Assembly: GCA_964415025.1 (NCBI GenBank) | Contig: CAYPXF010000001.1 | Span: 9,390-73,389, forward strand | Origin: an uncultured Gammaproteobacteria bacterium | GTDB lineage: Bacteria; Patescibacteriota; Patescibacteriia; UBA10025; JAHIVO01 | DNA length: 64,000 nt | Direction: 5' to 3' | Part shown: positions 1-64,000 of the stretch, piece after piece | How positions within the stretch are numbered: position 1 is the stretch's first letter | How the letters are laid out: each line of letters starts with the position of its first letter | Made by a program: the position numbers and the translations under genes | The notes under the pieces: generated by a model | The model's database searches: none | What the model saw: only the letters and a program-made list of their open reading frames with translations | Told to the model about the DNA's origin: nothing

Positions 1-869
1 TAATTAAAGTACTCTTTCAGTTATTCTATTTTGTGCGATTCTTGCTAGTATACGATGTATTTCATTTCTATTTTGGAACTTCGCTTCTGCCATATAATAG
101 AGACTTGCCTATATTAAAATTATTCAATAAAAAGATATTTTTTACATTTCAAGGAAGTGACATCAGGATTTCAAAAGTATCTAATACATTACATTCTGCA
201 CAAACAATTGTATCACAGCATAATAAATGCAACAATATATCAGATGAGATCAAAAAACAAAAAATTAATTTTATCACAAAATATGCTAATAAAACATATA
301 TATTAAATCCGGATTTAAAACTATTCTCTCCAGCATCAGAAATACTACCCTATGCCCATTTATTTCCTAATAAGTGGGTAACAAGAAATAAGTATCATAC
401 CAACAAAACTCACTGGACTATTTTGCACGCACCCACGGATAGAAATATTAAAGGAACTAAATACGTTATCAAATCAGTTGAAGAATTGCAACGACGTGGA
501 TATAAAGTCAGGTTACTCCTCATTGAAAACATATCTCATGACGAAATGTTGCATGCATGCGCAAAGTCTGATATTGTGATCGATCAGTTACGTATTGGGT
601 GGTACGGTGGTTTCGCTGTTGAAATGATGTCGCTAGGGAAACCTGTTTTATGCTATATTGATACCCGCATGAGTCGCTATGTTCCCTATTTCAATCAAAT
701 ACCCATTATAAATGTCACTCCTAGCACACTTACCAATACAATTATCGATTTGATAAAAGATCCATATCGTCAATATATAGTTGGTAATAAAAGCAGAGTA
801 TTTGTTAAAAAAATTCATAACCCTCTTCATATTGCACGTAAGACGCTGAATCATTATTTATCATGCTAA
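1..869 (+). CDS. Glycosyltransferase family 1 (GT-B C-terminal half). The reading frame is open to the window edge, so the gene is probably N-terminally truncated by the window.
   Basis: The frame of the 33..869 ORF stays open back to position 1 and the reported start is GTG. The motif GGFAVEMMSLGKPVLCY resembles the GT1 EGFGLxxLEAMAxGxPVI block. Confidence 0.45.
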   Translation, partial: IKVLFQLFYFVRFLLVYDVFHFYFGTSLLPYNRDLPILKLFNKKIFFTFQGSDIRISKVSNTLHSAQTIVSQHNKCNNISDEIKKQKINFITKYANKTYILNPDLKLFSPASEILPYAHLFPNKWVTRNKYHTNKTHWTILHAPTDRNIKGTKYVIKSVEELQRRGYKVRLLLIENISHDEMLHACAKSDIVIDQLRIGWYGGFAVEMMSLGKPVLCYIDTRMSRYVPYFNQIPIINVTPSTLTNTIIDLIKDPYRQYIVGNKSRVFVKKIHNPLHIARKTLNHYLSC

Positions 870-2350
870 TACAAAACCTGAAACGACTCTCAAAAGACAC
901 TTTAATATACGGTTTCGGCCGTGTTATTGAGTATATTGCTGCTTTCATTTTGCTTCCAGTATTTACTCGTATTTTTTCACCGGCTGATTACGGTATTTTA
1001 GACACACTAAATACGGTTGTATCTGTTATTTCATTATTTTTACTGATGGGGCTAAATTCCGCAACACAAAGATATTATTTCGATTCAGAAAAAGATCATA
1101 AGCAGGGATTGGTGGTGATTTCGACTGCCTTTTGGTTTTTGGCTATAGTAAGTGTTGTTGTTTCATTTATACTGATTTATTCATCCGATACTATTTCGAA
1201 TATATTATTCGATTCTACTGAATACAGCTACCTTATTGCCGTTGCTATCACCGCAATACCATTTATACTTATGGTTTCCTTCATTAAAGATGTGCTTCGA
1301 TTAAAATTTGCACCGTGGAAGTTTAGTACTTTAAGTATTGTACATTTTCTTTTAAATCTTGGAATAGTTATTTTTCTAGTAATTATACTAAAAAAAGGAT
1401 TAGTGGGCAACTACTATGGTGTTTTATTTTCGGTTATTATCACCCTCATTATTTCGATATATCTAATAAGGAATGATATTTCTTTTTTATTTTCAAAATA
1501 TTTTTTAATAAAACTATTAAAATTTGGTTTACCACTTGTTTTTGCAAGTTTTGCTTACTGGGTAATTACTTTTTCTGACAGGTTTTTCATCCTAAAATTA
1601 TCAACCCTTACTGAGCTAGGACTTTATTCAGTTGGAAATCGTGTAGCAACAATATTGATTTTAGTTGTTACGGCTATACACTTAGCTTGGAGTCCTCTTA
1701 TTTTTCAAAAGCACAGAGAAAAAGAATCATCTGCATTTATAGTGAAAACGATGACGTATTCTTTGATTGTTTTTTGTTTTTTTGCCGTAGTACTTACATC
1801 ACTTTCATTTGAAACTCTTACCATTCTCACACCCCGATCATATATAGGGGCAATTTATGTTGTAGGATTATTAACGTTGGGGATTGTTTTTTTAGGAATT
1901 TCAGGTATAGTCACTACTGGACTAACACTAGCTAAGAAAACAAAATATATTACCATTGCTTACATTATTTCAGCTGTTGTAAATATTATTTTAAATGCAC
2001 TTTTAATTCCATCATACGGTATTATTGGAGCATCTGTATCTACGTGCTTTTCATATATATTATTATTTGCTTTATGCTATTATTTTACACAACAATACTA
2101 TCGGCTTTCATTTGAATTAAAAAAATCAATAATAATTATTATTTTAACAGCATTTTTACTGTTTTTGGGTACCTTTGCATCACTCGAAAACATGGTAGTA
2201 AGTATAATGCTCAAACTATCATTAATATTACTATATCCGTTTGTGTTATATTATTTCAATATAATTGATCATAATGAAAAGTTAATTATTAAAAACTATA
2301 TACTAAAAACAATGCATCGTCTCAAAGTAATAATACTTTTTCATCAATAA
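863..2350 (+). CDS. Polysaccharide biosynthesis protein, Wzx-like oligosaccharide flippase (MOP superfamily)
   Basis: 495 aa with about 12-14 hydrophobic segments. The N-terminus (LxKDTLIYGFGRVIEYIAAFILLPVFTRIFSPADYGILD) is typical of the PST/Wzx family. Confidence 0.7.
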   Translation: MLIQNLKRLSKDTLIYGFGRVIEYIAAFILLPVFTRIFSPADYGILDTLNTVVSVISLFLLMGLNSATQRYYFDSEKDHKQGLVVISTAFWFLAIVSVVVSFILIYSSDTISNILFDSTEYSYLIAVAITAIPFILMVSFIKDVLRLKFAPWKFSTLSIVHFLLNLGIVIFLVIILKKGLVGNYYGVLFSVIITLIISIYLIRNDISFLFSKYFLIKLLKFGLPLVFASFAYWVITFSDRFFILKLSTLTELGLYSVGNRVATILILVVTAIHLAWSPLIFQKHREKESSAFIVKTMTYSLIVFCFFAVVLTSLSFETLTILTPRSYIGAIYVVGLLTLGIVFLGISGIVTTGLTLAKKTKYITIAYIISAVVNIILNALLIPSYGIIGASVSTCFSYILLFALCYYFTQQYYRLSFELKKSIIIIILTAFLLFLGTFASLENMVVSIMLKLSLILLYPFVLYYFNIIDHNEKLIIKNYILKTMHRLKVIILFHQ

Positions 2351-2355
2351 TAACT

Positions 2356-3438
2356 ATGCGCACTACAAAACGTACGATACTTTCAATAGTTGGCGCACGA
2401 CCTCAGTTTGTAAAACTTTGGGCACTTGAGAAACACATGAGTATCTTTAACCATATTATTATTCACACCGGACAGCATTATGATTTTAATATGTCAGAAG
2501 CTATATTTAAAGATTTAAATATACCAAAACCACATATTCACTTAAATATTGGATCTGATAAACCAACCTTGCAAGTTTCTAAAATGATATCAGGACTGGA
2601 CGATGTTATTAAGAGCTATGATCCTGATAATATTCTCGTATATGGAGATACAAGCTCAACACTGGCTGGCGCATTGACTGCACGTATGAATAAAATACCG
2701 CTCAGTCATATTGAAGCCGGCATGCGCAGCTATAACGTTATGCCAGAAGAGACTAGCAGGGTTGTGTCTGACCATATTGCTGATTACCTATTTTGTTCTA
2801 CATCTACTGCAATGAACAACTTACAAAATGAAGGCATCTATTCCAAAAGTTACCTTGTCGGCGATCTCATGGCCGATGCCTTACAAACAATGCGCCCACT
2901 CATTAATCAAAATTCATCATTACTGCAGAAATATAAAGTTATGAAAAATGAATATTTACTACTGACTGTACATCGCGAAGATAATACGATAAATAAAGAA
3001 AAATTATCAAATATTCTGCACGCATTCTCTAAAATAAATTATACGACAATATTTCCGGCACATCCGCGTACTAAAAAGGCAATTTCTGATTTTGGATTAA
3101 TGGATATCATTACAAAAGCCCCAAATATTATGATGATAGACGCAGTACCTTATAGCGAGCTGCTTACATTACAAAATTATGCAAAAAAGATCATAACTGA
3201 TTCTGGAGGCATGCAGAAAGAGGCCTATTTGCTCCGTAAACCTTGTATTACACTTCGACTTGAAACGGAATGGGTTGAAACAGTAGAAGATAATGCAAAT
3301 ATTCTAGTTGGGACAAATAAACCTGCTATCATACAGGCCATTAGACAGTTTGATATTGACGAGTCAGCCAGCAAACTTCGTTATGGTGAAGGCCGTGCAG
3401 CTGAAAAAATTGCAAAAATAATTAATTCAACTGGATGA
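2356..3438 (+). CDS. wecB: UDP-N-acetylglucosamine 2-epimerase (non-hydrolysing)
   Basis: N-terminal ILSIVGARPQFVKLWAL...HTGQHYDFNMS and 360 aa length match the WecB/MnaA family. Confidence 0.85.
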   Translation: MRTTKRTILSIVGARPQFVKLWALEKHMSIFNHIIIHTGQHYDFNMSEAIFKDLNIPKPHIHLNIGSDKPTLQVSKMISGLDDVIKSYDPDNILVYGDTSSTLAGALTARMNKIPLSHIEAGMRSYNVMPEETSRVVSDHIADYLFCSTSTAMNNLQNEGIYSKSYLVGDLMADALQTMRPLINQNSSLLQKYKVMKNEYLLLTVHREDNTINKEKLSNILHAFSKINYTTIFPAHPRTKKAISDFGLMDIITKAPNIMMIDAVPYSELLTLQNYAKKIITDSGGMQKEAYLLRKPCITLRLETEWVETVEDNANILVGTNKPAIIQAIRQFDIDESASKLRYGEGRAAEKIAKIINSTG

Positions 3439-4718
3439 AAAAAATTCTCATAGTTAGTTATTACTTTCCTCCGATTGGCTCAAGCGGTACAGTTAGGATA
3501 TCTAATTTTGTCAAATATTTACATAAATACGATTGGACATGCCACGTATTAACCGTAAAAAATATTTTTCATCATGCAATAGATGATACATATATACACG
3601 ATGTGGAAAAAGCATCACAGGTTCACAGAACTTTTCATATCGAACCAAGGTCTTTCTATCGTCAATCTCATGATTATTCCTTAAATATTAAACCCTCAAG
3701 GATAAAAAGGAATATCATTAAATTTTTTCGTTTCCTAATAAAATTATTTTTAGTTCCGGATGAAATAATTCTATGGTCACCATTTGCAATAATTAAAGGG
3801 ATTTATATTATTTATAAATATAATATTGACATTATTTTTTCCAGTTCACCGCCACCAACCGTACATATTATCGCATATTTTCTAAAAATATTTACTGGTA
3901 AAAAATTAGTTGTTGATTTTAGAGATGAATGGATAAATGACCCATTTAGCTCAATGCCAACAAGTGTACATCGCCGGATTAATTTATATTTAGAAAATCG
4001 TATACTGCAAAAAGCTGATGCTATAGTGGCTGTTACTCCAACAATATTTGAAGAAATGAATACACAATATCATCATAAATTCCGTACTATTACAAATGGA
4101 TACGATCCAGAAGATTTTCAGATCGGTCCCCATGCATCCGATCCCACAAAGAAGCTAACTTTTTATTATCCTGGTACATTTTATAAACATAGAACACCTT
4201 TTTATTTCTTGCAAGCTTTGCTATTATTATTAAAAGACCAAAAGATTAACAAAGATGAAATTTCAGTAATCTTCCAAGGTAATATTTCGCCAGATACATA
4301 CAATCAGTATATTCTTAATAATCATGAATTACTAGAAATTATAAAAATTAGACCGTATGCTGACCACCCTACGGTTATTAAGAATATGATCTCAGCTGAT
4401 ATTTTACTTTTAGTTATCAGCACACAGAGCGGGTTAGGTTCTCTGTCTGGTAAAATTTTCGAATATATCGCCACTGGAAAACCTATTTTAGGGCTTGTTC
4501 CCGCAAATGGTGCTGCTGCCTCTTTGATTAGGAAAACACAAACAGGCATTGTGGTTTCTCCAGAAAATATTTCCGATATATATAATAGTATTTATGAATT
4601 GTATAAAAGGTGGAACAAAAGTAGCTTACAAATTTATCCACATAAACCATTAATTAAAAAATATTCGAGAGAATCTCAGACAAAATTATTAATACGTGTT
4701 TTTCAAAGCCATATATGA
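3435..4718 (+). CDS. Glycosyltransferase family 1 (GT4-like)
   Basis: 427 aa. Starts MKKILIVSYYFPPIGSSGTVR, the typical GT4 N-terminal glycine-rich loop. Its start overlaps the upstream gene by 4 bp. Confidence 0.6.
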   Translation: MKKILIVSYYFPPIGSSGTVRISNFVKYLHKYDWTCHVLTVKNIFHHAIDDTYIHDVEKASQVHRTFHIEPRSFYRQSHDYSLNIKPSRIKRNIIKFFRFLIKLFLVPDEIILWSPFAIIKGIYIIYKYNIDIIFSSSPPPTVHIIAYFLKIFTGKKLVVDFRDEWINDPFSSMPTSVHRRINLYLENRILQKADAIVAVTPTIFEEMNTQYHHKFRTITNGYDPEDFQIGPHASDPTKKLTFYYPGTFYKHRTPFYFLQALLLLLKDQKINKDEISVIFQGNISPDTYNQYILNNHELLEIIKIRPYADHPTVIKNMISADILLLVISTQSGLGSLSGKIFEYIATGKPILGLVPANGAAASLIRKTQTGIVVSPENISDIYNSIYELYKRWNKSSLQIYPHKPLIKKYSRESQTKLLIRVFQSHI

Positions 4719-5725
4719 CGACCACTCCACACATTGGGATTATAGTATTAAATTGGAATGGTATTGATAACACCCGTCGCTGTCTTACATCCTTACAAAA
4801 AATCACTTACTCCAACTATTCTATATTTCTTGTTGACAATGGATCTACAATTAATGAATCGGATGTCTTAAAAAAGGAGTATCGGGAGATAATAGCCATT
4901 CGAACTAAAAATAATTTAGGCTTCTCTGGTGGAAATAACATTGGTATAAAATATGCACTATATGATTCCGATAATTATTGCGATTATATTCTAATTTTGA
5001 ACAATGATACAGTAGTTGAAAATAACTTTCTTTCTATCATGGTTAGAACTGCAATTCAAGACAACTCTGTCGGTATGGTAAGTCCAACCATGTTATCTAT
5101 GAATAATCATAATACTATTGATAATATGGGATTATGCCTCACCCTATCTGGTATTCCATTTAACAGAAAAAAGAATAAAAGAATTTTATTATGCCCTTCT
5201 GGCGGCGCGGCTTTGTATTCACGTCAAATGCTAAAAGATATATGCCTCGACGGTGACTATTTTGATTCCACTTTTTTTGCTTATGCTGAAGATTATGACA
5301 TAGGAATGAGAGCACTCCAAGCTGGCTACAAACCTGCACATGCGAATAACGCCATTATATATCATAAGGGTTCTGCATCAACTGGGTTAATGAGTGATTT
5401 TGCAATCTACCATACCTATCGAAATTTATTGCTAGTTATAGTTAAAGACTGGCCTTTCCTACTACTTGTTATCAATGCCCCCTGGATAATATTGATGCAA
5501 ATATGTTTAATCTTCCTCCATAGTAAACGCGGAACTATTCATATTCTACTTAATGCATACCGAGATTTTTTCAAATACATTCCACAATACATAAAAATGA
5601 GGAACATTATTCGTTCCCATAAACAGATAAGTTCTATTGTATTGCTTCGATATTTTGAAAAACGTGTAGTCCTACTGGAATATATACGAAATGCGATCTA
5701 TACTAACGGACAGTCTCAGGATTAA
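4715..5725 (+). CDS. Glycosyltransferase family 2
   Basis: GIIVLNWNGIDNTRRCLTSL...FLVDNGSTINES is the GT2 signature. There is an overlapping start. Confidence 0.75.
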   Translation: MTTTPHIGIIVLNWNGIDNTRRCLTSLQKITYSNYSIFLVDNGSTINESDVLKKEYREIIAIRTKNNLGFSGGNNIGIKYALYDSDNYCDYILILNNDTVVENNFLSIMVRTAIQDNSVGMVSPTMLSMNNHNTIDNMGLCLTLSGIPFNRKKNKRILLCPSGGAALYSRQMLKDICLDGDYFDSTFFAYAEDYDIGMRALQAGYKPAHANNAIIYHKGSASTGLMSDFAIYHTYRNLLLVIVKDWPFLLLVINAPWIILMQICLIFLHSKRGTIHILLNAYRDFFKYIPQYIKMRNIIRSHKQISSIVLLRYFEKRVVLLEYIRNAIYTNGQSQD

Positions 5726-7979
5726 ATTCAAATATATATATATCATCAATTTTTTTATATGTGCCCATTAATTCTATCTGTTTCTTGAGTGTATAGTCAC
5801 TAATCCATCTCTCCTCGGTCACAAAATAACATTTATCAGTCTTCGTAATATCGAGGGCTTTTTGTAAATCTATTTTTTTTGGATCTCGAAACAAATTTTG
5901 CTGAATTTCAACAAGCGCAGGTTGACTAAATTCTTCACCAATAGTAAATCCGCCCCCTATTATTTTTTTTGCTGATATGCTCTCTAATGCTAATAGTGGC
6001 CAAGTATCACTGATAACACAATATCTAGTTTCATCCTTTATCCTTTTATAGATATACTCCATTGCTTTCAATTCTGAAGCAGAAACCATCCGCAGTACTG
6101 GACCTGAAACATAATTAAAAAGTAATATAATTGAGATCATGATTGCTAAGCTAGATACAATAATCTTTTTATTATTTGCAAGCAAATAAATATTATAAAC
6201 TCCAAATACAACTAAGGGCAGTAAAAAAAGATATAATAGCAAGTCAATTCTGCTAGATAATGGCGCTGGACCATTAATAATATACCGGCTTCCGATATAC
6301 AACACTAGAAAAAAAGACATGACAAATATTAATATAATATTTCTGAATATTTTCGCTATTTTTAAATAAACTATTCCACTGATTATTAATACTAATAAAA
6401 ATAAGTTAGCAATAAATGATGTAGTAATTGATTTTATTGGATACCAATGCATCAGCTGTGGTATATTGTTTAAATTATAAAAGAATGTACCTGATGCAGC
6501 TATAGAACCAAACTGTGTTATACCAAATATATTAAGTATCCATCTGCCGAGTGACCGAGGTGTTTCCCAACTTAATAGACTAGCAGTGTCAAAAGCTGAG
6601 CTAAGATTAAAAATATTTGCATAATATATATCCAAACTTATAATTATTGTGCTTATTGTTAATGATCCTACTGCGATAATTATACAATGATAAATCTTTT
6701 TGCTTAGTTTTATAGTTGTTACCTTTTTTACTGCCTTGTAAAGTACAATAATGCTAAGTAAAAGAACCCATATAACCAAGGCTATGATATAATTTAAATA
6801 CAACATCAATGTAAGAATACCTATGAATACGTAACCCTTTTTTGTAGGCACCTTACTTACATCTAATAATACCAACGCTGCAAATATAAATAAAAGATGT
6901 CCAAATGAGTATGGCACGGTAATAGCCCCATACACTTGTAGAACCCAAAATATTGTACTGGAAAATGATAAAAGTAGAGGTATAATTTTACTATGTGGAC
7001 ATACTATTTTACCAATTTTGTATAATAATATCGGTGTGAATAATGACCATAATAAAAATACCAGTACTAAATCAATCCAAAATATATCAATCGCGGCTAT
7101 CTTACTAATAATTACAGTTATCGCCCACTGGTTTGCGTATGATGTTTTATTACCTACCAAGAAGACTGAAGGTATTTTAACCTGACCAAATTCTTTATAT
7201 GAAATAGTATCATCGAGAAAACTTGGCGATACTACATTTCCTTCAGCAATATATCTCTCGGTAGCTATATGCCTCCATTTATCACCTCCGTATCCAACTT
7301 CGTATATAATTGGTAAGTAACTATGGATAAGTACTGAAAATAAAATAATTATAATGAGAATTACAGTACTTTTTAATTTAGTAAATATTAAATATAATAT
7401 TATAAAACTTGATAATAATATCACTACTAGGTATAAATTTGGAATTACTTCCCACGGTGCCATAATATAATTACTCGTGCGAGCTCCATATAGTAATAAA
7501 AAACCAATAATAAATAATAAGGGCAAGCATATTATATATATCCTTGGTACATTTAATAAATTTATTTCTTCGTAATTGTTATTTATTTCAGTACGGCTTT
7601 TATTATATATGCCTAGTAGCCAATTAGCAGCAGATATTAATACAGATACTATGAGTAATATTATAAAAATTACAACATCGGATAATTTTAAAAAGACAAT
7701 AAAAAATGCGCCTAAAAAAGCGATCGAATATATATAGAATAAAGTACTTAATGCATTATTAAATTGACCTTTAACAAAATTAAAATTACTAAATATACCA
7801 CCAAGCCATAAAATACAAATTATTGAAAATAAAAGAAATAGCACAATACCAATGGCTGATATTTGGTATGTGGTTAAATTTACATAAATGCCAATACTAA
7901 AGAGAATATTTATTAGCGTAAATATTCCATATTTATTAACACGAACAGTATCTGCTAACTGAATAAGTAATTGTTTCAT
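5703..7979 (-). CDS. Large polytopic membrane protein with a soluble C-terminal domain. It may be a GT-C type glycosyltransferase or a polymerase.
   Basis: 758 aa with about 18 hydrophobic helices followed by a ~150-aa hydrophilic C-terminus. It sits in the polysaccharide locus. No diagnostic motif was recognised. Confidence 0.45.
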   Translation of the reverse strand: MKQLLIQLADTVRVNKYGIFTLINILFSIGIYVNLTTYQISAIGIVLFLLFSIICILWLGGIFSNFNFVKGQFNNALSTLFYIYSIAFLGAFFIVFLKLSDVVIFIILLIVSVLISAANWLLGIYNKSRTEINNNYEEINLLNVPRIYIICLPLLFIIGFLLLYGARTSNYIMAPWEVIPNLYLVVILLSSFIILYLIFTKLKSTVILIIIILFSVLIHSYLPIIYEVGYGGDKWRHIATERYIAEGNVVSPSFLDDTISYKEFGQVKIPSVFLVGNKTSYANQWAITVIISKIAAIDIFWIDLVLVFLLWSLFTPILLYKIGKIVCPHSKIIPLLLSFSSTIFWVLQVYGAITVPYSFGHLLFIFAALVLLDVSKVPTKKGYVFIGILTLMLYLNYIIALVIWVLLLSIIVLYKAVKKVTTIKLSKKIYHCIIIAVGSLTISTIIISLDIYYANIFNLSSAFDTASLLSWETPRSLGRWILNIFGITQFGSIAASGTFFYNLNNIPQLMHWYPIKSITTSFIANLFLLVLIISGIVYLKIAKIFRNIILIFVMSFFLVLYIGSRYIINGPAPLSSRIDLLLYLFLLPLVVFGVYNIYLLANNKKIIVSSLAIMISIILLFNYVSGPVLRMVSASELKAMEYIYKRIKDETRYCVISDTWPLLALESISAKKIIGGGFTIGEEFSQPALVEIQQNLFRDPKKIDLQKALDITKTDKCYFVTEERWISDYTLKKQIELMGTYKKIDDIYIFEFNPETVR

Positions 7980-9121
7980 GTTGCGTTATAAATTGCTACT
8001 AATTTATCTACTATAACATCCCATGAGAAGTGTTTCACTACTTTCTTTTTACCATTAGCTCCATATTCTTTTTTTAATTCTTCATTGTTTATAATAATGC
8101 GTATCTTTTTTGCAAGTTCTCTATCATTCCCTACCCGAAACGTAAGACCGTCCTTTCCTGTATTAATCAAGGTTCGAACCCCAGGCAAATCAGAAGTTAT
8201 AACCGGCGTACCGCACGCCATTGCCTCCAGCGTTACCAGGCCATATGCTTCTGTTTTATCAGTTGAAGGTAGTACTAATACATCAGCAACGTTATAAATA
8301 TCTATCAGTGTATCATTATCTACTTTATTTAAAAAGAATACCCTCGACTTAAGTGCGAGTTTATTGGATTGTTCCTCATATTCTGACTGTAAATTTCCTT
8401 TTCCAACAATAATTAATTTTGCTTCTGGCAACTCTTTCATGGCATTGAGCAATACGTCCAATCCTTTGAAATAGTGCGCTTCGTCAAGGCCGCCGACAAA
8501 AAGAACTATCTTTTTTTTATCTTTTCTGATTTTCTCAACTATTTCTCCTGTTATTTCTTTTTCTCTGAACTTATTTATATCTACACCATTAGCAAGGGGT
8601 ATAAATTTGTTCTCATGAGCACTATAGTATTTATATATGTCAGAATGTTCAAAATAATCCCAGGTTGATACAAGTACTTTATTCGCCCGCATAACAATTA
8701 GTTTGGTAAATACTGTCTTATATATCCAGAATAAATATCGTACCCATTTTCTACCCACTAAGTCCATTTGGTATTGTAATATAATCCTTACTTTTTTATC
8801 TAACAATAAATATAAATATAGAAACTCTAATCCAATAAACGGATAATGTATATGTACAATATCGTATTCTTTTATTTCTTTGCTAATATTAGGTAACAGG
8901 GAGGCATTCCCAAAGGTCAACAATGATTTTTTTTTAATTACTCGATATTTTGCGGGGTGATACATGTCCTGTATCTCATTTTTATATGACGGTATAATGA
9001 CATCAACATTCCACCCTCTTTTCGCCAGCCCCTCTACCTGATTTTTACATACATTACCAATCCCTCCCTTATACGGAGGGAATGTCGATACCACATGTGC
9101 TACTCGTAGTTTTTGTTTCAT
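7976..9121 (-). CDS. Glycosyltransferase family 1 (GT4)
   Basis: KVAHVVSTFPPYKGGIGNVCKNQVEGLAKRGWNVDVI is the N-terminal GT4 motif, and the C-terminus has a VLPSTDKTEAYGLVTLEAMACGTPVITSD block. Confidence 0.8.
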   Translation of the reverse strand: MKQKLRVAHVVSTFPPYKGGIGNVCKNQVEGLAKRGWNVDVIIPSYKNEIQDMYHPAKYRVIKKKSLLTFGNASLLPNISKEIKEYDIVHIHYPFIGLEFLYLYLLLDKKVRIILQYQMDLVGRKWVRYLFWIYKTVFTKLIVMRANKVLVSTWDYFEHSDIYKYYSAHENKFIPLANGVDINKFREKEITGEIVEKIRKDKKKIVLFVGGLDEAHYFKGLDVLLNAMKELPEAKLIIVGKGNLQSEYEEQSNKLALKSRVFFLNKVDNDTLIDIYNVADVLVLPSTDKTEAYGLVTLEAMACGTPVITSDLPGVRTLINTGKDGLTFRVGNDRELAKKIRIIINNEELKKEYGANGKKKVVKHFSWDVIVDKLVAIYNAT

Positions 9122-9123
9122 TA

Positions 9124-10098
9124 TTATTTAATCTGCTCTCTCCAGTAATTCAATGTGTCTACGAGCGTTGTGTTCATATAGTCAATTTCTGGTTTCCATC
9201 CTGTAGTATCACAAAACTTAGAGTTATCACCAAGCAATACCGGCACATCAGAGGGTCGCATTCTTTTCGGATCTTGTATCACTTTTATCCCCTTATGATT
9301 AGAGTGATTAATGAGTGCCTGCAGCACATCCTTTATTTTGTAATCCTGACCAGAGCAAATATTATATACCTCTCCGGGTTCGCATTTTTCGGTGGCGATC
9401 CAGTAAGCCTTTACGATATCACGCACATCAGTAAAATCACGTCGTGCATCTAGGTTGCCGACCTGAATAACGGGTTCTTTTCTACCACGCTCTATTTCTG
9501 CAACTTGTTTTGCAAAATTACTATCCACAAAAACATCTCCCCGTCTTGGGCCAGAATGATTAAATGTTCTTGTCCGTATTATTCGCACGCCATAACTCAT
9601 GTAATATTGATAGCCCATGTAGTCTTGTGCAACTTTAGATACGGCATACGGCGACATCGGGCGTAGCGGGTTTGATTCTCGTATAGGGATTTCATCAGGC
9701 TTCACCAGGCCATATTCTTCTGAAGAGCACGCAATTTGTATGACGGGGTTATAGTCATCGCTTATTAATTTTCTGACCGCCTCAAAAACATTACACTGTC
9801 CTGTAATATTTATTTCAAGCGTTTCGCTAGGAGATTCCCATGAGGTCGGGACAAAACTTTGCGCCGCCAGATGAAATATCTTATCTGGCTTAATTGTTTC
9901 AATAATACTCGATACATTATGGGCATCTTTGATATCACATTCATAAAAAGATATTGATGACTCAATGTCCTGGATATTTGCCATATTGCTTCGCCAGCGT
10001 TTGATGCCAAATATTTCAACATCCGGATGATGCTCTAAGATGTACTCGGCTAGATGACTGCCTACAAATCCGGTTATCCCGGTAATTAACACTTTCAT
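9124..10098 (-). CDS. NAD-dependent sugar-nucleotide epimerase/dehydratase. It resembles GDP-mannose 4,6-dehydratase or GDP-6-deoxy-4-keto-mannose reductase.
   Basis: Starts MKVLITGITGFVGSHLAEYIL with a Rossmann GxxGxxG loop, and has a YxxxK-type SDR core at YAVSKVAQDY. Confidence 0.7.
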   Translation of the reverse strand: MKVLITGITGFVGSHLAEYILEHHPDVEIFGIKRWRSNMANIQDIESSISFYECDIKDAHNVSSIIETIKPDKIFHLAAQSFVPTSWESPSETLEINITGQCNVFEAVRKLISDDYNPVIQIACSSEEYGLVKPDEIPIRESNPLRPMSPYAVSKVAQDYMGYQYYMSYGVRIIRTRTFNHSGPRRGDVFVDSNFAKQVAEIERGRKEPVIQVGNLDARRDFTDVRDIVKAYWIATEKCEPGEVYNICSGQDYKIKDVLQALINHSNHKGIKVIQDPKRMRPSDVPVLLGDNSKFCDTTGWKPEIDYMNTTLVDTLNYWREQIK

Positions 10099-10104
10099 AA
10101 TTTT

Positions 10105-11148
10105 TTATTCTTTCAATGATAATTCTTTTACGCTGATCCCATAATCTAAAAACCATTGTTTGATTTCTTTTTGTGTTGCCCGTACGCTTATGTTCTTTCT
10201 TTTTGTGATCATTTTTTGCGCTCCTGCTAATGCATGGAGCCACCCTTTACACACCGCATATACAAGCTTAACAAACGAATACTCCTTAACAAAATTACCT
10301 GATGATCCTTTGTGCGTCACTATGGCTACCGCTTGGTACGTATACCGTTTACATGAGTAATATATACTTGCCAGTATCATGCCCAGCGGCAGCAGTTTGA
10401 TGATAAACCAGATCCTGTTTCTCTCGATATAATACGCTTTTCGAGGAGAATATTTACCGGTCGTAGCGGAATACATATGATACACCCTCGCGTCAGGAAT
10501 AAATTTTGCTTTCCAGCCGGCGAGGCGTCCTCGAAAACCCAAATCGCTGTCCTCGAGGTAGAATTGAAAATCTTCATCGAGGAGTCCGATCTCATCAAGC
10601 ATTTTTTTGCTATACACCCCCCCACAACCGCTTGGCATTAAAATATCAGATTTATTATCAAATTGTCCCTCATCAGATTCCATTCTCCCCCTTCCTCTGC
10701 ATATCCCGTCCCGATAAATAATCAATCCTGTACTATCAATTATTTTTTTATCATAATAATTTAATATTTTTAATGCCCACATACCTGTCATATCCCGCTG
10801 GTTTTGTATGGTTTTGAGGATAGCAGCTAAACAATCTTCAGCGAGTTCAACATCATTATTAAGAAGTAAAATATAGTCCCCGCGAGCGTGTCGAATGCCA
10901 GCATTATTTCCAGCGGCATACGTATTTATTTTATTGACAATAGTTTTTATTGAAGGGAACTGTTTTTTAATATACTGAACAGAATTATCTGTGGAACCAT
11001 TATCTACAACAATAATCTCAAAATCAGATATTGTTTGTCGAAACAGTGATGGCAAACATATTTGTAAGCATTCTAAACCATTATAATTTAATATGACTAC
11101 TGATATAAGCGGATTTTTTGAAATTTCAGCCTCAAGCATTTGGATCAA
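10105..11148 (-). CDS. Glycosyltransferase family 2
   Basis: ISVVILNYNGLECLQICLPSL...IIVVDNGSTDNS is the GT2 signature. Confidence 0.8.
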   Translation of the reverse strand: MIQMLEAEISKNPLISVVILNYNGLECLQICLPSLFRQTISDFEIIVVDNGSTDNSVQYIKKQFPSIKTIVNKINTYAAGNNAGIRHARGDYILLLNNDVELAEDCLAAILKTIQNQRDMTGMWALKILNYYDKKIIDSTGLIIYRDGICRGRGRMESDEGQFDNKSDILMPSGCGGVYSKKMLDEIGLLDEDFQFYLEDSDLGFRGRLAGWKAKFIPDARVYHMYSATTGKYSPRKAYYIERNRIWFIIKLLPLGMILASIYYSCKRYTYQAVAIVTHKGSSGNFVKEYSFVKLVYAVCKGWLHALAGAQKMITKRKNISVRATQKEIKQWFLDYGISVKELSLKE

Positions 11149-11479
11149 TATCTTTCAGACTTTCTTTTCTGATAAATTCCTCGATTTTCCTTTCCATGCG
11201 TTTGACAATCACATAATTCCTAAACGTAACGCCAAAAAGCACGACAATGCCGACGATAATAACGAGATCAAACGTACGGCTGATACTAAACGCTTCCAAA
11301 ATAAATTTTACGCTTGTTGGAAATAAGACTACAACGACCAAGCCGATCCATAATACCTGCCATAAAATAAATTCTATTCTCCTAAATTCTCCCCGCCGGA
11401 AATGCAGGTAGCTAAAATAGATCATCCACAGCGCGAATAGTATAGCTAATATCTGTATACCGATCATATAATTCTCCAC
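11132..11479 (-). CDS. Small membrane protein, DUF2304-like, partner of the downstream GT2
   Basis: 115 aa with 3-4 TM segments, immediately 3' of and overlapping a dolichol-phosphate-mannose-synthase-like GT2. This is the usual DUF2304/GtrA-type pairing. Confidence 0.55.
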   Translation of the reverse strand: MENYMIGIQILAILFALWMIYFSYLHFRRGEFRRIEFILWQVLWIGLVVVVLFPTSVKFILEAFSISRTFDLVIIVGIVVLFGVTFRNYVIVKRMERKIEEFIRKESLKDIDPNA

Positions 11480-12126
11480 ATTAACATATTAAAAAATATT
11501 CTGATCCCGTCAATAATTGTCGTCCCTTTGTACCGGTCGGTATAGATTGTATCGATTGCTATTTCAGCGTGTGGGAGCTTATGCTTTCCGGCATTGACAA
11601 TCATTTCTGTCTCTACGGCATACCGTGATGAATTCCATTTTATTTTTTTATACGCTTCTGACCGTATTGCTCTGAATCCGCTTTGCGTGTCTGAAATGTA
11701 AATTCTAAATAAAATAGAAGTCGCTAACGAAAGAAATTTGTTGCCAAGCATCATGACTAACGGCATATCTTTACCTATTTTCCGAGAACCAAATACAATA
11801 TGCGCTCCCTTTTTTTCTACTGTCTCGATGAACCGAGGAATGTCTTCTGGTTTGTGCTGTCCGTCGCCATCCATCAGCACTATGATATCTGCGCCAAGTT
11901 TGATGCCCGCCTCACACCCGGTTTTCAGAGCCGCGCCTTTACCTAGATTTATTCTATGCCGTAAATACTTGATATCTTTACCAAAGCTACTAATAACATG
12001 TGCCGTATTATCTGTTGAGCCATCATCAACAATAATAATTTCATCAACATATGCAGCGGCCACTTTTATGATTGGCGCGATTCTTTTACCTTCATTAAAA
12101 GCTGGGATAACAGCGACAGATTTCAT
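11464..12126 (-). CDS. Glycosyltransferase family 2, dolichol-phosphate mannosyltransferase-like (polyprenyl-phosphate sugar synthase)
   Basis: VAVIPAFNEGKRIAPII...IIVDDGSTDNT, and the ~220 aa size matches the DPM1/GtrB family. Confidence 0.8.
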   Translation of the reverse strand: MKSVAVIPAFNEGKRIAPIIKVAAAYVDEIIIVDDGSTDNTAHVISSFGKDIKYLRHRINLGKGAALKTGCEAGIKLGADIIVLMDGDGQHKPEDIPRFIETVEKKGAHIVFGSRKIGKDMPLVMMLGNKFLSLATSILFRIYISDTQSGFRAIRSEAYKKIKWNSSRYAVETEMIVNAGKHKLPHAEIAIDTIYTDRYKGTTIIDGIRIFFNMLMWRII

Positions 12127-12140
12127 ATAATAATCATGAT

Positions 12141-13463
12141 TTACCTGCCTATGCCGCGATAAATTACTTTAGTTTTGGCAAATGCTTTTTTTGGCAAACA
12201 GTTTTTACCGTCAACAACTACCTTGACGCCTAATTTATTAAATAATTTCGGATCAAGCTCTTTAAATTCATTATGGTCAGTCACCACCACGGCTGCCTCT
12301 GCTTTTTTAAGCGCTGCTTCAATTGACTGTACATCAGACATATCCGGAAAATAGGGATCATACTGTATAACATCTGCGCCCTCTTTTTTTAGCAGTTCGA
12401 TGACTTTGAGCGCCGGGCTTTCGCGCAGGTCATCTACATTTGCTTTATACGATAATCCAAGCACGGCAACTTTTGTGCCGTTAAGCGGTTTTTTAATCTG
12501 GTTAAGCGCTTTCATCAGCGTGTTGACCGTATAGGCCGGCATGCTGTTATTAATCTCCCGGGCCAGCTTCAGGAATTTATGGTCAAATCCGGCTACCCTG
12601 GCCCGCTCTATCAAATAGTATGGATCGACCGGTATACAATGCCCGCCCACACCACACGAAGGATAATGCGCCATGAAGGCGAACGGCTTGGTCTTGGCCC
12701 CGTCGATAACGTCGACTAAATCAATGCCCAGCACCTCAAACGACTTAGCTAATTCATTAACAAAAGCAATATTAATATCTCTGAAAGAATTCTCAATAAT
12801 TTTAGTGGCTTCGGCCGCTTTGATGGATTGCATCGGCCTGATCTCGCCCTCTATTATTTTCCGGTAAAACTTGACTGCCAGCTGCAGGCCCTTTTTGCTT
12901 AGAGCGCCGACACAGCGGGGAATGTTGCGCACATTCCAATGCGGATCGCCGGGATTGATGCGCTCTGGCGCGTGGGCGAGGTAAAAATCCTTACCGCCGA
13001 CTAAACCTGAACCTTTTTCCAGAATCGGTAAAATTACTTCTTCGCATACGCCGGGATTGACGGTGGATTCCATAATGACCAGCTGGCCTTTTTTCAGGCA
13101 CTTGGCAACCTTTTTACTGGCCTCACGCACTGGTGTGAGATCAGGGTTGTGGTTTTTATCCACCGGCGTGGGTACGCAGATTATGATAATATCTGAATTT
13201 GGCAGGGAATCGTACTTGGTAGTGGCGGTAAACAGCTGCTGGCTCACCCAGTGATCAAGCTCGGCATCGCCTTTGATCGGCGATACGCCTTTGTTGATCT
13301 GGTTTATTTTTTTGGGGTCTTTGCCAATGCCGATGACTTCATAGCCCTTTTCCGCGGCCAGACATGCCAGGGGCAGACCAACATACCCGATGCCAATAAT
13401 TGATACTATTTCTTTTTTTCTGCGTTTTGACCTCCTTGCTTTAGATTTTGCTTTTTTTGCCAT
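12141..13463 (-). CDS. Nucleotide-sugar dehydrogenase (UDP-glucose 6-dehydrogenase family) with an unusual lysine/arginine-rich N-terminal tail
   Basis: IVSIIGIGYVGLPLACLAAEKGYEV is the NAD-binding motif, and catalytic cysteine context GGHCIPVDP is present. The first 18 residues are MAKKAKSKARRSKRRKKE. Confidence 0.8.
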   Translation of the reverse strand: MAKKAKSKARRSKRRKKEIVSIIGIGYVGLPLACLAAEKGYEVIGIGKDPKKINQINKGVSPIKGDAELDHWVSQQLFTATTKYDSLPNSDIIIICVPTPVDKNHNPDLTPVREASKKVAKCLKKGQLVIMESTVNPGVCEEVILPILEKGSGLVGGKDFYLAHAPERINPGDPHWNVRNIPRCVGALSKKGLQLAVKFYRKIIEGEIRPMQSIKAAEATKIIENSFRDINIAFVNELAKSFEVLGIDLVDVIDGAKTKPFAFMAHYPSCGVGGHCIPVDPYYLIERARVAGFDHKFLKLAREINNSMPAYTVNTLMKALNQIKKPLNGTKVAVLGLSYKANVDDLRESPALKVIELLKKEGADVIQYDPYFPDMSDVQSIEAALKKAEAAVVVTDHNEFKELDPKLFNKLGVKVVVDGKNCLPKKAFAKTKVIYRGIGR

Positions 13464-13480
13464 AGTGTTTCGAAATTTGG

Positions 13481-14527
13481 TTATTCCTCTTTATCATATT
13501 TCCAGAGCAATGGTTGCAGTATATTCTGGTTGGCGCGGACGTACTCTATCGTCTTATGCAGACCATCCTCGAGTGATATGAGCGGATACCAGCCCAGCTT
13601 TTGCTTGACTAAGCCAATATCAGGTAGACCGAGTGGCGTCATAAAAACAAGTGAGTTTTTATGCTGTATGGCTGATTCAGAATTCGTCATCTGTTTTATC
13701 TTTTTGGCAATTGCCTCCATGGCATGCTCTTCATAATGCCCGAAATTAAACGGTCCCATTTTATTGGAATCCATGAATTTGATCAATCCCTCGACAATAT
13801 CGCTGACATAGCAAAGTGAAGTAGTGAACTGCTCATTACCGTAAATAATCAGCGGCCTGTTATTCAGCGCCTGCAGCACAAAATCCGGAATCATATGCCC
13901 ATCAAACAGCGATAAACGTGGGCCGTAAGTGCGGAATATACGGGCGACTTTAGCATCGAGATTATATATATCTCGGTATGTTGCCACCGCGCTCTCGGCA
14001 TACCGCTTGCCTTCGTCATAACAGCTGCGCGGACCGGTAAAATCAACATAGCCATTATAATCCTCGCTAAACCGCGGCGCATCCTGGAATCGCGGACCGT
14101 AGACAACGACCGAAGAGGCAAACAAAAATTTAGCTTCGTACTGCTTAGCCATTTCGAGCATATTAATCGTGCCCACGCTGTTTGTTTTTAGCGTTTGTAA
14201 ACGCAGCTCATTGAAATTTTTCGGTGAGGTGGGACAGGCTAAATGGTATATTTCCTGGACGCCTTGGTATTTTATTTTAAACTTATCCAGCTCATGGAGC
14301 TGCTCGAGCTGCAACGGTTCGGCGATGTCATGCTTGATAAATTCAAAATTCGGCAGTGCCAGTAAATAATTAATATTTTCTACCTGGCTTGAGGAAAAAT
14401 CATCAACGCAAATTACATTGTATTTTTTTACCAGCTCGTCGCATAAATGCGAACCAATAAATCCCGCGCCGCCGGTAACCAGGACGTTTTTCTTGTTAAA
14501 TATTGTGCGGGCCTGCTGTTGAGGCAT
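13481..14527 (-). CDS. NAD-dependent epimerase/dehydratase, UDP-glucuronate decarboxylase (UDP-xylose synthase)-like
   Basis: VLVTGGAGFIGSHLCDEL...VICVDDFSS, and the size and neighbourhood next to a UDP-sugar dehydrogenase fit UXS. Confidence 0.65.
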   Translation of the reverse strand: MPQQQARTIFNKKNVLVTGGAGFIGSHLCDELVKKYNVICVDDFSSSQVENINYLLALPNFEFIKHDIAEPLQLEQLHELDKFKIKYQGVQEIYHLACPTSPKNFNELRLQTLKTNSVGTINMLEMAKQYEAKFLFASSVVVYGPRFQDAPRFSEDYNGYVDFTGPRSCYDEGKRYAESAVATYRDIYNLDAKVARIFRTYGPRLSLFDGHMIPDFVLQALNNRPLIIYGNEQFTTSLCYVSDIVEGLIKFMDSNKMGPFNFGHYEEHAMEAIAKKIKQMTNSESAIQHKNSLVFMTPLGLPDIGLVKQKLGWYPLISLEDGLHKTIEYVRANQNILQPLLWKYDKEE

Positions 14528-14789
14528 ATTTTATATATAATCTAATTTATAATTTTTAGAATTACGTAACGGCGTTAAAGTAAGACGTGCGCTGCAGAAG
14601 CGTGATGTGTATCGAGAAATGAGTTATGGGAGGTGGGGATAATTTATAAGGGTGATGTAATAGTGAACTATCTTAGCTCTTTATCAGCAAACTTACTAAC
14701 TTTCACTCCCCAACTCCTGCCTGACTCCGCGAGCCACCTGCGGGCAGGCATATCACATTTTTCGCCCACACTTCCGGCGCATTTACCTT

Positions 14790-15503
14790 TCAATAACTTC
14801 TGAATCTGATTTGTATGAGCGTGATAAACATAGAAATAATATTTTGAGCTAATTTGAACGGAGAACCGAGCGCCATTGAATCACTGCTGCTGTCTACCCA
14901 CACGGTGGGCACTTCTATAATATGATAGCCGCGCTTTTTCAGGGCGTACAGCAATTCCACATCAAAGGCCATATTATGGACGCGGAGCGTTGATAAGACA
15001 TCTGTAACCACTTCTCGTTTGAATATCTTGGCGCCGCACTGGGTATCAGCATAGGGCATCCAAAACAGTAGTTTCACTAGCGTGATAAAACCGATACTGA
15101 TGACATGGCGTAATGTGCTTCTATTCTTGATTACTGATCCTTTTTTCCAGCGCGAAGCAATCGCCCCGTCAGCTGATTTCCCCGCTTGATATACCCTGGC
15201 AAATTCAGCCGGACTGGTCGAGGCATCTGCATCCACAAACCCGACATAGTCCCCACGCGCCATGCCAAAGCCCTGATGCACAGCTCCGCCCTTACCAATT
15301 GGCTGCGGAATATTTTTATAGTAAACAATCCCTGGATACTGTTTGGCAAAAGCCTCGACTACCTCGATCGTATTGTCCCGACAACCGTTTAATATAACTA
15401 TGAATTCTGTGTTATGCTGGGAAAAATATTCAGTATATTGGGCTAGGGTTGCGCCAATCCGGTCTTGCTCATTATACGCCGGAATTACTATAGATAAGTG
15501 CAT
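14790..15503 (-). CDS. Glycosyltransferase family 2, polyprenyl-phosphate glycosyltransferase (GtrB/DPM1-like)
   Basis: Starts MHLSIVIPAYNEQDRIGATL and has DADASTSPAEF (DxD region). Confidence 0.8.
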   Translation of the reverse strand: MHLSIVIPAYNEQDRIGATLAQYTEYFSQHNTEFIVILNGCRDNTIEVVEAFAKQYPGIVYYKNIPQPIGKGGAVHQGFGMARGDYVGFVDADASTSPAEFARVYQAGKSADGAIASRWKKGSVIKNRSTLRHVISIGFITLVKLLFWMPYADTQCGAKIFKREVVTDVLSTLRVHNMAFDVELLYALKKRGYHIIEVPTVWVDSSSDSMALGSPFKLAQNIISMFITLIQIRFRSY

Positions 15504-15561
15504 ATGATGGATTCAATTATACCGAATTTCACCCTATTTGGCAACAGCGCCTGCCAAATAC

Positions 15562-16011
15562 TCACCTTTTAAACGTCCAGTATTTGTTGCCAAAATAATT
15601 ACTAAACAGGACAATCAAAATTGCTGATATTTTAGCGAAAAAATCCTCATATAATCCAAATAATGTTTCTAATCTGGTAAACTCGATTATGCTGTAGGTA
15701 ATACCGAGATTTATTAAATAATTTATCGCGCTTACGGTAACAAATTTTACATATTCACTCCTGGCTTGTCCACTATTCCAGCGTCGGAACGTCCATAATT
15801 TATTAAAAATAAAGTTACTGAAAATAGCTAAAAACACGCTGATGGCCGTAGCGTACAGATAATACATACCAGCCGCGCGCGTGAGTAACGTATACGTAGT
15901 AAAATCAACTATGGCGCCGCTCACACCTACTATGCTGAATTTTGCGAATTCATATACCACGGGCTTATTGCTGGCTATGGCCTGAATTTTATTCAACGAC
16001 TGTTTAATCAT
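15562..16011 (-). CDS. GtrA-family membrane protein (polysaccharide synthesis / flippase-like)
   Basis: 149 aa with 4 TM segments. FAKFSIVGVSGAIVDFTTYTLL...NFIFNKLWTF is the GtrA signature. Its start ATG overlaps the stop of the upstream protease (ATGA). Confidence 0.75.
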   Translation of the reverse strand: MIKQSLNKIQAIASNKPVVYEFAKFSIVGVSGAIVDFTTYTLLTRAAGMYYLYATAISVFLAIFSNFIFNKLWTFRRWNSGQARSEYVKFVTVSAINYLINLGITYSIIEFTRLETLFGLYEDFFAKISAILIVLFSNYFGNKYWTFKR

Positions 16012-18152
16012 CGTATAGTCGCCACATTAACCCCGCCCCGGAACGTCTCGGCATAGGCGAAAAAGTGCGACTGCAGCTGGCCCTGGTAATTAAATACCCT
16101 GACATGCGGACCGCCGGTAAATCCGGCACCCGCGATAATCTCCGCGGTCCCGTCTCCGTCTAAGTCTCCTGCTGCTACGTTCACCCCGCCCCGGAACGTC
16201 TCGGCATAGGCGAAAAAGTGCGACTGCAGCTGGCCCTGGTAATTAAATACCCTGACATGCGGACCGCCGGTAAATCCGGCACCCGCGATAATCTCCGCGG
16301 TCCCGTCTCCGTCTAAGTCTCCTGCTGCTACGTTCACCCCGCCCCGGAACGTCTCGGCATAGGCGAATAATTCTGTTTGTTCATTGCCATATATATCAAA
16401 CACTCTAATATGCGGACCACCGCCATTGCCGGCTCCGGTGATTATTTCATCAATACCGTCGCCGTCGACATCGCCGGCCGCCACGTGGACTCCGCCGCGG
16501 AATGTCTCGGCATAGGCAAAGAACTGACTAATGACGCTGCCGTCCTGTTTAAATACTCTGACCTGCGGACCACCGCCATTGCCGGCTCCGGTGATTATTT
16601 CATCAATACCATCGCCGTCGACATCGCCGGCCGCCACGTGGACTCCGCCGCGGAATGATTCTCCATAAGCAAAAAATTGGCTGATCACCTCTCCGTTTGT
16701 CCTGAATAACCGAACCTGCGGCCCGCCAGTATCACCTGCGCCGGTGATAATCTCGTGAAAGCCATTCCCGTCAGTATCACCAGAGGCAACATATACCCCT
16801 CCCCGGAATTGTTCGCCATAAGCGAAAAAGTGCGACTGGAGTTCACCGTACAGATCAAACTGCCTGACATGAGGCCCGCCGGTATATCCCGCACCGACGA
16901 CAATATTTTCTGACGCTGGAATTAAATTGCCAAATACAGCGCCGATATTGATCCGTCCTGCTCCCAGTCCAGCTTCTGAAACAGCAGCAGCGTGGGATTT
17001 TAGCATTTGTTCGATTTGCGCATTAGTAAGGAGCGGGTTATGCGCTTTTATCAGTGCGGCAGAACCGGCTACCACCGGTGTCGCCAGCGACGTTCCTGAC
17101 CAGCCACTGGCATAATACGATTCGAGGCTTTGGTCCGGCGCATAGACTATAGTTGACAGGTAGCTTGTCGCTGGTGCGGCAATATCTACGCATGTATCGC
17201 CGTAATTTGAGGCATTGCTTATTTGGCTGTTAGCGTATGTTTTGAAACGGGCGTCATTCTGATCAGTTCCGCCAACACCAATCACATTGTCGTTGCACAC
17301 CGGGTAGCGGGGCTGTTGGTCTAGATTTATATTGTTATTCCCGGCGGCGGCAAAAATCATGACACCGGCCGCGGTAGCTTCATTAATAATTTGCGCTAAT
17401 ACGGTGTCAGTCTCATTGCCGACAAAACTTAGATTAATAATATCCGCTCCATTGCGCATGGCATACCGTACCCCGGCAGCAATATCACCAGTATCTCCCA
17501 TGCCCGCGTCATTCAGCACCCGAACGCTCATCATGCGTACGGTCCAATTCATGCCAGTTATGCCTTTGTTATTATTGCCCTTGGCCCCGGCAATACCGGC
17601 CACGACGCTCCCGTGATGCACTGCTGCGGCAGTCCATGATCCGCTGAACTGCGGCTGGGGGTCGTTTTGGTCACCGACAAAATCCCAGCCATAATAATCG
17701 TCTACATACCCATTTGCGTCATCGTCTATGCTATTGTTCGGTATTTCATCAGTATTATGCCAAATATTTTGCTGGAGGTCCGGATGGTCTAGATCAATAC
17801 CAGTATCCAGCACCGCTATGACAATACCGTCATCACCAGTGGTGGTATCCCATGCTTGCGGGGCATTAACTTTTTCTAAATACCACTGGTTTTGGTAATA
17901 GGTATCACCTGGCACAACTGCTAACTCGTAAGTGCGGTTTTCCCCTGCGTAGTCTACAACAGGATCAGCATTTAGACGCTGGAGCAATGCGCCAGTGTCT
18001 TCGTGTGAACCGAGCCGTACCGTATGAAATGTTTCCTGATGCTTTAGTTTGACGACAATGCTGTTTCCTTTTGGCGGGCTAGCCACCGCTGGCTGTCCCA
18101 GCAGCAGTCCGCACGCGATTACTGGTAGTAGTACAGTGGCTAATACTTTCAT
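16008..18152 (-). CDS. Secreted subtilisin-like serine protease (peptidase S8) with C-terminal FG-GAP/VCBS-type 51-aa repeats
   Basis: Signal peptide MKVLATVLLPVIACGLLLGQPAVA. The catalytic triad contexts are VLDTGID (Asp), HGSVVAGIAGA (His) and GTSLATPVVAGSAAL (Ser). There are about 6 repeats of FFAYAETFRGGVxVAAGDxDGDG..EIIxGAG.GGP.VRVF. Confidence 0.85.
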   Translation of the reverse strand: MKVLATVLLPVIACGLLLGQPAVASPPKGNSIVVKLKHQETFHTVRLGSHEDTGALLQRLNADPVVDYAGENRTYELAVVPGDTYYQNQWYLEKVNAPQAWDTTTGDDGIVIAVLDTGIDLDHPDLQQNIWHNTDEIPNNSIDDDANGYVDDYYGWDFVGDQNDPQPQFSGSWTAAAVHHGSVVAGIAGAKGNNNKGITGMNWTVRMMSVRVLNDAGMGDTGDIAAGVRYAMRNGADIINLSFVGNETDTVLAQIINEATAAGVMIFAAAGNNNINLDQQPRYPVCNDNVIGVGGTDQNDARFKTYANSQISNASNYGDTCVDIAAPATSYLSTIVYAPDQSLESYYASGWSGTSLATPVVAGSAALIKAHNPLLTNAQIEQMLKSHAAAVSEAGLGAGRINIGAVFGNLIPASENIVVGAGYTGGPHVRQFDLYGELQSHFFAYGEQFRGGVYVASGDTDGNGFHEIITGAGDTGGPQVRLFRTNGEVISQFFAYGESFRGGVHVAAGDVDGDGIDEIITGAGNGGGPQVRVFKQDGSVISQFFAYAETFRGGVHVAAGDVDGDGIDEIITGAGNGGGPHIRVFDIYGNEQTELFAYAETFRGGVNVAAGDLDGDGTAEIIAGAGFTGGPHVRVFNYQGQLQSHFFAYAETFRGGVNVAAGDLDGDGTAEIIAGAGFTGGPHVRVFNYQGQLQSHFFAYAETFRGGVNVATIR
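16031..16367. repeat. Tandem 153-bp direct repeat. Two units are 100% identical (16031-16183 and 16184-16336) and a 31-bp third partial copy follows. The repeat encodes the last FG-GAP units of the protease.
   Basis: Direct reading of the sequence. The period is 153 bp (51 codons). Identity breaks at 16368 into older, diverged units. Confidence 0.9.
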
Positions 18153-18163
18153 ATAGGTGTTCC

Positions 18164-19405
18164 TTATTGGCTGGTCAGCGTGAGCAATGTTTGCTCTGTA
18201 GCGCCATCACGCACATAGGTAACAGTCACCTGACTGCCCGGTGTGTATTGTTTAAGTATGATGTCCAGCGATACGTCATTAGTAATGGCAGTATCGTCAA
18301 TCGCTGTAATTATGTCACCGGCCTGTAAATCAGATCCAGCCGCCGGACTGCCGGGGATAATCGCCTCCTGATCAGCCGTAACCGCACTGATTAATGCGCC
18401 ATTTAATATACCGTACGTCTGTTCGCCCAGGCCGATTACGTCATCGAGTAAAACATAACGAACACCAAACTGCGGTCGCAGCAGGTCACTGTCTGTTAAT
18501 ATGTTCTGTAATATCGGGCGGATATGGTACAGCGGCAATACCGTACTGTTCATCTCACCGGCGCTTATCCCGATGATCTCTCCTTCAGCGGTCACTACCA
18601 GTGATCCGGGCATTATCAAATTTGCACTGTCTAATAACAGCCGTTCGCTGAACTGCTCGCTCGATCGCTGCAATGATGCAGTGTCAGTAACAGGATGATA
18701 ATCAGTGTCTACGGCTGTTGCTGGAGTAACTATTACCTGCTGCTGTTGGCCGCTTTTATTGACTGCGTAGACAGCCGCCGGCGCGCTCGTATCCTCTGCT
18801 GAAGCAATCTGAACGGTTGAGAGATTTGCGGCATCGATTTTCATAAAAATCATGCCGGTAGCCGGATCAGAACGCAGGGCGATAGTTTGGTACAGTCCTC
18901 CGTCATGCACCAACACATGGTACGTGCCGGACGTGTCCAGTGCTGCGGATGTCACTAAATACCCGTCCTGTGTCAGCACAAAAGCAGTGCCAAGCGCTTC
19001 TGCGGCAATATGTGATTCTGCTGCTGTGGTAATGTTTCGTTCGCTAAATATGAGCGCCATGGACGGCGCGGTAGCTATAACTTGTCGGGGAATTTCCTGT
19101 GCCTCCTGCTGCTGACGTACTGGAGTGACGGTAATGCCGTTACCGTCGTGATTAAGCGTGATTATGCCCAGCTCGTTTAAAAAAGGAATGTCAGCACCAT
19201 AGGCAAAGAGCAATAATAATCCTAAAATACCGCCAATCACTCCAAACAGGGCGGCAACTATGACAGTGACAATCCTGCCGCCAGCTAATTGCTGACGAGG
19301 TTTTTCAATCGTGGCTAATTCCTCTTTATAAAGAGAGTTAATCTCTTCATCTTTTTGATACTTTTGCTGGGCTTTTGGTGAAGTGGGGCTTGTTTTTGAT
19401 TTCAT
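18164..19405 (-). CDS. Membrane-anchored HtrA/DegP-like protein with a C-terminal PDZ domain. It is possibly catalytically inactive.
   Basis: N-terminal cytoplasmic tail plus one TM helix. The central region aligns by eye to the DegP protease domain, but the triad positions read TSAALD (His missing), GMIFMKI (Asp missing) and MPGSLVV (Ser shifted). The C-terminal PDZ region (GxxxGDIITAIDDTAI) is intact. Confidence 0.5.
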   Translation of the reverse strand: MKSKTSPTSPKAQQKYQKDEEINSLYKEELATIEKPRQQLAGGRIVTVIVAALFGVIGGILGLLLLFAYGADIPFLNELGIITLNHDGNGITVTPVRQQQEAQEIPRQVIATAPSMALIFSERNITTAAESHIAAEALGTAFVLTQDGYLVTSAALDTSGTYHVLVHDGGLYQTIALRSDPATGMIFMKIDAANLSTVQIASAEDTSAPAAVYAVNKSGQQQQVIVTPATAVDTDYHPVTDTASLQRSSEQFSERLLLDSANLIMPGSLVVTAEGEIIGISAGEMNSTVLPLYHIRPILQNILTDSDLLRPQFGVRYVLLDDVIGLGEQTYGILNGALISAVTADQEAIIPGSPAAGSDLQAGDIITAIDDTAITNDVSLDIILKQYTPGSQVTVTYVRDGATEQTLLTLTSQ

Positions 19406-19417
19406 AATACATATTTA

Positions 19418-20182
19418 TTAATACCAACGCGCAGTAATAATCGCCATAATGATTAGCGCGGCACTTGTGAAAATATATCGTCGAGCATTTTTCTGATCAA
19501 ATACATCACGCAAAACATCTTTGGCTATGTTAATAAGTACATAATACATTATTACCACAATAAATCCATTCAGGATAAAGCTGGTTGGTAACAGCCCGAC
19601 GGCATAATACCCTTGCGCCGCCATAATGCTGATAATAATAATATAGAGACGGCTCTGGTGCCAGGATATTTTATATGACCAAAACGTCCTCGCGGCTAAT
19701 ATCATGGTCAGTAGCAATGCGGCTACGACGCCTATCCAATGCGGCCAGCTAAGGAATAAACGCATGCCATACAGCGCGGAATAAAATAAAAACAAACTGA
19801 CCATGTTGACGTAGCTATATATGTTTTCTAAAGCGTACGGCTGGTATGATTCTGATTGGTAAAGAAATGAAAAGATATTGCGTAATATAAAATAGTAGAG
19901 CAGTACGATCCCGATGCTGTACAATTGCCGCAGGGTAGCGTCATTAATAATCAGAAAAAAGGCAAACGATCCAGCGACGAAAAGGAAAGGCGACGGTAGA
20001 AAACTGACGAACAGCCATATTGAGCGTCGTCCACTCGTCAGTGCCCAAATCGATCCTACCACTATCACCGCGAGTGATCCGGCGATGTAAAATGTTGCCG
20101 CGGGATACTTGTTCCATATTTGAAAAACAATAAATATTGCTATAGCGCTCAATAACGGGATTGCTCGGTATAATAATATCAT
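19418..20182 (-). CDS. Integral membrane protein of unknown function
   Basis: 254 aa with about 7 hydrophobic helices, co-directional with and abutting the bPH-domain gene. Confidence 0.4.
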   Translation of the reverse strand: MILLYRAIPLLSAIAIFIVFQIWNKYPAATFYIAGSLAVIVVGSIWALTSGRRSIWLFVSFLPSPFLFVAGSFAFFLIINDATLRQLYSIGIVLLYYFILRNIFSFLYQSESYQPYALENIYSYVNMVSLFLFYSALYGMRLFLSWPHWIGVVAALLLTMILAARTFWSYKISWHQSRLYIIIISIMAAQGYYAVGLLPTSFILNGFIVVIMYYVLINIAKDVLRDVFDQKNARRYIFTSAALIIMAIITARWY

Positions 20183-20709
20183 TATTGGGTATTAGTTTGT
20201 ATTGGTTTAGACTGGTTACTCACCCGCTGCTGGATTTCTATTATCGCCTGGTGGACGCGTTCCGGGTTTTTCACGCCGTACAGCTCGATATTTGCCTGTT
20301 CTCCGGCCGTCTGGACAACGACGCTGCCATAGTGCAGTACTGTTTGCCAAATCCCTTTTGTGCGAAAACTGACATCCTGGATTTTCTGGTAAGTAATTTC
20401 TGATACGCGCTGATCAAAAAAACCCCGCTGATCTATATCAATAATCCGTTCATCGGTGATAATAAATATATTAAGCGAATAAAGCACCCACACCCGTAGC
20501 TCGATGAGCACACCAATAGCTAACACTACGAAAAAAATGACAATCCCCCACGCCGACCAGTGCCAGAGTGGATATAAAAAGAAAAAAGGTGCTATAATGA
20601 ATACAGTTCCAATCAGTATTGGCCAGATGAAGACTAGCGGATATTTTCGGACGATTTCTACAATACCCTCATCCGGCTTAATCATTTTTTGTAATTTACG
20701 CTCAAACAT
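20182..20709 (-). CDS. Membrane protein with a bacterial PH domain (bPH_2, YdbS/DUF304-like)
   Basis: Two N-terminal TM helices followed by ITDERIIDIDQRGFFDQRVSEITYQKIQDVSFRTKGIWQTVLHYGSVVVQTAG, which resembles the bPH_2 fold. Confidence 0.55.
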   Translation of the reverse strand: MFERKLQKMIKPDEGIVEIVRKYPLVFIWPILIGTVFIIAPFFFLYPLWHWSAWGIVIFFVVLAIGVLIELRVWVLYSLNIFIITDERIIDIDQRGFFDQRVSEITYQKIQDVSFRTKGIWQTVLHYGSVVVQTAGEQANIELYGVKNPERVHQAIIEIQQRVSNQSKPIQTNTQ

Positions 20710-20804
20710 CGCTTATGCGGAGAAAAAAAGTTGTACGAATTATTTGGATCGTAATTGTCATTATCGGCGTTATCGGCATGATCTTCTTCACCGTAATGCC
20801 GGCC

Positions 20805-22625
20805 CTAACGCTTTAGCACTGCTAGAAACGCTTCCTGGGGGATATCTACCCGTCCGTGTGAACGCATGCGTTTTTTCCCCTTTTTCTGTTTTTCCAGGAG
20901 CTTGCGCTTTCGGGTGACATCGCCGCCATACAGATTTGCCGTGACATCTTTTCGGAGCGGCGGGATTCTGCCGGACGCTATTATTTTCGCGCCAATAGCT
21001 GCCTGGATTTTCAGCTCAAACTGCTGCCGTGGCAGCGCCTCTTTTAGCGTGTCGACGATTTTTCTGGCCACGACGTACGCTTCATCAGTATAAACGATGG
21101 TCGACAGCGCCTCAACTGTTTCTTCTGCAACCAATATGTCTAGCCGCGCTACGTTACATGTGCGGTACCCGATTACTTCATAATTCATAGAAGCAAATCC
21201 AGCACTCACACTCTTCAGTGTATCATAAAAATCAACGATAATGCTAGCTAACGGCATCTCGTAGTGCAGGACGACCTTGTGCTCGTCCAAATACTCGGTG
21301 GTTCGGTATTCGCCTCGCTTTTCCTGTACCAGCGTCATAGCTTCACCGATATAATCACTCGGCGTGATAATGTCAATCCGCGCCCATGGTTCTTCGATCG
21401 ACTCAATATACGACGGTTTTGGCAGCTGGTGGGGGCTGGTGATATGCAGAGTGGCAGCCGCGCCGTGCTTTTTATCTTTGCGCTCTTGCGCCTTTTGGCC
21501 AGCTTCATTAAGCGTAACCTGATAGCCTACAGATGGCGCGGTGATAATCAGAGCCAAATCATATTCACGCTTCAGCCGTTCCTGGAAAATTTCCAAATGC
21601 AATACGCCGAGAAAACCGCACCGAAAACCAAAACCCAGCGCCTCTGACTGTTCTGGTTCATAGAAAAGGGAGGCGTCATTAAGCGAGATTTTTTCTATAG
21701 CGTCACGCAAGTCTGGATAATCATCTCCTTCTTTGCAGTACACGCCGGCAAATACCATGGGTTTGAGCGTTTTGTATCCGGACAATGGCTTCGCGGCTGT
21801 TTTTTTTGCGCTGGTTATCGTATCACCGACGCGGCAATAATTGACGTCTTTGAGACCGGTCACAACATACCCGATATCGCCAGCGCTTATCTCTTCGCTG
21901 GCAATAAGCTGTGGGTGAAAATTTCCGACCTCAAGCACATCTGTCTGCTTTTGTGTCGCCATGAATTCAATCCGCTCCTGACTCTGTAATGATCCGGACA
22001 CGACACGTACATAGGCAATAACGCCGCGATATTCATCATATACTGAATCAAAAATAAGCATACGCAGCGGGTCCTGCTCCTGACCAGCTGGCGGTTGGAC
22101 TTGTTTAATAACTGCGTCCAGGACCTCTGTGACGTGCTCTCCTGTTTTTGCCGATACGGCAATAATATCCTCACGGGCACAGCCAATAAGCGACATTATG
22201 TCCTGTGCTGTTTTATCGACGTTTGCGTTTGGTAGGTCAATTTTATTGATAACAGGAATAATGGCGAGGTCTTGGTCAAGGGCTAAGTATAAATTTGCTA
22301 ATGTCTGCGCCTCAATTCCTTGCGTTGCGTCTATGAGCAATACCGCCCCCTCAACTGCGGCGAGCGAACGAGACACTTCGTATGAAAAATCCACGTGGCC
22401 CGGCGTGTCAATAAGGTTGAGCTCATAATCCCTGTACCTCATCTTAACCGGCTGAAGCTTGATAGTTATGCCTCGTTCGCGCTCGAGCTCCATCTGATCG
22501 AGTACCTGCTCCTTCATCGAGCGTTTAGCTACTGTTTTCGTTACTTCAATAAACCGGTCGGCCAATGTCGACTTTCCGTGGTCAATATGCGCAATAATAC
22601 AAAAATTTCTAATATGATTATCCAT
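20805..22625 (-). CDS. lepA: Elongation factor 4 (translational GTPase LepA)
   Basis: N-terminus NFCIIAHIDHGKSTLADR is the G1 motif. 606 aa with the EF4-specific C-terminal domain. Confidence 0.95.
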   Translation of the reverse strand: MDNHIRNFCIIAHIDHGKSTLADRFIEVTKTVAKRSMKEQVLDQMELERERGITIKLQPVKMRYRDYELNLIDTPGHVDFSYEVSRSLAAVEGAVLLIDATQGIEAQTLANLYLALDQDLAIIPVINKIDLPNANVDKTAQDIMSLIGCAREDIIAVSAKTGEHVTEVLDAVIKQVQPPAGQEQDPLRMLIFDSVYDEYRGVIAYVRVVSGSLQSQERIEFMATQKQTDVLEVGNFHPQLIASEEISAGDIGYVVTGLKDVNYCRVGDTITSAKKTAAKPLSGYKTLKPMVFAGVYCKEGDDYPDLRDAIEKISLNDASLFYEPEQSEALGFGFRCGFLGVLHLEIFQERLKREYDLALIITAPSVGYQVTLNEAGQKAQERKDKKHGAAATLHITSPHQLPKPSYIESIEEPWARIDIITPSDYIGEAMTLVQEKRGEYRTTEYLDEHKVVLHYEMPLASIIVDFYDTLKSVSAGFASMNYEVIGYRTCNVARLDILVAEETVEALSTIVYTDEAYVVARKIVDTLKEALPRQQFELKIQAAIGAKIIASGRIPPLRKDVTANLYGGDVTRKRKLLEKQKKGKKRMRSHGRVDIPQEAFLAVLKR

Positions 22626-22655
22626 AGGTAAAAATATTGATCAGTCTGGGTCTTG

Positions 22656-22752
22656 CCCCGTAAATAGCGAGCAAAGCGAGCTGTTGTACGGGGTGGTCAA
22701 TATGCGCAATAACTTGTCCCGTACAAGCGAACTCGGAGCGCTTGTATACGGG
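22656..22752. repeat. Two small palindromic elements with CCCGTA...TACGGG termini (22656-22694 and 22718-22752), embedded in a duplicated copy of the lepA 5' end
   Basis: The sequence gtggtcaatatgcgcaataa[insert]tacaaaaatttctaatatgattatccat appears at 22578-22626 without an insert (the true lepA start) and at 22692-22783 with a 41-bp hairpin insert. Confidence 0.6.
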
Positions 22753-22791
22753 ATACAAAAATTTCTAATATGATTATCCATGGTAGCGGTG

Positions 22792-24417
22792 TTAATTAAA
22801 ATGGTTATGATGTGTGAACAATAGCCGTCGAGCCTTTAGTACCCATTTATAGATTATAGAAACTTCATCGCAACGGAATATCAAAGCCAGTATAAGGTAA
22901 CAAATAATACCTACTGCCCCGGCGACCGTCCCCTGGATGAGGATACCGACAAAGCTTTGCATGTTCACGCCAAGCGCTAAAAAGTATTTTGCCGCTATGA
23001 CAACAGCTCCCATGATACCAGATACGAGGACTATCTTAGCGGTTGATATGACAATCTTCCGGTCATCCAGGTATCCTATTTTTTTGCGTAAGAATACCAG
23101 CAGCAAACTCATGTTAAACAAACTAGAAATGGAAAATGCCAAGGCCAGGCCAGTCACGCCGATCAATCGCGAAAAAATAACAGCACCGGCTACATTAATA
23201 AGCACGCTGCCGATAGCGATTTTTACCGGCGTCTTAGTATCGTGCCACGCATAAAACGAGCGCGCGAGCAACGGTATGACGCTTTGGGCAAACAGCGATA
23301 TAGAAAACATACCGAGTGTTTGTGCGGTTAAAAATGTATCCTCCCAGTCAAATGCGCCGGTACCCAGGATTACACGCACGATTTGCGCACGTAACAGCAG
23401 GATAAGGACAGAAACAGGTATGATAATAAATAATATTCGGCGGAAGCTTTTCGAAAAATGCGCAATAAACGCCTCGGTGCGTTTAGACGCATATGCCTCG
23501 CTTAAAAAAGGAAATGACGCTACTGCCACTGACACACCAAACACACTGATAGGAAAACTCTGCAAATTATTTGCTAGTGTAAAAACAGCGACCGACCCGG
23601 CAGCCAGCGTCGAACCGATGATGACGCTGATTAGCTGGTCAATCTGGTTTACCGCCAAACCAAATGTCCGTGGCAACATCAATCTGCCAATAGTTCGAAC
23701 CCCCTCGTGCTTATAATCGCGCACCGGGCGGTAACAATACCCTAAACGTATGACACCTGGCAGCTGTATGACTAAGTGAAACAATGAACCCAACACTACG
23801 CCATAGGCCAATCCATAAAGACCAAAAAATGGCACCAACAGTACAATTCCGATAATAATGCCGACATTATACACTACTGGCGCGAAAGCGAAGTTAATAT
23901 ACCGCTTAAACGAATTCAGGATGCTGGTCATGATATTACTAATACCGAAGAACAAGATACTGATCATCATAATTCTAGTCATGGTTATGGTCACTGCTTG
24001 TTTTTCCGCGGAAAAACCAGGCGCGATAAGCGGTACAATTACCGGAGCAAAAATAAAAAACACAATACCAAATAAAACCAGTCCAATCATCAGCAGATTG
24101 AGCATACTGTTGGCCAAATACCACACGTCATTCTTTTTCGATGGATCTTGCTTTGCTTTTTGTATGTATTCTATAAATACCGGAATAAATGCGGCTGATA
24201 AGGCGCCCAAAACCAACACGTTAAATACCAAATCCGGTATACGAAAGGCTGCGTAATATATATCCAGCTCATCACCCGCGCCAAATCGGTATGCCAGCAA
24301 GCGATCACGCATTAATCCAAGCAAACGGCTCGTCACAGAAGCCGCGGCTATAATAATTGCACCACCGGTTAAGGTGGTGGTGAGTTTTGACCATACTTTT
24401 CGCCACATAATGCGCAT
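22792..24417 (-). CDS. murJ: Lipid II flippase MurJ (MviN)
   Basis: 541 aa with 14 TM segments. The N-terminal region LAYRFGAGDELDIYYAAFRIPDLVFNVLVLGALSAAFIPVF is characteristic of MurJ. Confidence 0.9.
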   Translation of the reverse strand: MRIMWRKVWSKLTTTLTGGAIIIAAASVTSRLLGLMRDRLLAYRFGAGDELDIYYAAFRIPDLVFNVLVLGALSAAFIPVFIEYIQKAKQDPSKKNDVWYLANSMLNLLMIGLVLFGIVFFIFAPVIVPLIAPGFSAEKQAVTITMTRIMMISILFFGISNIMTSILNSFKRYINFAFAPVVYNVGIIIGIVLLVPFFGLYGLAYGVVLGSLFHLVIQLPGVIRLGYCYRPVRDYKHEGVRTIGRLMLPRTFGLAVNQIDQLISVIIGSTLAAGSVAVFTLANNLQSFPISVFGVSVAVASFPFLSEAYASKRTEAFIAHFSKSFRRILFIIIPVSVLILLLRAQIVRVILGTGAFDWEDTFLTAQTLGMFSISLFAQSVIPLLARSFYAWHDTKTPVKIAIGSVLINVAGAVIFSRLIGVTGLALAFSISSLFNMSLLLVFLRKKIGYLDDRKIVISTAKIVLVSGIMGAVVIAAKYFLALGVNMQSFVGILIQGTVAGAVGIICYLILALIFRCDEVSIIYKWVLKARRLLFTHHNHFN

Positions 24418-24844
24418 AGTATAACAACTTATGCTACTTTTAGCAACCCTTTATAAATAATAATGTGCGTCGTAAAACGGCACACATAGTGTGCCACTCT
24501 GTTGCATGGCGAAGAGTCCCGAAAAAAACCGCGAGACCTCCTCCTCACAAAACCTCCCCTCCTGTTTCTGCTGCAACCTCCCCTCCGGAATACCCGTGCT
24601 CTATATAACCCATAAACGCTCTTCCCCTCCTCATACGAGGATGGACCACGAGAGGCAGCGCTTTAGTAATCCCCGCAGAGTGGGTAGGTGAGAAACAGGA
24701 GGAGAGGTGGTATCAAATAATGCCGATCCTTGACTTAATATAAGGCAAGGCATACCTCTATTTTGCGTAAAGCTTCGCCTTCGGCCGTGAGCTCGAGCCG
24801 GACGGAAAACTGCTATTCATAAAAAAGGGGGTTTCCGAAGTACT

Positions 24845-24981
24845 AAAAAAGCTGCCGGCTAGAGACGAAGGGTTATACAAGCTAGTTAAGTAAACGACGT
24901 TCTCTGGCGAGAACGCGAGGAGAGAGATTTGTCTACTCCCCTAGCTTGATCTCCGCCACTGTCTTAGCCAGCAGCTTTTTT
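24845..24981. ncRNA. Candidate structured small RNA. It could be 6S-like, another regulatory sRNA, or a large bidirectional terminator-like hairpin.
   Basis: A 23-bp helix (24845-24867 with 24958-24981, including G-U pairs), then a 10/11-nt internal bubble, an 8-bp helix (caagctag/ctagcttg) and an apical 7-bp hairpin cgttctc-tggc-gagaacg. It is flanked by A6 and T6. No ORF lies within 400 bp. Confidence 0.3.
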
Positions 24982-25299
24982 ATGCCCATAGCTGATGAGC
25001 ACAGCGTATTGTAAATAATATTTTATTATTTGTCAATACATGACACCATTAGAAAAATGTGAGGAGGTTGACGGTTTATGAACCAAGCAACTTTCTTGCT
25101 ATTTACTGCACAATGGTGACATAATTTGGGCATATGTACAGCATACCGCCCGATTCAGGAATACTTAATTGCGTACTAACAGCGACCAACAACAGCACGG
25201 CTGCAATTGACATACATCCATAGAAAAAATGAAAATGCGGTATAATTTATAATGTACTGTCTCTCTCTTTTTCAAACACGAATAGTCTTCTTGTCTGGA

Positions 25300-25342
25300 A
25301 AAGAGAGGCGAGCTGTGGATCGAACACAGTCTCGCCTATGAC
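25300..25342 (-). terminator. Rho-independent terminator of the lipoprotein gene
   Basis: Minus-strand hairpin GGCGAGACUGUG-UUCGAUC-CACAG(U)CUCGCC followed by UCUCUUUUCC. Confidence 0.6.
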
Positions 25343-25357
25343 AATCAAATATTAATC

Positions 25358-25888
25358 CTATTTCCAATGGCCAAACTGCTTGCCGATATAGGTATAATAC
25401 CTAATAACATTCGGCTCGACAGTCCATACGGCCTTGTGTAAATCAGCAGTCTTGCCGATTTCATTGAGCATCTGGCGTGGAAATTGGTAATAATAGTCCA
25501 ATCTCACCCATGTATCCACCGGTACCATATCTCCGTCATAAATCGGCTCATATGATTCAGTAACCGGCAATAAATTGCCTGACTGGCGGGGTAAAATGAT
25601 TACCCGTGCCCAACGGTTAATGCCAAAAAATGCATAACCGTATGTTGAATCTGATCCGGTATAAAATACCTGGAGCTTATCCCCACCAGCCATGCTTGTG
25701 TCTGCATATTCGAACCACTGAAGTGTCCGATATGTAGTTTCGGGTACATCCGTTTCGATAGTATCCGCATCGGTCAGTACCGGTACTACTGTTTCTGGTT
25801 GTGCGGGGGTAGCTTTTTCAACGACTTCATCGCCGCCGCACCCAGCAAATACTAGACAAACAATGAATAATACAACAAATAATCTCAT
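25358..25888 (-). CDS. Lipoprotein of unknown function
   Basis: Signal peptide ending in a lipobox, LVFAGCGGD. The mature protein is 176 aa. Confidence 0.6.
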   Translation of the reverse strand: MRLFVVLFIVCLVFAGCGGDEVVEKATPAQPETVVPVLTDADTIETDVPETTYRTLQWFEYADTSMAGGDKLQVFYTGSDSTYGYAFFGINRWARVIILPRQSGNLLPVTESYEPIYDGDMVPVDTWVRLDYYYQFPRQMLNEIGKTADLHKAVWTVEPNVIRYYTYIGKQFGHWK

Positions 25889-25959
25889 GACGTACTCCTT
25901 TGTACATAGGATTTATTGATTGTAATGTGCTTCTTTTTTCAGAAAATAATACTGCTTAT

Positions 25960-26040
25960 TTCCTGGAAAAAGAGGGGGAAGGTTATTTTAACAATATCAT
26001 GTATGACATAATATTGTTAATCATATAACCTTCCCAGAGT
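25960..26040 (-). terminator. Long hairpin plus U-tract terminator downstream of the 159-aa membrane protein gene
   Basis: 21-bp near-perfect inverted repeat ggaaggttattttaacaatat / atattgttaa(tcat)ataaccttcc, followed on the minus strand by CCCCUCUUUUUCC. Confidence 0.55.
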
Positions 26041-26053
26041 AATAGTTGAATAC

Positions 26054-26533
26054 CTACATAAACCATGGCGCGGCAAAGATTATAATACTCACAATCCAAG
26101 CCACACCGGCTATAGCGTAAACACCGATTGCCAGCGGCATACCGACGCGAAATCCGTAGCAAGCGAGCCACGATCCTCCCAGTGTGCATGCAATTGTCCC
26201 GGCGATTACAGTGAAGATAAACATTACAAAGCGGCGAGCGATTTCAATGCTTAGAAATGAGTCAGGGTTTAACGCCGAACTCATTCCTATCCATTCAGAC
26301 GGAGGTGGTAAGAGAAAGTGAGCCATGAGAAAGAAAGAAGCGACTCCCATGGCTGCCTTCCAGTCCTCATCCCAGTCCTCCCAGCTGGATTTCCACCAGT
26401 TGCTGGTGTATAGCAAGGTAAAAAATCCTACTCCGATCGGCGCATAAAAAACAAAAGAGTTTTCTATCATTGCGCCTATGGTGCTGACACCGATCGTGGT
26501 CAGCACAACAATAAGTCTGGCTATCTTTGACAT
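26054..26533 (-). CDS. Integral membrane protein of unknown function
   Basis: 159 aa with 4 hydrophobic helices and a Trp/Asp-rich loop (WWKSSWEDWDEDWK). Confidence 0.5.
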   Translation of the reverse strand: MSKIARLIVVLTTIGVSTIGAMIENSFVFYAPIGVGFFTLLYTSNWWKSSWEDWDEDWKAAMGVASFFLMAHFLLPPPSEWIGMSSALNPDSFLSIEIARRFVMFIFTVIAGTIACTLGGSWLACYGFRVGMPLAIGVYAIAGVAWIVSIIIFAAPWFM

Positions 26534-26838
26534 TTTGTCTCCTTTATCTTGTAAAGATCATTATTTGCCTATCACCGGTATGAAGGCGAGATAACCTGCC
26601 TTAGTCCTATGCTACATAGCACGGCAGATTCAGCAGTGCTACCGCATCATGCGCAGTATATACCGCGCATGTGCCGCATATCACGGCCGCTCCTCTCTCC
26701 CCCATGTCCAGTGACAGCTAACTCCTTACGCAGCAGTTGACCGGATAACCAGTCCACCGCTGTGGAAGGGGGCAAAAAGAATGATTCTTTTTGCCTGGAG
26801 GATGATTGGTGTGTAAAGTGCGGATAACGGGTAAAATT

Positions 26839-26882
26839 TGGTGAGAGGCGAAAGGAGTTGAACCTTCCGCGGCCTTATTATT
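26839..26882 (-). ncRNA. tRNA-like 3' terminus (T-arm + 7-nt acceptor strand + ACCA), possibly the 3' end of a tmRNA (ssrA)
   Basis: The minus strand reads GGAAGG-UUCAACU-CCUUUC-GCCUCUC-A-CCA. The T-loop UUCAACU is identical to that of the E. coli tmRNA T-arm, and the surrounding CGCGG...UUCAACUCC...ACCA resembles the E. coli ssrA 3' end. There are no ORFs in the surrounding 830 bp. A TTGACA -35 box lies on the minus strand at 27321-27326, about 480 nt upstream. Confidence 0.3.
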
Positions 26883-27367
26883 TCAGCCGGCGCACTCCCT
26901 CGCAGCACAGCCACTCGCGAAAGCACATCCCTGCCCTCTCAATATTTCCAATGACCAGGAGGTTAGTGGCCGGCCTTTGCTGCATAGCAGCGGCCGTGCC
27001 AGACGTCTGAACCGATATGTTCTAGTTCGCACCAGAACATAACAAGTTCATAATGACATCTGTTACTAATCCCCCCTTATCACTGGAAATATTGTATCCT
27101 GCATACAAAAAACGAGCACTCTATGGGGAGACTCGTTTTTTGCTTGAATTATTGGTTGTTCGGTACCATACTATACCGCGCATACGCACAATGCACTATT
27201 GTATTCACGCGCTTTACAATTTGGGTCTCTCTCCCCATTTGTTCCCCGGCGCATCGGAGAACTATATATTTGATTGTAAAAAACAGTGTAACAGATAAGC
27301 ATATACCCAAACCAAAAAACTGTCAAGGCCAGCTATCCACAGCCTGACTTTATTTACCTAATATTAG

Positions 27368-29689
27368 CTATTTCTGGAGCAATATTTTATAATTAACATC
27401 CTGTACAATATCCCTTACCAGCTCCACAACATGTCCTCGTGAGTGCATGCCTGGCTGCATCCACACCAGCTCATGCTCATCATCATATGCCACCGTACTG
27501 GCTAAACTATTATTAACCATGCCTGGCTGCTGCTGAACATAGAGTGAATACACATCAGTAGGATTAAGCCAGCCGCCTAGGTCCAGGGCAAACGGCAAAC
27601 GATAGGTAAATGTCATCTCACCGACCTCGCCGGGATCAATCGACAGCCAGTTGCCGAATACTGTTTTATTAAACTCGGTGGTAATCCGTGTGTGCGAACG
27701 CTCGTCTACGATAGGTTCTGATACGATCTGTTCTAAACCAGGGTCTGGCCTGGCGTCGTCATCAGGCAGTCTATATCGGAATGAAGGAATATCTGTCTGC
27801 CCTGAAACCGACACCAGTTCACTGCCGGCTGGCACATAGAGCCTGATATAGGCGACGTTTGCCTGTCCTTCCCATGTGTCGAGCGCATTGCCGGTATGAC
27901 GTCTGATAATCGAAACTGTATTTATGATTGAGCCGTCAGCCTGTATGTCAGCGCGGTGCTTTACCAGCTGTTCAATAGCCGTGTCAGTCTTGCCGCCGGC
28001 AATATTCGTGACAACTGGCATGAGATAGTCGCCGTCAGTATGAACTAATGAACCGTCTCCGACCAGCTGCCGCATAGCTTCCTGTGCCTGTTCGTCAGTA
28101 AAATACATCATAATATCACGCCGCTGCATACTGGCATACAGCGCGTCGATCATGCCGATAATGTGCTGCGGATCAGCGCTAAATATGTTTTGCATGAGCA
28201 GCGGCATAAGGTCTGAGATAAACTGTTTTGGTTTGTTTTCTTCACGGTCATAGCCTATTTCAGCCCAGTACTGCGCCTGGTAGACGAAGTTTTCTTCAGT
28301 AACCGTAACATCGTAATCAGGCATGGATATGGGTCCGACTATTTCTAATAAATGCTCTACCACCGTCGGCGTCATAGACACCACCCCATCGACTGTGGTG
28401 CGTCCGGCCCGTTCATAAAACCACATTAATTTCTGTGCGCTGGTCGGAAAATCGGGAAACCAATTGCTATCCTGGATATTCCAGTGCGGATTAACCAGCC
28501 AAAGCGGTTTCGGAGCGATAATCTTATCATTCAGCTGGCCGGCAATGTCGTACACGCCACCGCCGGGTACCTCGATATTTTTTATGATACCCTCATCAAT
28601 ATCGAGTAAGGCGATGGATCCGATAAATCCGCCTGTCGGACGCAGTTCCCGATTGTTTTGAAAAATAAACAAATAACGCTGCGGCGATTCATGCCCGAGC
28701 ACGGTTAGTAATACGTCACTAAATGATATAAACGACCCAAAGCCCTGCTCAAGCACGGGTAAGAGCTCCTGAATACCAGCGATTTGATCACGATGTGACG
28801 CTGGTATATCTTCTATACGGACAGAGGCTAACTTATCAGCTGCCTGCTGTATATGCTGATGCGCTGGCTGTAAATCATCGCGCATCACTATCAAATACTG
28901 TGTCAGAGATGAGGCGCTAGGACTATTAACCACTTGATTGCTGCTTATTTCCTTACTCTGCTCAATCCCCCTAGCAATAAGCGATCCGGCCTGGGCAATA
29001 TGCCGCCCTGCTTCGAGTAACTGATCCGCTGATCGAACCTGTCCAGGTATAAGCGCGGTCACATCGGTAATTATCCCGCCGGCGGTATCGAGCTCAAGCT
29101 GTGCCTGGATAAAATTATCAGAGGCTCGATCAAACGACGCGCCGGCCTGGCCAAAATCAGCGCCAATAATATAATCGCCCGCCTGCTGTAAATTTTCATA
29201 AGCTTGCGACGACACCCCCAGCACTTCCCCTTTGGCCGATTGGGCGCGGTAGTAAAAAGCCAGCGCATAAAACGGCATGATGAGCAGAAGACACGAGGTC
29301 ACAAAAACAACCATCTTTTTTTGCCATCCTTTTGTCAGCGTAAAAATGCTCCAGTTAATTTTTTCCCGTGGCGGCGTCTCAATAAGCCCGGCAGGCCTGT
29401 GTTTAATTTTTTTTGTTTTTGGCTGCTTGGTACGAATCGGCTGGTAGCTTTTGTTTTCTGATACCAGCACGGTCTCGCGTGATTCCCGTGAATAAAACTT
29501 TGATTTTTGTCGCTGTTTGCGCCAATTTTGCCAGGTGCTTGCAATACGCTGCCAAAACGATACCCGCTGGGTAATGCTTTGCTTTTCAGGTACTATAGCC
29601 GCCTTTTTTTTCCGCAAATCAATAACATTTTCCTGCGGTATTCGGCTGGAATCATGGTGCTGCCTGTTAGAGCGTGGATTATATATCAT
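27368..29689 (-). CDS. Large membrane-anchored extracytoplasmic protein, DUF4012-like
   Basis: 773 aa. It has a ~120-aa K/R/Q-rich N-terminal tail, one TM helix, then a large domain containing the RPTGGFIGS motif that I associate with DUF4012. It sits beside the second glycosyltransferase locus. Confidence 0.45.
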   Translation of the reverse strand: MIYNPRSNRQHHDSSRIPQENVIDLRKKKAAIVPEKQSITQRVSFWQRIASTWQNWRKQRQKSKFYSRESRETVLVSENKSYQPIRTKQPKTKKIKHRPAGLIETPPREKINWSIFTLTKGWQKKMVVFVTSCLLLIMPFYALAFYYRAQSAKGEVLGVSSQAYENLQQAGDYIIGADFGQAGASFDRASDNFIQAQLELDTAGGIITDVTALIPGQVRSADQLLEAGRHIAQAGSLIARGIEQSKEISSNQVVNSPSASSLTQYLIVMRDDLQPAHQHIQQAADKLASVRIEDIPASHRDQIAGIQELLPVLEQGFGSFISFSDVLLTVLGHESPQRYLFIFQNNRELRPTGGFIGSIALLDIDEGIIKNIEVPGGGVYDIAGQLNDKIIAPKPLWLVNPHWNIQDSNWFPDFPTSAQKLMWFYERAGRTTVDGVVSMTPTVVEHLLEIVGPISMPDYDVTVTEENFVYQAQYWAEIGYDREENKPKQFISDLMPLLMQNIFSADPQHIIGMIDALYASMQRRDIMMYFTDEQAQEAMRQLVGDGSLVHTDGDYLMPVVTNIAGGKTDTAIEQLVKHRADIQADGSIINTVSIIRRHTGNALDTWEGQANVAYIRLYVPAGSELVSVSGQTDIPSFRYRLPDDDARPDPGLEQIVSEPIVDERSHTRITTEFNKTVFGNWLSIDPGEVGEMTFTYRLPFALDLGGWLNPTDVYSLYVQQQPGMVNNSLASTVAYDDEHELVWMQPGMHSRGHVVELVRDIVQDVNYKILLQK

Positions 29690-29715
29690 AGTGTTATAAT
29701 ACTATAGTATACCAA

Positions 29716-30837
29716 TCAGCAGGCATTATACAAGTCGCGCGTACGTTCAGCCATGATGCGCCAGCTAAACCGCTTTAACTGTTCTGAACCTGACGCACGG
29801 AGCTCATCCGCACGTTTTGGATCATCCAGTATGCTGCTAATAGTTTTTGCTATCTCCTCTGGATTATGCGGGTCAAAAAATACCGCCGCCTGGCCAAGTA
29901 TCTCTGGTAATGACGAGTTATTACTGGCCGCTACCGGCACATGATACAGGCATGCTTCGAGAGCTGGCAGGCCAAAACCTTCACAAAAGGATGGAAACAC
30001 ATACACTGACGCGCCGCGGTATATAGCAGCTAATTCTTCATCTGGAACAAATCCGGTAAAAACCACCTCTTGGGTAATGCCCCGCGTCGCCGCATAATCC
30101 TGGATACGTCGGAAAAAATAGTCCCGCTTGCCGACCAGTACGAGCTGATAGGCGGGGTAATGCTGAACAACTTTTGTATAGGCCCGCAGTAATCCCTCAA
30201 TATTTTTATGGGGGTAGGCGTTCCCCACGTAGAGAATGTATGGCGGGGAAATGGCGTACCGCTGCATAATTGTCCGGAAATCCTGATGCGGCTCTGGTAA
30301 TGGATCAACTGACTCATATGTCACGCTAATCTTTTCTGCTCGAATAGTAAAATGTTTTATAATATCCTGTTTAGTGAATTTTGAAACGGCTATTACGCGT
30401 CTTGCCCGGCGTACTGCGCTGCGAATTATAATCCGGTAGCTAATATGTTTGAGCCAGTACAGTAGCGGGCCGAGCGTGCTAGACCGCTGGGTTGGATAAC
30501 GAGCCAGGATTAAATCATGGATAGTGACGATAAACGGGCGGCGGTAGAGTAGCGGTACATTAAAATGCGTGAAGTGCACCAGATTGAGCTTGTACCGGAG
30601 CAATACTATCGGCAACATAATCTGCTCCTTGGCCGTGTACCAGCGGTAATCAGCCAGCACCTTATGAAAGCGTTCAGACGATGGCTGATACTCATGCCAA
30701 TTATCCCGGCGTAGAAAAATATAATACTCATTATCCGTATCGATTTGCTCAAGATATGAGATAAGCTTCTGGGTATAGCGCCCCAATCCTTTGCTTTGGG
30801 AGCCGTAAAATCTGGCGTCAATGCCAATACGTTTCAT
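29716..30837 (-). CDS. Glycosyltransferase family 1 (GT4)
   Basis: C-terminal FTGFVPDEELAAIYRGASVYVFPSFCEGFGLPALEA. Confidence 0.8.
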   Translation of the reverse strand: MKRIGIDARFYGSQSKGLGRYTQKLISYLEQIDTDNEYYIFLRRDNWHEYQPSSERFHKVLADYRWYTAKEQIMLPIVLLRYKLNLVHFTHFNVPLLYRRPFIVTIHDLILARYPTQRSSTLGPLLYWLKHISYRIIIRSAVRRARRVIAVSKFTKQDIIKHFTIRAEKISVTYESVDPLPEPHQDFRTIMQRYAISPPYILYVGNAYPHKNIEGLLRAYTKVVQHYPAYQLVLVGKRDYFFRRIQDYAATRGITQEVVFTGFVPDEELAAIYRGASVYVFPSFCEGFGLPALEACLYHVPVAASNNSSLPEILGQAAVFFDPHNPEEIAKTISSILDDPKRADELRASGSEQLKRFSWRIMAERTRDLYNAC

Positions 30838-31943
30838 ATGTTTGCTGCATTATTAATAATTGCCGCGGTTTTTCGTGCAGTTATGTCCCACGAATAGCGA
30901 CAGCTCTGCTGCTGGCCGCTACAAATCAGCTGGCTGCGGAGATTTCGATCTGTCACGATATTGACCATGGCTTTGGCGATTTCTTGCGCATTATACGGAT
31001 CTATCAGCAGCGCGGCATTACCGGCAACCTCGGGCAGGCTGGTACTAAAACTGGTTATCACCGGGACGCCTGCAGCCATAGCCTCGAGCACGGGTAAGCC
31101 AAATCCTTCATAGTACGACGGGTAGACAAACGCATCCGCCTGCTGCAATAGCGCTGCCTTTTCCTGTTCAGTAACATAGCCCAGCTGGTATATATGTTGC
31201 CTGGGTATTGATTTACGCATAAGCGCGTTTTTACCGGCCAGTACCAGCACATGGTCAGATAAATGTTTGCGGGCTATGCGCCACGCCTGGATAAAACCCC
31301 GGATATTTTTACGCGCCTCGAGTGTACCGACAAACAATATGTACGGCTTGGTCAGGCCGTAACGCGACCGGATAAAATCCCGATCATATCCACCAAAGCG
31401 AGCCGCCGTCTGCCCCAGTGGCGTTACATGGATTGTGGCAGGATCCAGGTCATATGCCATGCATACATCCTGTTTGGTGCTTTGCGAAACGCTGATGATT
31501 GCCGTCGCTTGATTGATTAGTCGTTCTGGCCTGACAAAGCGATGCCACCAGTATTGTTTGGCCCGATAAAATCCCCGGTAACGGAACGATAGGTCATGGA
31601 CAGTGAGTACCAGCTTGCATTGGGGCGAAACCGTACCGAAATGAATATTCGGCATGAAAAAAACATCAGCTCCGCCAACCATAGTATCTAAGTACGGTCT
31701 GCCCGCAGCAAACAGAGCGGTATTAAAAATTTTATTCGGCATACTGGAGGTGTGGACAGTAGCCGGTAAACTCCGCAGAAATGCACTGATGTGCTGTGGC
31801 AGACCGCGACAGGAATTATAAAAAAAGTGATAGTCATGACTATCCTCAAATGTCACTAAACGGCTGATGACTTGTTTTGTATATACCGGCACACCAGACG
31901 GGTACCGCTCTACCAATGATCGAATATCAATGCCAATGCGCAT
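30834..31943 (-). CDS. Glycosyltransferase family 1 (GT4)
   Basis: C-terminal YPSYYEGFGLPVLEAMAAGVPVITS. There is a 4-bp overlap with the downstream gene. Confidence 0.8.
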   Translation of the reverse strand: MRIGIDIRSLVERYPSGVPVYTKQVISRLVTFEDSHDYHFFYNSCRGLPQHISAFLRSLPATVHTSSMPNKIFNTALFAAGRPYLDTMVGGADVFFMPNIHFGTVSPQCKLVLTVHDLSFRYRGFYRAKQYWWHRFVRPERLINQATAIISVSQSTKQDVCMAYDLDPATIHVTPLGQTAARFGGYDRDFIRSRYGLTKPYILFVGTLEARKNIRGFIQAWRIARKHLSDHVLVLAGKNALMRKSIPRQHIYQLGYVTEQEKAALLQQADAFVYPSYYEGFGLPVLEAMAAGVPVITSFSTSLPEVAGNAALLIDPYNAQEIAKAMVNIVTDRNLRSQLICSGQQQSCRYSWDITARKTAAIINNAANI

Positions 31944-31952
31944 ACGCGCCCT

Positions 31953-32561
31953 TTAGCCTAAATCACGTTCCGGACGTTTCCAATACTCGATGAAATAAAC
32001 AGCCACGGTAGCTATGATAAATCCAGCCACAAGTCCGATAGCTGTATTTATAATCGGATCAGGTTTGTTCTCTACGATAACCGGCGTTGCCCCGACCACC
32101 TCGAAAAAGGCCTGTTGGTCACTGGTTTGATTAGCGGCCGTGGATTTTTCCTCTACCGTGCTGATAATAGCCTGGGCGATTTTATCAGCCGTGGCGTGAT
32201 CACGCTCCTGATACTGGACAACAATGTTTTGGGGTGAATATTTTCTGGTTCGGAATCGAGAACTGATTTCCTCAATCGATGAAATGTCAGGATCTATACC
32301 GGCTTGTCCATAGATCTCGAGCAATACTGATGGTGTCATAAACCAGCTCATCACGGTCTGGGAAAACAGATCAGATGCCTGAATAGCATAATAACCGTCA
32401 AACTGGTAGTCCTGTGTTGTTTGCTGGTTGATACGGTTTATAGAAAACGAAATCGAAGTATCAAAATAAACCGGCCGTACAAAAGAAAAAATTAGTGCTG
32501 CGGCACCGGCTACAACGGTTATGCTCATGATGGCAACCTTATATTTCCTCATACTGTTCAT
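31953..32561 (-). CDS. Small Wzz-like membrane protein (possible polysaccharide chain-length determinant)
   Basis: 202 aa with a TM helix at each end and a ~140-aa extracytoplasmic domain between them. This is the Wzz topology, and the gene lies in a polysaccharide locus. Confidence 0.4.
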   Translation of the reverse strand: MNSMRKYKVAIMSITVVAGAAALIFSFVRPVYFDTSISFSINRINQQTTQDYQFDGYYAIQASDLFSQTVMSWFMTPSVLLEIYGQAGIDPDISSIEEISSRFRTRKYSPQNIVVQYQERDHATADKIAQAIISTVEEKSTAANQTSDQQAFFEVVGATPVIVENKPDPIINTAIGLVAGFIIATVAVYFIEYWKRPERDLG

Positions 32562-32579
32562 ATAATATCCTTAAATGTA

Positions 32580-33683
32580 TTATGCCGTAAAATTGAAGTT
32601 TTGCCAAGCGTTTTCTATATATGACTTTATTCTATTTTTAAAAACGCTGGTATCAAACTCTTCGGCATGGGCCCGTACTGCCGCTGGATCAAATTGCTCT
32701 GGTTTGAAATGAATCACCGTATCAGCCAGCGCCTCCCATGATTGCTCATCAAACAGCATACCGGTTTTGCCTGGCACTACAGTTTCCAGTGCGCCGCCCG
32801 CTTCATAGGCAATCACCGGCCGACCGCAAGCCATAGCCTCGAGCGGAGTTATGCCAAAATCCTCTTCCTGGGGATGGATGAGCGCTTTACATCCGGAAAT
32901 ATAGTGATTTATCTTTTTATCAGGCACAAATCCGAGGAATTTAATATGTGGCCCGGCCATGGCTTCCAGCCGTTCTCGCTCTTCCCCCTCGCCGATTACA
33001 TATAGCGGCAGTCCTAATTTATTAAATGCCTGCACCGCTAAATCAACGCGTTTGTATGGGCGCAGCCGTGATACTATCAAAAAGTAATCCTCAATACGGG
33101 AACTAACGGAAAACCTGTCCACCTCTATCGGGGGATTGATAACAGTACTGTCATGCTGATAATATTTTTTTATACGGTGCGCGACAAACCTCGAATTGGC
33201 TATAAACGTATCAACCCGGTCAGCCGCCAGCCGATCCCATATCCGCAAATAACTGCGGTATAGCTGTGAAGCGCGGCCGATGAAACGCCGCCGCTCGAGC
33301 TTATCGATAACTTGATTATGGTCGCTCCATAAATACCGTGTCGGGGTATGACAGTAACACACGTGCATGGTACGCGGCGGCGTGATAATCCCTTTGGCCA
33401 GACCGGAGCTGTCAGACAATACCACGTCAAAACCTGACAAATCATAGCTCTCGGTAGCCGGTACCATCATCGGCAAATACCAGCGGAATTTTTTCCGGGC
33501 GAGCGGAAATCTGCTAATAAATGACTGCCTGATAGCACACCCATCAAACACGTGCTGCGTTTTGTCAGCATCATAAATTAACGTGTAAATCGGTGCGTCG
33601 GGATATAATTCGCTGAACGCCTTGAGCACGCGCTCTGCCCCTCCGAGCTGATTTAGGTGGTCATGGACCAGGGCGATTTTCAT
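32580..33683 (-). CDS. Glycosyltransferase family 1 (GT4)
   Basis: N-terminal MKIALVHDHLNQLGGAERV, with C-terminal EDFGITPLEAMACGRPVIAYEAGG. Confidence 0.8.
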   Translation of the reverse strand: MKIALVHDHLNQLGGAERVLKAFSELYPDAPIYTLIYDADKTQHVFDGCAIRQSFISRFPLARKKFRWYLPMMVPATESYDLSGFDVVLSDSSGLAKGIITPPRTMHVCYCHTPTRYLWSDHNQVIDKLERRRFIGRASQLYRSYLRIWDRLAADRVDTFIANSRFVAHRIKKYYQHDSTVINPPIEVDRFSVSSRIEDYFLIVSRLRPYKRVDLAVQAFNKLGLPLYVIGEGEERERLEAMAGPHIKFLGFVPDKKINHYISGCKALIHPQEEDFGITPLEAMACGRPVIAYEAGGALETVVPGKTGMLFDEQSWEALADTVIHFKPEQFDPAAVRAHAEEFDTSVFKNRIKSYIENAWQNFNFTA

Positions 33684-33686
33684 AGG

Positions 33687-35135
33687 CTAGGCAGCTGTCT
33701 TTGCGCTCAAAACAACCCACGGTGTCTTGAGCAGTATTTGGAAATCAAGTTTAGGTGACCAATTCTCTATGTAGTATATGTCAAGTTTGGCCTCATCTTC
33801 GAAGTGTAAATCGGAACGGCCGGACACCTGTGCCAACCCCGTCATGCCAGGCTTAATAGTTAAGAGTGTCTGATGCCAGCGCTCATACTTAGATACTTCC
33901 TCTGGCTCATGCGGTCGGGGGCCAACTAAACTCATCTCGCCCTTGAGCACATTGATGAGTTGGGGAAATTCATCGAGGCTTGTTTTCCGCAGTATTCTCC
34001 CGACCCGAGTGATGCGTGGGTCGTCCTTTATCTTGAATAAGGGGCCGTCAGATCGTTCATTATAACGTAATAAATCTTTTTTTAATTGCTGTGCGTTTCT
34101 AACCATTGATCTGAACTTGTACAGCGTAAACCGTTGTCCCCGTTCACCGACACGCTCCAGCCGGGCAAACACGCCACCTTGCGAATCGACTACAATGCAC
34201 ACCGCGACAATCATAAATACTGGTGACAGCATGATGAGCAGTAACAACGACAAGGTAAAGTCAAGTCCGCGTTTAAATATCCTGCCCCACCCGTCTAGCT
34301 TCGTACGCTGGACCTCGATAATCGGGATGCCCGCTATCATATTAATTCTAATATGGGTCGGCTGAACCTCAAATAAATCAGTCGCGTATTTGAAGGTAAT
34401 GTGGTAATCAGCGCAGGCGTTGCGTATGGCGATGACCTGCTCTTTTGGCAGGTGGGCATCGGTCTGAATTATTTCGTCAATTGTTTCTGTATTAATTTTT
34501 TTTATGAACTCATGCTGCGCAGTTTCGTCAAACTGATCATAGTGATCAATAATTTTATATCCCTGTGAGGGATATTTATGGATGTGCTTAATGATATCTT
34601 CAGTGGTCTTGTTGCTGCCAATGATAACTACATTATGCAATCCTGTGCCCTTTTTCAGCAAAGCTCGCTGAATGCCGCGTACGATTAAACGGCCAATGCT
34701 GACCATGAATATAGAAAATATCCAGCCAAAAATGACGATAAACCTGGATGAAAACAATTCACGCTGAAAAAATATTATAATAATGACCAAAGCAATCGCC
34801 GCGGTACAAGCGACAAATACCGTGGTAATCTCATCGATCAGCCGTCGCGTGCTTTTTATGGCATAGAGGCCGGACAAGGCAAATATTATTATAAATACAA
34901 ACGGAATAATAAATAGTACCTGCATATAGTCACGCAAGACTATCTCCGTAACAATCGGCTTAATGTCCGTAAAAAAGGGCACAAAGCGCAATTGGTAAGC
35001 AAAAATACCCGCACAAATAACCATGAAGTAATCAACGGGTATTAATATCGCACTGAAAATTAATTCAGACTTCTTCATATAATAGAGGTGGTAAGCTCCA
35101 GCAGGATCATAAGCCGAATTCTGTCCCGCCCGCAC
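33687..35135 (-). CDS. Polyprenyl glycosylphosphotransferase (WbaP/WcaJ-type priming sugar transferase)
   Basis: 5 N-terminal TM helices and a C-terminal bacterial sugar-transferase domain: KRGLDFTLSLLLLIMLSPVFMIVAVCI...YKFRSM...DEFPQLINVLKGEMSLVGPRP. Confidence 0.85.
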   Translation of the reverse strand: MRAGQNSAYDPAGAYHLYYMKKSELIFSAILIPVDYFMVICAGIFAYQLRFVPFFTDIKPIVTEIVLRDYMQVLFIIPFVFIIIFALSGLYAIKSTRRLIDEITTVFVACTAAIALVIIIIFFQRELFSSRFIVIFGWIFSIFMVSIGRLIVRGIQRALLKKGTGLHNVVIIGSNKTTEDIIKHIHKYPSQGYKIIDHYDQFDETAQHEFIKKINTETIDEIIQTDAHLPKEQVIAIRNACADYHITFKYATDLFEVQPTHIRINMIAGIPIIEVQRTKLDGWGRIFKRGLDFTLSLLLLIMLSPVFMIVAVCIVVDSQGGVFARLERVGERGQRFTLYKFRSMVRNAQQLKKDLLRYNERSDGPLFKIKDDPRITRVGRILRKTSLDEFPQLINVLKGEMSLVGPRPHEPEEVSKYERWHQTLLTIKPGMTGLAQVSGRSDLHFEDEAKLDIYYIENWSPKLDFQILLKTPWVVLSAKTAA

Positions 35136-35713
35136 CGTCAGACGGTGAAGGGGTAATGGTTATCTATCTTGTCCTGATATTGCTATCAGGATCATGCAAC
35201 CAACCCACCCCCACGCCTTTTATGTACGCCTTTATTACAGTTTTTTCTGTGAATGATGATGGCATCAAGCAAAACAGCAGTTTATATGCTCTATAATAGT
35301 ACACAAAAGGTGTGGGGGTCTACTTGGTCTTGCACCGGATAGGGTTTTTCACGCCAGCATGTCACCATACTGACCTGTGAGCTCTTACCTCACCGCTTTT
35401 CACCTTTACCCCCACACTGATACTTTTATTACTAGTATAATCGATTACTTGAACAAGAGTATCAGTGTGGGGGCAGTATCGTCTCTGTGACACTTTCCCT
35501 AGAATTCTGCTTTTTAAAAGGCTATAGCGCTCTTAAAAAATACGTTACTTCTGGTCGCATTTCGCGACTATCCTTGGCATCTTTGTCATAAAACAAAGAA
35601 GGGTGTTCGGACTTTCCTCTCCCCACACCAATACTTTCATTTATCGCTACTATCGGGCGTTGAAACGATAATATTGGTGTGGGGAGCAACCATCTCACCT
35701 CCTGGAGCTTACT
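35087..35713 (-). ncRNA. rnpB: RNase P RNA (bacterial type A-like), unusually long (~625 nt) because of extended P3 and extra inserted helices
   Basis: Conserved blocks read on the minus strand. AGAGGAAAGUCCG (plus 35608-35620) is the P4 5' strand. GGUAAAGGUGAAAAGCGGUGAGGUAAGAGCUCACAG (plus 35375-35410) is the P10-P12 block. GUGAAAAACCCUAUCCGGUGCAAGACCAAGUAG (plus 35320-35352) is the P13 block. ACAGAAUUCGGCUUAU (plus 35109-35124) is the P4 3' strand, with a compensatory change that preserves P4 (AAG-U-CCGAA pairs with UUCGGCUU). The closing helix GUAAGCUCCAG/CUGGAGCUUAC lies at 35703-35713 and 35087-35097. Confidence 0.8.
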
Positions 35714-35798
35714 AACGATAATAGCGAAATTGTCCATATTTGTCAACTCCTATGGCTGTGCTATGCTAATTGTAAACAATCTCCTATAGTAATTCTAT

Positions 35799-36494
35799 AT
35801 GCTTGTTATTGCCCACCGTGGCGTCAGTAGTGAGCAGCACGAAAACACCCTATCGGCATTTGCAAAAGCACTCGACTATAAATGTACCATGGTTGAATGT
35901 GACGTGCATTGCTGTGCTTCAGGAGAACCAGTTGTACATCATGATGAGAATATCAATCACCCGCCTTTCCCCGGTAAACCAATTTCGCGTCTGACTTTGT
36001 CACAGTTAAAAACCGTCTCATTGCCCCAGGGCCAATCCATCCCGACCTTCAATGAACTGCTTACTCTTTTACGCGGCCAGACAAATATAAATATTGAGCT
36101 GAAAGGCAGGGCTACAGCAGCGCCAATCAGCCGACTTATTCAAATCCAGCTTTGGCGCGGCGCATGGCGCCCGGAACAGTTTCTCATCTCTTCATTTGCA
36201 CCGCGTGAACTGTTACGGAGCAAGCAGCTATTGCCAGACATCCGGCACGCATTGATTAGCATCAATTGGCCGATCCTGATACGGTTGTACAAACGTGCCA
36301 TGCCGCTATATTCGCTCCATATGGATGCCCATCATTTTCGACCACGACACATATCCCGTGCCCACCGACTCGGGCTGAAATTGTATTGCTATACGGTGAA
36401 TGATCCTGATCATGCCGCCGGACTAAAAGGACATGGCGTTGACGGGATATTCAGTGATATGCCGCATATGATACGGCATACGACACTCGAGTAG
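35799..36494 (+). CDS. Glycerophosphodiester phosphodiesterase family protein
   Basis: N-terminal MLVIAHRGVSSEQHENTLSAFAKAL...VECDVH has the GDPD HR(G)...E.D.H catalytic motifs. Confidence 0.8.
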   Translation: MLVIAHRGVSSEQHENTLSAFAKALDYKCTMVECDVHCCASGEPVVHHDENINHPPFPGKPISRLTLSQLKTVSLPQGQSIPTFNELLTLLRGQTNINIELKGRATAAPISRLIQIQLWRGAWRPEQFLISSFAPRELLRSKQLLPDIRHALISINWPILIRLYKRAMPLYSLHMDAHHFRPRHISRAHRLGLKLYCYTVNDPDHAAGLKGHGVDGIFSDMPHMIRHTTLE

Positions 36495-37382
36495 TTAGGA
36501 TGTCCCTGCAATCAAGTAGTTTTTGAAAAACTGGATTACATTTTTTTCGTAATTTGCTTCGTTAATAGTGTACGTATTCTCATGATCTGCATCACGGACC
36601 AGCCAAAACTCCTTCAGCCACGGTGCTGAACGGTGAAATTCCACTGCATCAGCCAGCGGGATTCGTTTATCATGTGCGCCGTGAATTATCATCAGCGGCC
36701 GGGCCTGTAGACGATCAATATAGGTAACCGGATTAATCCGGGGGTAGTATATCCCGGTACGTAGTTTTATTACCCAAAGCACGAAATAACCCATGGGGAA
36801 AAATGGCAGACCCTTGAAATAGCGCTGAAAATTATTCCAGATAACTGTTTTGAACCGGGCATAGGTGGAGTTGATGACGATTGCTTTTATTTCCGGGAGA
36901 TCCCCAGATTTCATCAGCGCCACCGCGCCGCCCATGGAAAAGCCGAGCACGCCGATGCGTTCAGCATCAATATCTTTCCTGTTTTTGAGATACTGGACCG
37001 CCCCTTCTAGATCCGCTTGTTCTTTGCTGCCGAATGTAATAAATGATCCTTCGCTCTGCCCTGATGCACGAAAATCAAATATTAAAATATTATATCCCGC
37101 GCGATTCAAAAACAGGGCATGCGGAATCATCTGTTCTTTTGATCGGCCATAGCCGTGCAGTAAAATAATGGTATGGCTATTGGTACCATGCAAAAAAACG
37201 CCAGCAAGCTTAAGGCCGTCGCTGGAAAAGAATGAGATATGTTCATAATCAGCCCCCTGTTTGTCCCAATCGTAGGCAATCAATTCTCGGGGCTTTTTCA
37301 TGATACGACTGGCAATAACCCAAGAAAATCCCACCATGAAAAAAAGCAACAACAGTACCAATAAAACAATGTTTATAATCAT
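36495..37382 (-). CDS. Alpha/beta-fold hydrolase with an N-terminal membrane anchor
   Basis: N-terminal TM helix. The nucleophile elbow is GFSMGGAVA, and LLHGYGRSKEQ marks the lid region. Confidence 0.7.
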   Translation of the reverse strand: MIINIVLLVLLLLFFMVGFSWVIASRIMKKPRELIAYDWDKQGADYEHISFFSSDGLKLAGVFLHGTNSHTIILLHGYGRSKEQMIPHALFLNRAGYNILIFDFRASGQSEGSFITFGSKEQADLEGAVQYLKNRKDIDAERIGVLGFSMGGAVALMKSGDLPEIKAIVINSTYARFKTVIWNNFQRYFKGLPFFPMGYFVLWVIKLRTGIYYPRINPVTYIDRLQARPLMIIHGAHDKRIPLADAVEFHRSAPWLKEFWLVRDADHENTYTINEANYEKNVIQFFKNYLIAGTS

Positions 37383-37388
37383 ACGGTA

Positions 37389-37796
37389 TTATAGTGCCTG
37401 ATCTATGGCCTGATTAACAAGTTTGTCAGCCTCGGTATTTTTTTCCCGCGGGATATGATGAAAAGAAACGCGCTTAAACCGCACCGCCAGGTTCCAAATC
37501 TGTACAAAAATTAATCCCAGACTTTGATTTTTAATTCTGGCCTTCCGGCTCAATTGATTAACAACCAACTCGCTGTCTGTATACACCTCAATTTCCTGGA
37601 CACCGAGCTGTTTGGCCTGTTGGAGAGCTGCTAAAACGGCTTTATACTCTGCCTGGTTGTTGGTCGCTCTACCGATGTACTCCTTACCTTCTCGGATAAT
37701 TTTGTCACCAGATTTAATAACGTAGCCAATACCAGCTGGTCCTGGATTACCGCGAGCTCCTCCGTCAGTGTAAATAGTTAATCGTGTATATGGCAT
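37389..37796 (-). CDS. rnhA: Ribonuclease HI
   Basis: TIYTDGGARGNPGPAGIGYVI...YTDSELVVNQL...EADKLVNQA. The DEDD catalytic residue contexts match RNase H type 1. Confidence 0.85.
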   Translation of the reverse strand: MPYTRLTIYTDGGARGNPGPAGIGYVIKSGDKIIREGKEYIGRATNNQAEYKAVLAALQQAKQLGVQEIEVYTDSELVVNQLSRKARIKNQSLGLIFVQIWNLAVRFKRVSFHHIPREKNTEADKLVNQAIDQAL

Positions 37797-37951
37797 AACT
37801 ATGATAAAACAAAATGTTCTGCGGTAAGTAATTCATCAACTGCATACCGGGAAAATCCGGTAAAAGCTTTTCCTCCCTCTAATTGCGAGGCGTGCTGGCG
37901 TAAAGCCGTTTTCTTAACCTCACCGTCAATTGGTATGGTTATGGTAGGTGT

Positions 37952-38393
37952 TTAGAACGCCAGGCGATCAATATAGTGCGGTGCCTGGCGGCGCCTGGTT
38001 AGCCATTCAGCCGCTGATTGCTGCAGCCGTAATGGCAATGTCGCTGCGGCAAATGGTAAGTGGCATTGAGCTGCTAATTGTTGCGCTCGTGCTTCCACCG
38101 CTATATGATCCACATGACCGGATATGCCATCGGGACCAAAACTAATGATTATCTCTGGCCGAAATGATCGTATTACCTCATCTCCTTTTGCACGCACCTC
38201 GTCGCTGTGCCGTGAAACGTGACGTACCGCTTGGACCGGGCGTGGCACACACGAGCGCATTACCCCCGCCCGCTTCAATATTTTTGTGCAAGGTTCCGGC
38301 AGCAACATAGCTCTCGTCTTCAGGATGAGCAGTAATCATGAAAATCTTCTTGCCTAGAAAAGTTTTCATTCTAACATTCTTAAGAATGTTCAA
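37952..38393 (-). pseudogene. PIG-L/LmbE-family N-acetylglucosaminyl deacetylase, split by a frameshift into two ORFs (38178..38393 and 37952..38308)
   Basis: The N-terminal frame has MITAHPEDESYVAAGTL (HPDDE motif). The -1/+1 frame has RPEIIISFGPDGISGHVDHIAV (HxDH motif). The two frames overlap by 131 nt (38178-38308), and a C5 homopolymer at 38276-38280 is a plausible indel site. The true start is probably the ATG at 38369, after the TTG inside the operator palindrome. Confidence 0.55.
38373..38390. promoter_or_regulatory. 18-bp perfect palindrome AACATTCTTAAGAATGTT, a candidate ArsR-family operator overlapping the RBS of the PIG-L gene
   Basis: Perfect dyad. A second identical copy lies at 38700-38717 in front of arsR1. 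Each copy sits 4 to 21 nt upstream of an ATG start. Confidence 0.5.
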
Positions 38394-38696
38394 TTAAATC
38401 TTACCGGTCTTCGCACGACTGCCCAGTATTTGCCGGCAAACACCAGACCCCCTGAATGAATCTGCCAGTGAATAATAATGGTATTTCCCTTTTCGTATCC
38501 GTTGCACCATACCTTCACGCTCAAGCCGATTAAGGTGGAATGAAGCAGTTTTATACGAAAATTTCAGTTCACAAGTAATTGACATTACTGAATGCGGTTT
38601 TTTTGCAATCGTTTTAATAATCATCATTCGTCGTTCATTGCTTAATGCTCTGAACGCCCGAGCAAGCTGCTTTATAGTATACGTCATATTATTCAT
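38394..38696 (-). CDS. ArsR/SmtB-family transcriptional regulator. No metal-sensing CxC or DxHx10H motifs are visible.
   Basis: LSNERRMMIIKTIAKKPHSVMSITCELKFSYKTASFHLNRLEREGMVQRIRKGKYHYYSL is a winged helix of ArsR type. The ORF-track start (38720) is a TTG inside the palindrome, and the likely true start is the ATG at 38696 (MNNMTYTIKQL). Confidence 0.8.
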   Translation of the reverse strand: MNNMTYTIKQLARAFRALSNERRMMIIKTIAKKPHSVMSITCELKFSYKTASFHLNRLEREGMVQRIRKGKYHYYSLADSFRGSGVCRQILGSRAKTGKI

Positions 38697-38699
38697 TCT

Positions 38700-38717
38700 A
38701 ACATTCTTAAGAATGTT
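38700..38717. promoter_or_regulatory. Second copy of the AACATTCTTAAGAATGTT palindrome, immediately upstream of arsR1 (autoregulatory operator candidate)
   Basis: The 34-bp block cattctaacattcttaagaatgttcaa is duplicated at 38367-38400 and 38694-38727. Confidence 0.5.
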
Positions 38718-38730
38718 CAAGTGAAATATA

Positions 38731-40437
38731 TCATAAATGCATTTTTAGATCAACAAGCTTAAGCTGTAATTCCCGGTTACCATTCCATTCATTGACCGAC
38801 AGTTCAAAAACAACATCGACGCAATCTCCCACTTGCAGCTCTTCTCCTAGACCGTTGCCAAAATTAAAAGCAATTATTTTACGTGAAGTAACTCCTTGCT
38901 GCAAAGCCATGCGGAGATGTTTACCGCCATTGCCCACCTTTTGCATATCAATCACCTCGGCGTTGCAAGCCATAAAATGGGGAACGGGATTACCGACTCC
39001 AAAAGGCTCAAAATCCTGCATTATGCTGACTAAATCCCAATTAGCGCGCTCTAAATCTATAGCCGTGTCAACTTGAACCATCTTAACCATGTCTGCTTTG
39101 GTAATATGCTGCTCGGCGAGTGCGGACATTTTCTGGATAAAGGCGTTAACATTTTCTTTTTTTACGGTAAAACCGCAGGCAGCCGCATGGCCACCGTAGC
39201 GTTCTAGCAAATCACGTGATTCAATAAGCGCATGAGTAATATCAAAGGCTGGTATAGACCTGCCAGAGCCGACTACGTCGTTAGCTTTCTCCCCCATGAT
39301 AAGTACGGGTCGGCTGTACTCGTCTGATAATTTACCGGCTACCAATCCGACAATGCCGACCGTCCAATCAGCTCCGCTGGCAAACAGGATTCGCTGATCA
39401 GCGACCGTGCCGATTTGCTGTTTAGCAGCGGCTACAATCTGCTCAGTCGTCTTTTGGCGCGATAGATTGGTCTGCTCGAGATCAGCCGATGCAGCACGCG
39501 CTTCATCCTCATCAGCTGTCATCAGCAGCTGGTACGCTTTATTTGCATGGTCAACACGCCCGGCCGCATTGATGCGGGGAACAATCCCAAAAGCAACACT
39601 GTTTGTGTCGAGTGACTCTTTCTGATAATGCGTAGTTTCAATCAGTTTTTGTAAACCGACACGTCTCGTTTTCCGCAGCACAATCATGCCGTATTTGGCG
39701 AGCGTGCGGTTTTCTCCGAGCAACGGCACGCAGTCACCAATCGTGCCAATAGCCACTAAATCAAGGAGCCATTTTTCATAGCCCTGTTTGAGCTTCGCTC
39801 CCTTATCCTGCTGAACCAGCGCCTGCACCAGTTTAAAAGCTACGCCCGCGCCTGACAAATCAGCAAACGGATACTGCTCGCCAGGCACATGCGGATTAAT
39901 AATTGCCAGCGCATCTGGTAATTCAGGCTGGGCCTCATGGTGATCCGTAACAATCACGTCTATCCCCTGCGCCTGGGCTGCGGCCACTTCCGCAATGCTA
40001 GAAATACCGCAATCCACAGTAATAATCAGGGAGGTGCCCCTTTTTTTGAGCTCTGCAATAGTGTCAGTATTCAGACCGTAACCCTCTGACATGCGATGAG
40101 GGATATAGACGTCCACGGTCGCGCCGAGATCCTGGAGCGTAGAAACGAGGATTACACTGGCACTGACCCCGTCAGCATCATAGTCACCGTGCACGGTAAT
40201 TGCCTCACCGTCTTTGATTGCCTGAAAAATCCGCCGCACCGCTTGCTGCATATCACGGAATAAATATGGATCGTGGACATCCTGGCTATAATCAGGATTT
40301 AAAAACTCATCAACGTGCTCCTGTGTAGCGAGTCCTCGGTTATGCAGTAGCTGCACTACCACTGGATTAACTTCAGGGAAACGCTGGAGCTGTTCGTCAG
40401 AAACTGGTTTTGCTAATTGCCACTTTTTTTTCATATC
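38731..40437 (-). CDS. recJ: Single-stranded-DNA-specific exonuclease RecJ
   Basis: DHH motifs ITVHGDYDADGVSAS and DHH at VTDHHEAQP. The C-terminal domains are DHHA1 and OB-fold. The ORF-track N-terminal extension is probably spurious, with the true start MKKKWQLAKP at 40437. Confidence 0.9.
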   Translation of the reverse strand, partial: DMKKKWQLAKPVSDEQLQRFPEVNPVVVQLLHNRGLATQEHVDEFLNPDYSQDVHDPYLFRDMQQAVRRIFQAIKDGEAITVHGDYDADGVSASVILVSTLQDLGATVDVYIPHRMSEGYGLNTDTIAELKKRGTSLIITVDCGISSIAEVAAAQAQGIDVIVTDHHEAQPELPDALAIINPHVPGEQYPFADLSGAGVAFKLVQALVQQDKGAKLKQGYEKWLLDLVAIGTIGDCVPLLGENRTLAKYGMIVLRKTRRVGLQKLIETTHYQKESLDTNSVAFGIVPRINAAGRVDHANKAYQLLMTADEDEARAASADLEQTNLSRQKTTEQIVAAAKQQIGTVADQRILFASGADWTVGIVGLVAGKLSDEYSRPVLIMGEKANDVVGSGRSIPAFDITHALIESRDLLERYGGHAAACGFTVKKENVNAFIQKMSALAEQHITKADMVKMVQVDTAIDLERANWDLVSIMQDFEPFGVGNPVPHFMACNAEVIDMQKVGNGGKHLRMALQQGVTSRKIIAFNFGNGLGEELQVGDCVDVVFELSVNEWNGNRELQLKLVDLKMHL

Positions 40438-40609
40438 TTTACCCTTATTATACCACACTCCTGGCGCTTTTTTAAAGCTGCTTTTTTTGTCAATAATTGC
40501 ATTATTTATTATACTAAAGGCAGTGCTGGCCAATACGCTACCGGCTGGCGCGCTAGTATTCATCAATACTACAGAGCATTTTCCGGAAATAATTTTTATC
40601 AATACCATG

Positions 40610-41487
40610 CCATGGGTTTAACCATAATCCCGACAACATCTGCGTACCATATTGCCGCTCGTTTAGACCAACAAGCTGACTGCAGCATTCTGTATCCGGA
40701 AAAAAATAAAGATGGCAAACGCCACTTCCCTGATGGCGAAGTATATATGCGGTTGACTGCGGTTCACAAGCTAGAACAGCGTGTCCTCATATTACATAGC
40801 GGCCAGCCCCATCCAAATAGCGGGCTCATGGAGCTGGAATTACTGCTGCAGATATTAAAAGATCACACCTCCCACCAGGTAGAGGTGTTTTTTACCTATT
40901 TTCCTTATTCGATGCAGGATAATATTTTCCAGCCTGGCGAAACAAACGCCGCAGAATATCTAATCCGTAAACTGACAGCTTACTATAATGTCCAGCGTAT
41001 CTACGCGATAGACCCTCACTTCGGCAATTCTCTGTGGGTAAACCAATATCCGATTGTTAGCGTTAGCGCGCTGGATCTGCTACGTCAAGCAGCTGAACAA
41101 GACTTCGCAGAGATCCTTTACAAATCACCAGACAGCGGTGGCACCAGACGTACTGGCATAAACGGTGTGAAAAAAAAGCGGCTACACTCGTTTGACAGCG
41201 AACTTACTCACGATGACGGATTTGCGTGTTCAGTAAGGGGGAAAACAGTCGCGGTCATTGACGACATTCTGGAAACAGGCGGCACGTTGGCGCGGTTCTA
41301 TGAAACCTGTCGCCAATGCCAGGCTGCTACCGTCATCGCGCTGATAACCCACGGTGCGTTACCGAGCGGTGTTGAAAGGATTGCACGGCTGTATGACCGC
41401 CTGTACTTGACCAACACTGTGGCGTGCCCACGAGCTACGATCGATATCAGTCAATTAATACATAACACGATCCGATCCCATGGCTAA
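40610..41487 (+). CDS. Ribose-phosphate pyrophosphokinase-like PRTase (divergent Prs)
   Basis: N-domain FPDGEVYMRL...LMELELLLQIL...FFTYFPYSMQD and a C-terminal PRPP-binding loop VAVIDDILETGGTL. It is divergent from canonical Prs, which has YARQDRK. The start was trimmed to MGLTIIP at 40610. Confidence 0.65.
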
Positions 41488-42523
41488 GAAAAAAATACCT
41501 TTTCACGTCACGTATTTATTCAGAGAAGCAAAAGAGCGTGGATACCAAACCAGTATTTCCAAAACGGTTTCAGCACAGCACAAAAACTGCTACCACATCA
41601 CCAATCCGCGCACCAAGCGCACCATGACGATTATCGGCAGTAACTACTATCCTGACCTAAGTTATTATGGATACTTTATCACGGCGCATAAATTCACGAC
41701 GTATAATATCCTACGGCAGGCACACCGCTACAATCCCCGTCAGCCAAAAACAGCCTCGTTTACCTCGGCAGCGCAAGCAGTACGGATTTGGCGGGACATG
41801 TTTCATGAAAAATCGGTTGTCATCAAGCCAGAAAGCGGCCAGCTCGGCGGCGATGTATATATTAAGGAGTCGCGTAAAAGTAAGATTGAAAAACTAGCAG
41901 CCAGCATTCTCAAACGGCACCAAGGCGCCGGGCTTATCCAGGAACACAAACCAGGCAAAGACCTGCGGGTGCATGCTGTCGGCGGACGGTTGTTTGCTGC
42001 GGCGGTACGCGTACCGGCCAATGTCCGCGGCGATGGTAAGCACACGATTGCTGAATTGATTGATATTAAGAATAAGAATCGTAAAAAAGAACACTCATAC
42101 TTCGGCACGATCGCGGTGACGGCCGCGACTAAACGGTTATTAGCAGAACAGCGAGCTTCGCTTACTACCGTATTACCCCGGGGTGCGACCATCCATCTCA
42201 AGCGAGCGGCAAACATCAGTCTGGGCGGTGATCTGTACGACGTCACCGACCAATGTGCGTCTGATATGGATAAAATGATCCAACGATTATCATCACTGTT
42301 CCAGGTACAAAACTTTGGCTTGGACTTCATGATACGGCACAACCACACCGGTACAATTTATTGCCGGGATGTGTATTTGCTAGAAATTAATGCGCCCGGC
42401 CTGTGGATGGCTCACCAATTGGCCAGGGGAGCGCAGCGTAATGTCGCCGCGGCTATTTTAGACGCTTATTTTTATCCTGCGTCATTTGATCCAAAGTCGA
42501 ATAAATATATTACCAATGCATAA
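41480..42523 (+). CDS. Stand-alone ATP-grasp protein resembling the N-terminal domain of cyanophycin synthetase (RimK superfamily)
   Basis: KDLRVHAVGGRLFAAAVRVPANVRGDGKHTIAELIDIKNKN matches the CphA N-domain block RLLVVGGKLVAA..R.PA.VVGDG.HTI.ELI. 347 aa with no Mur-ligase-like C-terminal domain. It overlaps the prs-like stop by 8 nt. Confidence 0.6.
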   Translation: MAKKKIPFHVTYLFREAKERGYQTSISKTVSAQHKNCYHITNPRTKRTMTIIGSNYYPDLSYYGYFITAHKFTTYNILRQAHRYNPRQPKTASFTSAAQAVRIWRDMFHEKSVVIKPESGQLGGDVYIKESRKSKIEKLAASILKRHQGAGLIQEHKPGKDLRVHAVGGRLFAAAVRVPANVRGDGKHTIAELIDIKNKNRKKEHSYFGTIAVTAATKRLLAEQRASLTTVLPRGATIHLKRAANISLGGDLYDVTDQCASDMDKMIQRLSSLFQVQNFGLDFMIRHNHTGTIYCRDVYLLEINAPGLWMAHQLARGAQRNVAAAILDAYFYPASFDPKSNKYITNA

Positions 42524-42527
42524 ACAT

Positions 42528-42830
42528 ATGAAATACAACAAACTTATCCGCGACAAGATTCCAGAAATCATCAGGGCAAACGGTGATACCCCACACTCGC
42601 ATATTGCTGACGAAGCAGAATACGCGGCCAAACTGCGGGAAAAGCTGCGGGAAGAGACAGAAGAGTATTTATCCGACTATAATCCTGATGAGCTGGCCGA
42701 TATTTTGGAAGTAATACGCGCGCTCTGCCAAATCCATAATTGTTCCTGGGAAACGATTGAGAATAAGCGGCAAGCAAAAGCGAGCGCGCGCGGTGGATTT
42801 GACAAACGCATTATCCTGGAATCTTCCTGA
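42528..42830 (+). CDS. MazG-like nucleoside triphosphate pyrophosphohydrolase (small all-alpha NTP-PPase)
   Basis: YNKLIRDKIPEII...EEL.EYL....EELADILEVIRAL...KRQAKASARGGF. About 100 aa. The start was trimmed to MKYNKL. Confidence 0.55.
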   Translation: MKYNKLIRDKIPEIIRANGDTPHSHIADEAEYAAKLREKLREETEEYLSDYNPDELADILEVIRALCQIHNCSWETIENKRQAKASARGGFDKRIILESS

Positions 42831-43065
42831 TTATGTTTATGCGGATTAGTAATCTATTGCCCTCCATAAAAAACCAAAAAGCAATCCGCATGCTCATTAT
42901 CACGAATGGATTAGTGCCGCTGACTGGCGCTATGATTGGTCCGATTCACGCGCTCTTAGTCGAGCAAGGTGGCGGAACGCTACACGATGCTAGTTTTTAT
43001 GGTGGATTATTTAACCGGAAAATTATTATAAAACACCTCACATCGTATATATATGAGGTGTTGTT

Positions 43066-43533
43066 TTAATCAATAGGACTATTGCTACGGAATGTTTTAA
43101 TCCAATCACGCACGCGCTCTGCCGACGCTTTCCATTCGACTAGCATATCCCTGAATAGTGCCGGCATGTTGTTTTGTCCAGCCGGCATATCAGAATTATG
43201 TTCGGCTGCTGAATCCCCTTCACGCTGTTCAGTATCATGCGCAGCTAATATTTCCGCTACTTCAGCGCAATCCGCATGGATCATTTGGATAAAATAGAAA
43301 AATGCGAGCTTGAGTTCAGGTTTAATGTTTGGGTCAATCGGTATTGAACAGCTTTCATAAAAGAGCTTCTTCACATGCGATACGTCAATTTTCCGCTGAC
43401 TGCAAATCTGATAAAATTCGGTAATGACTGAAAGCAGCTTATGGTCTGCTGTGCTTGACTGTTCCTGAAGTATATTAATAATACGACGCAGCTGCTTACA
43501 TAGTAAAGAACGGGAGTCTGACATCAGAGACAT
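43066..43533 (-). CDS. Hypothetical protein
   Basis: 155-aa ORF with no recognisable motif. It is convergent with the prs/ATP-grasp/mazG unit. Confidence 0.35.
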   Translation of the reverse strand: MSLMSDSRSLLCKQLRRIINILQEQSSTADHKLLSVITEFYQICSQRKIDVSHVKKLFYESCSIPIDPNIKPELKLAFFYFIQMIHADCAEVAEILAAHDTEQREGDSAAEHNSDMPAGQNNMPALFRDMLVEWKASAERVRDWIKTFRSNSPID

Positions 43534-43599
43534 GCTTCCTCCTTTTTGTTTTTTATTTTATACTACAGTAACAAATCTTTAATTACTTGTCCAGTCTAT

Positions 43600-44532
43600 A
43601 TGACTACTTCGCCTTGGCCCACAACATTGCATCCGCTTATCATCCTGGCTCCCATGGACGGCTATACAGACAGTGCCATGCGGCGAGTTTGTAAATCAGT
43701 GAATCCGAATATTGTTTTGTTTACCGAATTCACCTCGGCAGACGGCTTGCATCATGGCGCACAAAAATTGCAGGAAAAACTAGTTTTTTGTCCTGATGAA
43801 AAACCAATCATAGCTCAAATATTCGGGAAAAATACAGAAACCTTTGTCACTGCCGCAAAATATATCGAGGAACAAGGTTTTGCCGGTATTGATCTGAACA
43901 TGGGCTGTCCGGCTAAAACCGTGGTCAAATCCGAGCACGGCATTGCCCTGCGCAAAAAACCACAACTAGCCGCGTCTCTGGTAAAGGCGGTCGCAGATGC
44001 AACTTCGCTGCCTATCTCTGTCAAAACACGACTCGGCTGGGATGATTTTAGTGACCTCATTGAATTTGGCAAACGTATTGAAGCGGCTGGTGCCAGCCTG
44101 ATTTCAGTCCATGCCCGTACGTATAAGCAGGGCTATGGACCAGGCGTCAACTACCAGCCTATATATGAACTAAAGAAAAAACTGTCGATTCCGGTAATCG
44201 GCAATGGTGATATTGCTTCGCTCGAAGATGGCTATAGTAGATTAAAAAACCTGGATGGTTTTATGATTGGCCGTGCAGCGATCGGCAATCCCTGGGTGTT
44301 CAACGCAAAACAGCCTGCTACCTTTGCCGATAAAATACCCCTTATAGAAAAACATGCGCGATTGCTTATTGGGCTTAAGGGTGAAAAACGAGCTTTGCTG
44401 GAAATTAGGAAACATTTACTGGCCTATGTCAAGGGTATACCGCACGCCACCAACTATCGTTCACAATTGGTGCGTGTTAGCTCATTTCAACAAACTCATG
44501 ATATACTAAAAGAAATAGCGGAAAGCATATAG
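43600..44532 (+). CDS. tRNA-dihydrouridine synthase
   Basis: LILAPMDGYTDSAMRRVCK...GIDLNMGCP...VKTRLGWDD are Dus family motifs (FMN-binding TIM barrel). The start was trimmed to MTTSPWP. Confidence 0.85.
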   Translation: MTTSPWPTTLHPLIILAPMDGYTDSAMRRVCKSVNPNIVLFTEFTSADGLHHGAQKLQEKLVFCPDEKPIIAQIFGKNTETFVTAAKYIEEQGFAGIDLNMGCPAKTVVKSEHGIALRKKPQLAASLVKAVADATSLPISVKTRLGWDDFSDLIEFGKRIEAAGASLISVHARTYKQGYGPGVNYQPIYELKKKLSIPVIGNGDIASLEDGYSRLKNLDGFMIGRAAIGNPWVFNAKQPATFADKIPLIEKHARLLIGLKGEKRALLEIRKHLLAYVKGIPHATNYRSQLVRVSSFQQTHDILKEIAESI

Positions 44533-44608
44533 TATGCAGCATATGGTAAATACGTCATGGTATATAAATCTATAAGCTTTACGCCATAATCCGCAAGCTA
44601 TTATAACC

Positions 44609-44947
44609 ATGCCTGAACCACTCCACCATATTCATAAAAGACGGCGAATAAACAAGCCCCAACCCGAGCCGTATCCGCATCAGCAGCGGGGTAAACGTAT
44701 ACTCGATATTATTATTTATCCGGCCGGCATTATTGGTCCATTACTATTAGTGCCGCAAGTTATCAAAATATGGACTACCCGCGATGCCACTGGTGTGTCT
44801 GCTATTACTTTTTTTGGCTTGATGGCGTTAGGGCTGATTTGGATTATTTATGGTGCGGTGCATAAGGACAGACCTATTTTGATCGCTAATGTGGGATTCG
44901 CCATATTACAATTTTTAGTCGGGCTGGGAGCGGTATTATACGGTTAA
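44609..44947 (+). CDS. SemiSWEET / PQ-loop sugar transporter
   Basis: 3 TM helices with a PQ motif (LLLVPQVIKIW). 112 aa including a ~30-aa basic N-terminal tail. It lies immediately upstream (3-bp gap) of a GH1 glycosidase. Confidence 0.6.
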   Translation: MPEPLHHIHKRRRINKPQPEPYPHQQRGKRILDIIIYPAGIIGPLLLVPQVIKIWTTRDATGVSAITFFGLMALGLIWIIYGAVHKDRPILIANVGFAILQFLVGLGAVLYG

Positions 44948-44949
44948 GT

Positions 44950-46218
44950 ATGTCACATCAGTTTCCTGAACATTTTTACTGGGGCGTAAGTGATTCAGCG
45001 CACCAAACCGAGGGCCATAATCATAATGACTGGACTGCCTGGGAACAGGATCATGCAAAAGGATTAGCCGACCAGGCCCAAGCTAGACTCCTGGCGCAAG
45101 CAAGGTACACCGGCACGATGCCTGATTGGGCGACTATAAAACAACAGGCAACGCGGCCGTATAATTATATATCCGGCGCTGCGTGTGATCGGTATAATCG
45201 ATATGGCGATGATTTTACCTTGGCAAAAGAATTAGGCTGTTCTGCGTACCGGCTTTCTATAGAATGGTCGAGAATTGAACCAGTCGAAGGAGTATTTGAT
45301 AAAAAAGCAATTGAACATTATCAGGCAATAATTAACACTCTCCGCCAAAGCAATCTCGAACCCTTCATCACGCTCTGGCACTGGACTATCCCCCGGTGGC
45401 TCCGTGATAAGGGCGGCTGGACAAGTAAGGCAGTCATCGATCATTTCTGTAAATACGTTGATGTGGTCGCCCAGGCACTTGCAACTAACGTGCAGTTTTG
45501 GATTACAATTAACGAACCTCTGGTGTACGCCAGCGCTGCCTACCACCAAGGGATATTCCCGCCACAGCACACTAGCTGGACTGAATATATGCGCGTTATT
45601 AACAACCTTAACCGCGCCCATACAAAAGCATACGCCGTTATCAAGCATACTAACCCGGCAGCGCTCGTTGGCATTGCTAAAAGCGCTGTTCATTTTGAAG
45701 CATGTCATAACAGATTCGTAAACCGGTTAATAAAAACGCGCGCCGACTGGTGGTGGAATTACCGGTTTATGAACAAAATTATAGACTCCTTTGATTTTAT
45801 CGGCATAAACCACTACCATCATAATCTCATCAACCACACGCTCAATCAAAATGAAAATGAACGTATTTCAGATCTTGGCTGGGAGTTGTTTCCTGAATCC
45901 ATATACCACGTACTCAACGATTTCTCACGCTATCAGCGGCCGCTGTATATCACCGAGCACGGTTTGGCAGATAATACCGACAAATATCGCGCCTGGTTTA
46001 TTACCGAAACACTCAAGCACGTCCACCGCGCTCTAGCAGATGGTGTAGACGTGCGCGGTTATTTTCATTGGTCATTGACTGATAATTTTGAGTGGGATAA
46101 GGGTTTTTGGCCACGCTTTGGCTTGTATAAAATTGATTATGCGACACAACAGAGAATAAAGCGGCCGAGTGCCGACGTATTTAAAAATATTGCCGCTACA
46201 AATCAGCTGGCTGTCTAG
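44950..46218 (+). CDS. Glycoside hydrolase family 1 beta-glucosidase
   Basis: N-terminal FPEHFYWGVSDSAHQTEGH, the acid/base motif WITINEP, and the nucleophile motif YITEHG, a variant of the canonical ITENG. Confidence 0.85.
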   Translation: MSHQFPEHFYWGVSDSAHQTEGHNHNDWTAWEQDHAKGLADQAQARLLAQARYTGTMPDWATIKQQATRPYNYISGAACDRYNRYGDDFTLAKELGCSAYRLSIEWSRIEPVEGVFDKKAIEHYQAIINTLRQSNLEPFITLWHWTIPRWLRDKGGWTSKAVIDHFCKYVDVVAQALATNVQFWITINEPLVYASAAYHQGIFPPQHTSWTEYMRVINNLNRAHTKAYAVIKHTNPAALVGIAKSAVHFEACHNRFVNRLIKTRADWWWNYRFMNKIIDSFDFIGINHYHHNLINHTLNQNENERISDLGWELFPESIYHVLNDFSRYQRPLYITEHGLADNTDKYRAWFITETLKHVHRALADGVDVRGYFHWSLTDNFEWDKGFWPRFGLYKIDYATQQRIKRPSADVFKNIAATNQLAV

Positions 46219-46758
46219 TTTTACCCGCGACTATTTGAAAATATAATTTATTTAGTTTAGGATGTAGCAATCCCAAAGAAAATATAGATGTAGCTCAAAT
46301 GGCAGAGTGCTTGAATGTAGTCTAGAGGTAAGAGATTACCGCCTGGCTCGCCTATGGCGTAGCCTTTGGCAAATACGGCAACCCTTTTCTGCCGTAATAT
46401 CACATGACCCAAATAGTTTAGCTTGAAACAATAAAGATTGGTAGGCTCAAACCCCTCCGGACTCATAAATGCAAAACAGCAATTTAATATTGCCGTTTTT
46501 ATTCATAAAACCGCTTATCGGCAGATAAACGGTTTTATGCATTAGTCTTCACTTTCCAGGACAAGCCCTGTTTGCCGGACTTGTGCTGTAGAACCATGCG
46601 TTAATTCATGGTTAAATTTTGCTAACTCTAAGTAAAATTCACGGTAGAGCTCATTTAATATATTGCTTTGAAAAACATTCATAAAATACCTGTTACTATT
46701 GATAACAGGCCACTGTAGCATATCCAGTATAGTTATGTCAACCGCGTTATCCCCAGGA

Positions 46759-47718
46759 TCACGCAGGCAATGATTGTTTGAAATTTTGTTTATAGCGCCG
46801 CTGTAACGCCGGCCAAGTAAAACGGTGCGTCTGCGTACCGTACTTCTCTACAGTGTACGCGCTGGCTACTGCGCCGAGACGGCCGGCTGTCGGCATATCA
46901 TAACCCTGAATAATACCATACACCAAGCCCGCGCGGTACGCGTCTCCGGCTCCGGTCGGATCAGAAGTATTTTTTGGTTTAGCCGGCGGTATATGGTGGC
47001 GCTTGCCGTGCTCCATAAGTATCGATCCCTGTGCCCCTTTGGTGATAACGACCAGCCGGCATTGTTTGTTTAATGCTGATATAGAATATCCTGCTTTCTT
47101 TTGTAACAGGCTGACTTCATAATCATTACCGATAAAACCGAAGGCGCCCCTGATAGCACGACGCAGGTCTGTTTTTGTCAGGCTGGTAATCTGCTGTCCG
47201 GGGTCATACACATACGGCGTGCTTGTTCGCTGGTACAGCCGTGGCAAATTCTTCATGTCCCCCATATTGCCCGGTGAAATGATAGCTATTGACCTGATGC
47301 CAAGCAGTTTTTGCGGCGGTCGCTTATTTGATTTTAGCATAGCACCGGGGAAAAATCCGGCTATCTGGTTATCGTCCTTGTCAGTGATGATATAAGCTGA
47401 TCCTGTAGGGTATTTTCTGTGATAAGAACAATACGCAGTTCCCATATTATTTTTTTTGCACCAAAGCCGGTATGATTTGAAATCATGGCCATACCCGCAC
47501 AGCATTTCAACCGGCACGCCAAAAAGTGAGAGGTTATATGCAATATTACCGGCTGTACCGCCAAAACTTTCACGGAATGTGTGCACGTAAAAACTGACGT
47601 TCAAGATATGCGCCTTATCCGGGATAATATGGTCCTTAAAATAACCCTTGAAATTCATGATCCGGTCATAGGCCAGGGAGCCGGATACCAATACTTGATC
47701 AAACTGCCGTTTAGGCAT
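46759..47718 (-). CDS. PfkB-family carbohydrate/nucleoside kinase
   Basis: C-terminal DPTGAGDAYRAGLVYGI (PfkB signature 2) and an N-terminal GG motif. Confidence 0.8.
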   Translation of the reverse strand: MPKRQFDQVLVSGSLAYDRIMNFKGYFKDHIIPDKAHILNVSFYVHTFRESFGGTAGNIAYNLSLFGVPVEMLCGYGHDFKSYRLWCKKNNMGTAYCSYHRKYPTGSAYIITDKDDNQIAGFFPGAMLKSNKRPPQKLLGIRSIAIISPGNMGDMKNLPRLYQRTSTPYVYDPGQQITSLTKTDLRRAIRGAFGFIGNDYEVSLLQKKAGYSISALNKQCRLVVITKGAQGSILMEHGKRHHIPPAKPKNTSDPTGAGDAYRAGLVYGIIQGYDMPTAGRLGAVASAYTVEKYGTQTHRFTWPALQRRYKQNFKQSLPA

Positions 47719-48568
47719 ACGCTTTCAGTGATTCAGAAATATCTATATCGCTAATATCATGTTTGACTAATGGCTTTTCCTGCAGAGCCGGTAATTGATC
47801 GTGGTAAGTAGGCTGTTGTGTTTGGTATAAAACACCGAGTGGAGCCTTTTCCTGTCCTGTGGTAGCTGCGGCAATGGCCGCCGAACGATCATGTGGATCA
47901 TGGCCTGCTTCATCCAGCTTGTAGATGCGCTCCTGATACCATTGGTGAGTGTTGACTTTATTAAACGTAACGCACAGCTGCAGAATATTAATAAAGGCAA
48001 AACCGCGGTGCTGGATTGCCTGCTTTATCAGTCCTGTTAAATGCGGAATATCGCCGGAAAATCCCTGGGCTACAAATGTCGCTCCATTGACTAAGGCGAC
48101 AGCTAATGGATTAAACGGCTGGTTAATCGAACCGTACGGCGTAGACTTTGTTTTCATGCCTTTCATCGACGTGGGTGACATTTGACCCTTGGTCAGGCTG
48201 TACAATCGATTATCATGAACTAGATACGTGATATCGAGATTACCGCGCATGCTATGGATAAAATGGCTAACCCCTTCGCCATATCCGTCGCCGTCTCCAG
48301 AATCCGCGATCACGGTCAGCTCATGGTTGGCAAGCTTAATGCCGACAGCGGGCGGCAATGACCGGCCGTGGATGCCGTGGAATGTATACACATTATAAAA
48401 ATTAGCGCCGTTTGATGAGCAGCCAATGCCAAATGTCATGGCTACTTGGTGTGGCTTGAGCCCCAGTTCAGCCACTGCCTGTTTGGTGGCCGGGTTTATG
48501 CCGTAGTTGCCGCATCCCGGACACCAGGTTGGTTTATATGAACTGGTATAGTCTTTTTGTGTGGGCAT
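47711..48568 (-). CDS. 2-oxoacid:ferredoxin oxidoreductase, beta (TPP-binding) subunit
   Basis: N-terminal PTWCPGCGNYGI, and GDG..YGEG is the TPP-binding motif. Confidence 0.85.
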   Translation of the reverse strand: MPTQKDYTSSYKPTWCPGCGNYGINPATKQAVAELGLKPHQVAMTFGIGCSSNGANFYNVYTFHGIHGRSLPPAVGIKLANHELTVIADSGDGDGYGEGVSHFIHSMRGNLDITYLVHDNRLYSLTKGQMSPTSMKGMKTKSTPYGSINQPFNPLAVALVNGATFVAQGFSGDIPHLTGLIKQAIQHRGFAFINILQLCVTFNKVNTHQWYQERIYKLDEAGHDPHDRSAAIAAATTGQEKAPLGVLYQTQQPTYHDQLPALQEKPLVKHDISDIDISESLKAYA

Positions 48569-48570
48569 AA

Positions 48571-50313
48571 TTATTTCAGGTTTTTAATTGTTTCGACAAG
48601 CTCTTCACAGAAAAAAGGCCGGCCGTCATATTTCAGAATCTTATAATCCGGATTCAGGCCAGTCTGTTCGCGCATCCAGCCGGCGAATTGAGCCGTTTTA
48701 TTTCCCTCGACAACAGCTACTTTTTTTGCTTTCTTAAATGCGTCCTTTACCTGCTTGACTGGAAATGGACTAATGCTGGCAATATGCAGGTGGTTCACTT
48801 TTTTCCCCTGACCGGCTAATACCGTCATGGCTTCCCGAATGACACCCTTAGTAGACCCCCATGAAATCAGGGTTAAATCAGCCCGCTTATCACCGGCAAG
48901 CTCTGGTACTGGCATATCCTGGATAATCAACGCTTCTTTACGGAACCGCTTGTCAACCATTCTGGTGCGCATAGCCGCGCTTTCTTCGGAAAATCCGATT
49001 TCATTATGTTCATCACTGTTTTCCACATGTTCGCCGCCCGGGGTGCCCGGATATACGCGCGGTGATACGCCGCTGTCTGTTAACGCATAGCGTTTATATT
49101 CATCCAGCGAGGCAATATCCTTTTCGGTCAGCACCTGTCCGCGATCCTTGGCAATAGGTACTAACTTCTTTACACTGACCGACTGTCGGCTGGCGGCTAA
49201 ATACTTATCTGTCAGGACCATGACTGGTGTCTGGTATTTTTCGGCGATATTAAATGCTTGCTGCATCATGATAAAACATTCCTCAATATCGCCCGGTGCC
49301 AGGACTACGCGGGGGAGCTCACCATGTGAAGCGTTAAGGACAAATTTCAAATCTTCTTGTCCACCCCAGGTCGGCATGCCTGACGACGGGCCGGTCCGCA
49401 TGGCTTCAACAGCGACAATTGGCACTTCCATCATGCCGGCCATGCCCCAGGCTTCGGTCATCAAACAAAACCCACCACCAGACGTGCAGGTCATAGCGCG
49501 TACTCCGGCAAAACCAGCGCCAATAGCTGTATTTATGGCCGAAATTTCATCCTCAACATGTTTTACTACGAGATTGTATGTAGGCGCCTGCTTAGCCAGC
49601 GTATGCAGGATTGAACTGGCTGGTGTCATGGGGTAGGCTGATAAAAATGTACAGCCGGCCTGAATCGCTCCCCAGGACAATGCGTCATTACCTGTTAGCA
49701 CGATTCTATCTTCTTGGTTGCCTGCTTGTATTGAATACTGAAATACATCGCTATACTGCCCACGAATATAATCATAACCAGCCCGTGCAGCTGCAACATT
49801 TACTTGTATAACCGTGTCTTCCTTATGCTTAAGCTCAAAATTAAGCTCTATGACTTGTTGCAGCGACTCAAAAGGCATGTCTACTAGTGCGAAACTCGCT
49901 CCGAGCGCAACGGCATTTCGAGCCACGCGGGGCGCCCCGGCTTTTTCAGCCATCGTCTCCAGCGACATGCCGATTAATGCCGCCTTTTCCGGAAAAGTCG
50001 CTTGGTTAATATCTGTATTATCAGTGTTATATATAACTGCAGCGTCTTCTGCCAGTTCGGCTACGTGTTTATCCACTGTCGGCTGGTCAAGTGCTACTAA
50101 AATATTTACCGGACGGCGCTGCGCGTTGAGCGGTTTATCCGAAATGCTCGCTTCAAATGTATTATGTCCGCCCCGGATCAGTGACGGGTATTCTGAATAA
50201 TCAAAAACGTATTTACCAAACCGCAGCATGGCTCGGCTAAACATAGCACCGGCTGAAGCTATGCCATAGCCTGCTTCGCCGCCAATTTTCCAATGAATAG
50301 AAGTATCAGCCAT
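48571..50313 (-). CDS. 2-oxoacid:ferredoxin oxidoreductase, fused gamma-alpha subunit
   Basis: 580 aa. The N-terminal ~180 aa are gamma-like (HWKIGGEAGYGI). The remainder is the alpha subunit (transketolase-like Pyr domain). No delta/ferredoxin subunit is adjacent. Confidence 0.85.
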   Translation of the reverse strand: MADTSIHWKIGGEAGYGIASAGAMFSRAMLRFGKYVFDYSEYPSLIRGGHNTFEASISDKPLNAQRRPVNILVALDQPTVDKHVAELAEDAAVIYNTDNTDINQATFPEKAALIGMSLETMAEKAGAPRVARNAVALGASFALVDMPFESLQQVIELNFELKHKEDTVIQVNVAAARAGYDYIRGQYSDVFQYSIQAGNQEDRIVLTGNDALSWGAIQAGCTFLSAYPMTPASSILHTLAKQAPTYNLVVKHVEDEISAINTAIGAGFAGVRAMTCTSGGGFCLMTEAWGMAGMMEVPIVAVEAMRTGPSSGMPTWGGQEDLKFVLNASHGELPRVVLAPGDIEECFIMMQQAFNIAEKYQTPVMVLTDKYLAASRQSVSVKKLVPIAKDRGQVLTEKDIASLDEYKRYALTDSGVSPRVYPGTPGGEHVENSDEHNEIGFSEESAAMRTRMVDKRFRKEALIIQDMPVPELAGDKRADLTLISWGSTKGVIREAMTVLAGQGKKVNHLHIASISPFPVKQVKDAFKKAKKVAVVEGNKTAQFAGWMREQTGLNPDYKILKYDGRPFFCEELVETIKNLK

Positions 50314-50327
50314 ATGTTAAATAATTT

Positions 50328-51482
50328 TTACTTTTTACTGTTCTTATAGTATACACTATTATAGATTTGCTGCACAATTTCACCCGCTTCATCAGTAGGC
50401 ACCGTCAGCTGGTGCGGCCGAGGCTTGAGCGTGAGTCCCCGCATGACCCGGCGGCGTACGACCAGGCTACGTTCCCCGATTCCGCCGGTAAATATGACGG
50501 CATTAACACTGCCTAAACGTCCGGCATACATATGTATATAGTCCTGAATACGTCTCGTGAATATTGTGAGCGCCTGGCGGGCACGCTGCCGCTGCTGTTG
50601 AGTAAATGTTTTACGACCGTGGTAATCAGCCACCGGCTCACCGGCCGCGCGCAATATTTCTCGCATATCACTGGTAAAGCCGCTGATACCGAGCAATCCG
50701 GACTGCTTATTGAGTATGGTCTCCATCTGCGCGGCTGTTTTCTCCAATCGCCGCTGCATCAGTAATGGTACGGCCGGATCAAGCAAGCCAGAACGTGTGC
50801 CCATGACCAGTCCGTCGAGCGGCGTAAAACCCATAGATGTTGCGATAACCCGCCCCCGGTTAAAAGCGGTCACTGAACAGCCGTTACCCAGGTGGACACT
50901 AATGAGTTTTAATTTTCGAAAAGGTTTATGCAATTTATCGGCAGCCTGACGGCTGACGTAAGCATGGGATATACCGTGAAAACCATATTTCCGGATATGA
51001 TGATTCGTATACCACTCATATGGCACGGCATACAAAAATTCTTCAGGTAATAAATCAGCATACAGCGCCGTATCAAACACTGCGATATTCTTTGCCTGCG
51101 GAATAGATGTAAAACAGTCGCGGATGACTTGCAGATTAACCGGATTGTGCAATGGCGCCAGATTATTATAGTGAGTGATTTTGCGCCATTTTTTTTTAGT
51201 AACGAGTGTTGGTATAGTAAACTGTTCACCGCCGTGCACTACCCGATGCCCAATGTATGCAATCTCTTCCTGATTAATATCCCACTGTGCGAGAATCTGC
51301 TTCAGCGCTGCCGAATGGTCCTGAAGTTTGAAACGCTTAATGCGTTTATCAAAACTAATAAACGCGTGAGTCGAGCCGATTTTTTCAGCAATTGCCCGGT
51401 ACCGTGTTTTTGTGTTACCAGATCGATATAGCGCTGCTTTGAGTGTGGCAGAGCCGGCATTGAGTATGAGAATATACGTCAT
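50328..51482 (-). CDS. ackA: Acetate kinase
   Basis: ILILNAGSATLKAALY is the N-terminal ASKHA motif. 384 aa, with VHGG and IFTGGIGE motifs. Confidence 0.85.
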   Translation of the reverse strand: MTYILILNAGSATLKAALYRSGNTKTRYRAIAEKIGSTHAFISFDKRIKRFKLQDHSAALKQILAQWDINQEEIAYIGHRVVHGGEQFTIPTLVTKKKWRKITHYNNLAPLHNPVNLQVIRDCFTSIPQAKNIAVFDTALYADLLPEEFLYAVPYEWYTNHHIRKYGFHGISHAYVSRQAADKLHKPFRKLKLISVHLGNGCSVTAFNRGRVIATSMGFTPLDGLVMGTRSGLLDPAVPLLMQRRLEKTAAQMETILNKQSGLLGISGFTSDMREILRAAGEPVADYHGRKTFTQQQRQRARQALTIFTRRIQDYIHMYAGRLGSVNAVIFTGGIGERSLVVRRRVMRGLTLKPRPHQLTVPTDEAGEIVQQIYNSVYYKNSKK

Positions 51483-51778
51483 ATATTTAAATATGATTTA
51501 ATGCGTTCGGTCTCCTGCTGAACCAACGGAGTGTCATACTGGCCGCTGTGGCGCGGACCCCGTCCATACGAAGGTTTTTTTTCGTCATAATGCACGTTGA
51601 AGACGACCTCATCCCCATCATCAACATATACGTGAAACCGCGGATACTGACCGCTCCGTAACCGGCGGATAAAACTCGTAGTACCAGAACGCCTGTCCTG
51701 AAACGCATGGTACCCTAGCCGTTTCATGAACACATGGATATTATAGGACAATTTTTTTCTATTGATTCGCAGCTGCAT
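51479..51778 (-). CDS. Hypothetical protein
   Basis: 99 aa, basic. It overlaps the ackA start by 4 nt. No motif was recognised. Confidence 0.35.
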   Translation of the reverse strand: MQLRINRKKLSYNIHVFMKRLGYHAFQDRRSGTTSFIRRLRSGQYPRFHVYVDDGDEVVFNVHYDEKKPSYGRGPRHSGQYDTPLVQQETERIKSYLNI

Positions 51779-51780
51779 GG

Positions 51781-52353
51781 CTACAGGATAATTTCTCCGG
51801 TCGCGCCTGGTGAAATACCAGCGGCATTGGCTTCATCAGTGTCCAAATGCACTGCCAGATCGTCAATGTCCTGTCTGGACCGTACCACCACATTATGAAA
51901 GGTTACTGAACGCTCCCCGCCGATACGGATCGAAACCGTGTCCAGATGTTTGATACCGAGCTCGGCTGCCTGCTCCGGGGCGATATGCATATGCCGTTTT
52001 GCCACTATTACACCACACGATAAATCGACTGAACCATGGGGCCCTACCAGCGTGATTCCCCCGGGCGTATCAGCCAGATCACCTGATATCGCAATATGCG
52101 GTTTGACACCGAGCGTATAACAGTCTGTCACAGCGAGCTCTACCTGTGTCGCCTCACGCACCGGGCCCACCACACGGACATTATCAATACTGCCTTTTGA
52201 GCCCCGGAGTGTAATAGTCTGCGCTGCGGCAAACTGTCCAGGCTGTGATATTTCAGTGGCACAGATAAGTGCATCAGCCGAGCCGAATAGTGCTACTACA
52301 TCAGCTTTTGCCAAATGCACGTGGCGCGCGGAAATTTCAATTGGAATGTCCAT
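51781..52353 (-). CDS. pduL: Phosphate acyltransferase PduL/EutD-type (phosphotransacylase)
   Basis: Two PTAC-type repeats with ISARHVHL and VIVAKRHMHIAPE motifs. 190 aa, adjacent to ackA. Confidence 0.7.
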   Translation of the reverse strand: MDIPIEISARHVHLAKADVVALFGSADALICATEISQPGQFAAAQTITLRGSKGSIDNVRVVGPVREATQVELAVTDCYTLGVKPHIAISGDLADTPGGITLVGPHGSVDLSCGVIVAKRHMHIAPEQAAELGIKHLDTVSIRIGGERSVTFHNVVVRSRQDIDDLAVHLDTDEANAAGISPGATGEIIL

Positions 52354-52356
52354 ATA

Positions 52357-53943
52357 CTATGTCATAAGTAAATTATGTCCGGTCATTTCCGGCGACGCTG
52401 GCAATCCCATATAGACAAGCATGGTGACGGCCACATCTGATAATATGCCGGTCGGCTGGAGCATGCTTAAATCATAGTCGACTATCAGATCCTTATATAA
52501 AGTCTGCCCCTGCCACTTGTTAGCAACAGCAATTAAAGGAACCGGATTAACGCTGTGTTCTTTATCAATTTCACCTGTCTGCAAATTAATCAACTCTTCA
52601 GCATTGCCATGGTCCGCCGTGATAAAGAGTAAACCGTCCTTTTCCAGCACTTTACGGGCCAGCTGTCCCAGACATTCATCTGTTACTGCTACTGCTTTTT
52701 CAGTGGCCTCGAGATTACCAGTATGCCCGACCATGTCCGGATTAGCGTAATTCACCACGCAAAAGTCATACTTGTCTGCATCTATTTCCTTAATCAGGCG
52801 CTCCGTGACTTCGTGAGCGCTCATGGCTGGCGCCTGATCATATGTCGATACTTGGGGAGACGGGATAATAACATTATCCTGGTTTTCAAACGGCTCTTCT
52901 CTGCCACCGTTAAAAAAGTAGGTTACGTGCGCGTACTTTTCTGTTTCTGCTATGTGGAGCTGTTTGAGTCCGGCCTCGGCAATAACGCGCGCCATAGGGT
53001 AATCAATTTTCTCCGGAGGAAAAGCAACCTCTACGGGTAAATCTTTATCATACTCTGTCATGGTGACGAAAAATATATTTTTAATATAATCGCGCTCAAA
53101 CTTATTAAACCCTGGCAGGACAAAAGCCGTAGTGATCTGGCGCGCACGGTCAGGCCGGAAATTAGCGAAAATCACCGCATCATTTTTATTGACCGTGGCG
53201 GTTGGCTTTGCCTCGGTGCCGATGACTGTCGGAATAAACTCCTCGTCATATATTTCTTGTTTATAGGATTCTTCGACGGCCTTGATTGGGTCTTTATAAT
53301 ACTGCTCTGACCTGCCTTCAGCAATGGCGCGGTAGGCTTTTTCCACACGCGGCCAGCGGTTGTCACGATCCATGGCATAAAATCGCCCTGATAGCGAAGC
53401 AATTTCACCGAATTTGAGCTCCTTAATTTTTTCCTGTACCTTTTTAACATAGGATAACCCGCTATCGCGTGGGGCGTCACGTCCATCAAGTATGAGATGC
53501 AAATAAACGTTTTTTAATCCCTGTTTTTGGCAGAATTCCATGAGAGCGAAGTAGTGATCTGTCGAGCTGTGAACACCGCCCGGCCCGATCATACCCAGCA
53601 AATGCATCGCTGATTTGTTTTTTTTGGCGTGTTCGGCCGCCGCCACAAATTTTTCGTTTGTGAAAAAACTGCCGTCAGAAATTGTCTTTGATATTCTGGG
53701 TAAATTTTGATAAATAATTCTGCCGGATCCGAGATTCAGGTGCCCCACCTCTGAATTGCCCATCTCGCCCCAGGGTAGGCCTACTGCCTCACCAGATGCC
53801 TGCAACGCCATGACTGGAAAAGTATCAATAAACCACTGCATGTTTGGAATTGGTGCAGTCGAAATTGGATTTCCCTTGCCAGCCGGGGCTATGCCCCAGC
53901 CGTCTAGGATCGCTAGGACTGTTGGTTTATTTGGTATTGGCAT
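52357..53943 (-). CDS. gpmI: 2,3-bisphosphoglycerate-independent phosphoglycerate mutase
   Basis: N-terminal VLAILDGWGIA...NSEVGHLNLGSGR, ~520 aa alkaline-phosphatase superfamily. Confidence 0.9.
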   Translation of the reverse strand: MPIPNKPTVLAILDGWGIAPAGKGNPISTAPIPNMQWFIDTFPVMALQASGEAVGLPWGEMGNSEVGHLNLGSGRIIYQNLPRISKTISDGSFFTNEKFVAAAEHAKKNKSAMHLLGMIGPGGVHSSTDHYFALMEFCQKQGLKNVYLHLILDGRDAPRDSGLSYVKKVQEKIKELKFGEIASLSGRFYAMDRDNRWPRVEKAYRAIAEGRSEQYYKDPIKAVEESYKQEIYDEEFIPTVIGTEAKPTATVNKNDAVIFANFRPDRARQITTAFVLPGFNKFERDYIKNIFFVTMTEYDKDLPVEVAFPPEKIDYPMARVIAEAGLKQLHIAETEKYAHVTYFFNGGREEPFENQDNVIIPSPQVSTYDQAPAMSAHEVTERLIKEIDADKYDFCVVNYANPDMVGHTGNLEATEKAVAVTDECLGQLARKVLEKDGLLFITADHGNAEELINLQTGEIDKEHSVNPVPLIAVANKWQGQTLYKDLIVDYDLSMLQPTGILSDVAVTMLVYMGLPASPEMTGHNLLMT

Positions 53944-55472
53944 AAAATCTTATTACCCATTTCTTTTGGTTTAGGCAAATGCAGCATATGTAATATGGTT
54001 GGGCCAATATCACAGAGCGCACCCTTTTTCATTGGCTCTTTGTTTGAAATCTTTTTATTGATAATAATAAATGGCACCGGGTTATTGGAATGAGCAGTAT
54101 CGACCTGCTCTGTATCCGGATCAATCACTTCCTCAACATTCCCGTGGTCAGCGGTAATAATCATGGTACCATTATGCTCCAATACTGTACGGTGCAGTTT
54201 GCCGAGACATTCATCGACTACTTCCACCGCCTCAACACTAGCGTTTAAATCACCGGTATGCGCTACCATATCCGGATTGGCATAATTTACCGCGATAAAA
54301 TCGTGTCCTTGTTTGCCAATATCATCTATTATCACTTTTGTAATCTCACGAGCGCTCATGGACGGCAGATCACGATATGAATACGCGTGCGGTGAGTGAA
54401 TAATGACACGATCCTCGCCCGCCACGGGATGATCATACCCCCCATTAAAAAAATACGTCATGTGCGCATACTTTTCTGTCTCGGCTACATAGAGCTGCCG
54501 CAGTCCGTCAAGCGCCATCGGCAAGGTATTTTTTATAAACCGTGCCGGATATGCTGACAATACACCGGGTAAATCAGGGCCAAAATCAGTCAAGGCGATA
54601 AACTTGAGATTTTTTAATCTCTTCTTACGTTCAAAACCATCGAAATCCGGCTGTACAAATGTTTTTGTCAGCTGGCGGACACGGTCAGAGCGTAGATTAA
54701 AAAATATGACTGCGTCATTATCACTAATTTGCCCCTTTTCCCGGCCGGGCAACTTGACCACGGTCGGCTTAATATATTCATCGTTTTCCTGCCTATTGTA
54801 AGCCTGGAGGATTGCATCGTCAGCAGATTCAGTAACCCTGCCTTTGCCCTGAACCAGCGCTTCATAAGCCATTTTAGTACGTTTCCATTCCTTATTCCGG
54901 TCCATGGAGTAGAATCGTCCCATGACCGTGGCAATTTTTTCTGTACCCAGCGTTTTTTTAAACCTTTGCAGTAATTTTATAGCGAGATACTGGTATGAAT
55001 CACGTCCGTCGGTAAACAAATGCAGATATACTTTTTTTATCCTTTTGAGTCGAGTCAGAGTCATGAGCGCCAGCACGTGGTCAGGATCGGCGTGGGCAGA
55101 CTGTTCTGCGGTAAACAAGCCCATCAGATGCAGTTTTGAATCATGTTTTTTGACATGATCGAGCGCTGTGATAAAAGCCGGATTTTTGAAAAAAATACCG
55201 TCGTTAATACTGCGGGAAATATGCACTGAATCTTGTTCGACTACCCGTCCCGCGCCGATATTCATATGACCTGCTTCTGAATTACCGCTTTGGTACGGCG
55301 GTAAGCCAACCTGCTTGCCAGAGGCCTGGAGTAGCGTATGCGGATATTTTTTAAAAAAGCTATCCATCACCGGCGTATCCGCCAAAAGGATAGCATTGCC
55401 GACTGTCTGTGTGGTAATACCCCATCCGTCGAGTATAACAAGTACAAATGGGCCTGCTTGTTCTGTAGTCAT
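53913..55472 (-). CDS. Second iPGM-family paralog (2,3-bisphosphoglycerate-independent phosphoglycerate mutase-like)
   Basis: VLVILDGWGIT...NSEAGHMNIGAGR. It is in tandem with gpmI and overlaps it by 31 nt. Confidence 0.8.
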   Translation of the reverse strand: MTTEQAGPFVLVILDGWGITTQTVGNAILLADTPVMDSFFKKYPHTLLQASGKQVGLPPYQSGNSEAGHMNIGAGRVVEQDSVHISRSINDGIFFKNPAFITALDHVKKHDSKLHLMGLFTAEQSAHADPDHVLALMTLTRLKRIKKVYLHLFTDGRDSYQYLAIKLLQRFKKTLGTEKIATVMGRFYSMDRNKEWKRTKMAYEALVQGKGRVTESADDAILQAYNRQENDEYIKPTVVKLPGREKGQISDNDAVIFFNLRSDRVRQLTKTFVQPDFDGFERKKRLKNLKFIALTDFGPDLPGVLSAYPARFIKNTLPMALDGLRQLYVAETEKYAHMTYFFNGGYDHPVAGEDRVIIHSPHAYSYRDLPSMSAREITKVIIDDIGKQGHDFIAVNYANPDMVAHTGDLNASVEAVEVVDECLGKLHRTVLEHNGTMIITADHGNVEEVIDPDTEQVDTAHSNNPVPFIIINKKISNKEPMKKGALCDIGPTILHMLHLPKPKEMGNKILCQYQINQQS

Positions 55473-55478
55473 GATAAT

Positions 55479-56744
55479 TTATTTTACCTCCTGCTCAATC
55501 TCCATCAGACGATTATACTTACCCGTCCGCTCCCCACGGGTCGGGCCAACCTTCACATATTCAGCGTTAACTGCAACAGCCAGATCAATCATAAAGGTGT
55601 CATTTGTCTCACCGCCGCCGCGATGTGAAATTACCTGCCAAAACTTATGCTTTTTACCGAGCGCGACCGTATCGATCGTCTCAGTCAGAGTCCCGATTTG
55701 ATTGAGTTTTATGAGCACGCCGTCAATAGCCCGGAGGTCAATTGCTTTTTGCACGCGTTCCTCATTCGTGACGGTAAGGTCATCACCGATTATGCGGGTA
55801 CTCCCACGCAGCTCGGCATAGAGTGCCTGCCAACCGCTCCAGTCATCTTCAGCCAGACCATCTTCAAGCGAGATAATTGGATATTTTTTAATCCATTCCC
55901 TGAACAAACCGATCATCTGGTCTGCAGTCAGTCCTGCTCCTTCACGTCGCAGCACGTAGCTGCCTTGTTCTGCATCATACAGTTCGCTGGTCGCCGGATC
56001 TAGCGAGATCGAAACATCTTTGCCCGGTTTGTAGCCAGTCTGTTCGATAGCTTGCATCATTATCTGAAGCGGCTCTTCATTTGATTCTATGCCGGCCGGC
56101 GCAAAAGCGCCTTCGTTCCCGACATTGGTACTCATATTGCGCTGCTTAAGCACCTGCTTGACCGCCTGATACACTTCCTCGCCCCAGCGTACTGCTTCAC
56201 GCACTGATGGCGCGCCGTTGATGCTGTATAAATATTCCTGGAAATCAGTCGAATTGTCGGCGTGGGCACCGCCTTCGATCACTACCATCATCGGCTTGGG
56301 AATATTCCATTGCTTATACTGCAGTTTGTATTTATCGCGGATATACTTGTACAGCGGCTTATCGGCAGCCGCTGCACCAGCACGGGCCGTGGCAAGTGAA
56401 ACCGCCAATATAGCATTGCCACCCAGTTTTTGTTTGTTTGGTGTACCATCTAGAGCCAGCATGATCTCATCGAGTTTTCTGGGATTAGTGACTGCCTTGC
56501 CTTTCAGTGCTTTGGCAATGACAGTTTCGATATTTTTACATGCCTTAAGCTGGCCTTTGCCGTTATACCTTTTTGGATCCTTATCTAATAAAATAAATGC
56601 TTCGTGTGACCCGGCAGATACGCCGAATGGAACTGATGCCTTCGCCCTGATGCCATTCTCTAGCTGTACTTCCGCCTCAACAGTAGGGGCGCCGCCTGAT
56701 GACAGTATTTCACTGGCAGAAATTGATTTTATCTTATTACTCAT
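55479..56744 (-). CDS. eno: Enolase
   Basis: N-terminal KIKSISASEILSSGGAPTVEAEV, with IKLNQIGTLTET and SHRGGGETND motifs. Confidence 0.95.
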   Translation of the reverse strand: MSNKIKSISASEILSSGGAPTVEAEVQLENGIRAKASVPFGVSAGSHEAFILLDKDPKRYNGKGQLKACKNIETVIAKALKGKAVTNPRKLDEIMLALDGTPNKQKLGGNAILAVSLATARAGAAAADKPLYKYIRDKYKLQYKQWNIPKPMMVVIEGGAHADNSTDFQEYLYSINGAPSVREAVRWGEEVYQAVKQVLKQRNMSTNVGNEGAFAPAGIESNEEPLQIMMQAIEQTGYKPGKDVSISLDPATSELYDAEQGSYVLRREGAGLTADQMIGLFREWIKKYPIISLEDGLAEDDWSGWQALYAELRGSTRIIGDDLTVTNEERVQKAIDLRAIDGVLIKLNQIGTLTETIDTVALGKKHKFWQVISHRGGGETNDTFMIDLAVAVNAEYVKVGPTRGERTGKYNRLMEIEQEVK

Positions 56745-56964
56745 AGTTTTATTTTATGAATTTTTTATTTAGTTATATTGCTTTTATTCTTTTACCATTC
56801 ATAAATCCGAAATCACAAATTTTTAAACAGTTTTGAATTTAATCAATTTGGTATCTGAATTTGTTTCGAATTTTTATTTCTGATTTAGGACTTATTAACT
56901 GTGAATAACCACCCCATAAAATCAATCTTCATAAAACAACGGTAACTGCGCCAAATCTTTAGTA

Positions 56965-58155
56965 TTATTCTTTAAGTGGTTCAATGCCGGGCAAGGTGCC
57001 TTTCTCGAGTAAGTCAAGCATAGCGCCACCGCCCATTGAAACAAATGTCATCTTACCCTCCAGATTAAGACGCTTGATCGAAGCTACTGTCTCCCCGCCG
57101 CCAACTACAGTATCTGCTTTAGCTCCAGCTAGTAAACGTGTGATATCGTCAGTCCCCTTAGCAAAAGAATCTATTTCAAACATGCCCATGGGACCGTTCC
57201 AGATAATTGTTTTTGCCTCTGAAATAATCCCTTCATAAAGCTTAACCGTATCAGGACCGATGTCTAATATTTTTTCGTTTTCTTTGACGCTGCCAACCGC
57301 ACAAATTCGTGTCGGCGCATCTTCATCAGCTTCTTCGGCTACTACCACATCGACCGGAATATGGAGATGCGTGTCGGTCAGCGGCAGTTCTTTGGCCGTG
57401 GCGACCATGTCTTGCTCTATCAGAGACGTACCGACCTGGACACCTTTGGCTAAGAGAATCGTATTGGCCAGCGCCCCGCCAAGGGCGACATTGTCGCATT
57501 TCTTGACCAGCGTGCTAATCACGCCAAGTTTAGTGGAAATCTTAGCGCCGCCGATTATGGCTAAACACGGATGTTTTGGATTATTAATTACCTCTGTAAT
57601 AGCATTAACCTCCCGAACCAGATTTGGCCCGGCATAGCTTGGCAGATATTTCATCACGCCGATGATTGAAGCCACCGGCCGGTGTGACTGGCCAAAAGCG
57701 TCATTCACAAATACATCGCCATTGGCGGCTAATGCTCTTGCGTATTCCTCATCAAGTCCGTCTGTACTCTTCTCGCCTGGGTGAAACCGAATGTTTTCCA
57801 GCAGTAAAACAGCGCCATCGTCAGCCTCCTCAATCTGTTTACGGACCGTATCGCCAATACAATCATCTAGCTTAATCACCTGGCGGTCCATCAATGCGGA
57901 CAGCCGTTTGGCTACGCCATCCATGCTGTATTCTTTTTTACATTCTCCGCCCGGACGGCCCAGGTATGACATTAAAATAACCTTCTTCGCGCCTTGCTGA
58001 AGAAGGTCTTCGACCGTGGGAATAATCGCCCGCAGCCTAGTATCATCTCGTGGCACTAATTCCCCGTTTTCTTCTTTGTATTTGACGTCTAAAACCGCGC
58101 GCAGTATGACTTTTTTGTTTTTGATGTCGTTTTGAGTGTAGATTTTGAGTTTCAT
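56965..58155 (-). CDS. pgk: Phosphoglycerate kinase
   Basis: The RADLNVP-like N-terminus is VILRAVLDV here. GRPGG, GGGA and ISTGGGA hinge motifs are present. 396 aa. Confidence 0.95.
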   Translation of the reverse strand: MKLKIYTQNDIKNKKVILRAVLDVKYKEENGELVPRDDTRLRAIIPTVEDLLQQGAKKVILMSYLGRPGGECKKEYSMDGVAKRLSALMDRQVIKLDDCIGDTVRKQIEEADDGAVLLLENIRFHPGEKSTDGLDEEYARALAANGDVFVNDAFGQSHRPVASIIGVMKYLPSYAGPNLVREVNAITEVINNPKHPCLAIIGGAKISTKLGVISTLVKKCDNVALGGALANTILLAKGVQVGTSLIEQDMVATAKELPLTDTHLHIPVDVVVAEEADEDAPTRICAVGSVKENEKILDIGPDTVKLYEGIISEAKTIIWNGPMGMFEIDSFAKGTDDITRLLAGAKADTVVGGGETVASIKRLNLEGKMTFVSMGGGAMLDLLEKGTLPGIEPLKE

Positions 58156-58214
58156 ATAAAAAAGTGGTAATAACCACCTGAATTATAGCACTTTTTCACC
58201 TTTTTTTCAATTTT

Positions 58215-58241
58215 TTATCCAAACACAAACAATTTGGATAA
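58215..58241. promoter_or_regulatory. 9-bp inverted repeat TTATCCAAA-N9-TTTGGATAA, 60-85 bp upstream of pgk
   Basis: Perfect dyad in the AT-rich pgk upstream region. Confidence 0.3.
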
Positions 58242-58253
58242 TTACTGCTAGTA

Positions 58254-58514
58254 TTAGTCTTTTTTACCCTGTACTTCAGTAATTGTCAGCTCTCTGCCTT
58301 TGCCTGGCTTAATAACAAGTTCTGCTTTTTCTGCGATAGTATTTTTTTTGACCAGATCAAAATTAAATAAGAGATTTTCCGGGGATAATTCTTCATTATG
58401 CGCTACGATTTTCCCCAAACGAACAGTAACAGTATCAACTGTTTTTAAATTATTTTCTTTAGCTGTGTGCAGGACGGCTTTGACAATGTCCTGCGCCGCT
58501 ACGAGGTCATGCAT
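58254..58514 (-). CDS. HypA-like hydrogenase nickel-insertion protein lacking the zinc-finger domain
   Basis: N-terminal MHDLVAAQDIVKAVLHTAKENNLKTVDTVTVRLGKI resembles the HypA N-terminus (MHE...). The protein is only 86 aa and has no cysteine residues. Confidence 0.55.
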   Translation of the reverse strand: MHDLVAAQDIVKAVLHTAKENNLKTVDTVTVRLGKIVAHNEELSPENLLFNFDLVKKNTIAEKAELVIKPGKGRELTITEVQGKKD

Positions 58515-58552
58515 ACTTTGGCTTGTGGCACGTGGCGTATAGCACGATGCCT

Positions 58553-58903
58553 TTAGTTAATCGTCTTTTTAAATGCGTTGAGTTTTTTAATCAGCAGTTC
58601 TGCTTCTTTGTATAGATCAACGAGTAATTTGTCAGCTATAAACTCTCTTTCTTTACAGAACTGTAATAATGAAACAGTCTCGAGCGCCGACTTAATGGCT
58701 ATATCGATAAAGTTTCTGAAATCGCGATTTGTCGTACCGCCGGAACCTTCAGCGATATTATTGGAAATAGAGACTGCAGCTCTTTTCAGCTGCGAAGACA
58801 TCCCAAATAACTCTTCCTTTGGTAAGGTATTAGCAAAATCATATAGTCTGTTACCATAAGCTATAGCTAATTGCCAAATTTCTAATTGCTCAAACCTGAA
58901 CAT
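58553..58903 (-). CDS. Four-helix-bundle protein (the family frequently encoded in 23S rRNA intervening sequences)
   Basis: FEQLEIWQLAIAYGNRLYDFANTLPKEELFGMSSQLKRAAVSISNNIAEG. The start was trimmed to the internal ATG at 58903. Confidence 0.7.
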   Translation of the reverse strand: MFRFEQLEIWQLAIAYGNRLYDFANTLPKEELFGMSSQLKRAAVSISNNIAEGSGGTTNRDFRNFIDIAIKSALETVSLLQFCKEREFIADKLLVDLYKEAELLIKKLNAFKKTIN

Positions 58904-58962
58904 ATGTTTTCTTCTTACTAGTACACGCAATACACTACAAGCTTTATGCCACGAGCTACACG

Positions 58963-60219
58963 CTAGTGAGTAGCACACGTCATGCACGGATCATATGCCC
59001 GGATCATCATGGCCAGCTTGCGCTGGTTAGCCGTACTCATTGTTTTCATCGAGCCCATATACTGCCGCAGGTCATCTTCCAGGTTATTAATAAACTGCGC
59101 GGTCGGGGTAATGATATTAACATTTTTCAATACGCCGTTTTTATCTGTTTCGTAATAATGTAATAAAATACCGCGCGGCGCCTCGATGGCGCCTACACCT
59201 TTACCAGCGCGTACTTTATATTTTTCCATGGGTTTAATGTGTTTTGTTTTAAAATACTGCTGTAATAATTTTTGCGCCTCTTCGACAAAATGGATCATTT
59301 CAATCCCCTGGCAATACACATTATAAAATGAATTGGTAATGGGCAGCTTAATATTAATATGCTTATAAGCCTGCCTGGCAATAGGATTTAATTGCTGGTG
59401 ATTATTATTAATCCGCGACAACGCGCCCACAAAATAAGCCTTGCCCTGATACTCCGTGCGCTTAACATAATCATCATCGCTGTGGATTTCCACGACTTTT
59501 TTCATGAATTGCTTGGGCGTCATGTCCAGCCCCTGGGTAGAGCCAATCCGACCGTCATAAAAGGCGTATTCTTTTGGATTAATCAGTGAAATATATTCAG
59601 TTGTACGGTTAAATTTATTGAATTTTAAATGTGAAATAAAATGCGCCAGCTCGACAGCTCCCTGGAGCGCTTCCTGGCTTTGCTCGTATAGCTCATGCAA
59701 CCGGCGTTTATCCGGCATCTTCAGAAAACCGCCTACCTGCGAATTAACCGGATGCAGGGCCCGGCCGCCGATAATTTCCGTAATCAAATTGCCAAACTTG
59801 CGGATAGTGAGGGCATGAGCAGAATATTCCGGCGCAATATCAAGTAAGTCCAGGGCTGAATCCTTGCCATAGAAATCAGGTATACTCATAAAATACGCGT
59901 GCACCCCGTGGCTGGTCAGCATTTGGCCCAGCATCATGAGTTTGCGCAGAACAACGGTCGGCTGCTGGACCTTTACTTTCATGGCATCTTCTATCGCTTT
60001 GATGGCCGTCAGGTTATGCACCACCGGACACACGCCGCAAATACGCGACGTCACCAGCGGCCCGTCCATATAGTTACGGCCGATCAGCACGCCCTCCATT
60101 AATCGTGCGCCTTCTAACGTTTGGTAGCGCGCCTCGGCCATATTACCGGACTTGAGCGCTCCCCAGAAGGTCGCGTGTCCCTCAATACGTGTAATGTGTT
60201 TTATTTTAACAGTTTTCAT
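58963..60219 (-). CDS. [NiFe]-hydrogenase large subunit, short form, with no C-terminal extension
   Basis: Has RIEGH, the L1 motif RICGVCPVVH, and the L2 motif DPCMTCATH followed directly by the stop codon. 418 aa. Confidence 0.9.
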   Translation of the reverse strand: MKTVKIKHITRIEGHATFWGALKSGNMAEARYQTLEGARLMEGVLIGRNYMDGPLVTSRICGVCPVVHNLTAIKAIEDAMKVKVQQPTVVLRKLMMLGQMLTSHGVHAYFMSIPDFYGKDSALDLLDIAPEYSAHALTIRKFGNLITEIIGGRALHPVNSQVGGFLKMPDKRRLHELYEQSQEALQGAVELAHFISHLKFNKFNRTTEYISLINPKEYAFYDGRIGSTQGLDMTPKQFMKKVVEIHSDDDYVKRTEYQGKAYFVGALSRINNNHQQLNPIARQAYKHINIKLPITNSFYNVYCQGIEMIHFVEEAQKLLQQYFKTKHIKPMEKYKVRAGKGVGAIEAPRGILLHYYETDKNGVLKNVNIITPTAQFINNLEDDLRQYMGSMKTMSTANQRKLAMMIRAYDPCMTCATH

Positions 60220-60274
60220 AAGTAAGTAATCAGTAACTGGTAACTAGTAATAAGTACGTATGCTTTATTTACAA

Positions 60275-61084
60275 TTATTTTTTCTTTTTAACCTCCTGCT
60301 GTCTATACCACTGTTCCTGAATCCCGAATATCTGCAGAATGTGTTCCAGTTGCTTGCGGCTGATGAGTTTTAATAACTGCTTTTCCAGCTGCCTGGTATC
60401 ATAGCCAGGTAAAATACCGCGGCAGCCTTTGCAAAAGAATTTGGAGTTCAGGCAGACCGCGTTGCACCCGCCACGAATGACCGGACCCAGGCACGGCTCG
60501 CCTTTTTGCAAGAGGCATTCGTTGCCATTGAGCTGGCATTCGTAGCATACCGGATTTTCCAGAATTTGCGGCGGGACGCCTTCGCGGATCGCGTTAAGCA
60601 CAGCCACAAAGTCTTCACCGATCGGCGGACAGCCAGGGATGATGAAGTCCACCTTGACGAAACGACTGATCGGCCTGATATTAGGATTAAAAACTTTTTG
60701 GTATGTCTTGGGAAACTGATACCGCACCGCCTTTTCTTTATCCATGTAATTTTTAATATTGGGGATAACGCCGAAATGCGCGCAGGCGCCGATGCCGATC
60801 AAGTAATCAGCCCGCTGACGTATTGCTTTCAGAGACTTGATATTCGCCTTAGTCAGCGGCGCGCCCTCGATAATAGCCACGTCATAGTGCGCGTCTTTTT
60901 TCTTTTCCTCCATGATGATAAAAAAATCTCCCAGCTCAAAATGGTCGATCGAGGCGATAAACTCCTTGCCCATGTCCAAAATAGACACCGAACAACCGTC
61001 GCAGGAAGTTAGTCCAACAATAGCGACTTTGAGTTTTTTCTTGCTACTTTTCTTCGACATTTTTATATTACTATTTCTACTCAT
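60275..61084 (-). CDS. [NiFe]-hydrogenase small subunit
   Basis: LTSCDGCSVS, GACAHFG and IIPGCPP are the Fe-S ligands and the GCPP motif. 269 aa with a K-rich N-terminus. Confidence 0.8.
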   Translation of the reverse strand: MSRNSNIKMSKKSSKKKLKVAIVGLTSCDGCSVSILDMGKEFIASIDHFELGDFFIIMEEKKKDAHYDVAIIEGAPLTKANIKSLKAIRQRADYLIGIGACAHFGVIPNIKNYMDKEKAVRYQFPKTYQKVFNPNIRPISRFVKVDFIIPGCPPIGEDFVAVLNAIREGVPPQILENPVCYECQLNGNECLLQKGEPCLGPVIRGGCNAVCLNSKFFCKGCRGILPGYDTRQLEKQLLKLISRKQLEHILQIFGIQEQWYRQQEVKKKK

Positions 61085-61616
61085 TTATAATATTTGTTAT
61101 ATGAGTGTTAATTCCACTGTCAGCAGCCAACTGCGTAAAATCATTAATCTCTTTAATTATCGAACCGCCAATATTTCTTACCTCTTCAATTGATTTAGCT
61201 TTTTTTGTATCAGCGTGCATATATAAATTTCTATAACGATGATACATGCTTCCAATAATTATTATGTGATCAAGCAGCTCTTTTTTTGTTTTTAAATCAA
61301 TATTCCTCTTGTAATCTTTTGAAGTCTGTTCAGAATTAGAAATCATATCAATATATTCAGAAAATGCTTCCTTGTTCTTACCTTCATTATCATATAGGTA
61401 TCTCCCTAAATGTTTTGGCTTTATTTCTGGGATAAAAGGAATATAGCCTACTGATTGCAAAATATCAAACAAATATTTTTCAAAAGCTTTACATATTGGT
61501 TGAAGGTATAATGAAAAATCGTGAAGATTAATCCTTTTAATACAATCATTATCAAGTAATAGTAGAAAGTCATAAACCCAATCCACAAAGTCATCATATT
61601 CTATAAGGTATTTCAA
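61077..61616 (-). CDS. Hypothetical protein encoded by an AT-rich insert in the hydrogenase operon. It contains an Rx4H motif (possible HEPN-like).
   Basis: 179 aa. The gene is about 33% GC, against about 50% for its flanks. It has MYHRYRNLYMHAD in its C-terminal third. Confidence 0.4.
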   Translation of the reverse strand: MKYLIEYDDFVDWVYDFLLLLDNDCIKRINLHDFSLYLQPICKAFEKYLFDILQSVGYIPFIPEIKPKHLGRYLYDNEGKNKEAFSEYIDMISNSEQTSKDYKRNIDLKTKKELLDHIIIIGSMYHRYRNLYMHADTKKAKSIEEVRNIGGSIIKEINDFTQLAADSGINTHITNIINE

Positions 61617-61701
61617 GACTTTTGTATCAAAATGCTTCGAAAGTAAAGAATACCTAGGATCAGATTCAATTTTATGGCCTAAAGCAATATCTTCTAATCT
61701 T

Positions 61702-61917
61702 TTATCCCTTACTATAAGAATTAAAAAGTTTTAATCGTTCTGTTGCTTCTTTTTTATCTAGTTTGTAGACCGCGAAATTATTTTCATTCATCACATAGTC
61801 CCCTACCTTTACTTCCGGAACCAGTCGCGTATCGAGCGTGTGCGTGTCCTCACCGCAGGCAACGGTGGCCTGCGTACCTTTGAGTTTTATTATTTTGTGG
61901 GGGATGGTGAGACACAT
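61702..61917 (-). CDS. hypC: Hydrogenase maturation factor HypC/HupF
   Basis: Starts MCLTIP (conserved N-terminal Cys2), and is 71 aa. Confidence 0.8.
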   Translation of the reverse strand: MCLTIPHKIIKLKGTQATVACGEDTHTLDTRLVPEVKVGDYVMNENNFAVYKLDKKEATERLKLFNSYSKG

Positions 61918-62028
61918 AGCTACTACCGTTTTAGTTAATGGGTTTAGTTTTCGCTGCGCGTATCGTTAAAGGGTTTCGTATAACGTTTGACGAAAACGAT
62001 ACGGGCCACGACAACGCAAACAAAAACT

Positions 62029-62838
62029 CTAACTACTAAACATCACTCCCTCTCTGGACATTTTAATCTTTTGTAAATCATCTTCCCGCCACAGCCGGTG
62101 GAAATCAACGTCTTTCTTTGTTTCATCGATTATCTGGCCAGTCATGTCCACATTAAAAAAAGTTTCCTTGGCATAGTCGATAGTCGCTACCTTATCACCC
62201 AGCACTTGCTTGATCGTCCGTTGCATAAATGCCTTCTGGTCCTGCTGCTGCTGGAGCTGTCGGGCTAGGAGCTGTAATGGTTTTGTGTCAGCACTGGCTA
62301 TAATAACACCGAAATGATGAAATACTGTTTGTCCAAGCCGAACCTGTACTGCTCCTGGCACTAGTACGTGGGAAAATGTAACCGTTTGGTTACAAACTAT
62401 TACCTCTACTTCAGCTAATTGGCGCTGGTCAATAGAGCGCAGTGATTTGATAGTACCGATGGTCAGCACGTGGGCCAGGGCATAAGACGGCCCGAACAGC
62501 AGATGTGACTGATTTTCCTCGACCGCATCCACGTGATCCAGGGCAAAGCATTCTAACATATTAACCGCACTGATGCGTGTCAATCCACGTTCGGCGGCAT
62601 AAGCGGCGATAGATGAGGGAAAAGCCGTAATAATATGGGAGGAAATATCAAGTAATAATACCGGCTGGCCGGTCAAAAACTTCGCCAGATTGACGTCTGC
62701 CTTGCAGCCAGGATGGAGAAATAAATGCACCAGTATCTCCACCGCGCCCGGCTCCAGAATAATATTCTCGAAATTATCAAACGACAGCCGCCGGGCTTGT
62801 TCGAGATTTTTTAATATTGCTTGGGTATGAGAATTCAT
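62029..62838 (-). CDS. Hypothetical protein co-located with hypC. The size and layout are reminiscent of DUF4213+DUF364 putative metal-chelation proteins, which is very tentative.
   Basis: 269 aa with no hard motif. An ArsR-type operator palindrome lies 13 bp upstream of its start. Confidence 0.35.
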   Translation of the reverse strand: MNSHTQAILKNLEQARRLSFDNFENIILEPGAVEILVHLFLHPGCKADVNLAKFLTGQPVLLLDISSHIITAFPSSIAAYAAERGLTRISAVNMLECFALDHVDAVEENQSHLLFGPSYALAHVLTIGTIKSLRSIDQRQLAEVEVIVCNQTVTFSHVLVPGAVQVRLGQTVFHHFGVIIASADTKPLQLLARQLQQQQDQKAFMQRTIKQVLGDKVATIDYAKETFFNVDMTGQIIDETKKDVDFHRLWREDDLQKIKMSREGVMFSS

Positions 62839-62850
62839 TTTTTACAATTA

Positions 62851-62868
62851 AACATTTTTGGAAATGTT
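62851..62868. promoter_or_regulatory. AACATTTTTGGAAATGTT inverted repeat, a candidate ArsR2 operator upstream of the 269-aa gene
   Basis: It has the same half-sites (AACATT / AATGTT, N6 spacer) as the 38.4-kb palindromes. A second copy lies at 63171-63188. Confidence 0.5.
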
Positions 62869-62871
62869 TTA

Positions 62872-63156
62872 TTATTTGCTACTGGTAATTTGTTTAAACA
62901 CTCCTGATGATCGAAACTCTTTAGATAATGTATAAAATGTATTTTTTCCCTTACGTACTTTTTGAATAATTCCTTCCCGCTCCATTTTACTTAGGTGAAA
63001 TGATGTTGCCGGAAAAGAAAGAGATAATTGTTCGCTTAACTTGCCAGCACTTGTTGAGCCTTTTGCTAACAGCTTAATTATTTTCATTCTACGTTCATTA
63101 CCCAAAACACGAAATACTCGTGATAGTTTAGTTGTAGAGAATGTATGCCTGGGCAT
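62872..63156 (-). CDS. ArsR/SmtB-family transcriptional regulator (paralog of the 38.4-kb arsR)
   Basis: LGNERRMKIIKLLAKGSTSAGKLSEQLSLSFPATSFHLSKMEREGIIQKVRKGKNTFYTL. About 50% identical by eye to the other ArsR. Confidence 0.8.
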   Translation of the reverse strand: MPRHTFSTTKLSRVFRVLGNERRMKIIKLLAKGSTSAGKLSEQLSLSFPATSFHLSKMEREGIIQKVRKGKNTFYTLSKEFRSSGVFKQITSSK

Positions 63157-63167
63157 GGTTATATCAA

Positions 63168-63974
63168 TTAAACATTTTTGGAAATGTTTAATATTAATTC
63201 ATTCTTAAATGATTTTATACGCTGTATGCCAATAATCAATCCTATTCCAATTAGCATCAAGACAACTCCACCGACCTGTATTAACGACCAACCTACACCC
63301 TGATTCGCAATAATTGTAATCAAACCTGTAATCGGCGCACCGAGCGCTAATATGGCCGTGGCTACTGACGCACGCACATGTTTTAGGCCATGGTAAAATG
63401 TAAATACATAGCCGAACAAAAACAACGAAGTAATAATAATCCATTTCCACTGCTCGGGATTATACGCAAAAACCGCGCCTATCTGTCTCGTGCTCAATAA
63501 ATAGAAGGAAATAAATACTGCGCCAAAAAACATTCGTCCCCAGGCTACCAGACGGGCAGATAGTTGCGCCAAAGCTTTTTTTGATATAATAATTTCTGCC
63601 GCCCAAAACAGCGTGGCTAAGAAAACCAAACCATCGCCCCAGCCAATACCGCTCGGTCTGATGCCGAGAAATAATATGTTACCGATTAATAACGCTCCCA
63701 GGCCGAATAGCAAACTTTTATTCAGTTTCTCTTTCAGAAAAATAATTGCCAAGAAACCGACGTATATGAACATCGTCTTATGGATAAACGAACCCTGAGC
63801 CGGAATAGTCATGGACAATCCTTTGAAAAAGAGAAGGAATGGTATAGCGCCGCCAACCAGGCCGATAGTTATCAGCTGATACCATTGTTTCCGTGTCAAC
63901 TGTTTAATCTGCGGCCATTCTTTCAAAAGTAGAATAACGGAAAAGAATAAAACACCGACGAGCAGATTTTTCAT
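63168..63974 (-). CDS. EamA/DMT-family transporter (10-TM permease)
   Basis: 268 aa with 10 predicted helices and the duplicated EamA-like half architecture. Confidence 0.65.
   Translation of the reverse strand: MKNLLVGVLFFSVILLLKEWPQIKQLTRKQWYQLITIGLVGGAIPFLLFFKGLSMTIPAQGSFIHKTMFIYVGFLAIIFLKEKLNKSLLFGLGALLIGNILFLGIRPSGIGWGDGLVFLATLFWAAEIIISKKALAQLSARLVAWGRMFFGAVFISFYLLSTRQIGAVFAYNPEQWKWIIITSLFLFGYVFTFYHGLKHVRASVATAILALGAPITGLITIIANQGVGWSLIQVGGVVLMLIGIGLIIGIQRIKSFKNELILNISKNV
63171..63188. promoter_or_regulatory. Second copy of AACATTTTTGGAAATGTT, upstream of arsR2 (autoregulatory operator candidate)
   Basis: The block caattaaacatttttggaaatgttt is duplicated at 62845-62875 and 63165-63195. 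Confidence 0.5.
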
Positions 63975-64000
63975 GCCGGTAAATACCGCCGGGTTGCTGA

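Follow-up and report, generated by a model that had tools for sequence, protein, structure and literature searches.

Each of the two small regulator genes in the 64-kb stretch of DNA analysed here (the window), arsR1 and arsR2, lies between two copies of a perfect 18-bp palindrome, and dozens of related uncultured bacteria show the same layout. The explanation we consider probable is that each palindrome is a DNA operator of the small ArsR/SmtB-type protein encoded between the copies, which would repress its own gene and gate the next transcription unit. Strong comparative evidence makes it very probable that the palindromes are operators of the proteins they bracket, and makes it plausible that the regulator of each module controls both its own gene and the next one, as the first-pass annotation of this DNA had proposed. 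To our knowledge, experiments have revealed almost nothing of how Patescibacteria (the candidate phyla radiation) control transcription, and a literature search returned nothing relevant on the motif or on bracketed ArsR operators in this group. The finding supplies a Patescibacteria regulator family together with its probable DNA site.

Palindromes in the 64-kb window

The pattern AACATTNNNNNNAATGTT (AACATT-N6-AATGTT) has exactly four perfect matches in the window, at the coordinates reported in the first-pass annotation, where 0.02 were expected from shuffled sequences and no shuffle reached four. When two mismatches were allowed only five extra sites appeared, giving nine in total against 6.99 expected, which is the chance level for the window. 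All four perfect palindromes flank the only two ArsR-like ORFs found in the window, and the genes of both modules are on the minus strand. In module 1, both palindromes are AACATTCTTAAGAATGTT. Putative operator O1a (38700..38717) lies upstream of arsR1, and O1b (38373..38390) between the arsR1 stop codon and the start of a PIG-L pseudogene; they are embedded in 34-nt repeat blocks (38692-38725 and 38365-38398) that are 94% identical. In module 2, both palindromes are AACATTTTTGGAAATGTT, within 28-nt blocks (63165-63192 and 62845-62872) that are 96% identical. Putative operator O2a (63171..63188) is upstream of arsR2, forms the extended dyad ATTAAACATTT-TTGG-AAATGTTTAAT and doubles as coding DNA for the last six codons of an EamA gene, while O2b (62851..62868) lies 12 nt upstream of the start (62838) of a gene specifying a 269-aa protein.

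The half-sites had been described as identical in the two modules, and this is true of the hexamer cores only, as the extended half-sites differ: GAACATTC-TTAA-GAATGTTC for ArsR1 and AAACATTT-CCAA-AAATGTTT for ArsR2. A flank thought to be common to both, CAATTAAA, is present at three of the four sites and absent at one, and the side on which it lies relative to gene direction is opposite in the two modules.

The ArsR1 and ArsR2 proteins

Gene arsR1 (38394..38687, minus strand; alternatively 38394..38696) encodes a 97-aa minimal ArsR/SmtB-type winged-helix protein, and arsR2 (62872..63156, minus strand) a 94-aa protein of the same type without cysteine. The second ATG of arsR1 (MTYTIKQ...) is likely to be the start, judging from alignment with homologues that begin M(V/I)Y(S/T)TKRL; the alternative ATG, at 38696, is 3 nt past the palindrome. 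The N-terminus MNILKNVRM, suspected earlier of being an ORF-calling artefact, is indeed one: it stands in the mechanical ORF list and arises when TTG AAC ATT CTT AAG AAT GTT AGA ATG is translated across the palindrome. Both proteins are members of the ArsR/SmtB family by Pfam score and by likeness to solved structures. They match PF01022 (HTH_5) at 33.2 bits (ArsR1) and 44.0 bits (ArsR2), above the gathering cut-off of 22, and a profile of four family members matched HlyU, SqrR, CzrA and CadC in the PDB at E-values of 1e-12 to 1e-9. With SmtB and NolR included, the ArsR/SmtB matches to this profile span 2.6e-12 to 1e-6, and the best solved relatives are HlyU (4k2e, E 2.6e-12) and SqrR (6o8k, E 9.4e-12). 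ArsR1 and ArsR2 are 46% identical, and with a palindrome pair around each, the description of two bracketed ArsR paralogues is upheld.

The canonical metal-site motifs are missing, as had been noticed at the outset. The cysteine-containing ELCVCDL-type alpha3/alpha3N motif is absent, ArsR2 having no cysteine and the two cysteines of ArsR1 not being conserved in homologues, and neither protein has the alpha5 ligands (Asp/His/His/His(Glu)), the tail after the wing being 18–25 residues without histidine. In ArsR2 this tail is 18 residues long, with one acidic residue and no aspartate. The suggestion that a redox or thiol signal is sensed instead finds no support, since ArsR2 and most close homologues have zero cysteines; a conserved cysteine pair of the BigR/SqrR type was sought, and ArsR2 and the proteins of loci L003, L064, L126, L130 and L132 contain none at all. 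What the family does conserve is a C-terminal tail motif, SF(K/R)xSG(I/V)F(R/K)QI. With both metal and thiol sites absent, ArsR1 and ArsR2 may be ligand-independent homeostats, or may respond to a signal through this tail.

Position relative to promoters and start codons

The four sites were originally thought to overlap ribosome-binding sites and start codons. The former does not hold, since a Shine-Dalgarno-like motif accompanies only five of the 48 window genes and none of the four palindromes; what the sites touch or overlap is -10-like elements and start codons. The window palindromes lie 3–15 nt from start codons and abut predicted -10-like hexamers, one of which is found 2–7 nt upstream of each site, although these are matches to a consensus in DNA rich in A+T, and their counts do not exceed the shuffle expectation. 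At L130 and L132 the arrangement ...AATGT-TAGAAT-N7-9-ATG occurs at both arsR and the 269-aa gene, a geometry in which the right half-site merges with an extended -10 (TGnTAGAAT), and arsR1 has TAGAAT-N7-ATG. Among the matches listed, 25 of 56 arsR genes have a -10 hexamer of at least 5/6 ending 3–12 nt before the ATG, with a mode of 6 nt. Genome-wide, -10-like hexamers just before starts are not significantly enriched (16 of 48 genes, with 12 of 48 in displaced controls), so it is only the conserved TAGAAT-N6-9-ATG of the arsR loci that points to leaderless transcripts. At the TAGAAT position module 2 has a poor hexamer (TTAATT or TTTAAT), which makes its promoter uncertain. In the wider family the gap from core to start is variable (21–52 nt, mode 33–37, among the matches listed). 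The core at L016 is centred near -47, a position that activators also use; for the mechanism proposed below, we infer repression rather than activation.

Conservation in related genomes and metagenomes

A word-indexed homologue search with ArsR2 returned ArsR2 itself only, an exhaustive HMMER search gave homologues P0004 and P0005, and a related-locus search from a four-sequence alignment gave three loci. ArsR homologues with 50–57% identity to ArsR1/ArsR2 occur in five other genomes of Patescibacteria (L003, L005, L064, L130 and L132). The 18-bp core is found on both sides of arsR in all of these but L005, where the upstream copy is split, and the core of O1a lies upstream of the homologues in L003, L130, L132 and L064. 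The core is identical in eight of the nine intact sites of the five genomes, and the flanks are not conserved. More distant relatives have other palindromes in the same places: at L126 (42–50% identity) sites of the type GGAACGTTCGAACGTT bracket arsR, and on the Saccharibacteria contig L004 (30–37% identity) ATTCGCGCGAAT is present on each side of it. The bracketing layout therefore outlives a change of palindrome sequence. Public data contain about 1,800 protein clusters of the regulator family.

Metagenomes were scanned for two such palindromes 290–320 nt apart, and at least 120 stretches matched; the spacing of about 320 bp at these loci has a range bounded by the scan window itself. About half of the matches listed (class B, mostly Ga0209679) were set aside as an unrelated dispersed repeat, AAAACATTTGCAAAAATGTTTT, which is present in many copies per contig, is accompanied by no ArsR ORF and has no match in Rfam. 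At 56 or more non-redundant loci the palindrome pair brackets an ArsR-like ORF of 88–95 aa. The central hexamer was left unconstrained in the scan, and is the same or the reverse complement within 52 of 56 pairs among the matches listed; 10,000 shuffles averaged 26 and never exceeded 35. The first flanking position also co-varies symmetrically in the 56 pairs among the matches listed, being C...G or T...A.

Among the close downstream neighbours in the matches listed, about a quarter (9 of 34) are convergent with arsR, so the downstream site cannot in every case be the operator of a downstream promoter. The initial picture of a simple two-gene switch is too narrow for the wider family, and bracketing is better seen as a property of the regulator cassette.

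The hydrogenase cluster and module 2

The first gene behind O2b encodes the 269-aa protein (62029..62838, minus strand), which is Patescibacteria-specific and conserved, with about 46 loci, matches no Pfam family, and has a central OB barrel resembling HypC. It is followed on the same strand by hypC (61702-61917), a 179-aa ORF (61077-61616), the [NiFe]-hydrogenase small subunit (60275-61084) and large subunit (58963-60219) genes, a gene for a 23S-IVP-type four-helix protein (58553-58987) and hypA (58254-58514), with Pfam as the basis of the assignments. They all point the same way and are closely spaced or overlap, and a terminator scan of 61500-63500 reported no intergenic terminator-like site in that part, so 58254..61917 is probably the rest of the O2b transcription unit.

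Module 2 had been placed at the head of the hydrogenase run, which is incorrect. Upstream of O2a is an EamA-family transporter gene (63168..64000, minus strand, cut by the window end), and upstream of that, beyond the window end, are the hydrogenase beta (Fer4_22) and gamma (NAD_binding_1) genes. The arsR2 cassette is thus in mid-cluster, between EamA and the 269-aa gene. At the corresponding junction in 12 related clusters, seven are filled with the arsR cassette and five are empty; in the empty ones the EamA and 269-aa genes share 20 nt and no residual palindrome is seen. The two states are interspersed on a tree of concatenated HydG, EamA and 269-aa sequences, with L129 (empty) pairing with L132 (filled) at 100% bootstrap and L003 (filled) with L128 (empty) at 88%. 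The proposal that the hydrogenase is under ArsR-type control can be retained for, at most, the distal half of the cluster, and given the mid-cluster position and the absence of the cassette from five of 12 clusters, such control would be an optional, lineage-specific addition. The distal half (269-aa protein, HypC, small and large subunits) would lie behind a putative ArsR operator in some lineages and not in their close relatives, and the filled and empty clusters constitute a natural experiment on wiring a regulator into an operon.

The nominal target of module 1

Behind O1b, as the nominal target of ArsR1, comes a PIG-L/LmbE-type deacetylase sequence (37800..38369, minus strand; PF02585), listed in the first-pass annotation as a gene. 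It is a pseudogene with a frameshift: profile positions 2–47 and 85–126 are in different frames, about 37 profile positions are missing, and there is an in-frame TAA.

Proposed mechanism and alternative explanations

In the mechanism we propose, an ArsR homodimer would read the two half-sites AACATT/AATGTT, whose centres are 12 bp apart. Bound to the upstream copy, in the promoter and start region of its own gene, it would repress itself. The downstream copy, being the same promoter-proximal block placed before the next gene, would allow ArsR to gate the next transcription unit, and a protein bound there could also stop read-through. The unit gated by ArsR1 would be the decayed PIG-L gene, and that gated by ArsR2 would comprise the 269-aa gene, hypC, the small and large hydrogenase subunits and hypA. 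Putative operator, arsR and putative operator together make up a cassette conserved in Patescibacteria, which some lineages carry at the hydrogenase locus and others lack.

It is conceivable, but rather unlikely, that the palindrome-arsR-palindrome unit is mainly a portable cassette with its own promoters, in which the end palindromes are recombination or insertion ends, with or without an operator role. As a self-contained repressor cassette it might, at similarly long odds, have been gained and lost repeatedly at operon junctions of Patescibacteria. A promoter and operator at both ends would let it enter operons without polar effects and capture downstream genes, a notion we hold equally loosely, and the wHTH protein or a recombinase of the host could possibly move it by working on the palindromes at its ends. 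Filled and empty states that alternate exactly at the EamA/269-aa junction (7 against 5 loci) and are mixed on the tree fit this reading, as do the highly diverse gene neighbours of the 56 loci among the matches listed. In its favour, too, the repeat itself supplies the last codons of the regulator gene (KTF-stop) and of genes ahead of it, EamA for one, several genes in a row at L016 and L081 are punctuated by palindromes, and the copy in a closed genome adjoins restriction–modification and SMODS/SLATT defence genes. Against it, there is no transposase or recombinase between the repeats, only a wHTH protein of about 90 aa, and a comparison of L132 with L129 gave no clear target-site duplication. 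Near-identical copies in different contexts were not found either: cassette pairs that are at least 98% identical share their flanks, so recent transposition was rejected, and at 87% identity L066/L083 shares the left flank and only L009/L044 has unrelated flanks. Host and ArsR trees roughly agree, as fits vertical descent with allele replacement by homologous recombination. If the cassette is portable after all, it would represent a type of mobile regulatory module that is not known to have been described, and an example of regulatory modules that spread as units.

The symmetry of the palindromes would also suit RNA hairpins, acting as terminators or insulators at the ends of arsR transcripts or as RNA-stability elements instead of protein-binding DNA. 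Flank changes are symmetric and compensatory-looking and keep the dyad, the 38-nt consensus of a CTGCAG subfamily folds at -23.8 kcal/mol (z = -7.4), and the 3' end of arsR is where the downstream copy sits, in some cases with a convergent gene on its other side. The four window sites, on the other hand, form only weak hairpins (-6 to -8.2 kcal/mol) that no U tract follows, and the terminator scan reports none at the palindromes, so an intrinsic terminator was rejected there. Pairing gives no reason for sequence identity among genomes whose ArsR proteins differ by 25–50%, nor does it account for the joint change of palindrome and protein in L126 and L004, and in most family members the upstream copy precedes the likely -10 and would lie outside the arsR mRNA. 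RNA hairpins are an improbable explanation. Least credible of all, with very little in its favour, is that the sites serve another, unlinked factor or are a functionless by-product of local duplication. The within-module copies do look as if recently duplicated, being 94–96% identical over 28–34 nt, but over 60 independent loci show the bracket, which is kept even where the palindrome is a different one and is always linked to an ArsR-like gene, and the window holds no further copies of the palindrome. An attC/integron reading, which the AAC...GTT ends and punctuated arrays might invite, was set aside, given short and perfect palindromes of constant sequence and a search of the surroundings by eye that showed no integrase.

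Comparison with known systems

The preferred reading, operators of the bracketed ArsR proteins, has well-known parallels in SmtB/smtA, CzrA/czr, CadC/cad and ArsR/ars, which are autoregulated repressor–operator systems with 12-2-12-type inverted repeats. Their regulators belong to the same Pfam family as ArsR1/ArsR2 and include structural relatives of them, and the systems share a small winged-helix protein (here a proposed dimer), a palindrome at its own (here predicted) promoter and a regulator gene in first position of the unit that it would control. They differ in that ArsR1/ArsR2 lack the alpha3/alpha3N cysteines and the alpha5 His/Asp/Glu site, the proteins here are only 91–97 aa, a second copy of the operator block puts one on either side of the regulator gene, and the target is not a metal-resistance gene. 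HlyU, BigR/SqrR, NolR and PagR are non-metal ArsR regulators that act on palindromic sites, and the solved structures closest in sequence come from this group. BigR and SqrR depend on a conserved cysteine pair and HlyU carries a redox-sensitive cysteine, whereas the present family has no conserved cysteine.

The C proteins of restriction–modification systems are tiny HTH autoregulators whose palindromic C-boxes, at a leaderless or short-leader promoter, gate the downstream gene. By analogy, the arsR cassettes may be seen as a comparable layout of small autoregulator and palindromic boxes, but C proteins have an Xre-type HTH instead of an ArsR wHTH, C-boxes are in tandem and upstream where the palindromes here bracket the gene, and the modules of the window contain no restriction–modification genes. 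REP/RAYT elements and integron attC cassettes likewise have a gene flanked by cognate palindromes, an analogy that would be purely architectural. The arsR cassettes come with neither an HUH/Y1 transposase nor an integrase, their palindromes are short and perfect and keep a constant sequence, and neither the window nor the 20 kb around the cassette of the closed genome shows dispersal in multiple copies.

Recognition helix and operator sequence

The two paralogues would keep their sites apart through the extended half-site and the centre, TTAA for ArsR1 and CCAA for ArsR2. In the recognition helix, L126 and L004 have S-K-H-L where the predicted AACATT binders have S-F-H-L, a co-variation of helix residue and operator that comprises only two independent cases. 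In the large CTGCAG subfamily, AACATT is paired with an S-Q-H-T helix, which is neither S-F-H-L nor S-K-H-L.

Palindrome-bracketed ArsR genes in the window

The observation of palindrome-bracketed ArsR genes is confirmed, and the first interpretation placed upon it is partly supported. Exactly four exact matches to AACATT-N6-AATGTT occur in the window, lying where the first-pass annotation had placed them, compared with 0.02 expected from shuffled sequences; if up to two mismatches are allowed there are nine sites against 6.99 expected, so the extra ones are at chance level. In module 1, where all genes are on the reverse strand, the copies at 38700-38717 and 38373-38390 flank arsR1, and the order, read 5' to 3' on that strand, is recJ, palindrome, arsR1, palindrome, a PIG-L-like ORF and RNase H. 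In module 2, also entirely on the reverse strand, the copies at 63171-63188 and 62851-62868 flank arsR2 (62872..63156), the order being EamA, palindrome, arsR2, palindrome and a 269-aa gene (62029..62838), followed by hypC, a 179-aa ORF, the hydrogenase small and large subunits, an IVP-type protein and hypA.

The palindromes sit within longer direct repeats, which measure 34 nt in module 1 (94% identical) and 28 nt in module 2 (96%). On the coding strand, ...TTG-AACATTCTTAAGAATGTT-AGAATGAA... precedes arsR1 and the PIG-L ORF alike, and ...AAACATTTCCAAAAATGTTTAATTG... precedes both arsR2 and the 269-aa gene. The half-sites had been described as identical in the two modules, which holds for the hexamer cores but not for the extended half-sites and centres (GAACATTC-TTAA-GAATGTTC in module 1 versus AAACATTT-CCAA-AAATGTTT in module 2). 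All four sites are 3–15 nt from start codons, and the upstream copy of module 2 doubles as the last codons of EamA (...LNISKNV-stop). The N-terminus MNILKNVRM was rightly suspected of being an artefact, as it is a read-through of the palindrome from a TTG. The proposed overlap with ribosome binding sites did not hold up: a Shine-Dalgarno motif is present at none of the window sites, and similar motifs are scarce, preceding only 5 of the 48 large ORFs in the whole window. Several window genes have TATAAT-like hexamers 4–8 nt ahead of the ATG; enrichment of -10-like hexamers near ATG is not significant in the window (16/48 genes versus 12/48 controls).

ArsR1 and ArsR2 each score above the Pfam HTH_5 threshold, share 46% identity and belong by sequence to the ArsR/SmtB family; the window has no other ArsR-like ORF. 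The N-termini of homologues, M(V/I)Y(S/T)TKRL, match the MTYTIKQL of ArsR1 when read from its second ATG, so the likely coordinates of arsR1 are 38394..38687. The downstream PIG-L gene is a PIG-L/LmbE-type deacetylase pseudogene (37800-38369, reverse strand), with Pfam positions 2-47 and 85-126 in different frames and about 37 profile positions absent, followed by an in-frame TAA. Although this gene has decayed, arsR1 and its two putative operators are intact.

Canonical metal sites are missing, as had been noted: the stretch that follows the wing is too short to hold an alpha5 site and has none of its ligands. ArsR2 contains two histidines only and no cysteine, and cysteine is also absent from the ArsR proteins of five comparison loci (L003, L064, L126, L130 and L132). 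Metal sensing and thiol sensing are thus both unsupported, the latter having been suggested earlier as a redox or thiol-based signal, and these proteins lack the sequence features tested for both of the corresponding ArsR subgroups. Their sole conserved extra feature is a C-terminal SF(K/R)xSG(I/V)F(R/K)QI motif. The protein may be a ligand-independent homeostat, or may act via some partner.

Close relatives and a wider family

Close homologues were retrieved by an exhaustive profile search (few found), a genome scan (three loci) and look-ups of the 269-aa family (more). In L003, L064, L130 and L132, ArsR is 50–57% identical to ArsR1/ArsR2 and the same core lies on both sides of arsR, while L005 has an intact downstream copy and a split upstream copy. 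Of the 9 intact sites in these five loci, 8 match the 18-bp core AACATTCTTAAGAATGTT exactly, and the surrounding DNA is unconserved. Two more distant relatives have the same layout with another palindrome on both sides of arsR, of the GGAACGTTCGAACGTT type in L126 and ATTCGCGCGAAT in L004 (Saccharibacteria). The recognition helix of both has S-K-H-L, versus S-F-H-L in the putative AACATT binders, a suggestive co-variation of predicted recognition residue and palindrome, in two cases only. Ahead of both arsR and the 269-aa gene, L130 and L132 have GGAACATTCTTAAGAATGT-TAGAAT-N7-9-ATG, a full predicted extended -10 promoter joined to the operator and duplicated on either side of arsR. Two putative operators (L005 2440-2490; L126 3940-3995) are interrupted exactly at the dyad centre, by 22 nt in L005 (upstream copy) and 35 nt in L126 (downstream copy). 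Both inserts have AACGGGAC at or near the 3' end, terminal in L126 and followed by AAGT in L005, and that of L126 has a small hairpin of its own.

When metagenomes were scanned for pairs of AACATT-N6-AATGTT sites 290–320 nt apart, with the central hexamer unconstrained, at least 120 stretches were returned, and roughly half of those listed are an unrelated dispersed repeat. The sequence AAAACATTTGCAAAAATGTTTT (often with TTACATGTAACCAC) is found in many copies per contig and in both orientations in L018, L034, L041 and about 50 other Ga0209679 contigs; this dispersed repeat is not accompanied by an ArsR gene and matches nothing in Rfam. In at least 56 non-redundant loci the pair brackets an ArsR-like ORF of 88–95 aa (consensus MKTSKQLERYFKGAANHRRIDIL...FKTISQHTRSLVQAGLLNKKYRGRQV.HSLSPYGK.FLKFMKTF). 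This protein family comprises 1,767 clusters in public data. Its named members come from Sungbacteria, Giovannonibacteria, Yanofskybacteria, Liptonbacteria, Parcubacteria, Paceibacterota and Patescibacteria and carry no annotation beyond that of a generic wHTH regulator.

The palindrome of this CTGCAG-type subfamily is about 38 bp, ACAACATTCC-AACATTCTGCAGAATGTT-GGAATGTTGT. Its central hexamer agrees within 52 of the 56 pairs listed (shuffle mean 26, maximum 35), and the first flanking position alters symmetrically, from C...G in the upstream copy to T...A in the downstream copy, where the T provides the regulator's TAA stop; the final codons of that gene (KTF-stop) lie within the repeat. Among the loci listed, the core ends 21–52 nt before the ATG (mode 33–37), and the modal spacing would place the palindrome over the -35 region. 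A -10 hexamer (at least 5/6 match) ends 3–12 nt ahead of the regulator ATG, most commonly 6 nt, in 25 of the 56, a predicted placement that fits leaderless mRNAs. Some contigs have extra copies ahead of neighbouring genes; L016 has three successive units, each with TGTATAAT, and L081 and L054 are likewise punctuated. A closed Giovannonibacteria genome (L134; CP066687.1, 492254-512541) has no copies within 20 kb beyond the two bracketing ones. There the cassette adjoins a type I/IIG restriction–modification system and SMODS/SLATT defence genes, with LexA-like and Fic genes also nearby, and the region looks like a variable island. Just past the downstream palindrome of several CTGCAG-type cassettes is a G+C-rich hairpin, AATACGCC-N7-8-GGCGTATT, then an A run (L066 ~800-830, L067/L119, L083, L062/L071, L134 ~10310-10345). 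Locus L043 (3942-4300) contains tandem repeats with an 84-nt period, with AACATTATTCGTAATGTT in each unit and no associated ArsR-like ORF.

Proposed mechanism

On the best-supported reading of these sequences, a dimeric winged-helix protein would occupy both copies and repress sterically. An ArsR dimer on the upstream copy would give autoregulation, and one on the downstream copy would control the next unit, possibly as a roadblock to read-through. Module 1 allows two geometries. In one, the -10 would be the TAGAAT directly behind the core, and arsR1 would be leaderless; in the other it would be a TG-extended TATATT 7 nt ahead of the core, with the operator spanning about +1 to +20. Both would predict repression. 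Module 2 has only weak -10-like hexamers: TTTAAT overlaps the core, and TAATAT or AATAAT lies 2 nt ahead of it. Since the AT-rich DNA of the window has no more consensus promoter matches than expected by chance, these geometries are candidates only. The two-gene autoregulated switch envisaged at first retains the bracket and its comparative support, but the nearest downstream gene within 100 nt, by crude ORF calls, is co-directional in 25 and convergent in 9 of the loci listed, indicating that the second copy is part of the cassette and not always the promoter operator of the next gene.

Chance, or an unlinked factor, is excluded as an explanation by the recurrent linkage of the palindromes to ArsR-like genes. 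The palindromes could instead be RNA hairpins or terminators, and the 38-nt CTGCAG-type element does have a strong predicted hairpin (-23.8 kcal/mol), making an added RNA-level role conceivable in that subfamily; the window sites, however, fold weakly (-6 to -8.2 kcal/mol), have no U tract, and are not called by a terminator scan. The proposed repression has a similar logic to that of autoregulated ArsR/SmtB repressor–operator pairs. Unusual features are the constant bracketing of a minimal regulator gene by one and the same promoter-proximal palindrome, the broad distribution of this bracket in Patescibacteria, and the fact that it is optional within a hydrogenase operon. Text searches of the literature found no description of the motif or the bracketed arrangement. 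The main value is a large, testable regulator–operator family in a phylum for which hardly any regulatory data exist.

The hydrogenase locus

Module 2 had been thought to head the hydrogenase run, but a contig of the same organism extending past the window end (L001) has the genes for the beta (Fer4_22) and gamma (NAD_binding_1) subunits and EamA upstream of arsR2, which places the module inside the cluster. Behind its putative downstream operator the genes are co-directional, with gaps of 111, 85, 55 and 38 nt and two overlapping pairs, and there are no terminator-like sites in the intergenic gaps reached by a scan of 61500-63500, so a single transcription unit through to hypA is plausible. 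The 269-aa protein belongs to a family confined to Patescibacteria and has no Pfam domain. Among 12 related clusters, EamA and the 269-aa gene are separated by arsR in seven (the window, L003, L005, L064, L126, L130 and L132), and in the five empty ones (L127, L128, L129, L131 and L133) there is no palindrome and the two genes overlap by 20 nt. This natural contrast at a hydrogenase operon is of further value.

On a tree of concatenated HydG, EamA and 269-aa proteins (835 columns) the two states are intermixed, empty L129 grouping with filled L132 (bootstrap 100%) and filled L003 with empty L128 (88%), which implies at least two gain or loss events at this junction. Such polymorphism, along with diverse neighbours and gene ends encoded by the repeats, favours a portable palindrome-arsR-palindrome cassette. 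Against mobility, there is no recombinase gene, and neither near-identical copies in differing contexts nor a clear target duplication were found. Since the ArsR and host trees are roughly congruent, vertical descent with allele replacement by homologous recombination explains the pattern as well as repeated insertion does.

By subunit content (beta, gamma, small and large) the hydrogenase cluster (window 58254-64000 with L001, L126 and L127) is group 3b-like. It is interrupted by unrelated genes, namely EamA, arsR, the 269-aa gene, a variable ORF and a 23S-IVP-type four-helix protein, and relatives have Ldh_2 and PQ-loop genes between those for the small and large subunits.

Follow-up and report, generated by a model that had tools for sequence, protein, structure and literature searches.

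The window, a stretch of 64,000 nucleotides, very probably carries part of a patescibacterial (CPR) gene cluster for a cytoplasmic, heterotetrameric [NiFe]-hydrogenase of group 3b with a streamlined maturation. The enzyme type is already known; the maturation module is probably an undescribed variant, and the helper genes of this ultra-small CPR lineage merit a biochemical look, since the large subunit has no tail, a protease is missing, HypA is half-size and the HypC-type chaperones are altered.

Gene cluster and enzyme class

Eleven genes on the same strand constitute the cluster, whose distal two-thirds is the part inside the window, and their minus-strand order, hydB (beta)-hydG (gamma)-eamA-arsR-orf269-hypC-orf179-hydD (delta)-hydA (alpha)-IVP-hypA', recurs in relatives, as indicated by locus comparison. 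The genes that an earlier note had recognized on the minus strand proved to be real and correctly placed, among them hypC, the genes of a 418-aa large and a 269-aa small subunit, and the four-helix-bundle gene between hypA and the large subunit. The features are the following (the last two in virtual window coordinates on locus L001):

58254..58514, minus strand: hypA', 86 aa, starting MHD, no Cys; Pfam HypA, E = 6e-11
58553..58906, minus strand: four-helix-bundle protein of the 23S_rRNA_IVP family (TIGR02436), 117 aa; Pfam E = 4e-30, TIGR02436 E = 1e-29
58963..60219, minus strand: hydA, large (alpha) subunit, 418 aa, L1 motif RICGVCPVVH
60275..61084, minus strand: hydD, small (delta) subunit, 269 aa, 12 Cys
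61077..61616, minus strand: orf179, 179 aa, AT-rich, lying between hypC and hydD and sharing 8 bp with the start of the latter
61702..61917, minus strand: hypC, 71 aa; Pfam HupF_HypC, E = 3.5e-18
62029..62838, minus strand: orf269, 269 aa, conserved cluster gene just upstream of hypC
62872..63156, minus strand: ArsR/SmtB-type metalloregulator, 94 aa; Pfam HTH_5, E = 2e-11
63168..64000, minus strand, cut by the window end: EamA-family (DMT) transporter; Pfam EamA
64195-65028, minus strand: hydG (gamma); SHI gamma match, E = 2e-40
65100-66167, minus strand: hydB (beta); SHI beta match, E = 4e-23

After hypA' comes pgk, with a promoter-like site of its own.

Judged by its best PDB and NCBIfam matches, the hydrogenase belongs to group 3b (sulfhydrogenase type); of the earlier designation "group-3/4-like" the first half is thus retained and narrowed to 3b, whereas the likeness to group 4 is not. 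In the comparison with Pyrococcus furiosus sulfhydrogenases I and II (SHI, SHII) and Thermococcus kodakarensis Hyh (PDB 9nez, 9e15, 5yxy), each of the four subunits has its best PDB match in SHI. Alpha is closest to P. furiosus sulfhydrogenase I alpha and T. kodakarensis HyhL (E about 2e-61), above the 3c, 3d and 3a enzymes, and delta to sulfhydrogenase 1 delta (E = 3e-43). The SHI/SHII families of NCBIfam come first for alpha (ShyA, HydA) and delta (ShyD, HydD) and are among the top matches for beta (ShyB/HydB) and gamma (ShyC/HydG), there beside the related AsrA/AsrB families. Shared with these archaeal enzymes are the L1 and L2 motifs, a 12-Cys delta, the cytoplasmic location and the lack of a Tat signal; furthermore, the cluster has all four structural subunits, all metal-ligand Cys (the four Ni/Fe ligands of alpha being C61, C64, C412 and C415) and the 12 Fe-S Cys of delta, a number sufficient for three [4Fe-4S] clusters. 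On the other hand, identity with the archaeal enzymes is low and the scores stay far under the equivalog cut-offs of NCBIfam; here eamA, arsR, orf269 and hypC separate gamma from delta within the operon; in the archaeal alpha precursors (428 aa, His at 424) the L2 His is followed by a short C-terminal peptide, absent from the window alpha; and the archaeal enzymes use a dedicated protease and a full Zn-HypA, whereas here no protease is nearby and HypA has one domain.

The first report of this group 3b clade in CPR is credited to Wrighton et al. 2012. Our hydrogenase agrees with what is reported for the CPR-specific "hyd1" clade, namely that delta is not always directly preceded by beta and gamma and that the gene context includes a HypC-like family (Jaffe 2020, PMC7304191). 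Indeed, its close homologues are all patescibacterial, the small subunit is full-length, a HypC-like family lies nearby, the beta/gamma-like genes are not immediately upstream of delta, and no structural difference from hyd1 emerged. That paper makes no mention of a missing C-terminal extension, a truncated HypA, a His-less HypC or orf269/DUF6390, and the word "maturation" occurs in it 0 times (PMC7304191).

The cluster is flanked by genes of fermentative metabolism, namely those for PFOR, acetate kinase, a PTA-like protein and lower glycolysis, which fit an H2-evolving role, as the earlier note had considered possible, or a bidirectional one. The enzyme would use NAD(P)H, via gamma/beta, to reduce protons and so dispose of fermentative reductant, a function in keeping with its position beside these genes.

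A large subunit without tail or protease

Alpha ends ...DPCMTCATH followed by TAG, so that its last residue is His418 of the L2 motif and there is no C-terminal extension; in-frame read-through past the stop (RVARGIKLVVYCVY before the next stop) gives a sequence without resemblance to the FLDVEW-type tails of relatives. Of the 120 closest homologues 118 are full-length, and all of these share this end, as do 37 of 37 complete CPR loci; this shows that the stop codon is genuine and rules out a sequencing error. Neither Pfam on sizeable ORFs nor a six-frame motif scan revealed a HycI-type protease in the 64 kb window, and none of the 37 complete CPR loci has a protease motif; the Pfam search covered all sizeable window ORFs except those of the glycolysis/fermentation block (46.7-58.2 kb), for which precomputed Pfam labels of the gene calls served instead. 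Both absences, of the peptide and of a nearby protease gene, had been anticipated from the window alone. The non-CPR relatives mostly combine a tail with a full-size Zn-HypA and often a protease: tails of 5-24 aa occur in 40/43 non-CPR-labelled loci with a complete alpha, 16 of which have a protease directly downstream.

The large subunits of HoxBC/HupUV (2b), 2d, CooH (4c), Ech (4e) and 4g likewise end at the L2 motif, which makes the endopeptidase step unneeded (PMC7294309). Our alpha is made "pre-processed"; by analogy, its active site would close without proteolysis. However, those enzymes belong to other phylogenetic groups, 3b being absent from the published list, and are still matured by the canonical HypA-F machinery (PMC7294309), including Zn-HypA, unlike the one-domain HypA found here.

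A one-domain HypA

The product of hypA' covers only positions 1-66 of the 112 of the Pfam HypA profile, and the NCBIfam HypA models match it at positions 1-65 only, with scores far under the cut-offs; a profile built from 26 short HypAs aligns to residues 1-65 of T. kodakarensis HypA. That the protein consists of the Ni-binding N-domain alone, as first suspected from its 86 Cys-free residues, is therefore upheld and extends to the whole lineage: the short gene is present in 36 CPR loci, always (36/36) downstream of alpha at a distance of 2-1771 bp, sometimes with an inserted gene between, and all 36 proteins have 79-95 aa, start with MHD, lack the CxxC...CxxC zinc-finger motif and contain at most one Cys. 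The short HypA has a mean column identity of 76%, and H39 is invariant.

With the known HypAs (T. kodakarensis 3a43/5yxy, Helicobacter pylori 2kdx/6g81, Escherichia coli) hypA' shares the N-terminal Met-His-acid nickel motif, the alpha/beta nickel-binding domain and a gene position adjoining its hydrogenase; it differs in the clean loss of the whole CxxC...CxxC zinc domain (about 45-50 residues), in having MHD instead of MHE and in the extra invariant His at position 39. Nickel may be delivered by one-domain HypA' via its MHD N-terminus, possibly with His39. The zinc region of HypA holds residues critical for the HypA-HypB contact (PMC13202556) and, this being the missing part, HypB would probably be unnecessary for the HypA' route. 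The absence of a tail, of a nearby protease and of all but the nickel domain of HypA characterizes every CPR relative examined, yet the three traits are not mechanistically locked together, since one non-CPR locus (L060) has a short Zn-less HypA together with extension and protease.

HypC-type proteins and the origin of the Fe(CN)2CO group

The cluster's HypC aligns to residues 1-66 of T. kodakarensis HypC and shares with the HypC/HybG/HupF chaperones the N-terminal Met-Cys (Cys2) and the OB fold signature, but has Glu in place of the conserved His51. In E. coli HypC, where the roles of C2 and H51 are described, both hydrogenase activity and cofactor content are lost upon exchange of His51 (PMC12134894). 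The protein orf269, a candidate accessory (maturation) protein, is composed of an N-terminal helical domain and a probable HypC-like OB domain. The HypC-like domain of orf269 and DUF6390, unlike that of the chaperones, is internal, behind an N-terminal domain of 120-150 aa, so that the equivalent of Cys2 (a Cys in DUF6390, His123 in orf269) is not N-terminal. Fe(CN)2CO may be handed to alpha by these HypC-type proteins, namely the His51-less HypC, perhaps with orf269. Neither orf269 nor the 179-aa ORF had been mentioned in the earlier note.

Construction of Fe(CN)2CO needs HypD/E/F. No hypB/D/E/F was detected in the 64 kb window (Pfam on sizeable ORFs, precomputed labels and six-frame motif scan), in agreement with the first inspection, nor in the surrounding region of about 79 kb, out of a genome of roughly 1 Mb, nor within ±10 kb of this cluster type (0/18 clusters with His-less HypC). 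In Moranbacteria-type Patescibacteria, hypC-hypD-hypE and a truncated hypF adjoin the same kind of hydrogenase, indicating that the lineage as a whole still uses Hyp chemistry; we assume that HypD/E/F are encoded elsewhere in the genome.

It is unlikely, albeit conceivable, that maturation is reduced or replaced to the point that genomes with His-less HypC, orf269/DUF6390, one-domain HypA and neither tail nor protease are devoid of any hypD/E/F/B; the cluster proteins would then either build the NiFe site by a novel pathway or take up a cofactor or precursor produced by a host organism. CPR bacteria are known for their reduced, host-dependent metabolism (PMC7304191), hyp genes are absent from the 79 kb mentioned above, and hypD/E stand beside the hydrogenase in 13/15 loci with canonical, His-containing HypC as opposed to 0/18 His-less ones. 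Within the single order Moranbacteria the arrangement alternates between hypC-hypD-hypE-hypF' and a His-less hypC with a 237-aa HypC-domain protein, and among the best 120 HypD homologues of a Moranbacteria query there are none from the large contigs with this cluster type, weak evidence inasmuch as these matches saturate within Moranbacteria. However, the absence concerns the 79 kb and the ±10 kb neighbourhoods only. Moreover, hyp genes are frequently unlinked to structural genes; to our knowledge HypC is meaningless without HypD in known chemistry, and we know of no enzyme besides HypE/F that makes the cyanide ligands. The other extension-less hydrogenases are, as seen above, canonically matured (PMC7294309), which also speaks against such a replacement.

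That the losses of the tail, zinc domain and HypC His51, with the insertions, reflect erosion of a decaying or non-catalytic relic no longer binding NiFe is very improbable. The cluster is indeed interrupted by two foreign-looking genes, CPR have Ehr-type "hydrogenases" without metal-binding cysteines (PMC7304191), and in one relative (L039) alpha ends ...CANCAIN, its final His lost; but 57 alpha columns, including the four ligand Cys, R59, H68 and the EAPRG motif, are invariant over 29 sequences down to 44% identity, delta keeps all 12 Fe-S Cys, the short HypA is strongly conserved, and the persistence of the same features over many CPR lineages bespeaks selection rather than decay.

Beta and gamma subunits beyond the window edge

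The earlier picture of a minimal, stripped-down module of large and small subunit without diaphorase is a window-edge artefact, true only inasmuch as the window ends at 64000: locus L001, which shows 0 mismatches in the 15,038 bases that it shares with the window, carries gamma and beta on the same strand, starting 195 bp beyond the window end and reaching 2,170 bp. A self-contained large plus small hydrogenase, suggested by the presence of alpha and delta alone in the window and by the CPR "hyd2" clade without beta and gamma, is scarcely tenable in view of these genes, found in relatives too, and of a full-length small subunit (269 aa, 12 Cys) as opposed to the roughly 164 aa of hyd2 (Jaffe 2020, PMC7304191); it is already refuted unless L001 is a chimeric assembly. 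The gene order downstream of eamA is identical in two independent runs, beta and gamma being reached by L001 only. The enzyme is thus the normal four-subunit alpha-beta-gamma-delta complex of group 3b.

Other genes of the cluster

In L001 EamA has 306 aa, with its true start at virtual coordinate 64088, and it is conserved in 10 or more hydrogenase clusters of CPR as well as one from Woesearchaeota. The arsR product (NCBIfam HTH_metalloreg, 64 bits vs a cut-off of 55) occupies the corresponding position only in the closest relatives, L001-L003.

The IVP gene and orf179 would be later insertions, outside the machine. The former, with a realistic ATG at 58906 (a longer ORF from GTG 58987 would overlap the large subunit), is probably an inserted passenger gene: its GC content is 36% vs 46% for alpha, it has no counterpart at the corresponding site in the Kerfeldbacteria relative L004, and the copies at the same site in L003, L023, L033 and L037 are only 31-49% identical to that of the window. 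As to orf179, it is a lineage-specific insertion with 28% GC (neighbours 42-47%), found only in L001 and L002, two loci of one and the same organism, and lacking in relatives. It has no PDB, PADLOC, PHROGs or NCBIfam match, its sole match being a weak one, under the cut-off, to the RnlA-toxin DBD (E = 0.006); direct reading reveals RNLYMH, an Rx4H motif.

The gene cluster and the enzyme that it encodes

The hydrogenase genes are closely packed in a single orientation along 58254-64000 (minus strand), a series that continues beyond the end of the window on L001, a homologous locus from a public assembly that is identical to the window across all 15,038 shared bases and extends 6.2 kb beyond it. 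Including two genes in that extension, found directly upstream of eamA and on the same strand, the cluster comprises 11 genes:

58254-58514, minus strand: HypA-like gene, 86 aa, starting MHD, no Cys
58553-58906, minus strand: four-helix-bundle 23S_rRNA_IVP gene, from its ATG (PF05635/TIGR02436)
58963-60219, minus strand: [NiFe] large subunit (alpha), 418 aa, with L1 and L2 motifs
60275-61084, minus strand: small subunit (delta), 269 aa, 12 Cys
61077-61616, minus strand: orf179, 179 aa, unannotated
61702-61917, minus strand: hypC, Pfam HupF_HypC type, starting MCLTIP
62029-62838, minus strand: orf269, 269 aa, unannotated
62872-63156, minus strand: ArsR-type regulator
running off the window end at 64000, minus strand: EamA transporter
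L001 5192-6025 (window-equivalent 64195-65028): gamma subunit, 277 aa, NAD_binding_1/DHODB_Fe-S; best PDB match the gamma subunit of P. furiosus sulfhydrogenase I (SHI), 2e-40
L001 4053-5120 (window-equivalent 65100-66167): beta subunit, 355 aa, Fer4_22; best PDB match SHI beta, 4e-23

The "minimal two-subunit module" without diaphorase that an earlier note had read from the window is thus an artefact of the window edge, beta and gamma being located just past it. The observation of the HypA-like, IVP, large- and small-subunit and HypC genes was itself accurate, as were the missing tail, the missing protease and the reduced HypA discussed below. The observation stands in part, and the interpretation built on it is supported in part.

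The large subunit carries the L1 motif RICGVCPVVH at residues 59-68 and the L2 motif DPCMTCATH at residues 410-418, and the 12 Cys of the small subunit suffice for three [4Fe-4S] clusters. Against PDB, the large subunit scores 211 bits with group 3b (SHI/HyhL), 181 with 3c (Mvh), 130-160 with the NAD-reducing enzymes and 95-152 with 3a (Frh), and the small subunit ranks the groups in the same way (3b ahead of 3c, 3d and 3a); the best matches of both are the sulfhydrogenases I and II and the Hyh of T. kodakarensis. The first-ranked NCBIfam families are ShyA/HydA for alpha and ShyD/HydD for delta, while ShyB/HydB and ShyC/HydG are among the top matches of beta and gamma, together with the related AsrA/AsrB families. 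Since all four subunits are matched to the SHI type, the enzyme is predicted to be a normal alpha-beta-gamma-delta group 3b hydrogenase; of the "group-3/4-like" label previously attached to it, the group 3 part is upheld by the PDB scores and NCBIfam, as 3b, and the group 4 part is not.

The same layout occurs in three relatives whose large subunits are 75%, 70% and 50% identical, the order being beta-gamma-EamA-(ArsR)-orf269 or DUF6390-HypC-delta-(Ldh_2)-alpha-(IVP)-short HypA. The Ldh_2 (malate/L-lactate dehydrogenase 2) gene, of 312-323 aa, separates delta from alpha in each of the three nearest relatives examined (L003 9033-10004, L004 9066-10004 and L005 9011-9982), in L003 and L004 with an overlap into the beginning of alpha, and is absent from the window, where the delta-alpha gap is only 55 bp. 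Among the best 120 alpha homologues, every taxonomically named one belongs to the Patescibacteria (CPR) or is an unclassified 'bacterium'.

Group 3b hydrogenases are well documented in CPR bacteria (PMC10811913; PMC10945355), and in their hyd1 clade (Jaffe 2020) beta and gamma do not always directly precede the small subunit, while a HypC-like family is found in the neighbourhood (PMC7304191). The present cluster resembles hyd1 in its full-length small subunit (269 aa, about 250 aa in the clade) and in the co-location of beta and gamma; judged from sequence, the enzyme is of this already known kind, the assignment to CPR hyd1 group 3b being made by description and homologues and not by the authors' tree.

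Next to the cluster lie pgk, enolase, two iPGM paralogues, a PTA-like gene, acetate kinase and PFOR, a set that would fit a fermentative, reductant-disposing role. The iPGM paralogues are tandem and overlapping (52357-53943 and 53913-55472, minus strand; 528 and 519 aa), and the pair is kept in L003 and L004. A promoter and terminator scan of the locus gave scores no better than shuffles, except for one good promoter-like site before pgk.

A large subunit without a tail and without a nearby protease gene

The large subunit ends ...DPCMTCATH followed by TAG, so that the length of its C-terminal extension, or tail, is 0, as had been noted. Among the 120 best homologues, which range from 100% to 44% identity, all 118 full-length sequences stop exactly at the L2 His, and the in-frame read-through past the TAG is unrelated to any hydrogenase tail; these two observations rule out a stop-codon error or recoding. 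Nor was the claim that a protease gene is missing overturned, a HycI/HybD-type protease giving neither a motif nor a Pfam match in the window or its flanks.

For a wider survey one genome per species was retained, yielding 80 loci whose ORFs were called and searched with the cluster proteins, with an HMM of the short HypA and with motifs characteristic of HypB/D/E/F and of HycI-type proteases. The tail length is 0 in all 37 complete CPR loci, two of which have variants of the last motif (DLCISCAVH and DVCANCAIN), and the protease motif was found in no CPR locus of the survey. The second variant belongs to a Moraniibacteriota large subunit (L039 10001-11260) ending ...YDVCANCAIN, in which other residues stand in place of the DPC proline and of the last His of L2; this may be a diverging or inactive copy. 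Of the 43 loci that are not CPR-labelled and have a complete alpha (34-38% identity), on the other hand, 40 end in a tail of 5-24 aa, which as a rule resembles FLDVEW, and 16 have a protease just downstream. Tail-less 3b subunits are also encoded by two loci of Dehalococcoidales and one of an archaeon.

The canonical maturation system possesses a large-subunit extension and a cognate HycI/HybD-type protease; here the extension is absent, and no such protease was found in the window or its flanks. A published list of naturally extension-less hydrogenases comprises groups 2b, 2d, 4c, 4e and 4g, but not 3b, and the enzymes listed are still matured by the canonical Hyp machinery (PMC7294309).

A one-domain HypA

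The 86-aa HypA scores 42.8 bits with the Pfam HypA model (PF01155; cut-off 28.9), of which only positions 1-66 of 112 are covered, and 47 and 42 bits with the NCBIfam models (TIGR00100 family; equivalog cut-offs 146 and 88) over positions 1-65. Its start, MHD, agrees with the Met-His-Glu/Asp motif by which the N-terminus of HypA binds nickel. Having no Cys, it has neither CxxC motif and lacks the zinc-binding domain. These partial matches bear out its description as a HypA reduced to the Ni-binding N-domain, without Cys or zinc finger.

This form is general in the CPR loci surveyed. A HypA gene is present in 36 of them; in every case it lies downstream of alpha at a distance of 2-1771 bp (an interval that mostly contains no gene or one inserted gene), encodes 79-95 aa and starts MHD; the CxxC...CxxC zinc-finger motif occurs in none of the 36 and a single Cys in three. 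The short family has a mean column identity of 76% with an invariant His39, and its profile aligns with residues 1-65 of T. kodakarensis HypA, that is, with the nickel-binding domain. By contrast, every HypA seen in the loci not labelled CPR has 114-140 aa, starts MHE and carries the zinc finger, the one exception being L060, where a short Zn-less HypA is found alongside a protease and a tail of 9 aa. This combination indicates that the traits usually travel together yet are separable.

The zinc region of HypA is reported to carry residues critical for the contact with HypB (PMC13202556), and a HypA devoid of this region would probably work without HypB. Nothing on a Zn-less HypA was found in a literature search.

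HypC and its probable HypC-domain partners

The 71-aa HypC scores 65.9 bits with Pfam PF01455 (cut-off 28.5) and 46.2 bits with TIGR00074, just below the cut-off of 48. It keeps the N-terminal Met-Cys, which the OB-fold domain follows, and can be aligned with residues 1-66 of T. kodakarensis HypC, the column corresponding to His51 (E. coli numbering) being occupied by Glu (VMNENNFAV vs VIVHTGFAI). His51 of HypC has been proposed as a ligand of the Fe in the HypCD complex. In E. coli its exchange causes loss of hydrogenase activity and of cofactor content (PMC12134894).

In all loci surveyed, HypC with His51 adjoins hypD/hypE in 13 of 15 cases and HypC without His51 in 0 of 18. In the His-less clusters the neighbour of hypC is either DUF6390 or orf269, the latter in the present organism and the relatives nearest to it. 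The C-terminal 70-90 residues of DUF6390 match HypC in hhalign (probability 96%, E = 1.4e-9), a conserved Cys aligning with Cys2 of HypC and a conserved His with His51; no mention of DUF6390 was found in the literature searched.

Among 1.84 billion representative proteins orf269 has 19 relatives; this tiny family shares the conserved Cys/His motifs FLNPDC, CFALDH, YALAH and VFHHFGVV. An AlphaFold model, which rests on an 18-sequence alignment (the single-sequence model, pLDDT 33, being unusable), reaches pLDDT 86 and consists of a helical N-domain followed by a five-stranded barrel and helices. A Foldseek search against PDB returned nothing significant, and the family profile gives weak scores with HypC (E = 4e-4 to 6e-3); profile and model together suggest that orf269 probably contains a HypC-like domain. 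Between orf269 and DUF6390 hhalign detected no significant relation, and the two are treated as positional equivalents rather than homologues.

In L022 a gene (8311-9024) that separates a His-less hypC from the small subunit encodes a 237-aa protein with a sub-threshold HupF_HypC match at residues 138-198 (E = 7e-5); this may be a HypC-domain fusion of a third kind, beside DUF6390 and orf269. In a Candidatus Woesearchaeota (DPANN) locus (L065, about 10001-13400) a 3b cluster with a 7-aa tail on its large subunit contains the same EamA-DUF6390-His-less-HypC set as in CPR, which hints at an exchange of the accessory module between the two ultra-small groups.

A possible remodelled maturation module and the supply of the iron unit

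The maturation of [NiFe] hydrogenases is usually described as a single universal pathway in which HypA-F act and the C-terminal peptide is then cleaved as a nickel checkpoint. The purpose of this peptide, the need for the zinc domain of HypA and the part played by His51 of HypC in holding the iron unit are debated. As far as searched, the combination of tail-less alpha, no protease, one-domain HypA, His51-less HypC and a HypC-domain partner appears to be an undescribed variant common to the clade.

It is conceivable, although we lean somewhat against it, that the CPR/DPANN-type group 3b cluster encodes a remodelled, hitherto undescribed maturation module of which orf269/DUF6390 is a new factor. 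Such a module would consist of a one-domain HypA devoid of the zinc/HypB-contact domain, a His51-less HypC, a fusion protein with a HypC domain (either DUF6390 or orf269, which is rare) and, often, the EamA transporter; it would load the tail-less large subunit without a protease or a HypB step, orf269/DUF6390 acting as the new hydrogenase maturation factor.

How the iron unit would be supplied depends on HypD, HypE and HypF. The earlier claim that hypB/D/E/F are not seen in the window was borne out by Pfam and motif searches, and none was found in about 79 kb (the 64-kb window plus 6.2 kb from L001 and 9.1 kb from L086, another homologous locus), the genome being roughly 1 Mb in size; a literature search found nothing on hyp genes in CPR. 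The best 120 matches of a Moranbacteria HypD query, filled by these groups, were confined to Moranbacteria, Parcubacteria and Falkowbacteria. In a Moranbacteria locus (L014 2433-9044) the order is hypC-hypD-VanZ-hypE, with a 403-aa HypF on the opposite strand that consists of the C-terminal Kae1-like domains only, without acylphosphatase, zinc-finger or YrdC parts; upstream, clusters of this type have NuoF-like and [FeFe]-hydrogenase-like/NuoG-like genes replacing beta and gamma. Given these hypC-hypD-hypE and HypF genes, Patescibacteria as a group therefore use HypCDE(F) chemistry. The favoured reading, which we regard as fairly likely, is that HypD/E/F are encoded elsewhere in the genome and that the proteins of the cluster constitute a specialised delivery end. 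That this type of cluster goes with a true loss of HypD/E/F, the Fe(CN)2CO unit coming from another route or from a host, would agree with the 79 kb devoid of these genes but appears improbable.

Seen against the debated points, the lineage represents a natural experiment in which tail, HypA zinc domain and HypC His51 are all missing or changed at once, the nearest characterised relatives of the enzyme having all three, and in which two uncharacterised HypC-domain proteins are tied to the cluster. Other groups, too, contain extension-less hydrogenases; it is the combination found here that bears on the roles of tail, zinc domain and His51, and it could make NAD(P)-linked hydrogenases simpler to produce in heterologous hosts. 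The value of the finding is confined to the maturation variant, because the CPR group 3b hydrogenase itself is already well known.

Probable inserted and passenger genes

With a GC content of 28%, compared with 42-47% in its neighbours, orf179 overlaps the start of the small subunit by 8 bp and was found only in this organism. It had no match in PDB, PADLOC, PHROGs or NCBIfam, and a HEPN-like reading comes solely from a sub-threshold match to the RnlA-toxin DBD and an RNLYMH motif (Rx4H, HEPN-like). By these features orf179 looks like a recently inserted, possibly toxin-like gene.

The IVP gene matches its family over the full length (104.5 bits with PF05635, curated cut-off 33.8, and 102.8 bits with TIGR02436, cut-off 24), has a GC content of 36% and is absent from this site in a Kerfeldbacteria relative. 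IVP genes occupy the alpha-hypA spacer in four other CPR loci (L003 11288-11653, L023 11275-11643, L033 11467-11820 and L037 11330-11695), making five in all, and the identity of these four to the copy in the window is low, at 31-49%. It looks as if a mobile family of small genes had entered the spacer repeatedly, rather than as if the gene served the hydrogenase. Further IVP copies are found between beta and gamma in L033, as a second copy, and upstream of beta in L028. No meaningful repeats were found flanking orf179 and the IVP gene.

Other observations in the window

At the opposite end, positions 1-12000 have a low GC content (28-38%, vs about 45-50% in the next 40 kb) and contain genes for polysaccharide synthesis (a flippase, a UDP-GlcNAc 2-epimerase, GT2 and GT4 glycosyltransferases and a dehydratase) together with a 758-aa ORF without family; this region is probably a variable surface-glycan island.

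Two mutually related (E = 2e-25) regulators of the ArsR/SmtB type are present, one at 38394-38720 (minus strand) and the other, at 62872-63156, inside the hydrogenase cluster, where it adjoins the EamA transporter; it is possible that they sense a metal, perhaps nickel.

Follow-up and report, generated by a model that had tools for sequence, protein, structure and literature searches.

RnlA and LsoA are the toxins of the type II toxin-antitoxin anti-phage systems RnlAB and LsoAB (PDB 7AEX, 6Y2R and 5HY3), and both were placed in the HEPN superfamily by Anantharaman et al. (PMC3710099). The HEPN motif reads Rx4-6H, usually with a polar residue following the arginine (PMC3710099, PMC8266594). 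In RnlA, R255, E258, R318 and H323 are needed for RNase activity and toxicity and sit at the canonical HEPN dimer interface; an inactive resting state in the form of an alternative dimer has been reported (PMC8266594). The two toxins comprise about 350-360 amino acids, contain two N-terminal TBP-like domains (NTD and NRD), and are encoded in enterobacterial prophages or on plasmids with the gene of the antitoxin RnlB or LsoB downstream; in all true RnlA loci fetched for comparison it followed directly. A solo mode of action is known from HepS ('HEPN Solo') of the Salmonella Gifsy-1 prophage, a single small, antitoxin-free abortive-infection HEPN protein with an Rx4-6H motif, in which one polypeptide is both sensor and effector and is held inactive by its oligomeric conformation (PMC13043305).

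In the window, the 64,000-nucleotide stretch of DNA from a Patescibacteria-like genome analyzed here, a HEPN-like ORF of 179 amino acids is called in public assemblies (61077..61616, minus strand, from TTG 61616-61614). It lies between hypC upstream (61702..61917, minus strand; Pfam HupF_HypC, E = 3.5e-18) and the gene for the [NiFe] hydrogenase small subunit downstream (60275..61084, minus strand; Oxidored_q6, E = 5e-23), and both neighbors named in the original prediction were confirmed by these Pfam matches. Further downstream of the small subunit, the genes for the large subunit, a 23S-rRNA-IVP four-helix-bundle protein and a short hypA were found. The GC content of the ORF was 28.3% (GC3 23%) versus 46.9% for the small subunit gene, 42.1% for hypC and 43.5% for the window mean. 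The predicted AT-richness relative to the operon was therefore even more pronounced than proposed, although the figures given for it (approximately 33% in an operon of approximately 50% GC) had to be corrected to 28.3% and, for the neighbors, 42-47%. An overlap of 8 nt with the small-subunit start had also been proposed; it holds for the first in-frame ATG, which shares 8 nt with the stop of the HEPN gene (ATGAGTAG), whereas the second ATG at 61060 gives a 16-nt gap instead. No terminator, flanking direct or inverted repeats, or Rfam family was found around the gene, and a search for an antitoxin-like tandem-repeat array yielded just two low-score short repeats, neither of them flanking. Likewise, neither a mobility signature nor an RNA antitoxin was found at the locus.

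The 540-bp extent initially assigned to the gene proved too short at its 5' end. The reading frame is open as far as 61730, and the 33 codons that precede the TTG aligned without gaps to the N-terminus of the closest homologue (P0002, 213 amino acids, 58-60% identical to the window protein), with 21 of 33 residues identical (64%). The identities to P0002 at the three codon positions were alike in the extension (0.61/0.70/0.42) and in the remainder of the gene (0.67/0.79/0.42), indicating that the extension evolved as coding sequence; L25, F29 and V33, all located in it, are kept in distant homologues too. In the alignment, an ATA within the last hypC codons (61713..61715, minus strand) occupies the position of the P0002 ATG, and neither ATG, GTG nor TTG is present at this conserved start position in the window copy. 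The ATA was unchanged in two independent assemblies from different runs (L002 and L003) and is thus not an assembly error; the sole difference between the assemblies in the HEPN gene was synonymous. From these comparisons, the true coding unit probably spans 61077..61715 (minus strand; 212 codons from ATA 61715-61713 to the stop TAG 61079-61077; GC 28.6%), continuing 99 nt upstream of the flagged boundary and overlapping hypC by 14 nt, and the public 179-amino-acid annotation has probably lost its 5' part. A TTG-started form would be devoid of the family-invariant residues L25, F29 and V33 and would keep residues 64-212 (model helices H68 onward), comprising the HEPN core with the four residues at catalytic positions. 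The window copy may possibly start at the ATA, perhaps coupled to hypC termination, or at the internal TTG, or it may be an attenuated gene. A frameshift fusion of hypC to the HEPN gene had also been weighed, given that the open frame reaches 9 codons into hypC; it was discarded, as no supporting signal was seen.

The family to which the protein belongs is very small: about 15 billion proteins and, in addition, metagenome contigs were covered, and six members emerged. Among 5.8 billion clustered proteins, only the window protein itself and P0002 were retrieved. Two more proteins, about 30% identical, came from HMMER run over the full set of 1.84 billion representatives; the fifth member came from a profile search and the sixth (on contigs L023/L024) from a metagenome-contig scan. 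Members are 190-213 amino acids long, none carries a name, and all five members other than the window copy begin with ATG. Scans of the window protein with NCBIfam, PADLOC and PHROG gave no meaningful match, and no relative of the family was obtained in a viral-contig scan. Invariant in all six members are D66, S68, P73, C75, K76, A77, E79, K80, R162, N163, L164, H167 and D169. Most of these residues lie in the segments CKAFEK (C75-K80; 61476..61493, minus strand) and RNLYMHAD (R162-D169; 61209..61232, minus strand), the latter of which contains the Rx4H motif. The original prediction had taken this motif as a sign of a HEPN protein, and the corresponding peptide MYHRYRNLYMHAD was indeed found in the translation of the flagged ORF. 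Rx4H per se is at chance level, being present in 18 of the 54 window ORFs of at least 150 amino acids (about 0.24 per 179 amino acids). Unlike the bare motif, the invariance of R, N, L, H and D in RNLxxHxD across six homologues that share about 30% identity is above chance, as is its combination with the fold match described below.

Matches to RnlA and LsoA were obtained at the profile level. Pfam family PF19034 (RnlA-toxin_DBD), which represents the HEPN domain of RNase LS, matched all six members with E-values from 1.9e-5 to 0.056 and scores of 14.3-25.5 bits, all of them below the gathering cut-off of 27 bits, and PF18869 (HEPN_RnaseLS) matched one member at 16.6 bits, likewise below its cut-off of 29. 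Comparison of the family by hhalign with an alignment of six RnlA/LsoA sequences (E. coli K-12, four plasmid records and the database fragment P0007) gave an E-value of 5.6e-4 at a probability of just 30%; with the single E. coli RnlA sequence, the E-value of 0.34 was not significant. The hhalign pairing placed K76, E79, R162 and H167 on RnlA R255, E258, R318 and H323, three of the four being identical and an invariant lysine standing for R255. The stretch DYSxxLxPxCKAxEK corresponded to RnlA D245...R255..E258, and YRNLxxHxD to ERHSLFHME (R318...H323; residues 318-323 of RnlA read RHSLFH). HMM and profile searches of PDB sequences retrieved no RnlA and nothing else of relevance, and when the HEPN domain of RnlA served as query in a word-indexed search of proteins, three enterobacterial fragments were the only result.

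An AF2 model computed from two close sequences alone was unusable (pLDDT 44.8). After addition of three distant members, a usable model was obtained (pLDDT 79.9, pTM 0.80), in which an all-alpha HEPN core forming an up-down helical bundle is predicted; the five-sequence alignment behind this model is very shallow. Foldseek searches of the PDB with this model gave weak E-values, and the matches of highest probability were LsoA and RnlA (0.95-0.96); in a library of viral structures, the top match was an 'RNaseLS-like protein' (probability 1.00). The structural similarity to HEPN/MNT (HepT/MntA) toxins and to other HEPN families (AF0298, PDB 2HSB; Csx1) was far weaker than that to RnlA/LsoA. Judged from model and alignments, the protein very probably adopts an RnlA-type HEPN fold with catalytic-type residues. 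The HEPN-like identity originally proposed thus withstood the fold test and, by the fold and the residue match, could be sharpened to the RNase LS branch.

The family differs from RnlA and LsoA in several respects. Its members are shorter, at 190-213 versus about 350-360 residues, possess about 60 amino acids of unrelated helices in place of the two TBP-like domains, and have lysine where RnlA has R255. The RnlB/LsoB gene is missing from the family loci, the hosts are uncultured bacteria including the Patescibacteria-like genome analyzed here, and the scores stay below the Pfam and NCBIfam thresholds. The protein resembles the HEPN domain of RnlA/LsoA and plausibly functions in a similar manner. 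Because the Pfam threshold is not reached and the TBP-like domains and the antitoxin are lacking, we regard the family as a minimal, partner-less edge variant of the RNase LS branch and not as a member of the RnlAB family. With HepS it shares the solo architecture, the canonical motif and the absence of an antitoxin. No HepS structure was among the top matches of the PDB searches, and HepS is encoded by a prophage, whereas the viral-contig scan gave no relative of the family.

The genomic contexts of the other members were compared with that of the window copy. The P0004 gene (GC 31%) is located between aspS and an AsnRS-like gene (57%), separated from one of them by 14 nt and overlapping the other by 4 nt. 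The L023/L024 member (GC 25%) belongs to an operon of 41-46% GC with the order hrcA-grpE-hsp20-X-dnaK, in which it is gene X, placed after hsp20 and before dnaK. The P0002 gene (GC 30%) is found between a small membrane ORF and a DUF1653 gene, with flanks of 43% GC; P0003 is followed by an unrelated 53-amino-acid ORF, and P0005 is on a short AT-rich contig. The family genes thus have a GC content of 25-31% across hosts of 29-57% GC. Neither a neighbor common to the loci of the six members nor hydrogenase genes beside the other five were observed. The check for a cognate antitoxin or partner that had been suggested for the window gene was negative there and at the other family loci: no RnlB/LsoB-like or other known antitoxin adjoined a member, the downstream genes coding for the small subunit, the AsnRS-like protein, DnaK, the DUF1653 protein and the 53-amino-acid ORF product. 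The small neighbors (the 53-amino-acid ORF, DUF1653 and a 77-amino-acid fragment) showed no relationship among themselves or with known antitoxins, and no MNT nucleotidyltransferase gene adjoined any member.

The L023/L024 member is flanked by palindromic REP-like hairpins. At about 1585-1620 and about 2755-2790 of L024, and also in L023, two near-identical perfect palindromes of 34 nt were found (GGAGCT[C/G]AGCTCCGAAGCTTCGGAGCT[G/C]AGCTCC), and other REP-like hairpins occupy the 520-nt spacer upstream of this member. The palindromes may act as terminators or may be traces left by mobile repeat elements; the window copy has no comparable flanking sequences.

The presence of the gene in related genomes, a further check suggested at the outset, was assessed in the five closest Patescibacteria MAGs (L009-L013), in which the small subunit is 69-80% identical and the gene order is the same as in the window (EamA-(arsR)-unk269-hypC-smallSU-largeSU-hypA-PGK-enolase). 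The HEPN gene was absent from the hydrogenase locus in all five. In two of them (L009 and L010), hypC and the small subunit gene are separated by about 55-155 nt with no ORF in the gap. In the other three, the junction is occupied by a gene of host-like GC content for an unrelated membrane-anchored protein of 245-290 amino acids, in L013 together with a second gene (421 amino acids). In L009 and L010, a gene for 323 amino acids separates the small subunit gene from that of the large subunit, and the C-terminal tail of HypC past LKLF differs among the relatives. As the gene is missing from the five relatives and the cargo varies at the junctions of the locus, the window HEPN gene is a lineage-specific insertion at a cargo-tolerant junction, and its GC contrast and its absence from L009-L013 identify it as foreign to the hydrogenase operon. 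The proposed recent acquisition is borne out by the low GC content and by this distribution.

Further features of these loci were recorded. The hydrogenase locus of L009-L013 is a mosaic with variable cargo at every intergenic junction; the 245-290-amino-acid protein of L011-L013 bears acidic repeats of the D-x-D-x-D-G type, and a 243-amino-acid gene lies between unk269 and hypC in L011. In the window, the large subunit gene is split from hypA by an IVP gene (58553-58987, most likely 58637-58987, minus strand; GC 38%), the all-helical product of which is a 23S rRNA-intervening-sequence/four-helix-bundle protein (PF05635, E = 4e-30; TIGR02436). Among the relatives, an IVP gene is found before the large subunit gene in L009 and at the same junction as in the window, with about 35% identity, in L010; L013 has none. 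At this very junction, between an intact large subunit gene and an intact hypA, L012 contains an ORF (8657-9064) that combines a HypA-like N-terminus (about 61 amino acids) with a duplicate of the last 77 large-subunit residues and looks like a rearrangement scar. The window HypA (58254-58514, minus strand; 86 amino acids) is free of cysteine and aligns to the Pfam HypA profile (112 positions) over positions 1-66 only; its zinc-binding half appears to be missing, and the short form (about 85 amino acids) is kept in L010, L012 and L013. Directly upstream of hypC, a protein of 269 amino acids (62029-62838, minus strand) is encoded for which Pfam, NCBIfam and PADLOC gave no match; it is conserved at 54-60% identity in all five relatives and is a better candidate for an uncharacterized hydrogenase-linked factor than the flagged ORF. 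At the start of the window (1-9000), about 9 kb with a GC content of 26-36% versus about 45-50% for most of the window harbor a surface-polysaccharide cluster (Polysacc_synt flippase, UDP-GlcNAc 2-epimerase, several GT2/GT4 glycosyltransferases), probably another horizontally acquired island. In the assembly L002 of the window's genome, two tandem paralogous genes for cofactor-independent phosphoglycerate mutases (16145-19260; 519 and 528 amino acids) follow the enolase gene, within a glycolysis/acetate kinase/PTAC-domain block directly after the hydrogenase locus.

We consider it likely, at a probability of roughly 60%, that the gene codes for a horizontally acquired, stand-alone HEPN endoribonuclease of the RNase LS (RnlA/LsoA) type that acts as a toxin or abortive-infection effector. 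The gene would have arrived by horizontal transfer and integrated exactly at the junction of hypC with the small subunit gene in the Patescibacteria-like genome; its product is predicted to consist of about 60 amino acids of extra helices followed by an HEPN core of about 150 amino acids. By analogy with other HEPN enzymes, homodimerization would join two Rx4H motifs to a metal-independent endoribonuclease site, at which cellular and/or phage RNA may be cleaved. As no antitoxin is present, control would have to be intrinsic or by weak expression: the protein's own conformation or an inactive resting oligomer, as reported for the alternative dimer of RnlA and for HepS, may restrain it until a trigger signal arrives. 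Low expression may add to this restraint, the gene being embedded in the operon with neither promoter nor terminator of its own and presumably transcribed with the hydrogenase genes, and translation would proceed from the ATA, possibly coupled to hypC termination, or from the internal TTG. The embedded position and the non-ATG start fit such weak expression. This assignment has to be weighed against the sub-threshold Pfam scores, the hhalign probability of 30%, the failure to retrieve RnlA in the HMM search of PDB sequences, the shallow alignment behind the predicted structure and the lysine in place of R255. Further points against it are the missing match to any PADLOC, NCBIfam or PHROG family or viral-contig relative and the lack of ATG, GTG or TTG at the conserved start. 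In addition, no antitoxin or immunity partner was found that would account for the tolerance of a constitutively co-transcribed RNase.

The start codon lends some weight to a different view, in which the window carries a remnant of the gene, attenuated or in decay. Here, a solo toxin would have survived only through loss of its start by an ATG-to-ATA change, with little or no full-length protein being made, and the ORF would still be intact because the event is recent. The ATA, reproducible in three assemblies, stands exactly at the ATG of the closest homologue while the other five members all start with ATG, the next canonical start (TTG) drops the invariant L25, F29 and V33, and an antitoxin is absent. 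Against such decay, the frame of 212 codons contains neither a stop nor a frameshift, all catalytic-type and invariant residues are intact, and the only difference between the assemblies is synonymous. Moreover, the ATA overlapping the hypC stop could serve by termination-reinitiation coupling, and even the TTG form would retain the HEPN core of residues 64-212 with the four residues at catalytic positions; we regard a remnant as unlikely. The absence of an antitoxin and of any PADLOC hit would also suit a non-toxic HEPN-fold protein with a host role in RNA binding or processing, for example in trimming or stabilizing the operon transcript. Some HEPN domains are indeed non-catalytic binders (PMC3710099), and the members recur within housekeeping operons (hydrogenase, aspS/AsnRS-like gene, grpE-hsp20-dnaK) and not in recognizable defense islands. 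A binder of this kind is difficult to reconcile with the invariance of the catalytic-type residues, and the family is extremely rare, patchy, AT-rich whatever the GC content of its host and missing from close relatives, a distribution typical of a mobile gene with a selfish or defense role rather than of a housekeeping factor. A non-toxic role thus appears distinctly improbable.

The second function envisaged in the original prediction, that of a novel accessory or maturation factor of the hydrogenase, draws on the position between hypC and the small subunit gene and on co-transcription, and on nothing else. All five closest relatives keep the hydrogenase locus without the gene, the other five family members are in non-hydrogenase contexts, the composition is foreign, and the fold is that of an RNase toxin. 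By the loci of the relatives and the contexts of the other members, this function is effectively refuted, and we assign it next to no probability.

Returning to the stand-alone HEPN endoribonuclease, a more far-reaching and rather doubtful proposal is that the whole family has a previously undescribed lifestyle: an antitoxin-less, minimal RNase-LS-type HEPN gene, AT-rich and devoid of a promoter, would move as a single-gene cassette and insert precisely between the genes of conserved, highly expressed housekeeping operons. Transcription, and perhaps translation by coupling, would be supplied by the recipient operon, and the activity of the product would be controlled by its conformation or an infection signal instead of a partner protein. 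Three of the six contexts (hypC/hydrogenase, aspS/AsnRS-like gene and grpE-hsp20/dnaK) fit this proposal, in a small sample with mostly short contigs. If it is true, a gene placed within an operon in this way would be expressed and, at the same time, difficult to lose by deletion. That a uniformly AT-rich gene is repeatedly found tightly inserted in housekeeping operons of hosts with 29-57% GC is unusual as a pattern of gene mobility. For annotation, the HEPN-like gene should not be taken as part of the hydrogenase machinery.

If active, the protein would be the smallest known HEPN RNase of the RnlA/LsoA type. Its activity would mean that the RNase LS catalytic domain works and is tolerated without TBP-like domains or RnlB, which bears on the regulation of HEPN toxins. 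Patescibacteria (CPR) have small genomes and few recognized defense systems; an active enzyme would add a defense or toxin candidate to this group.
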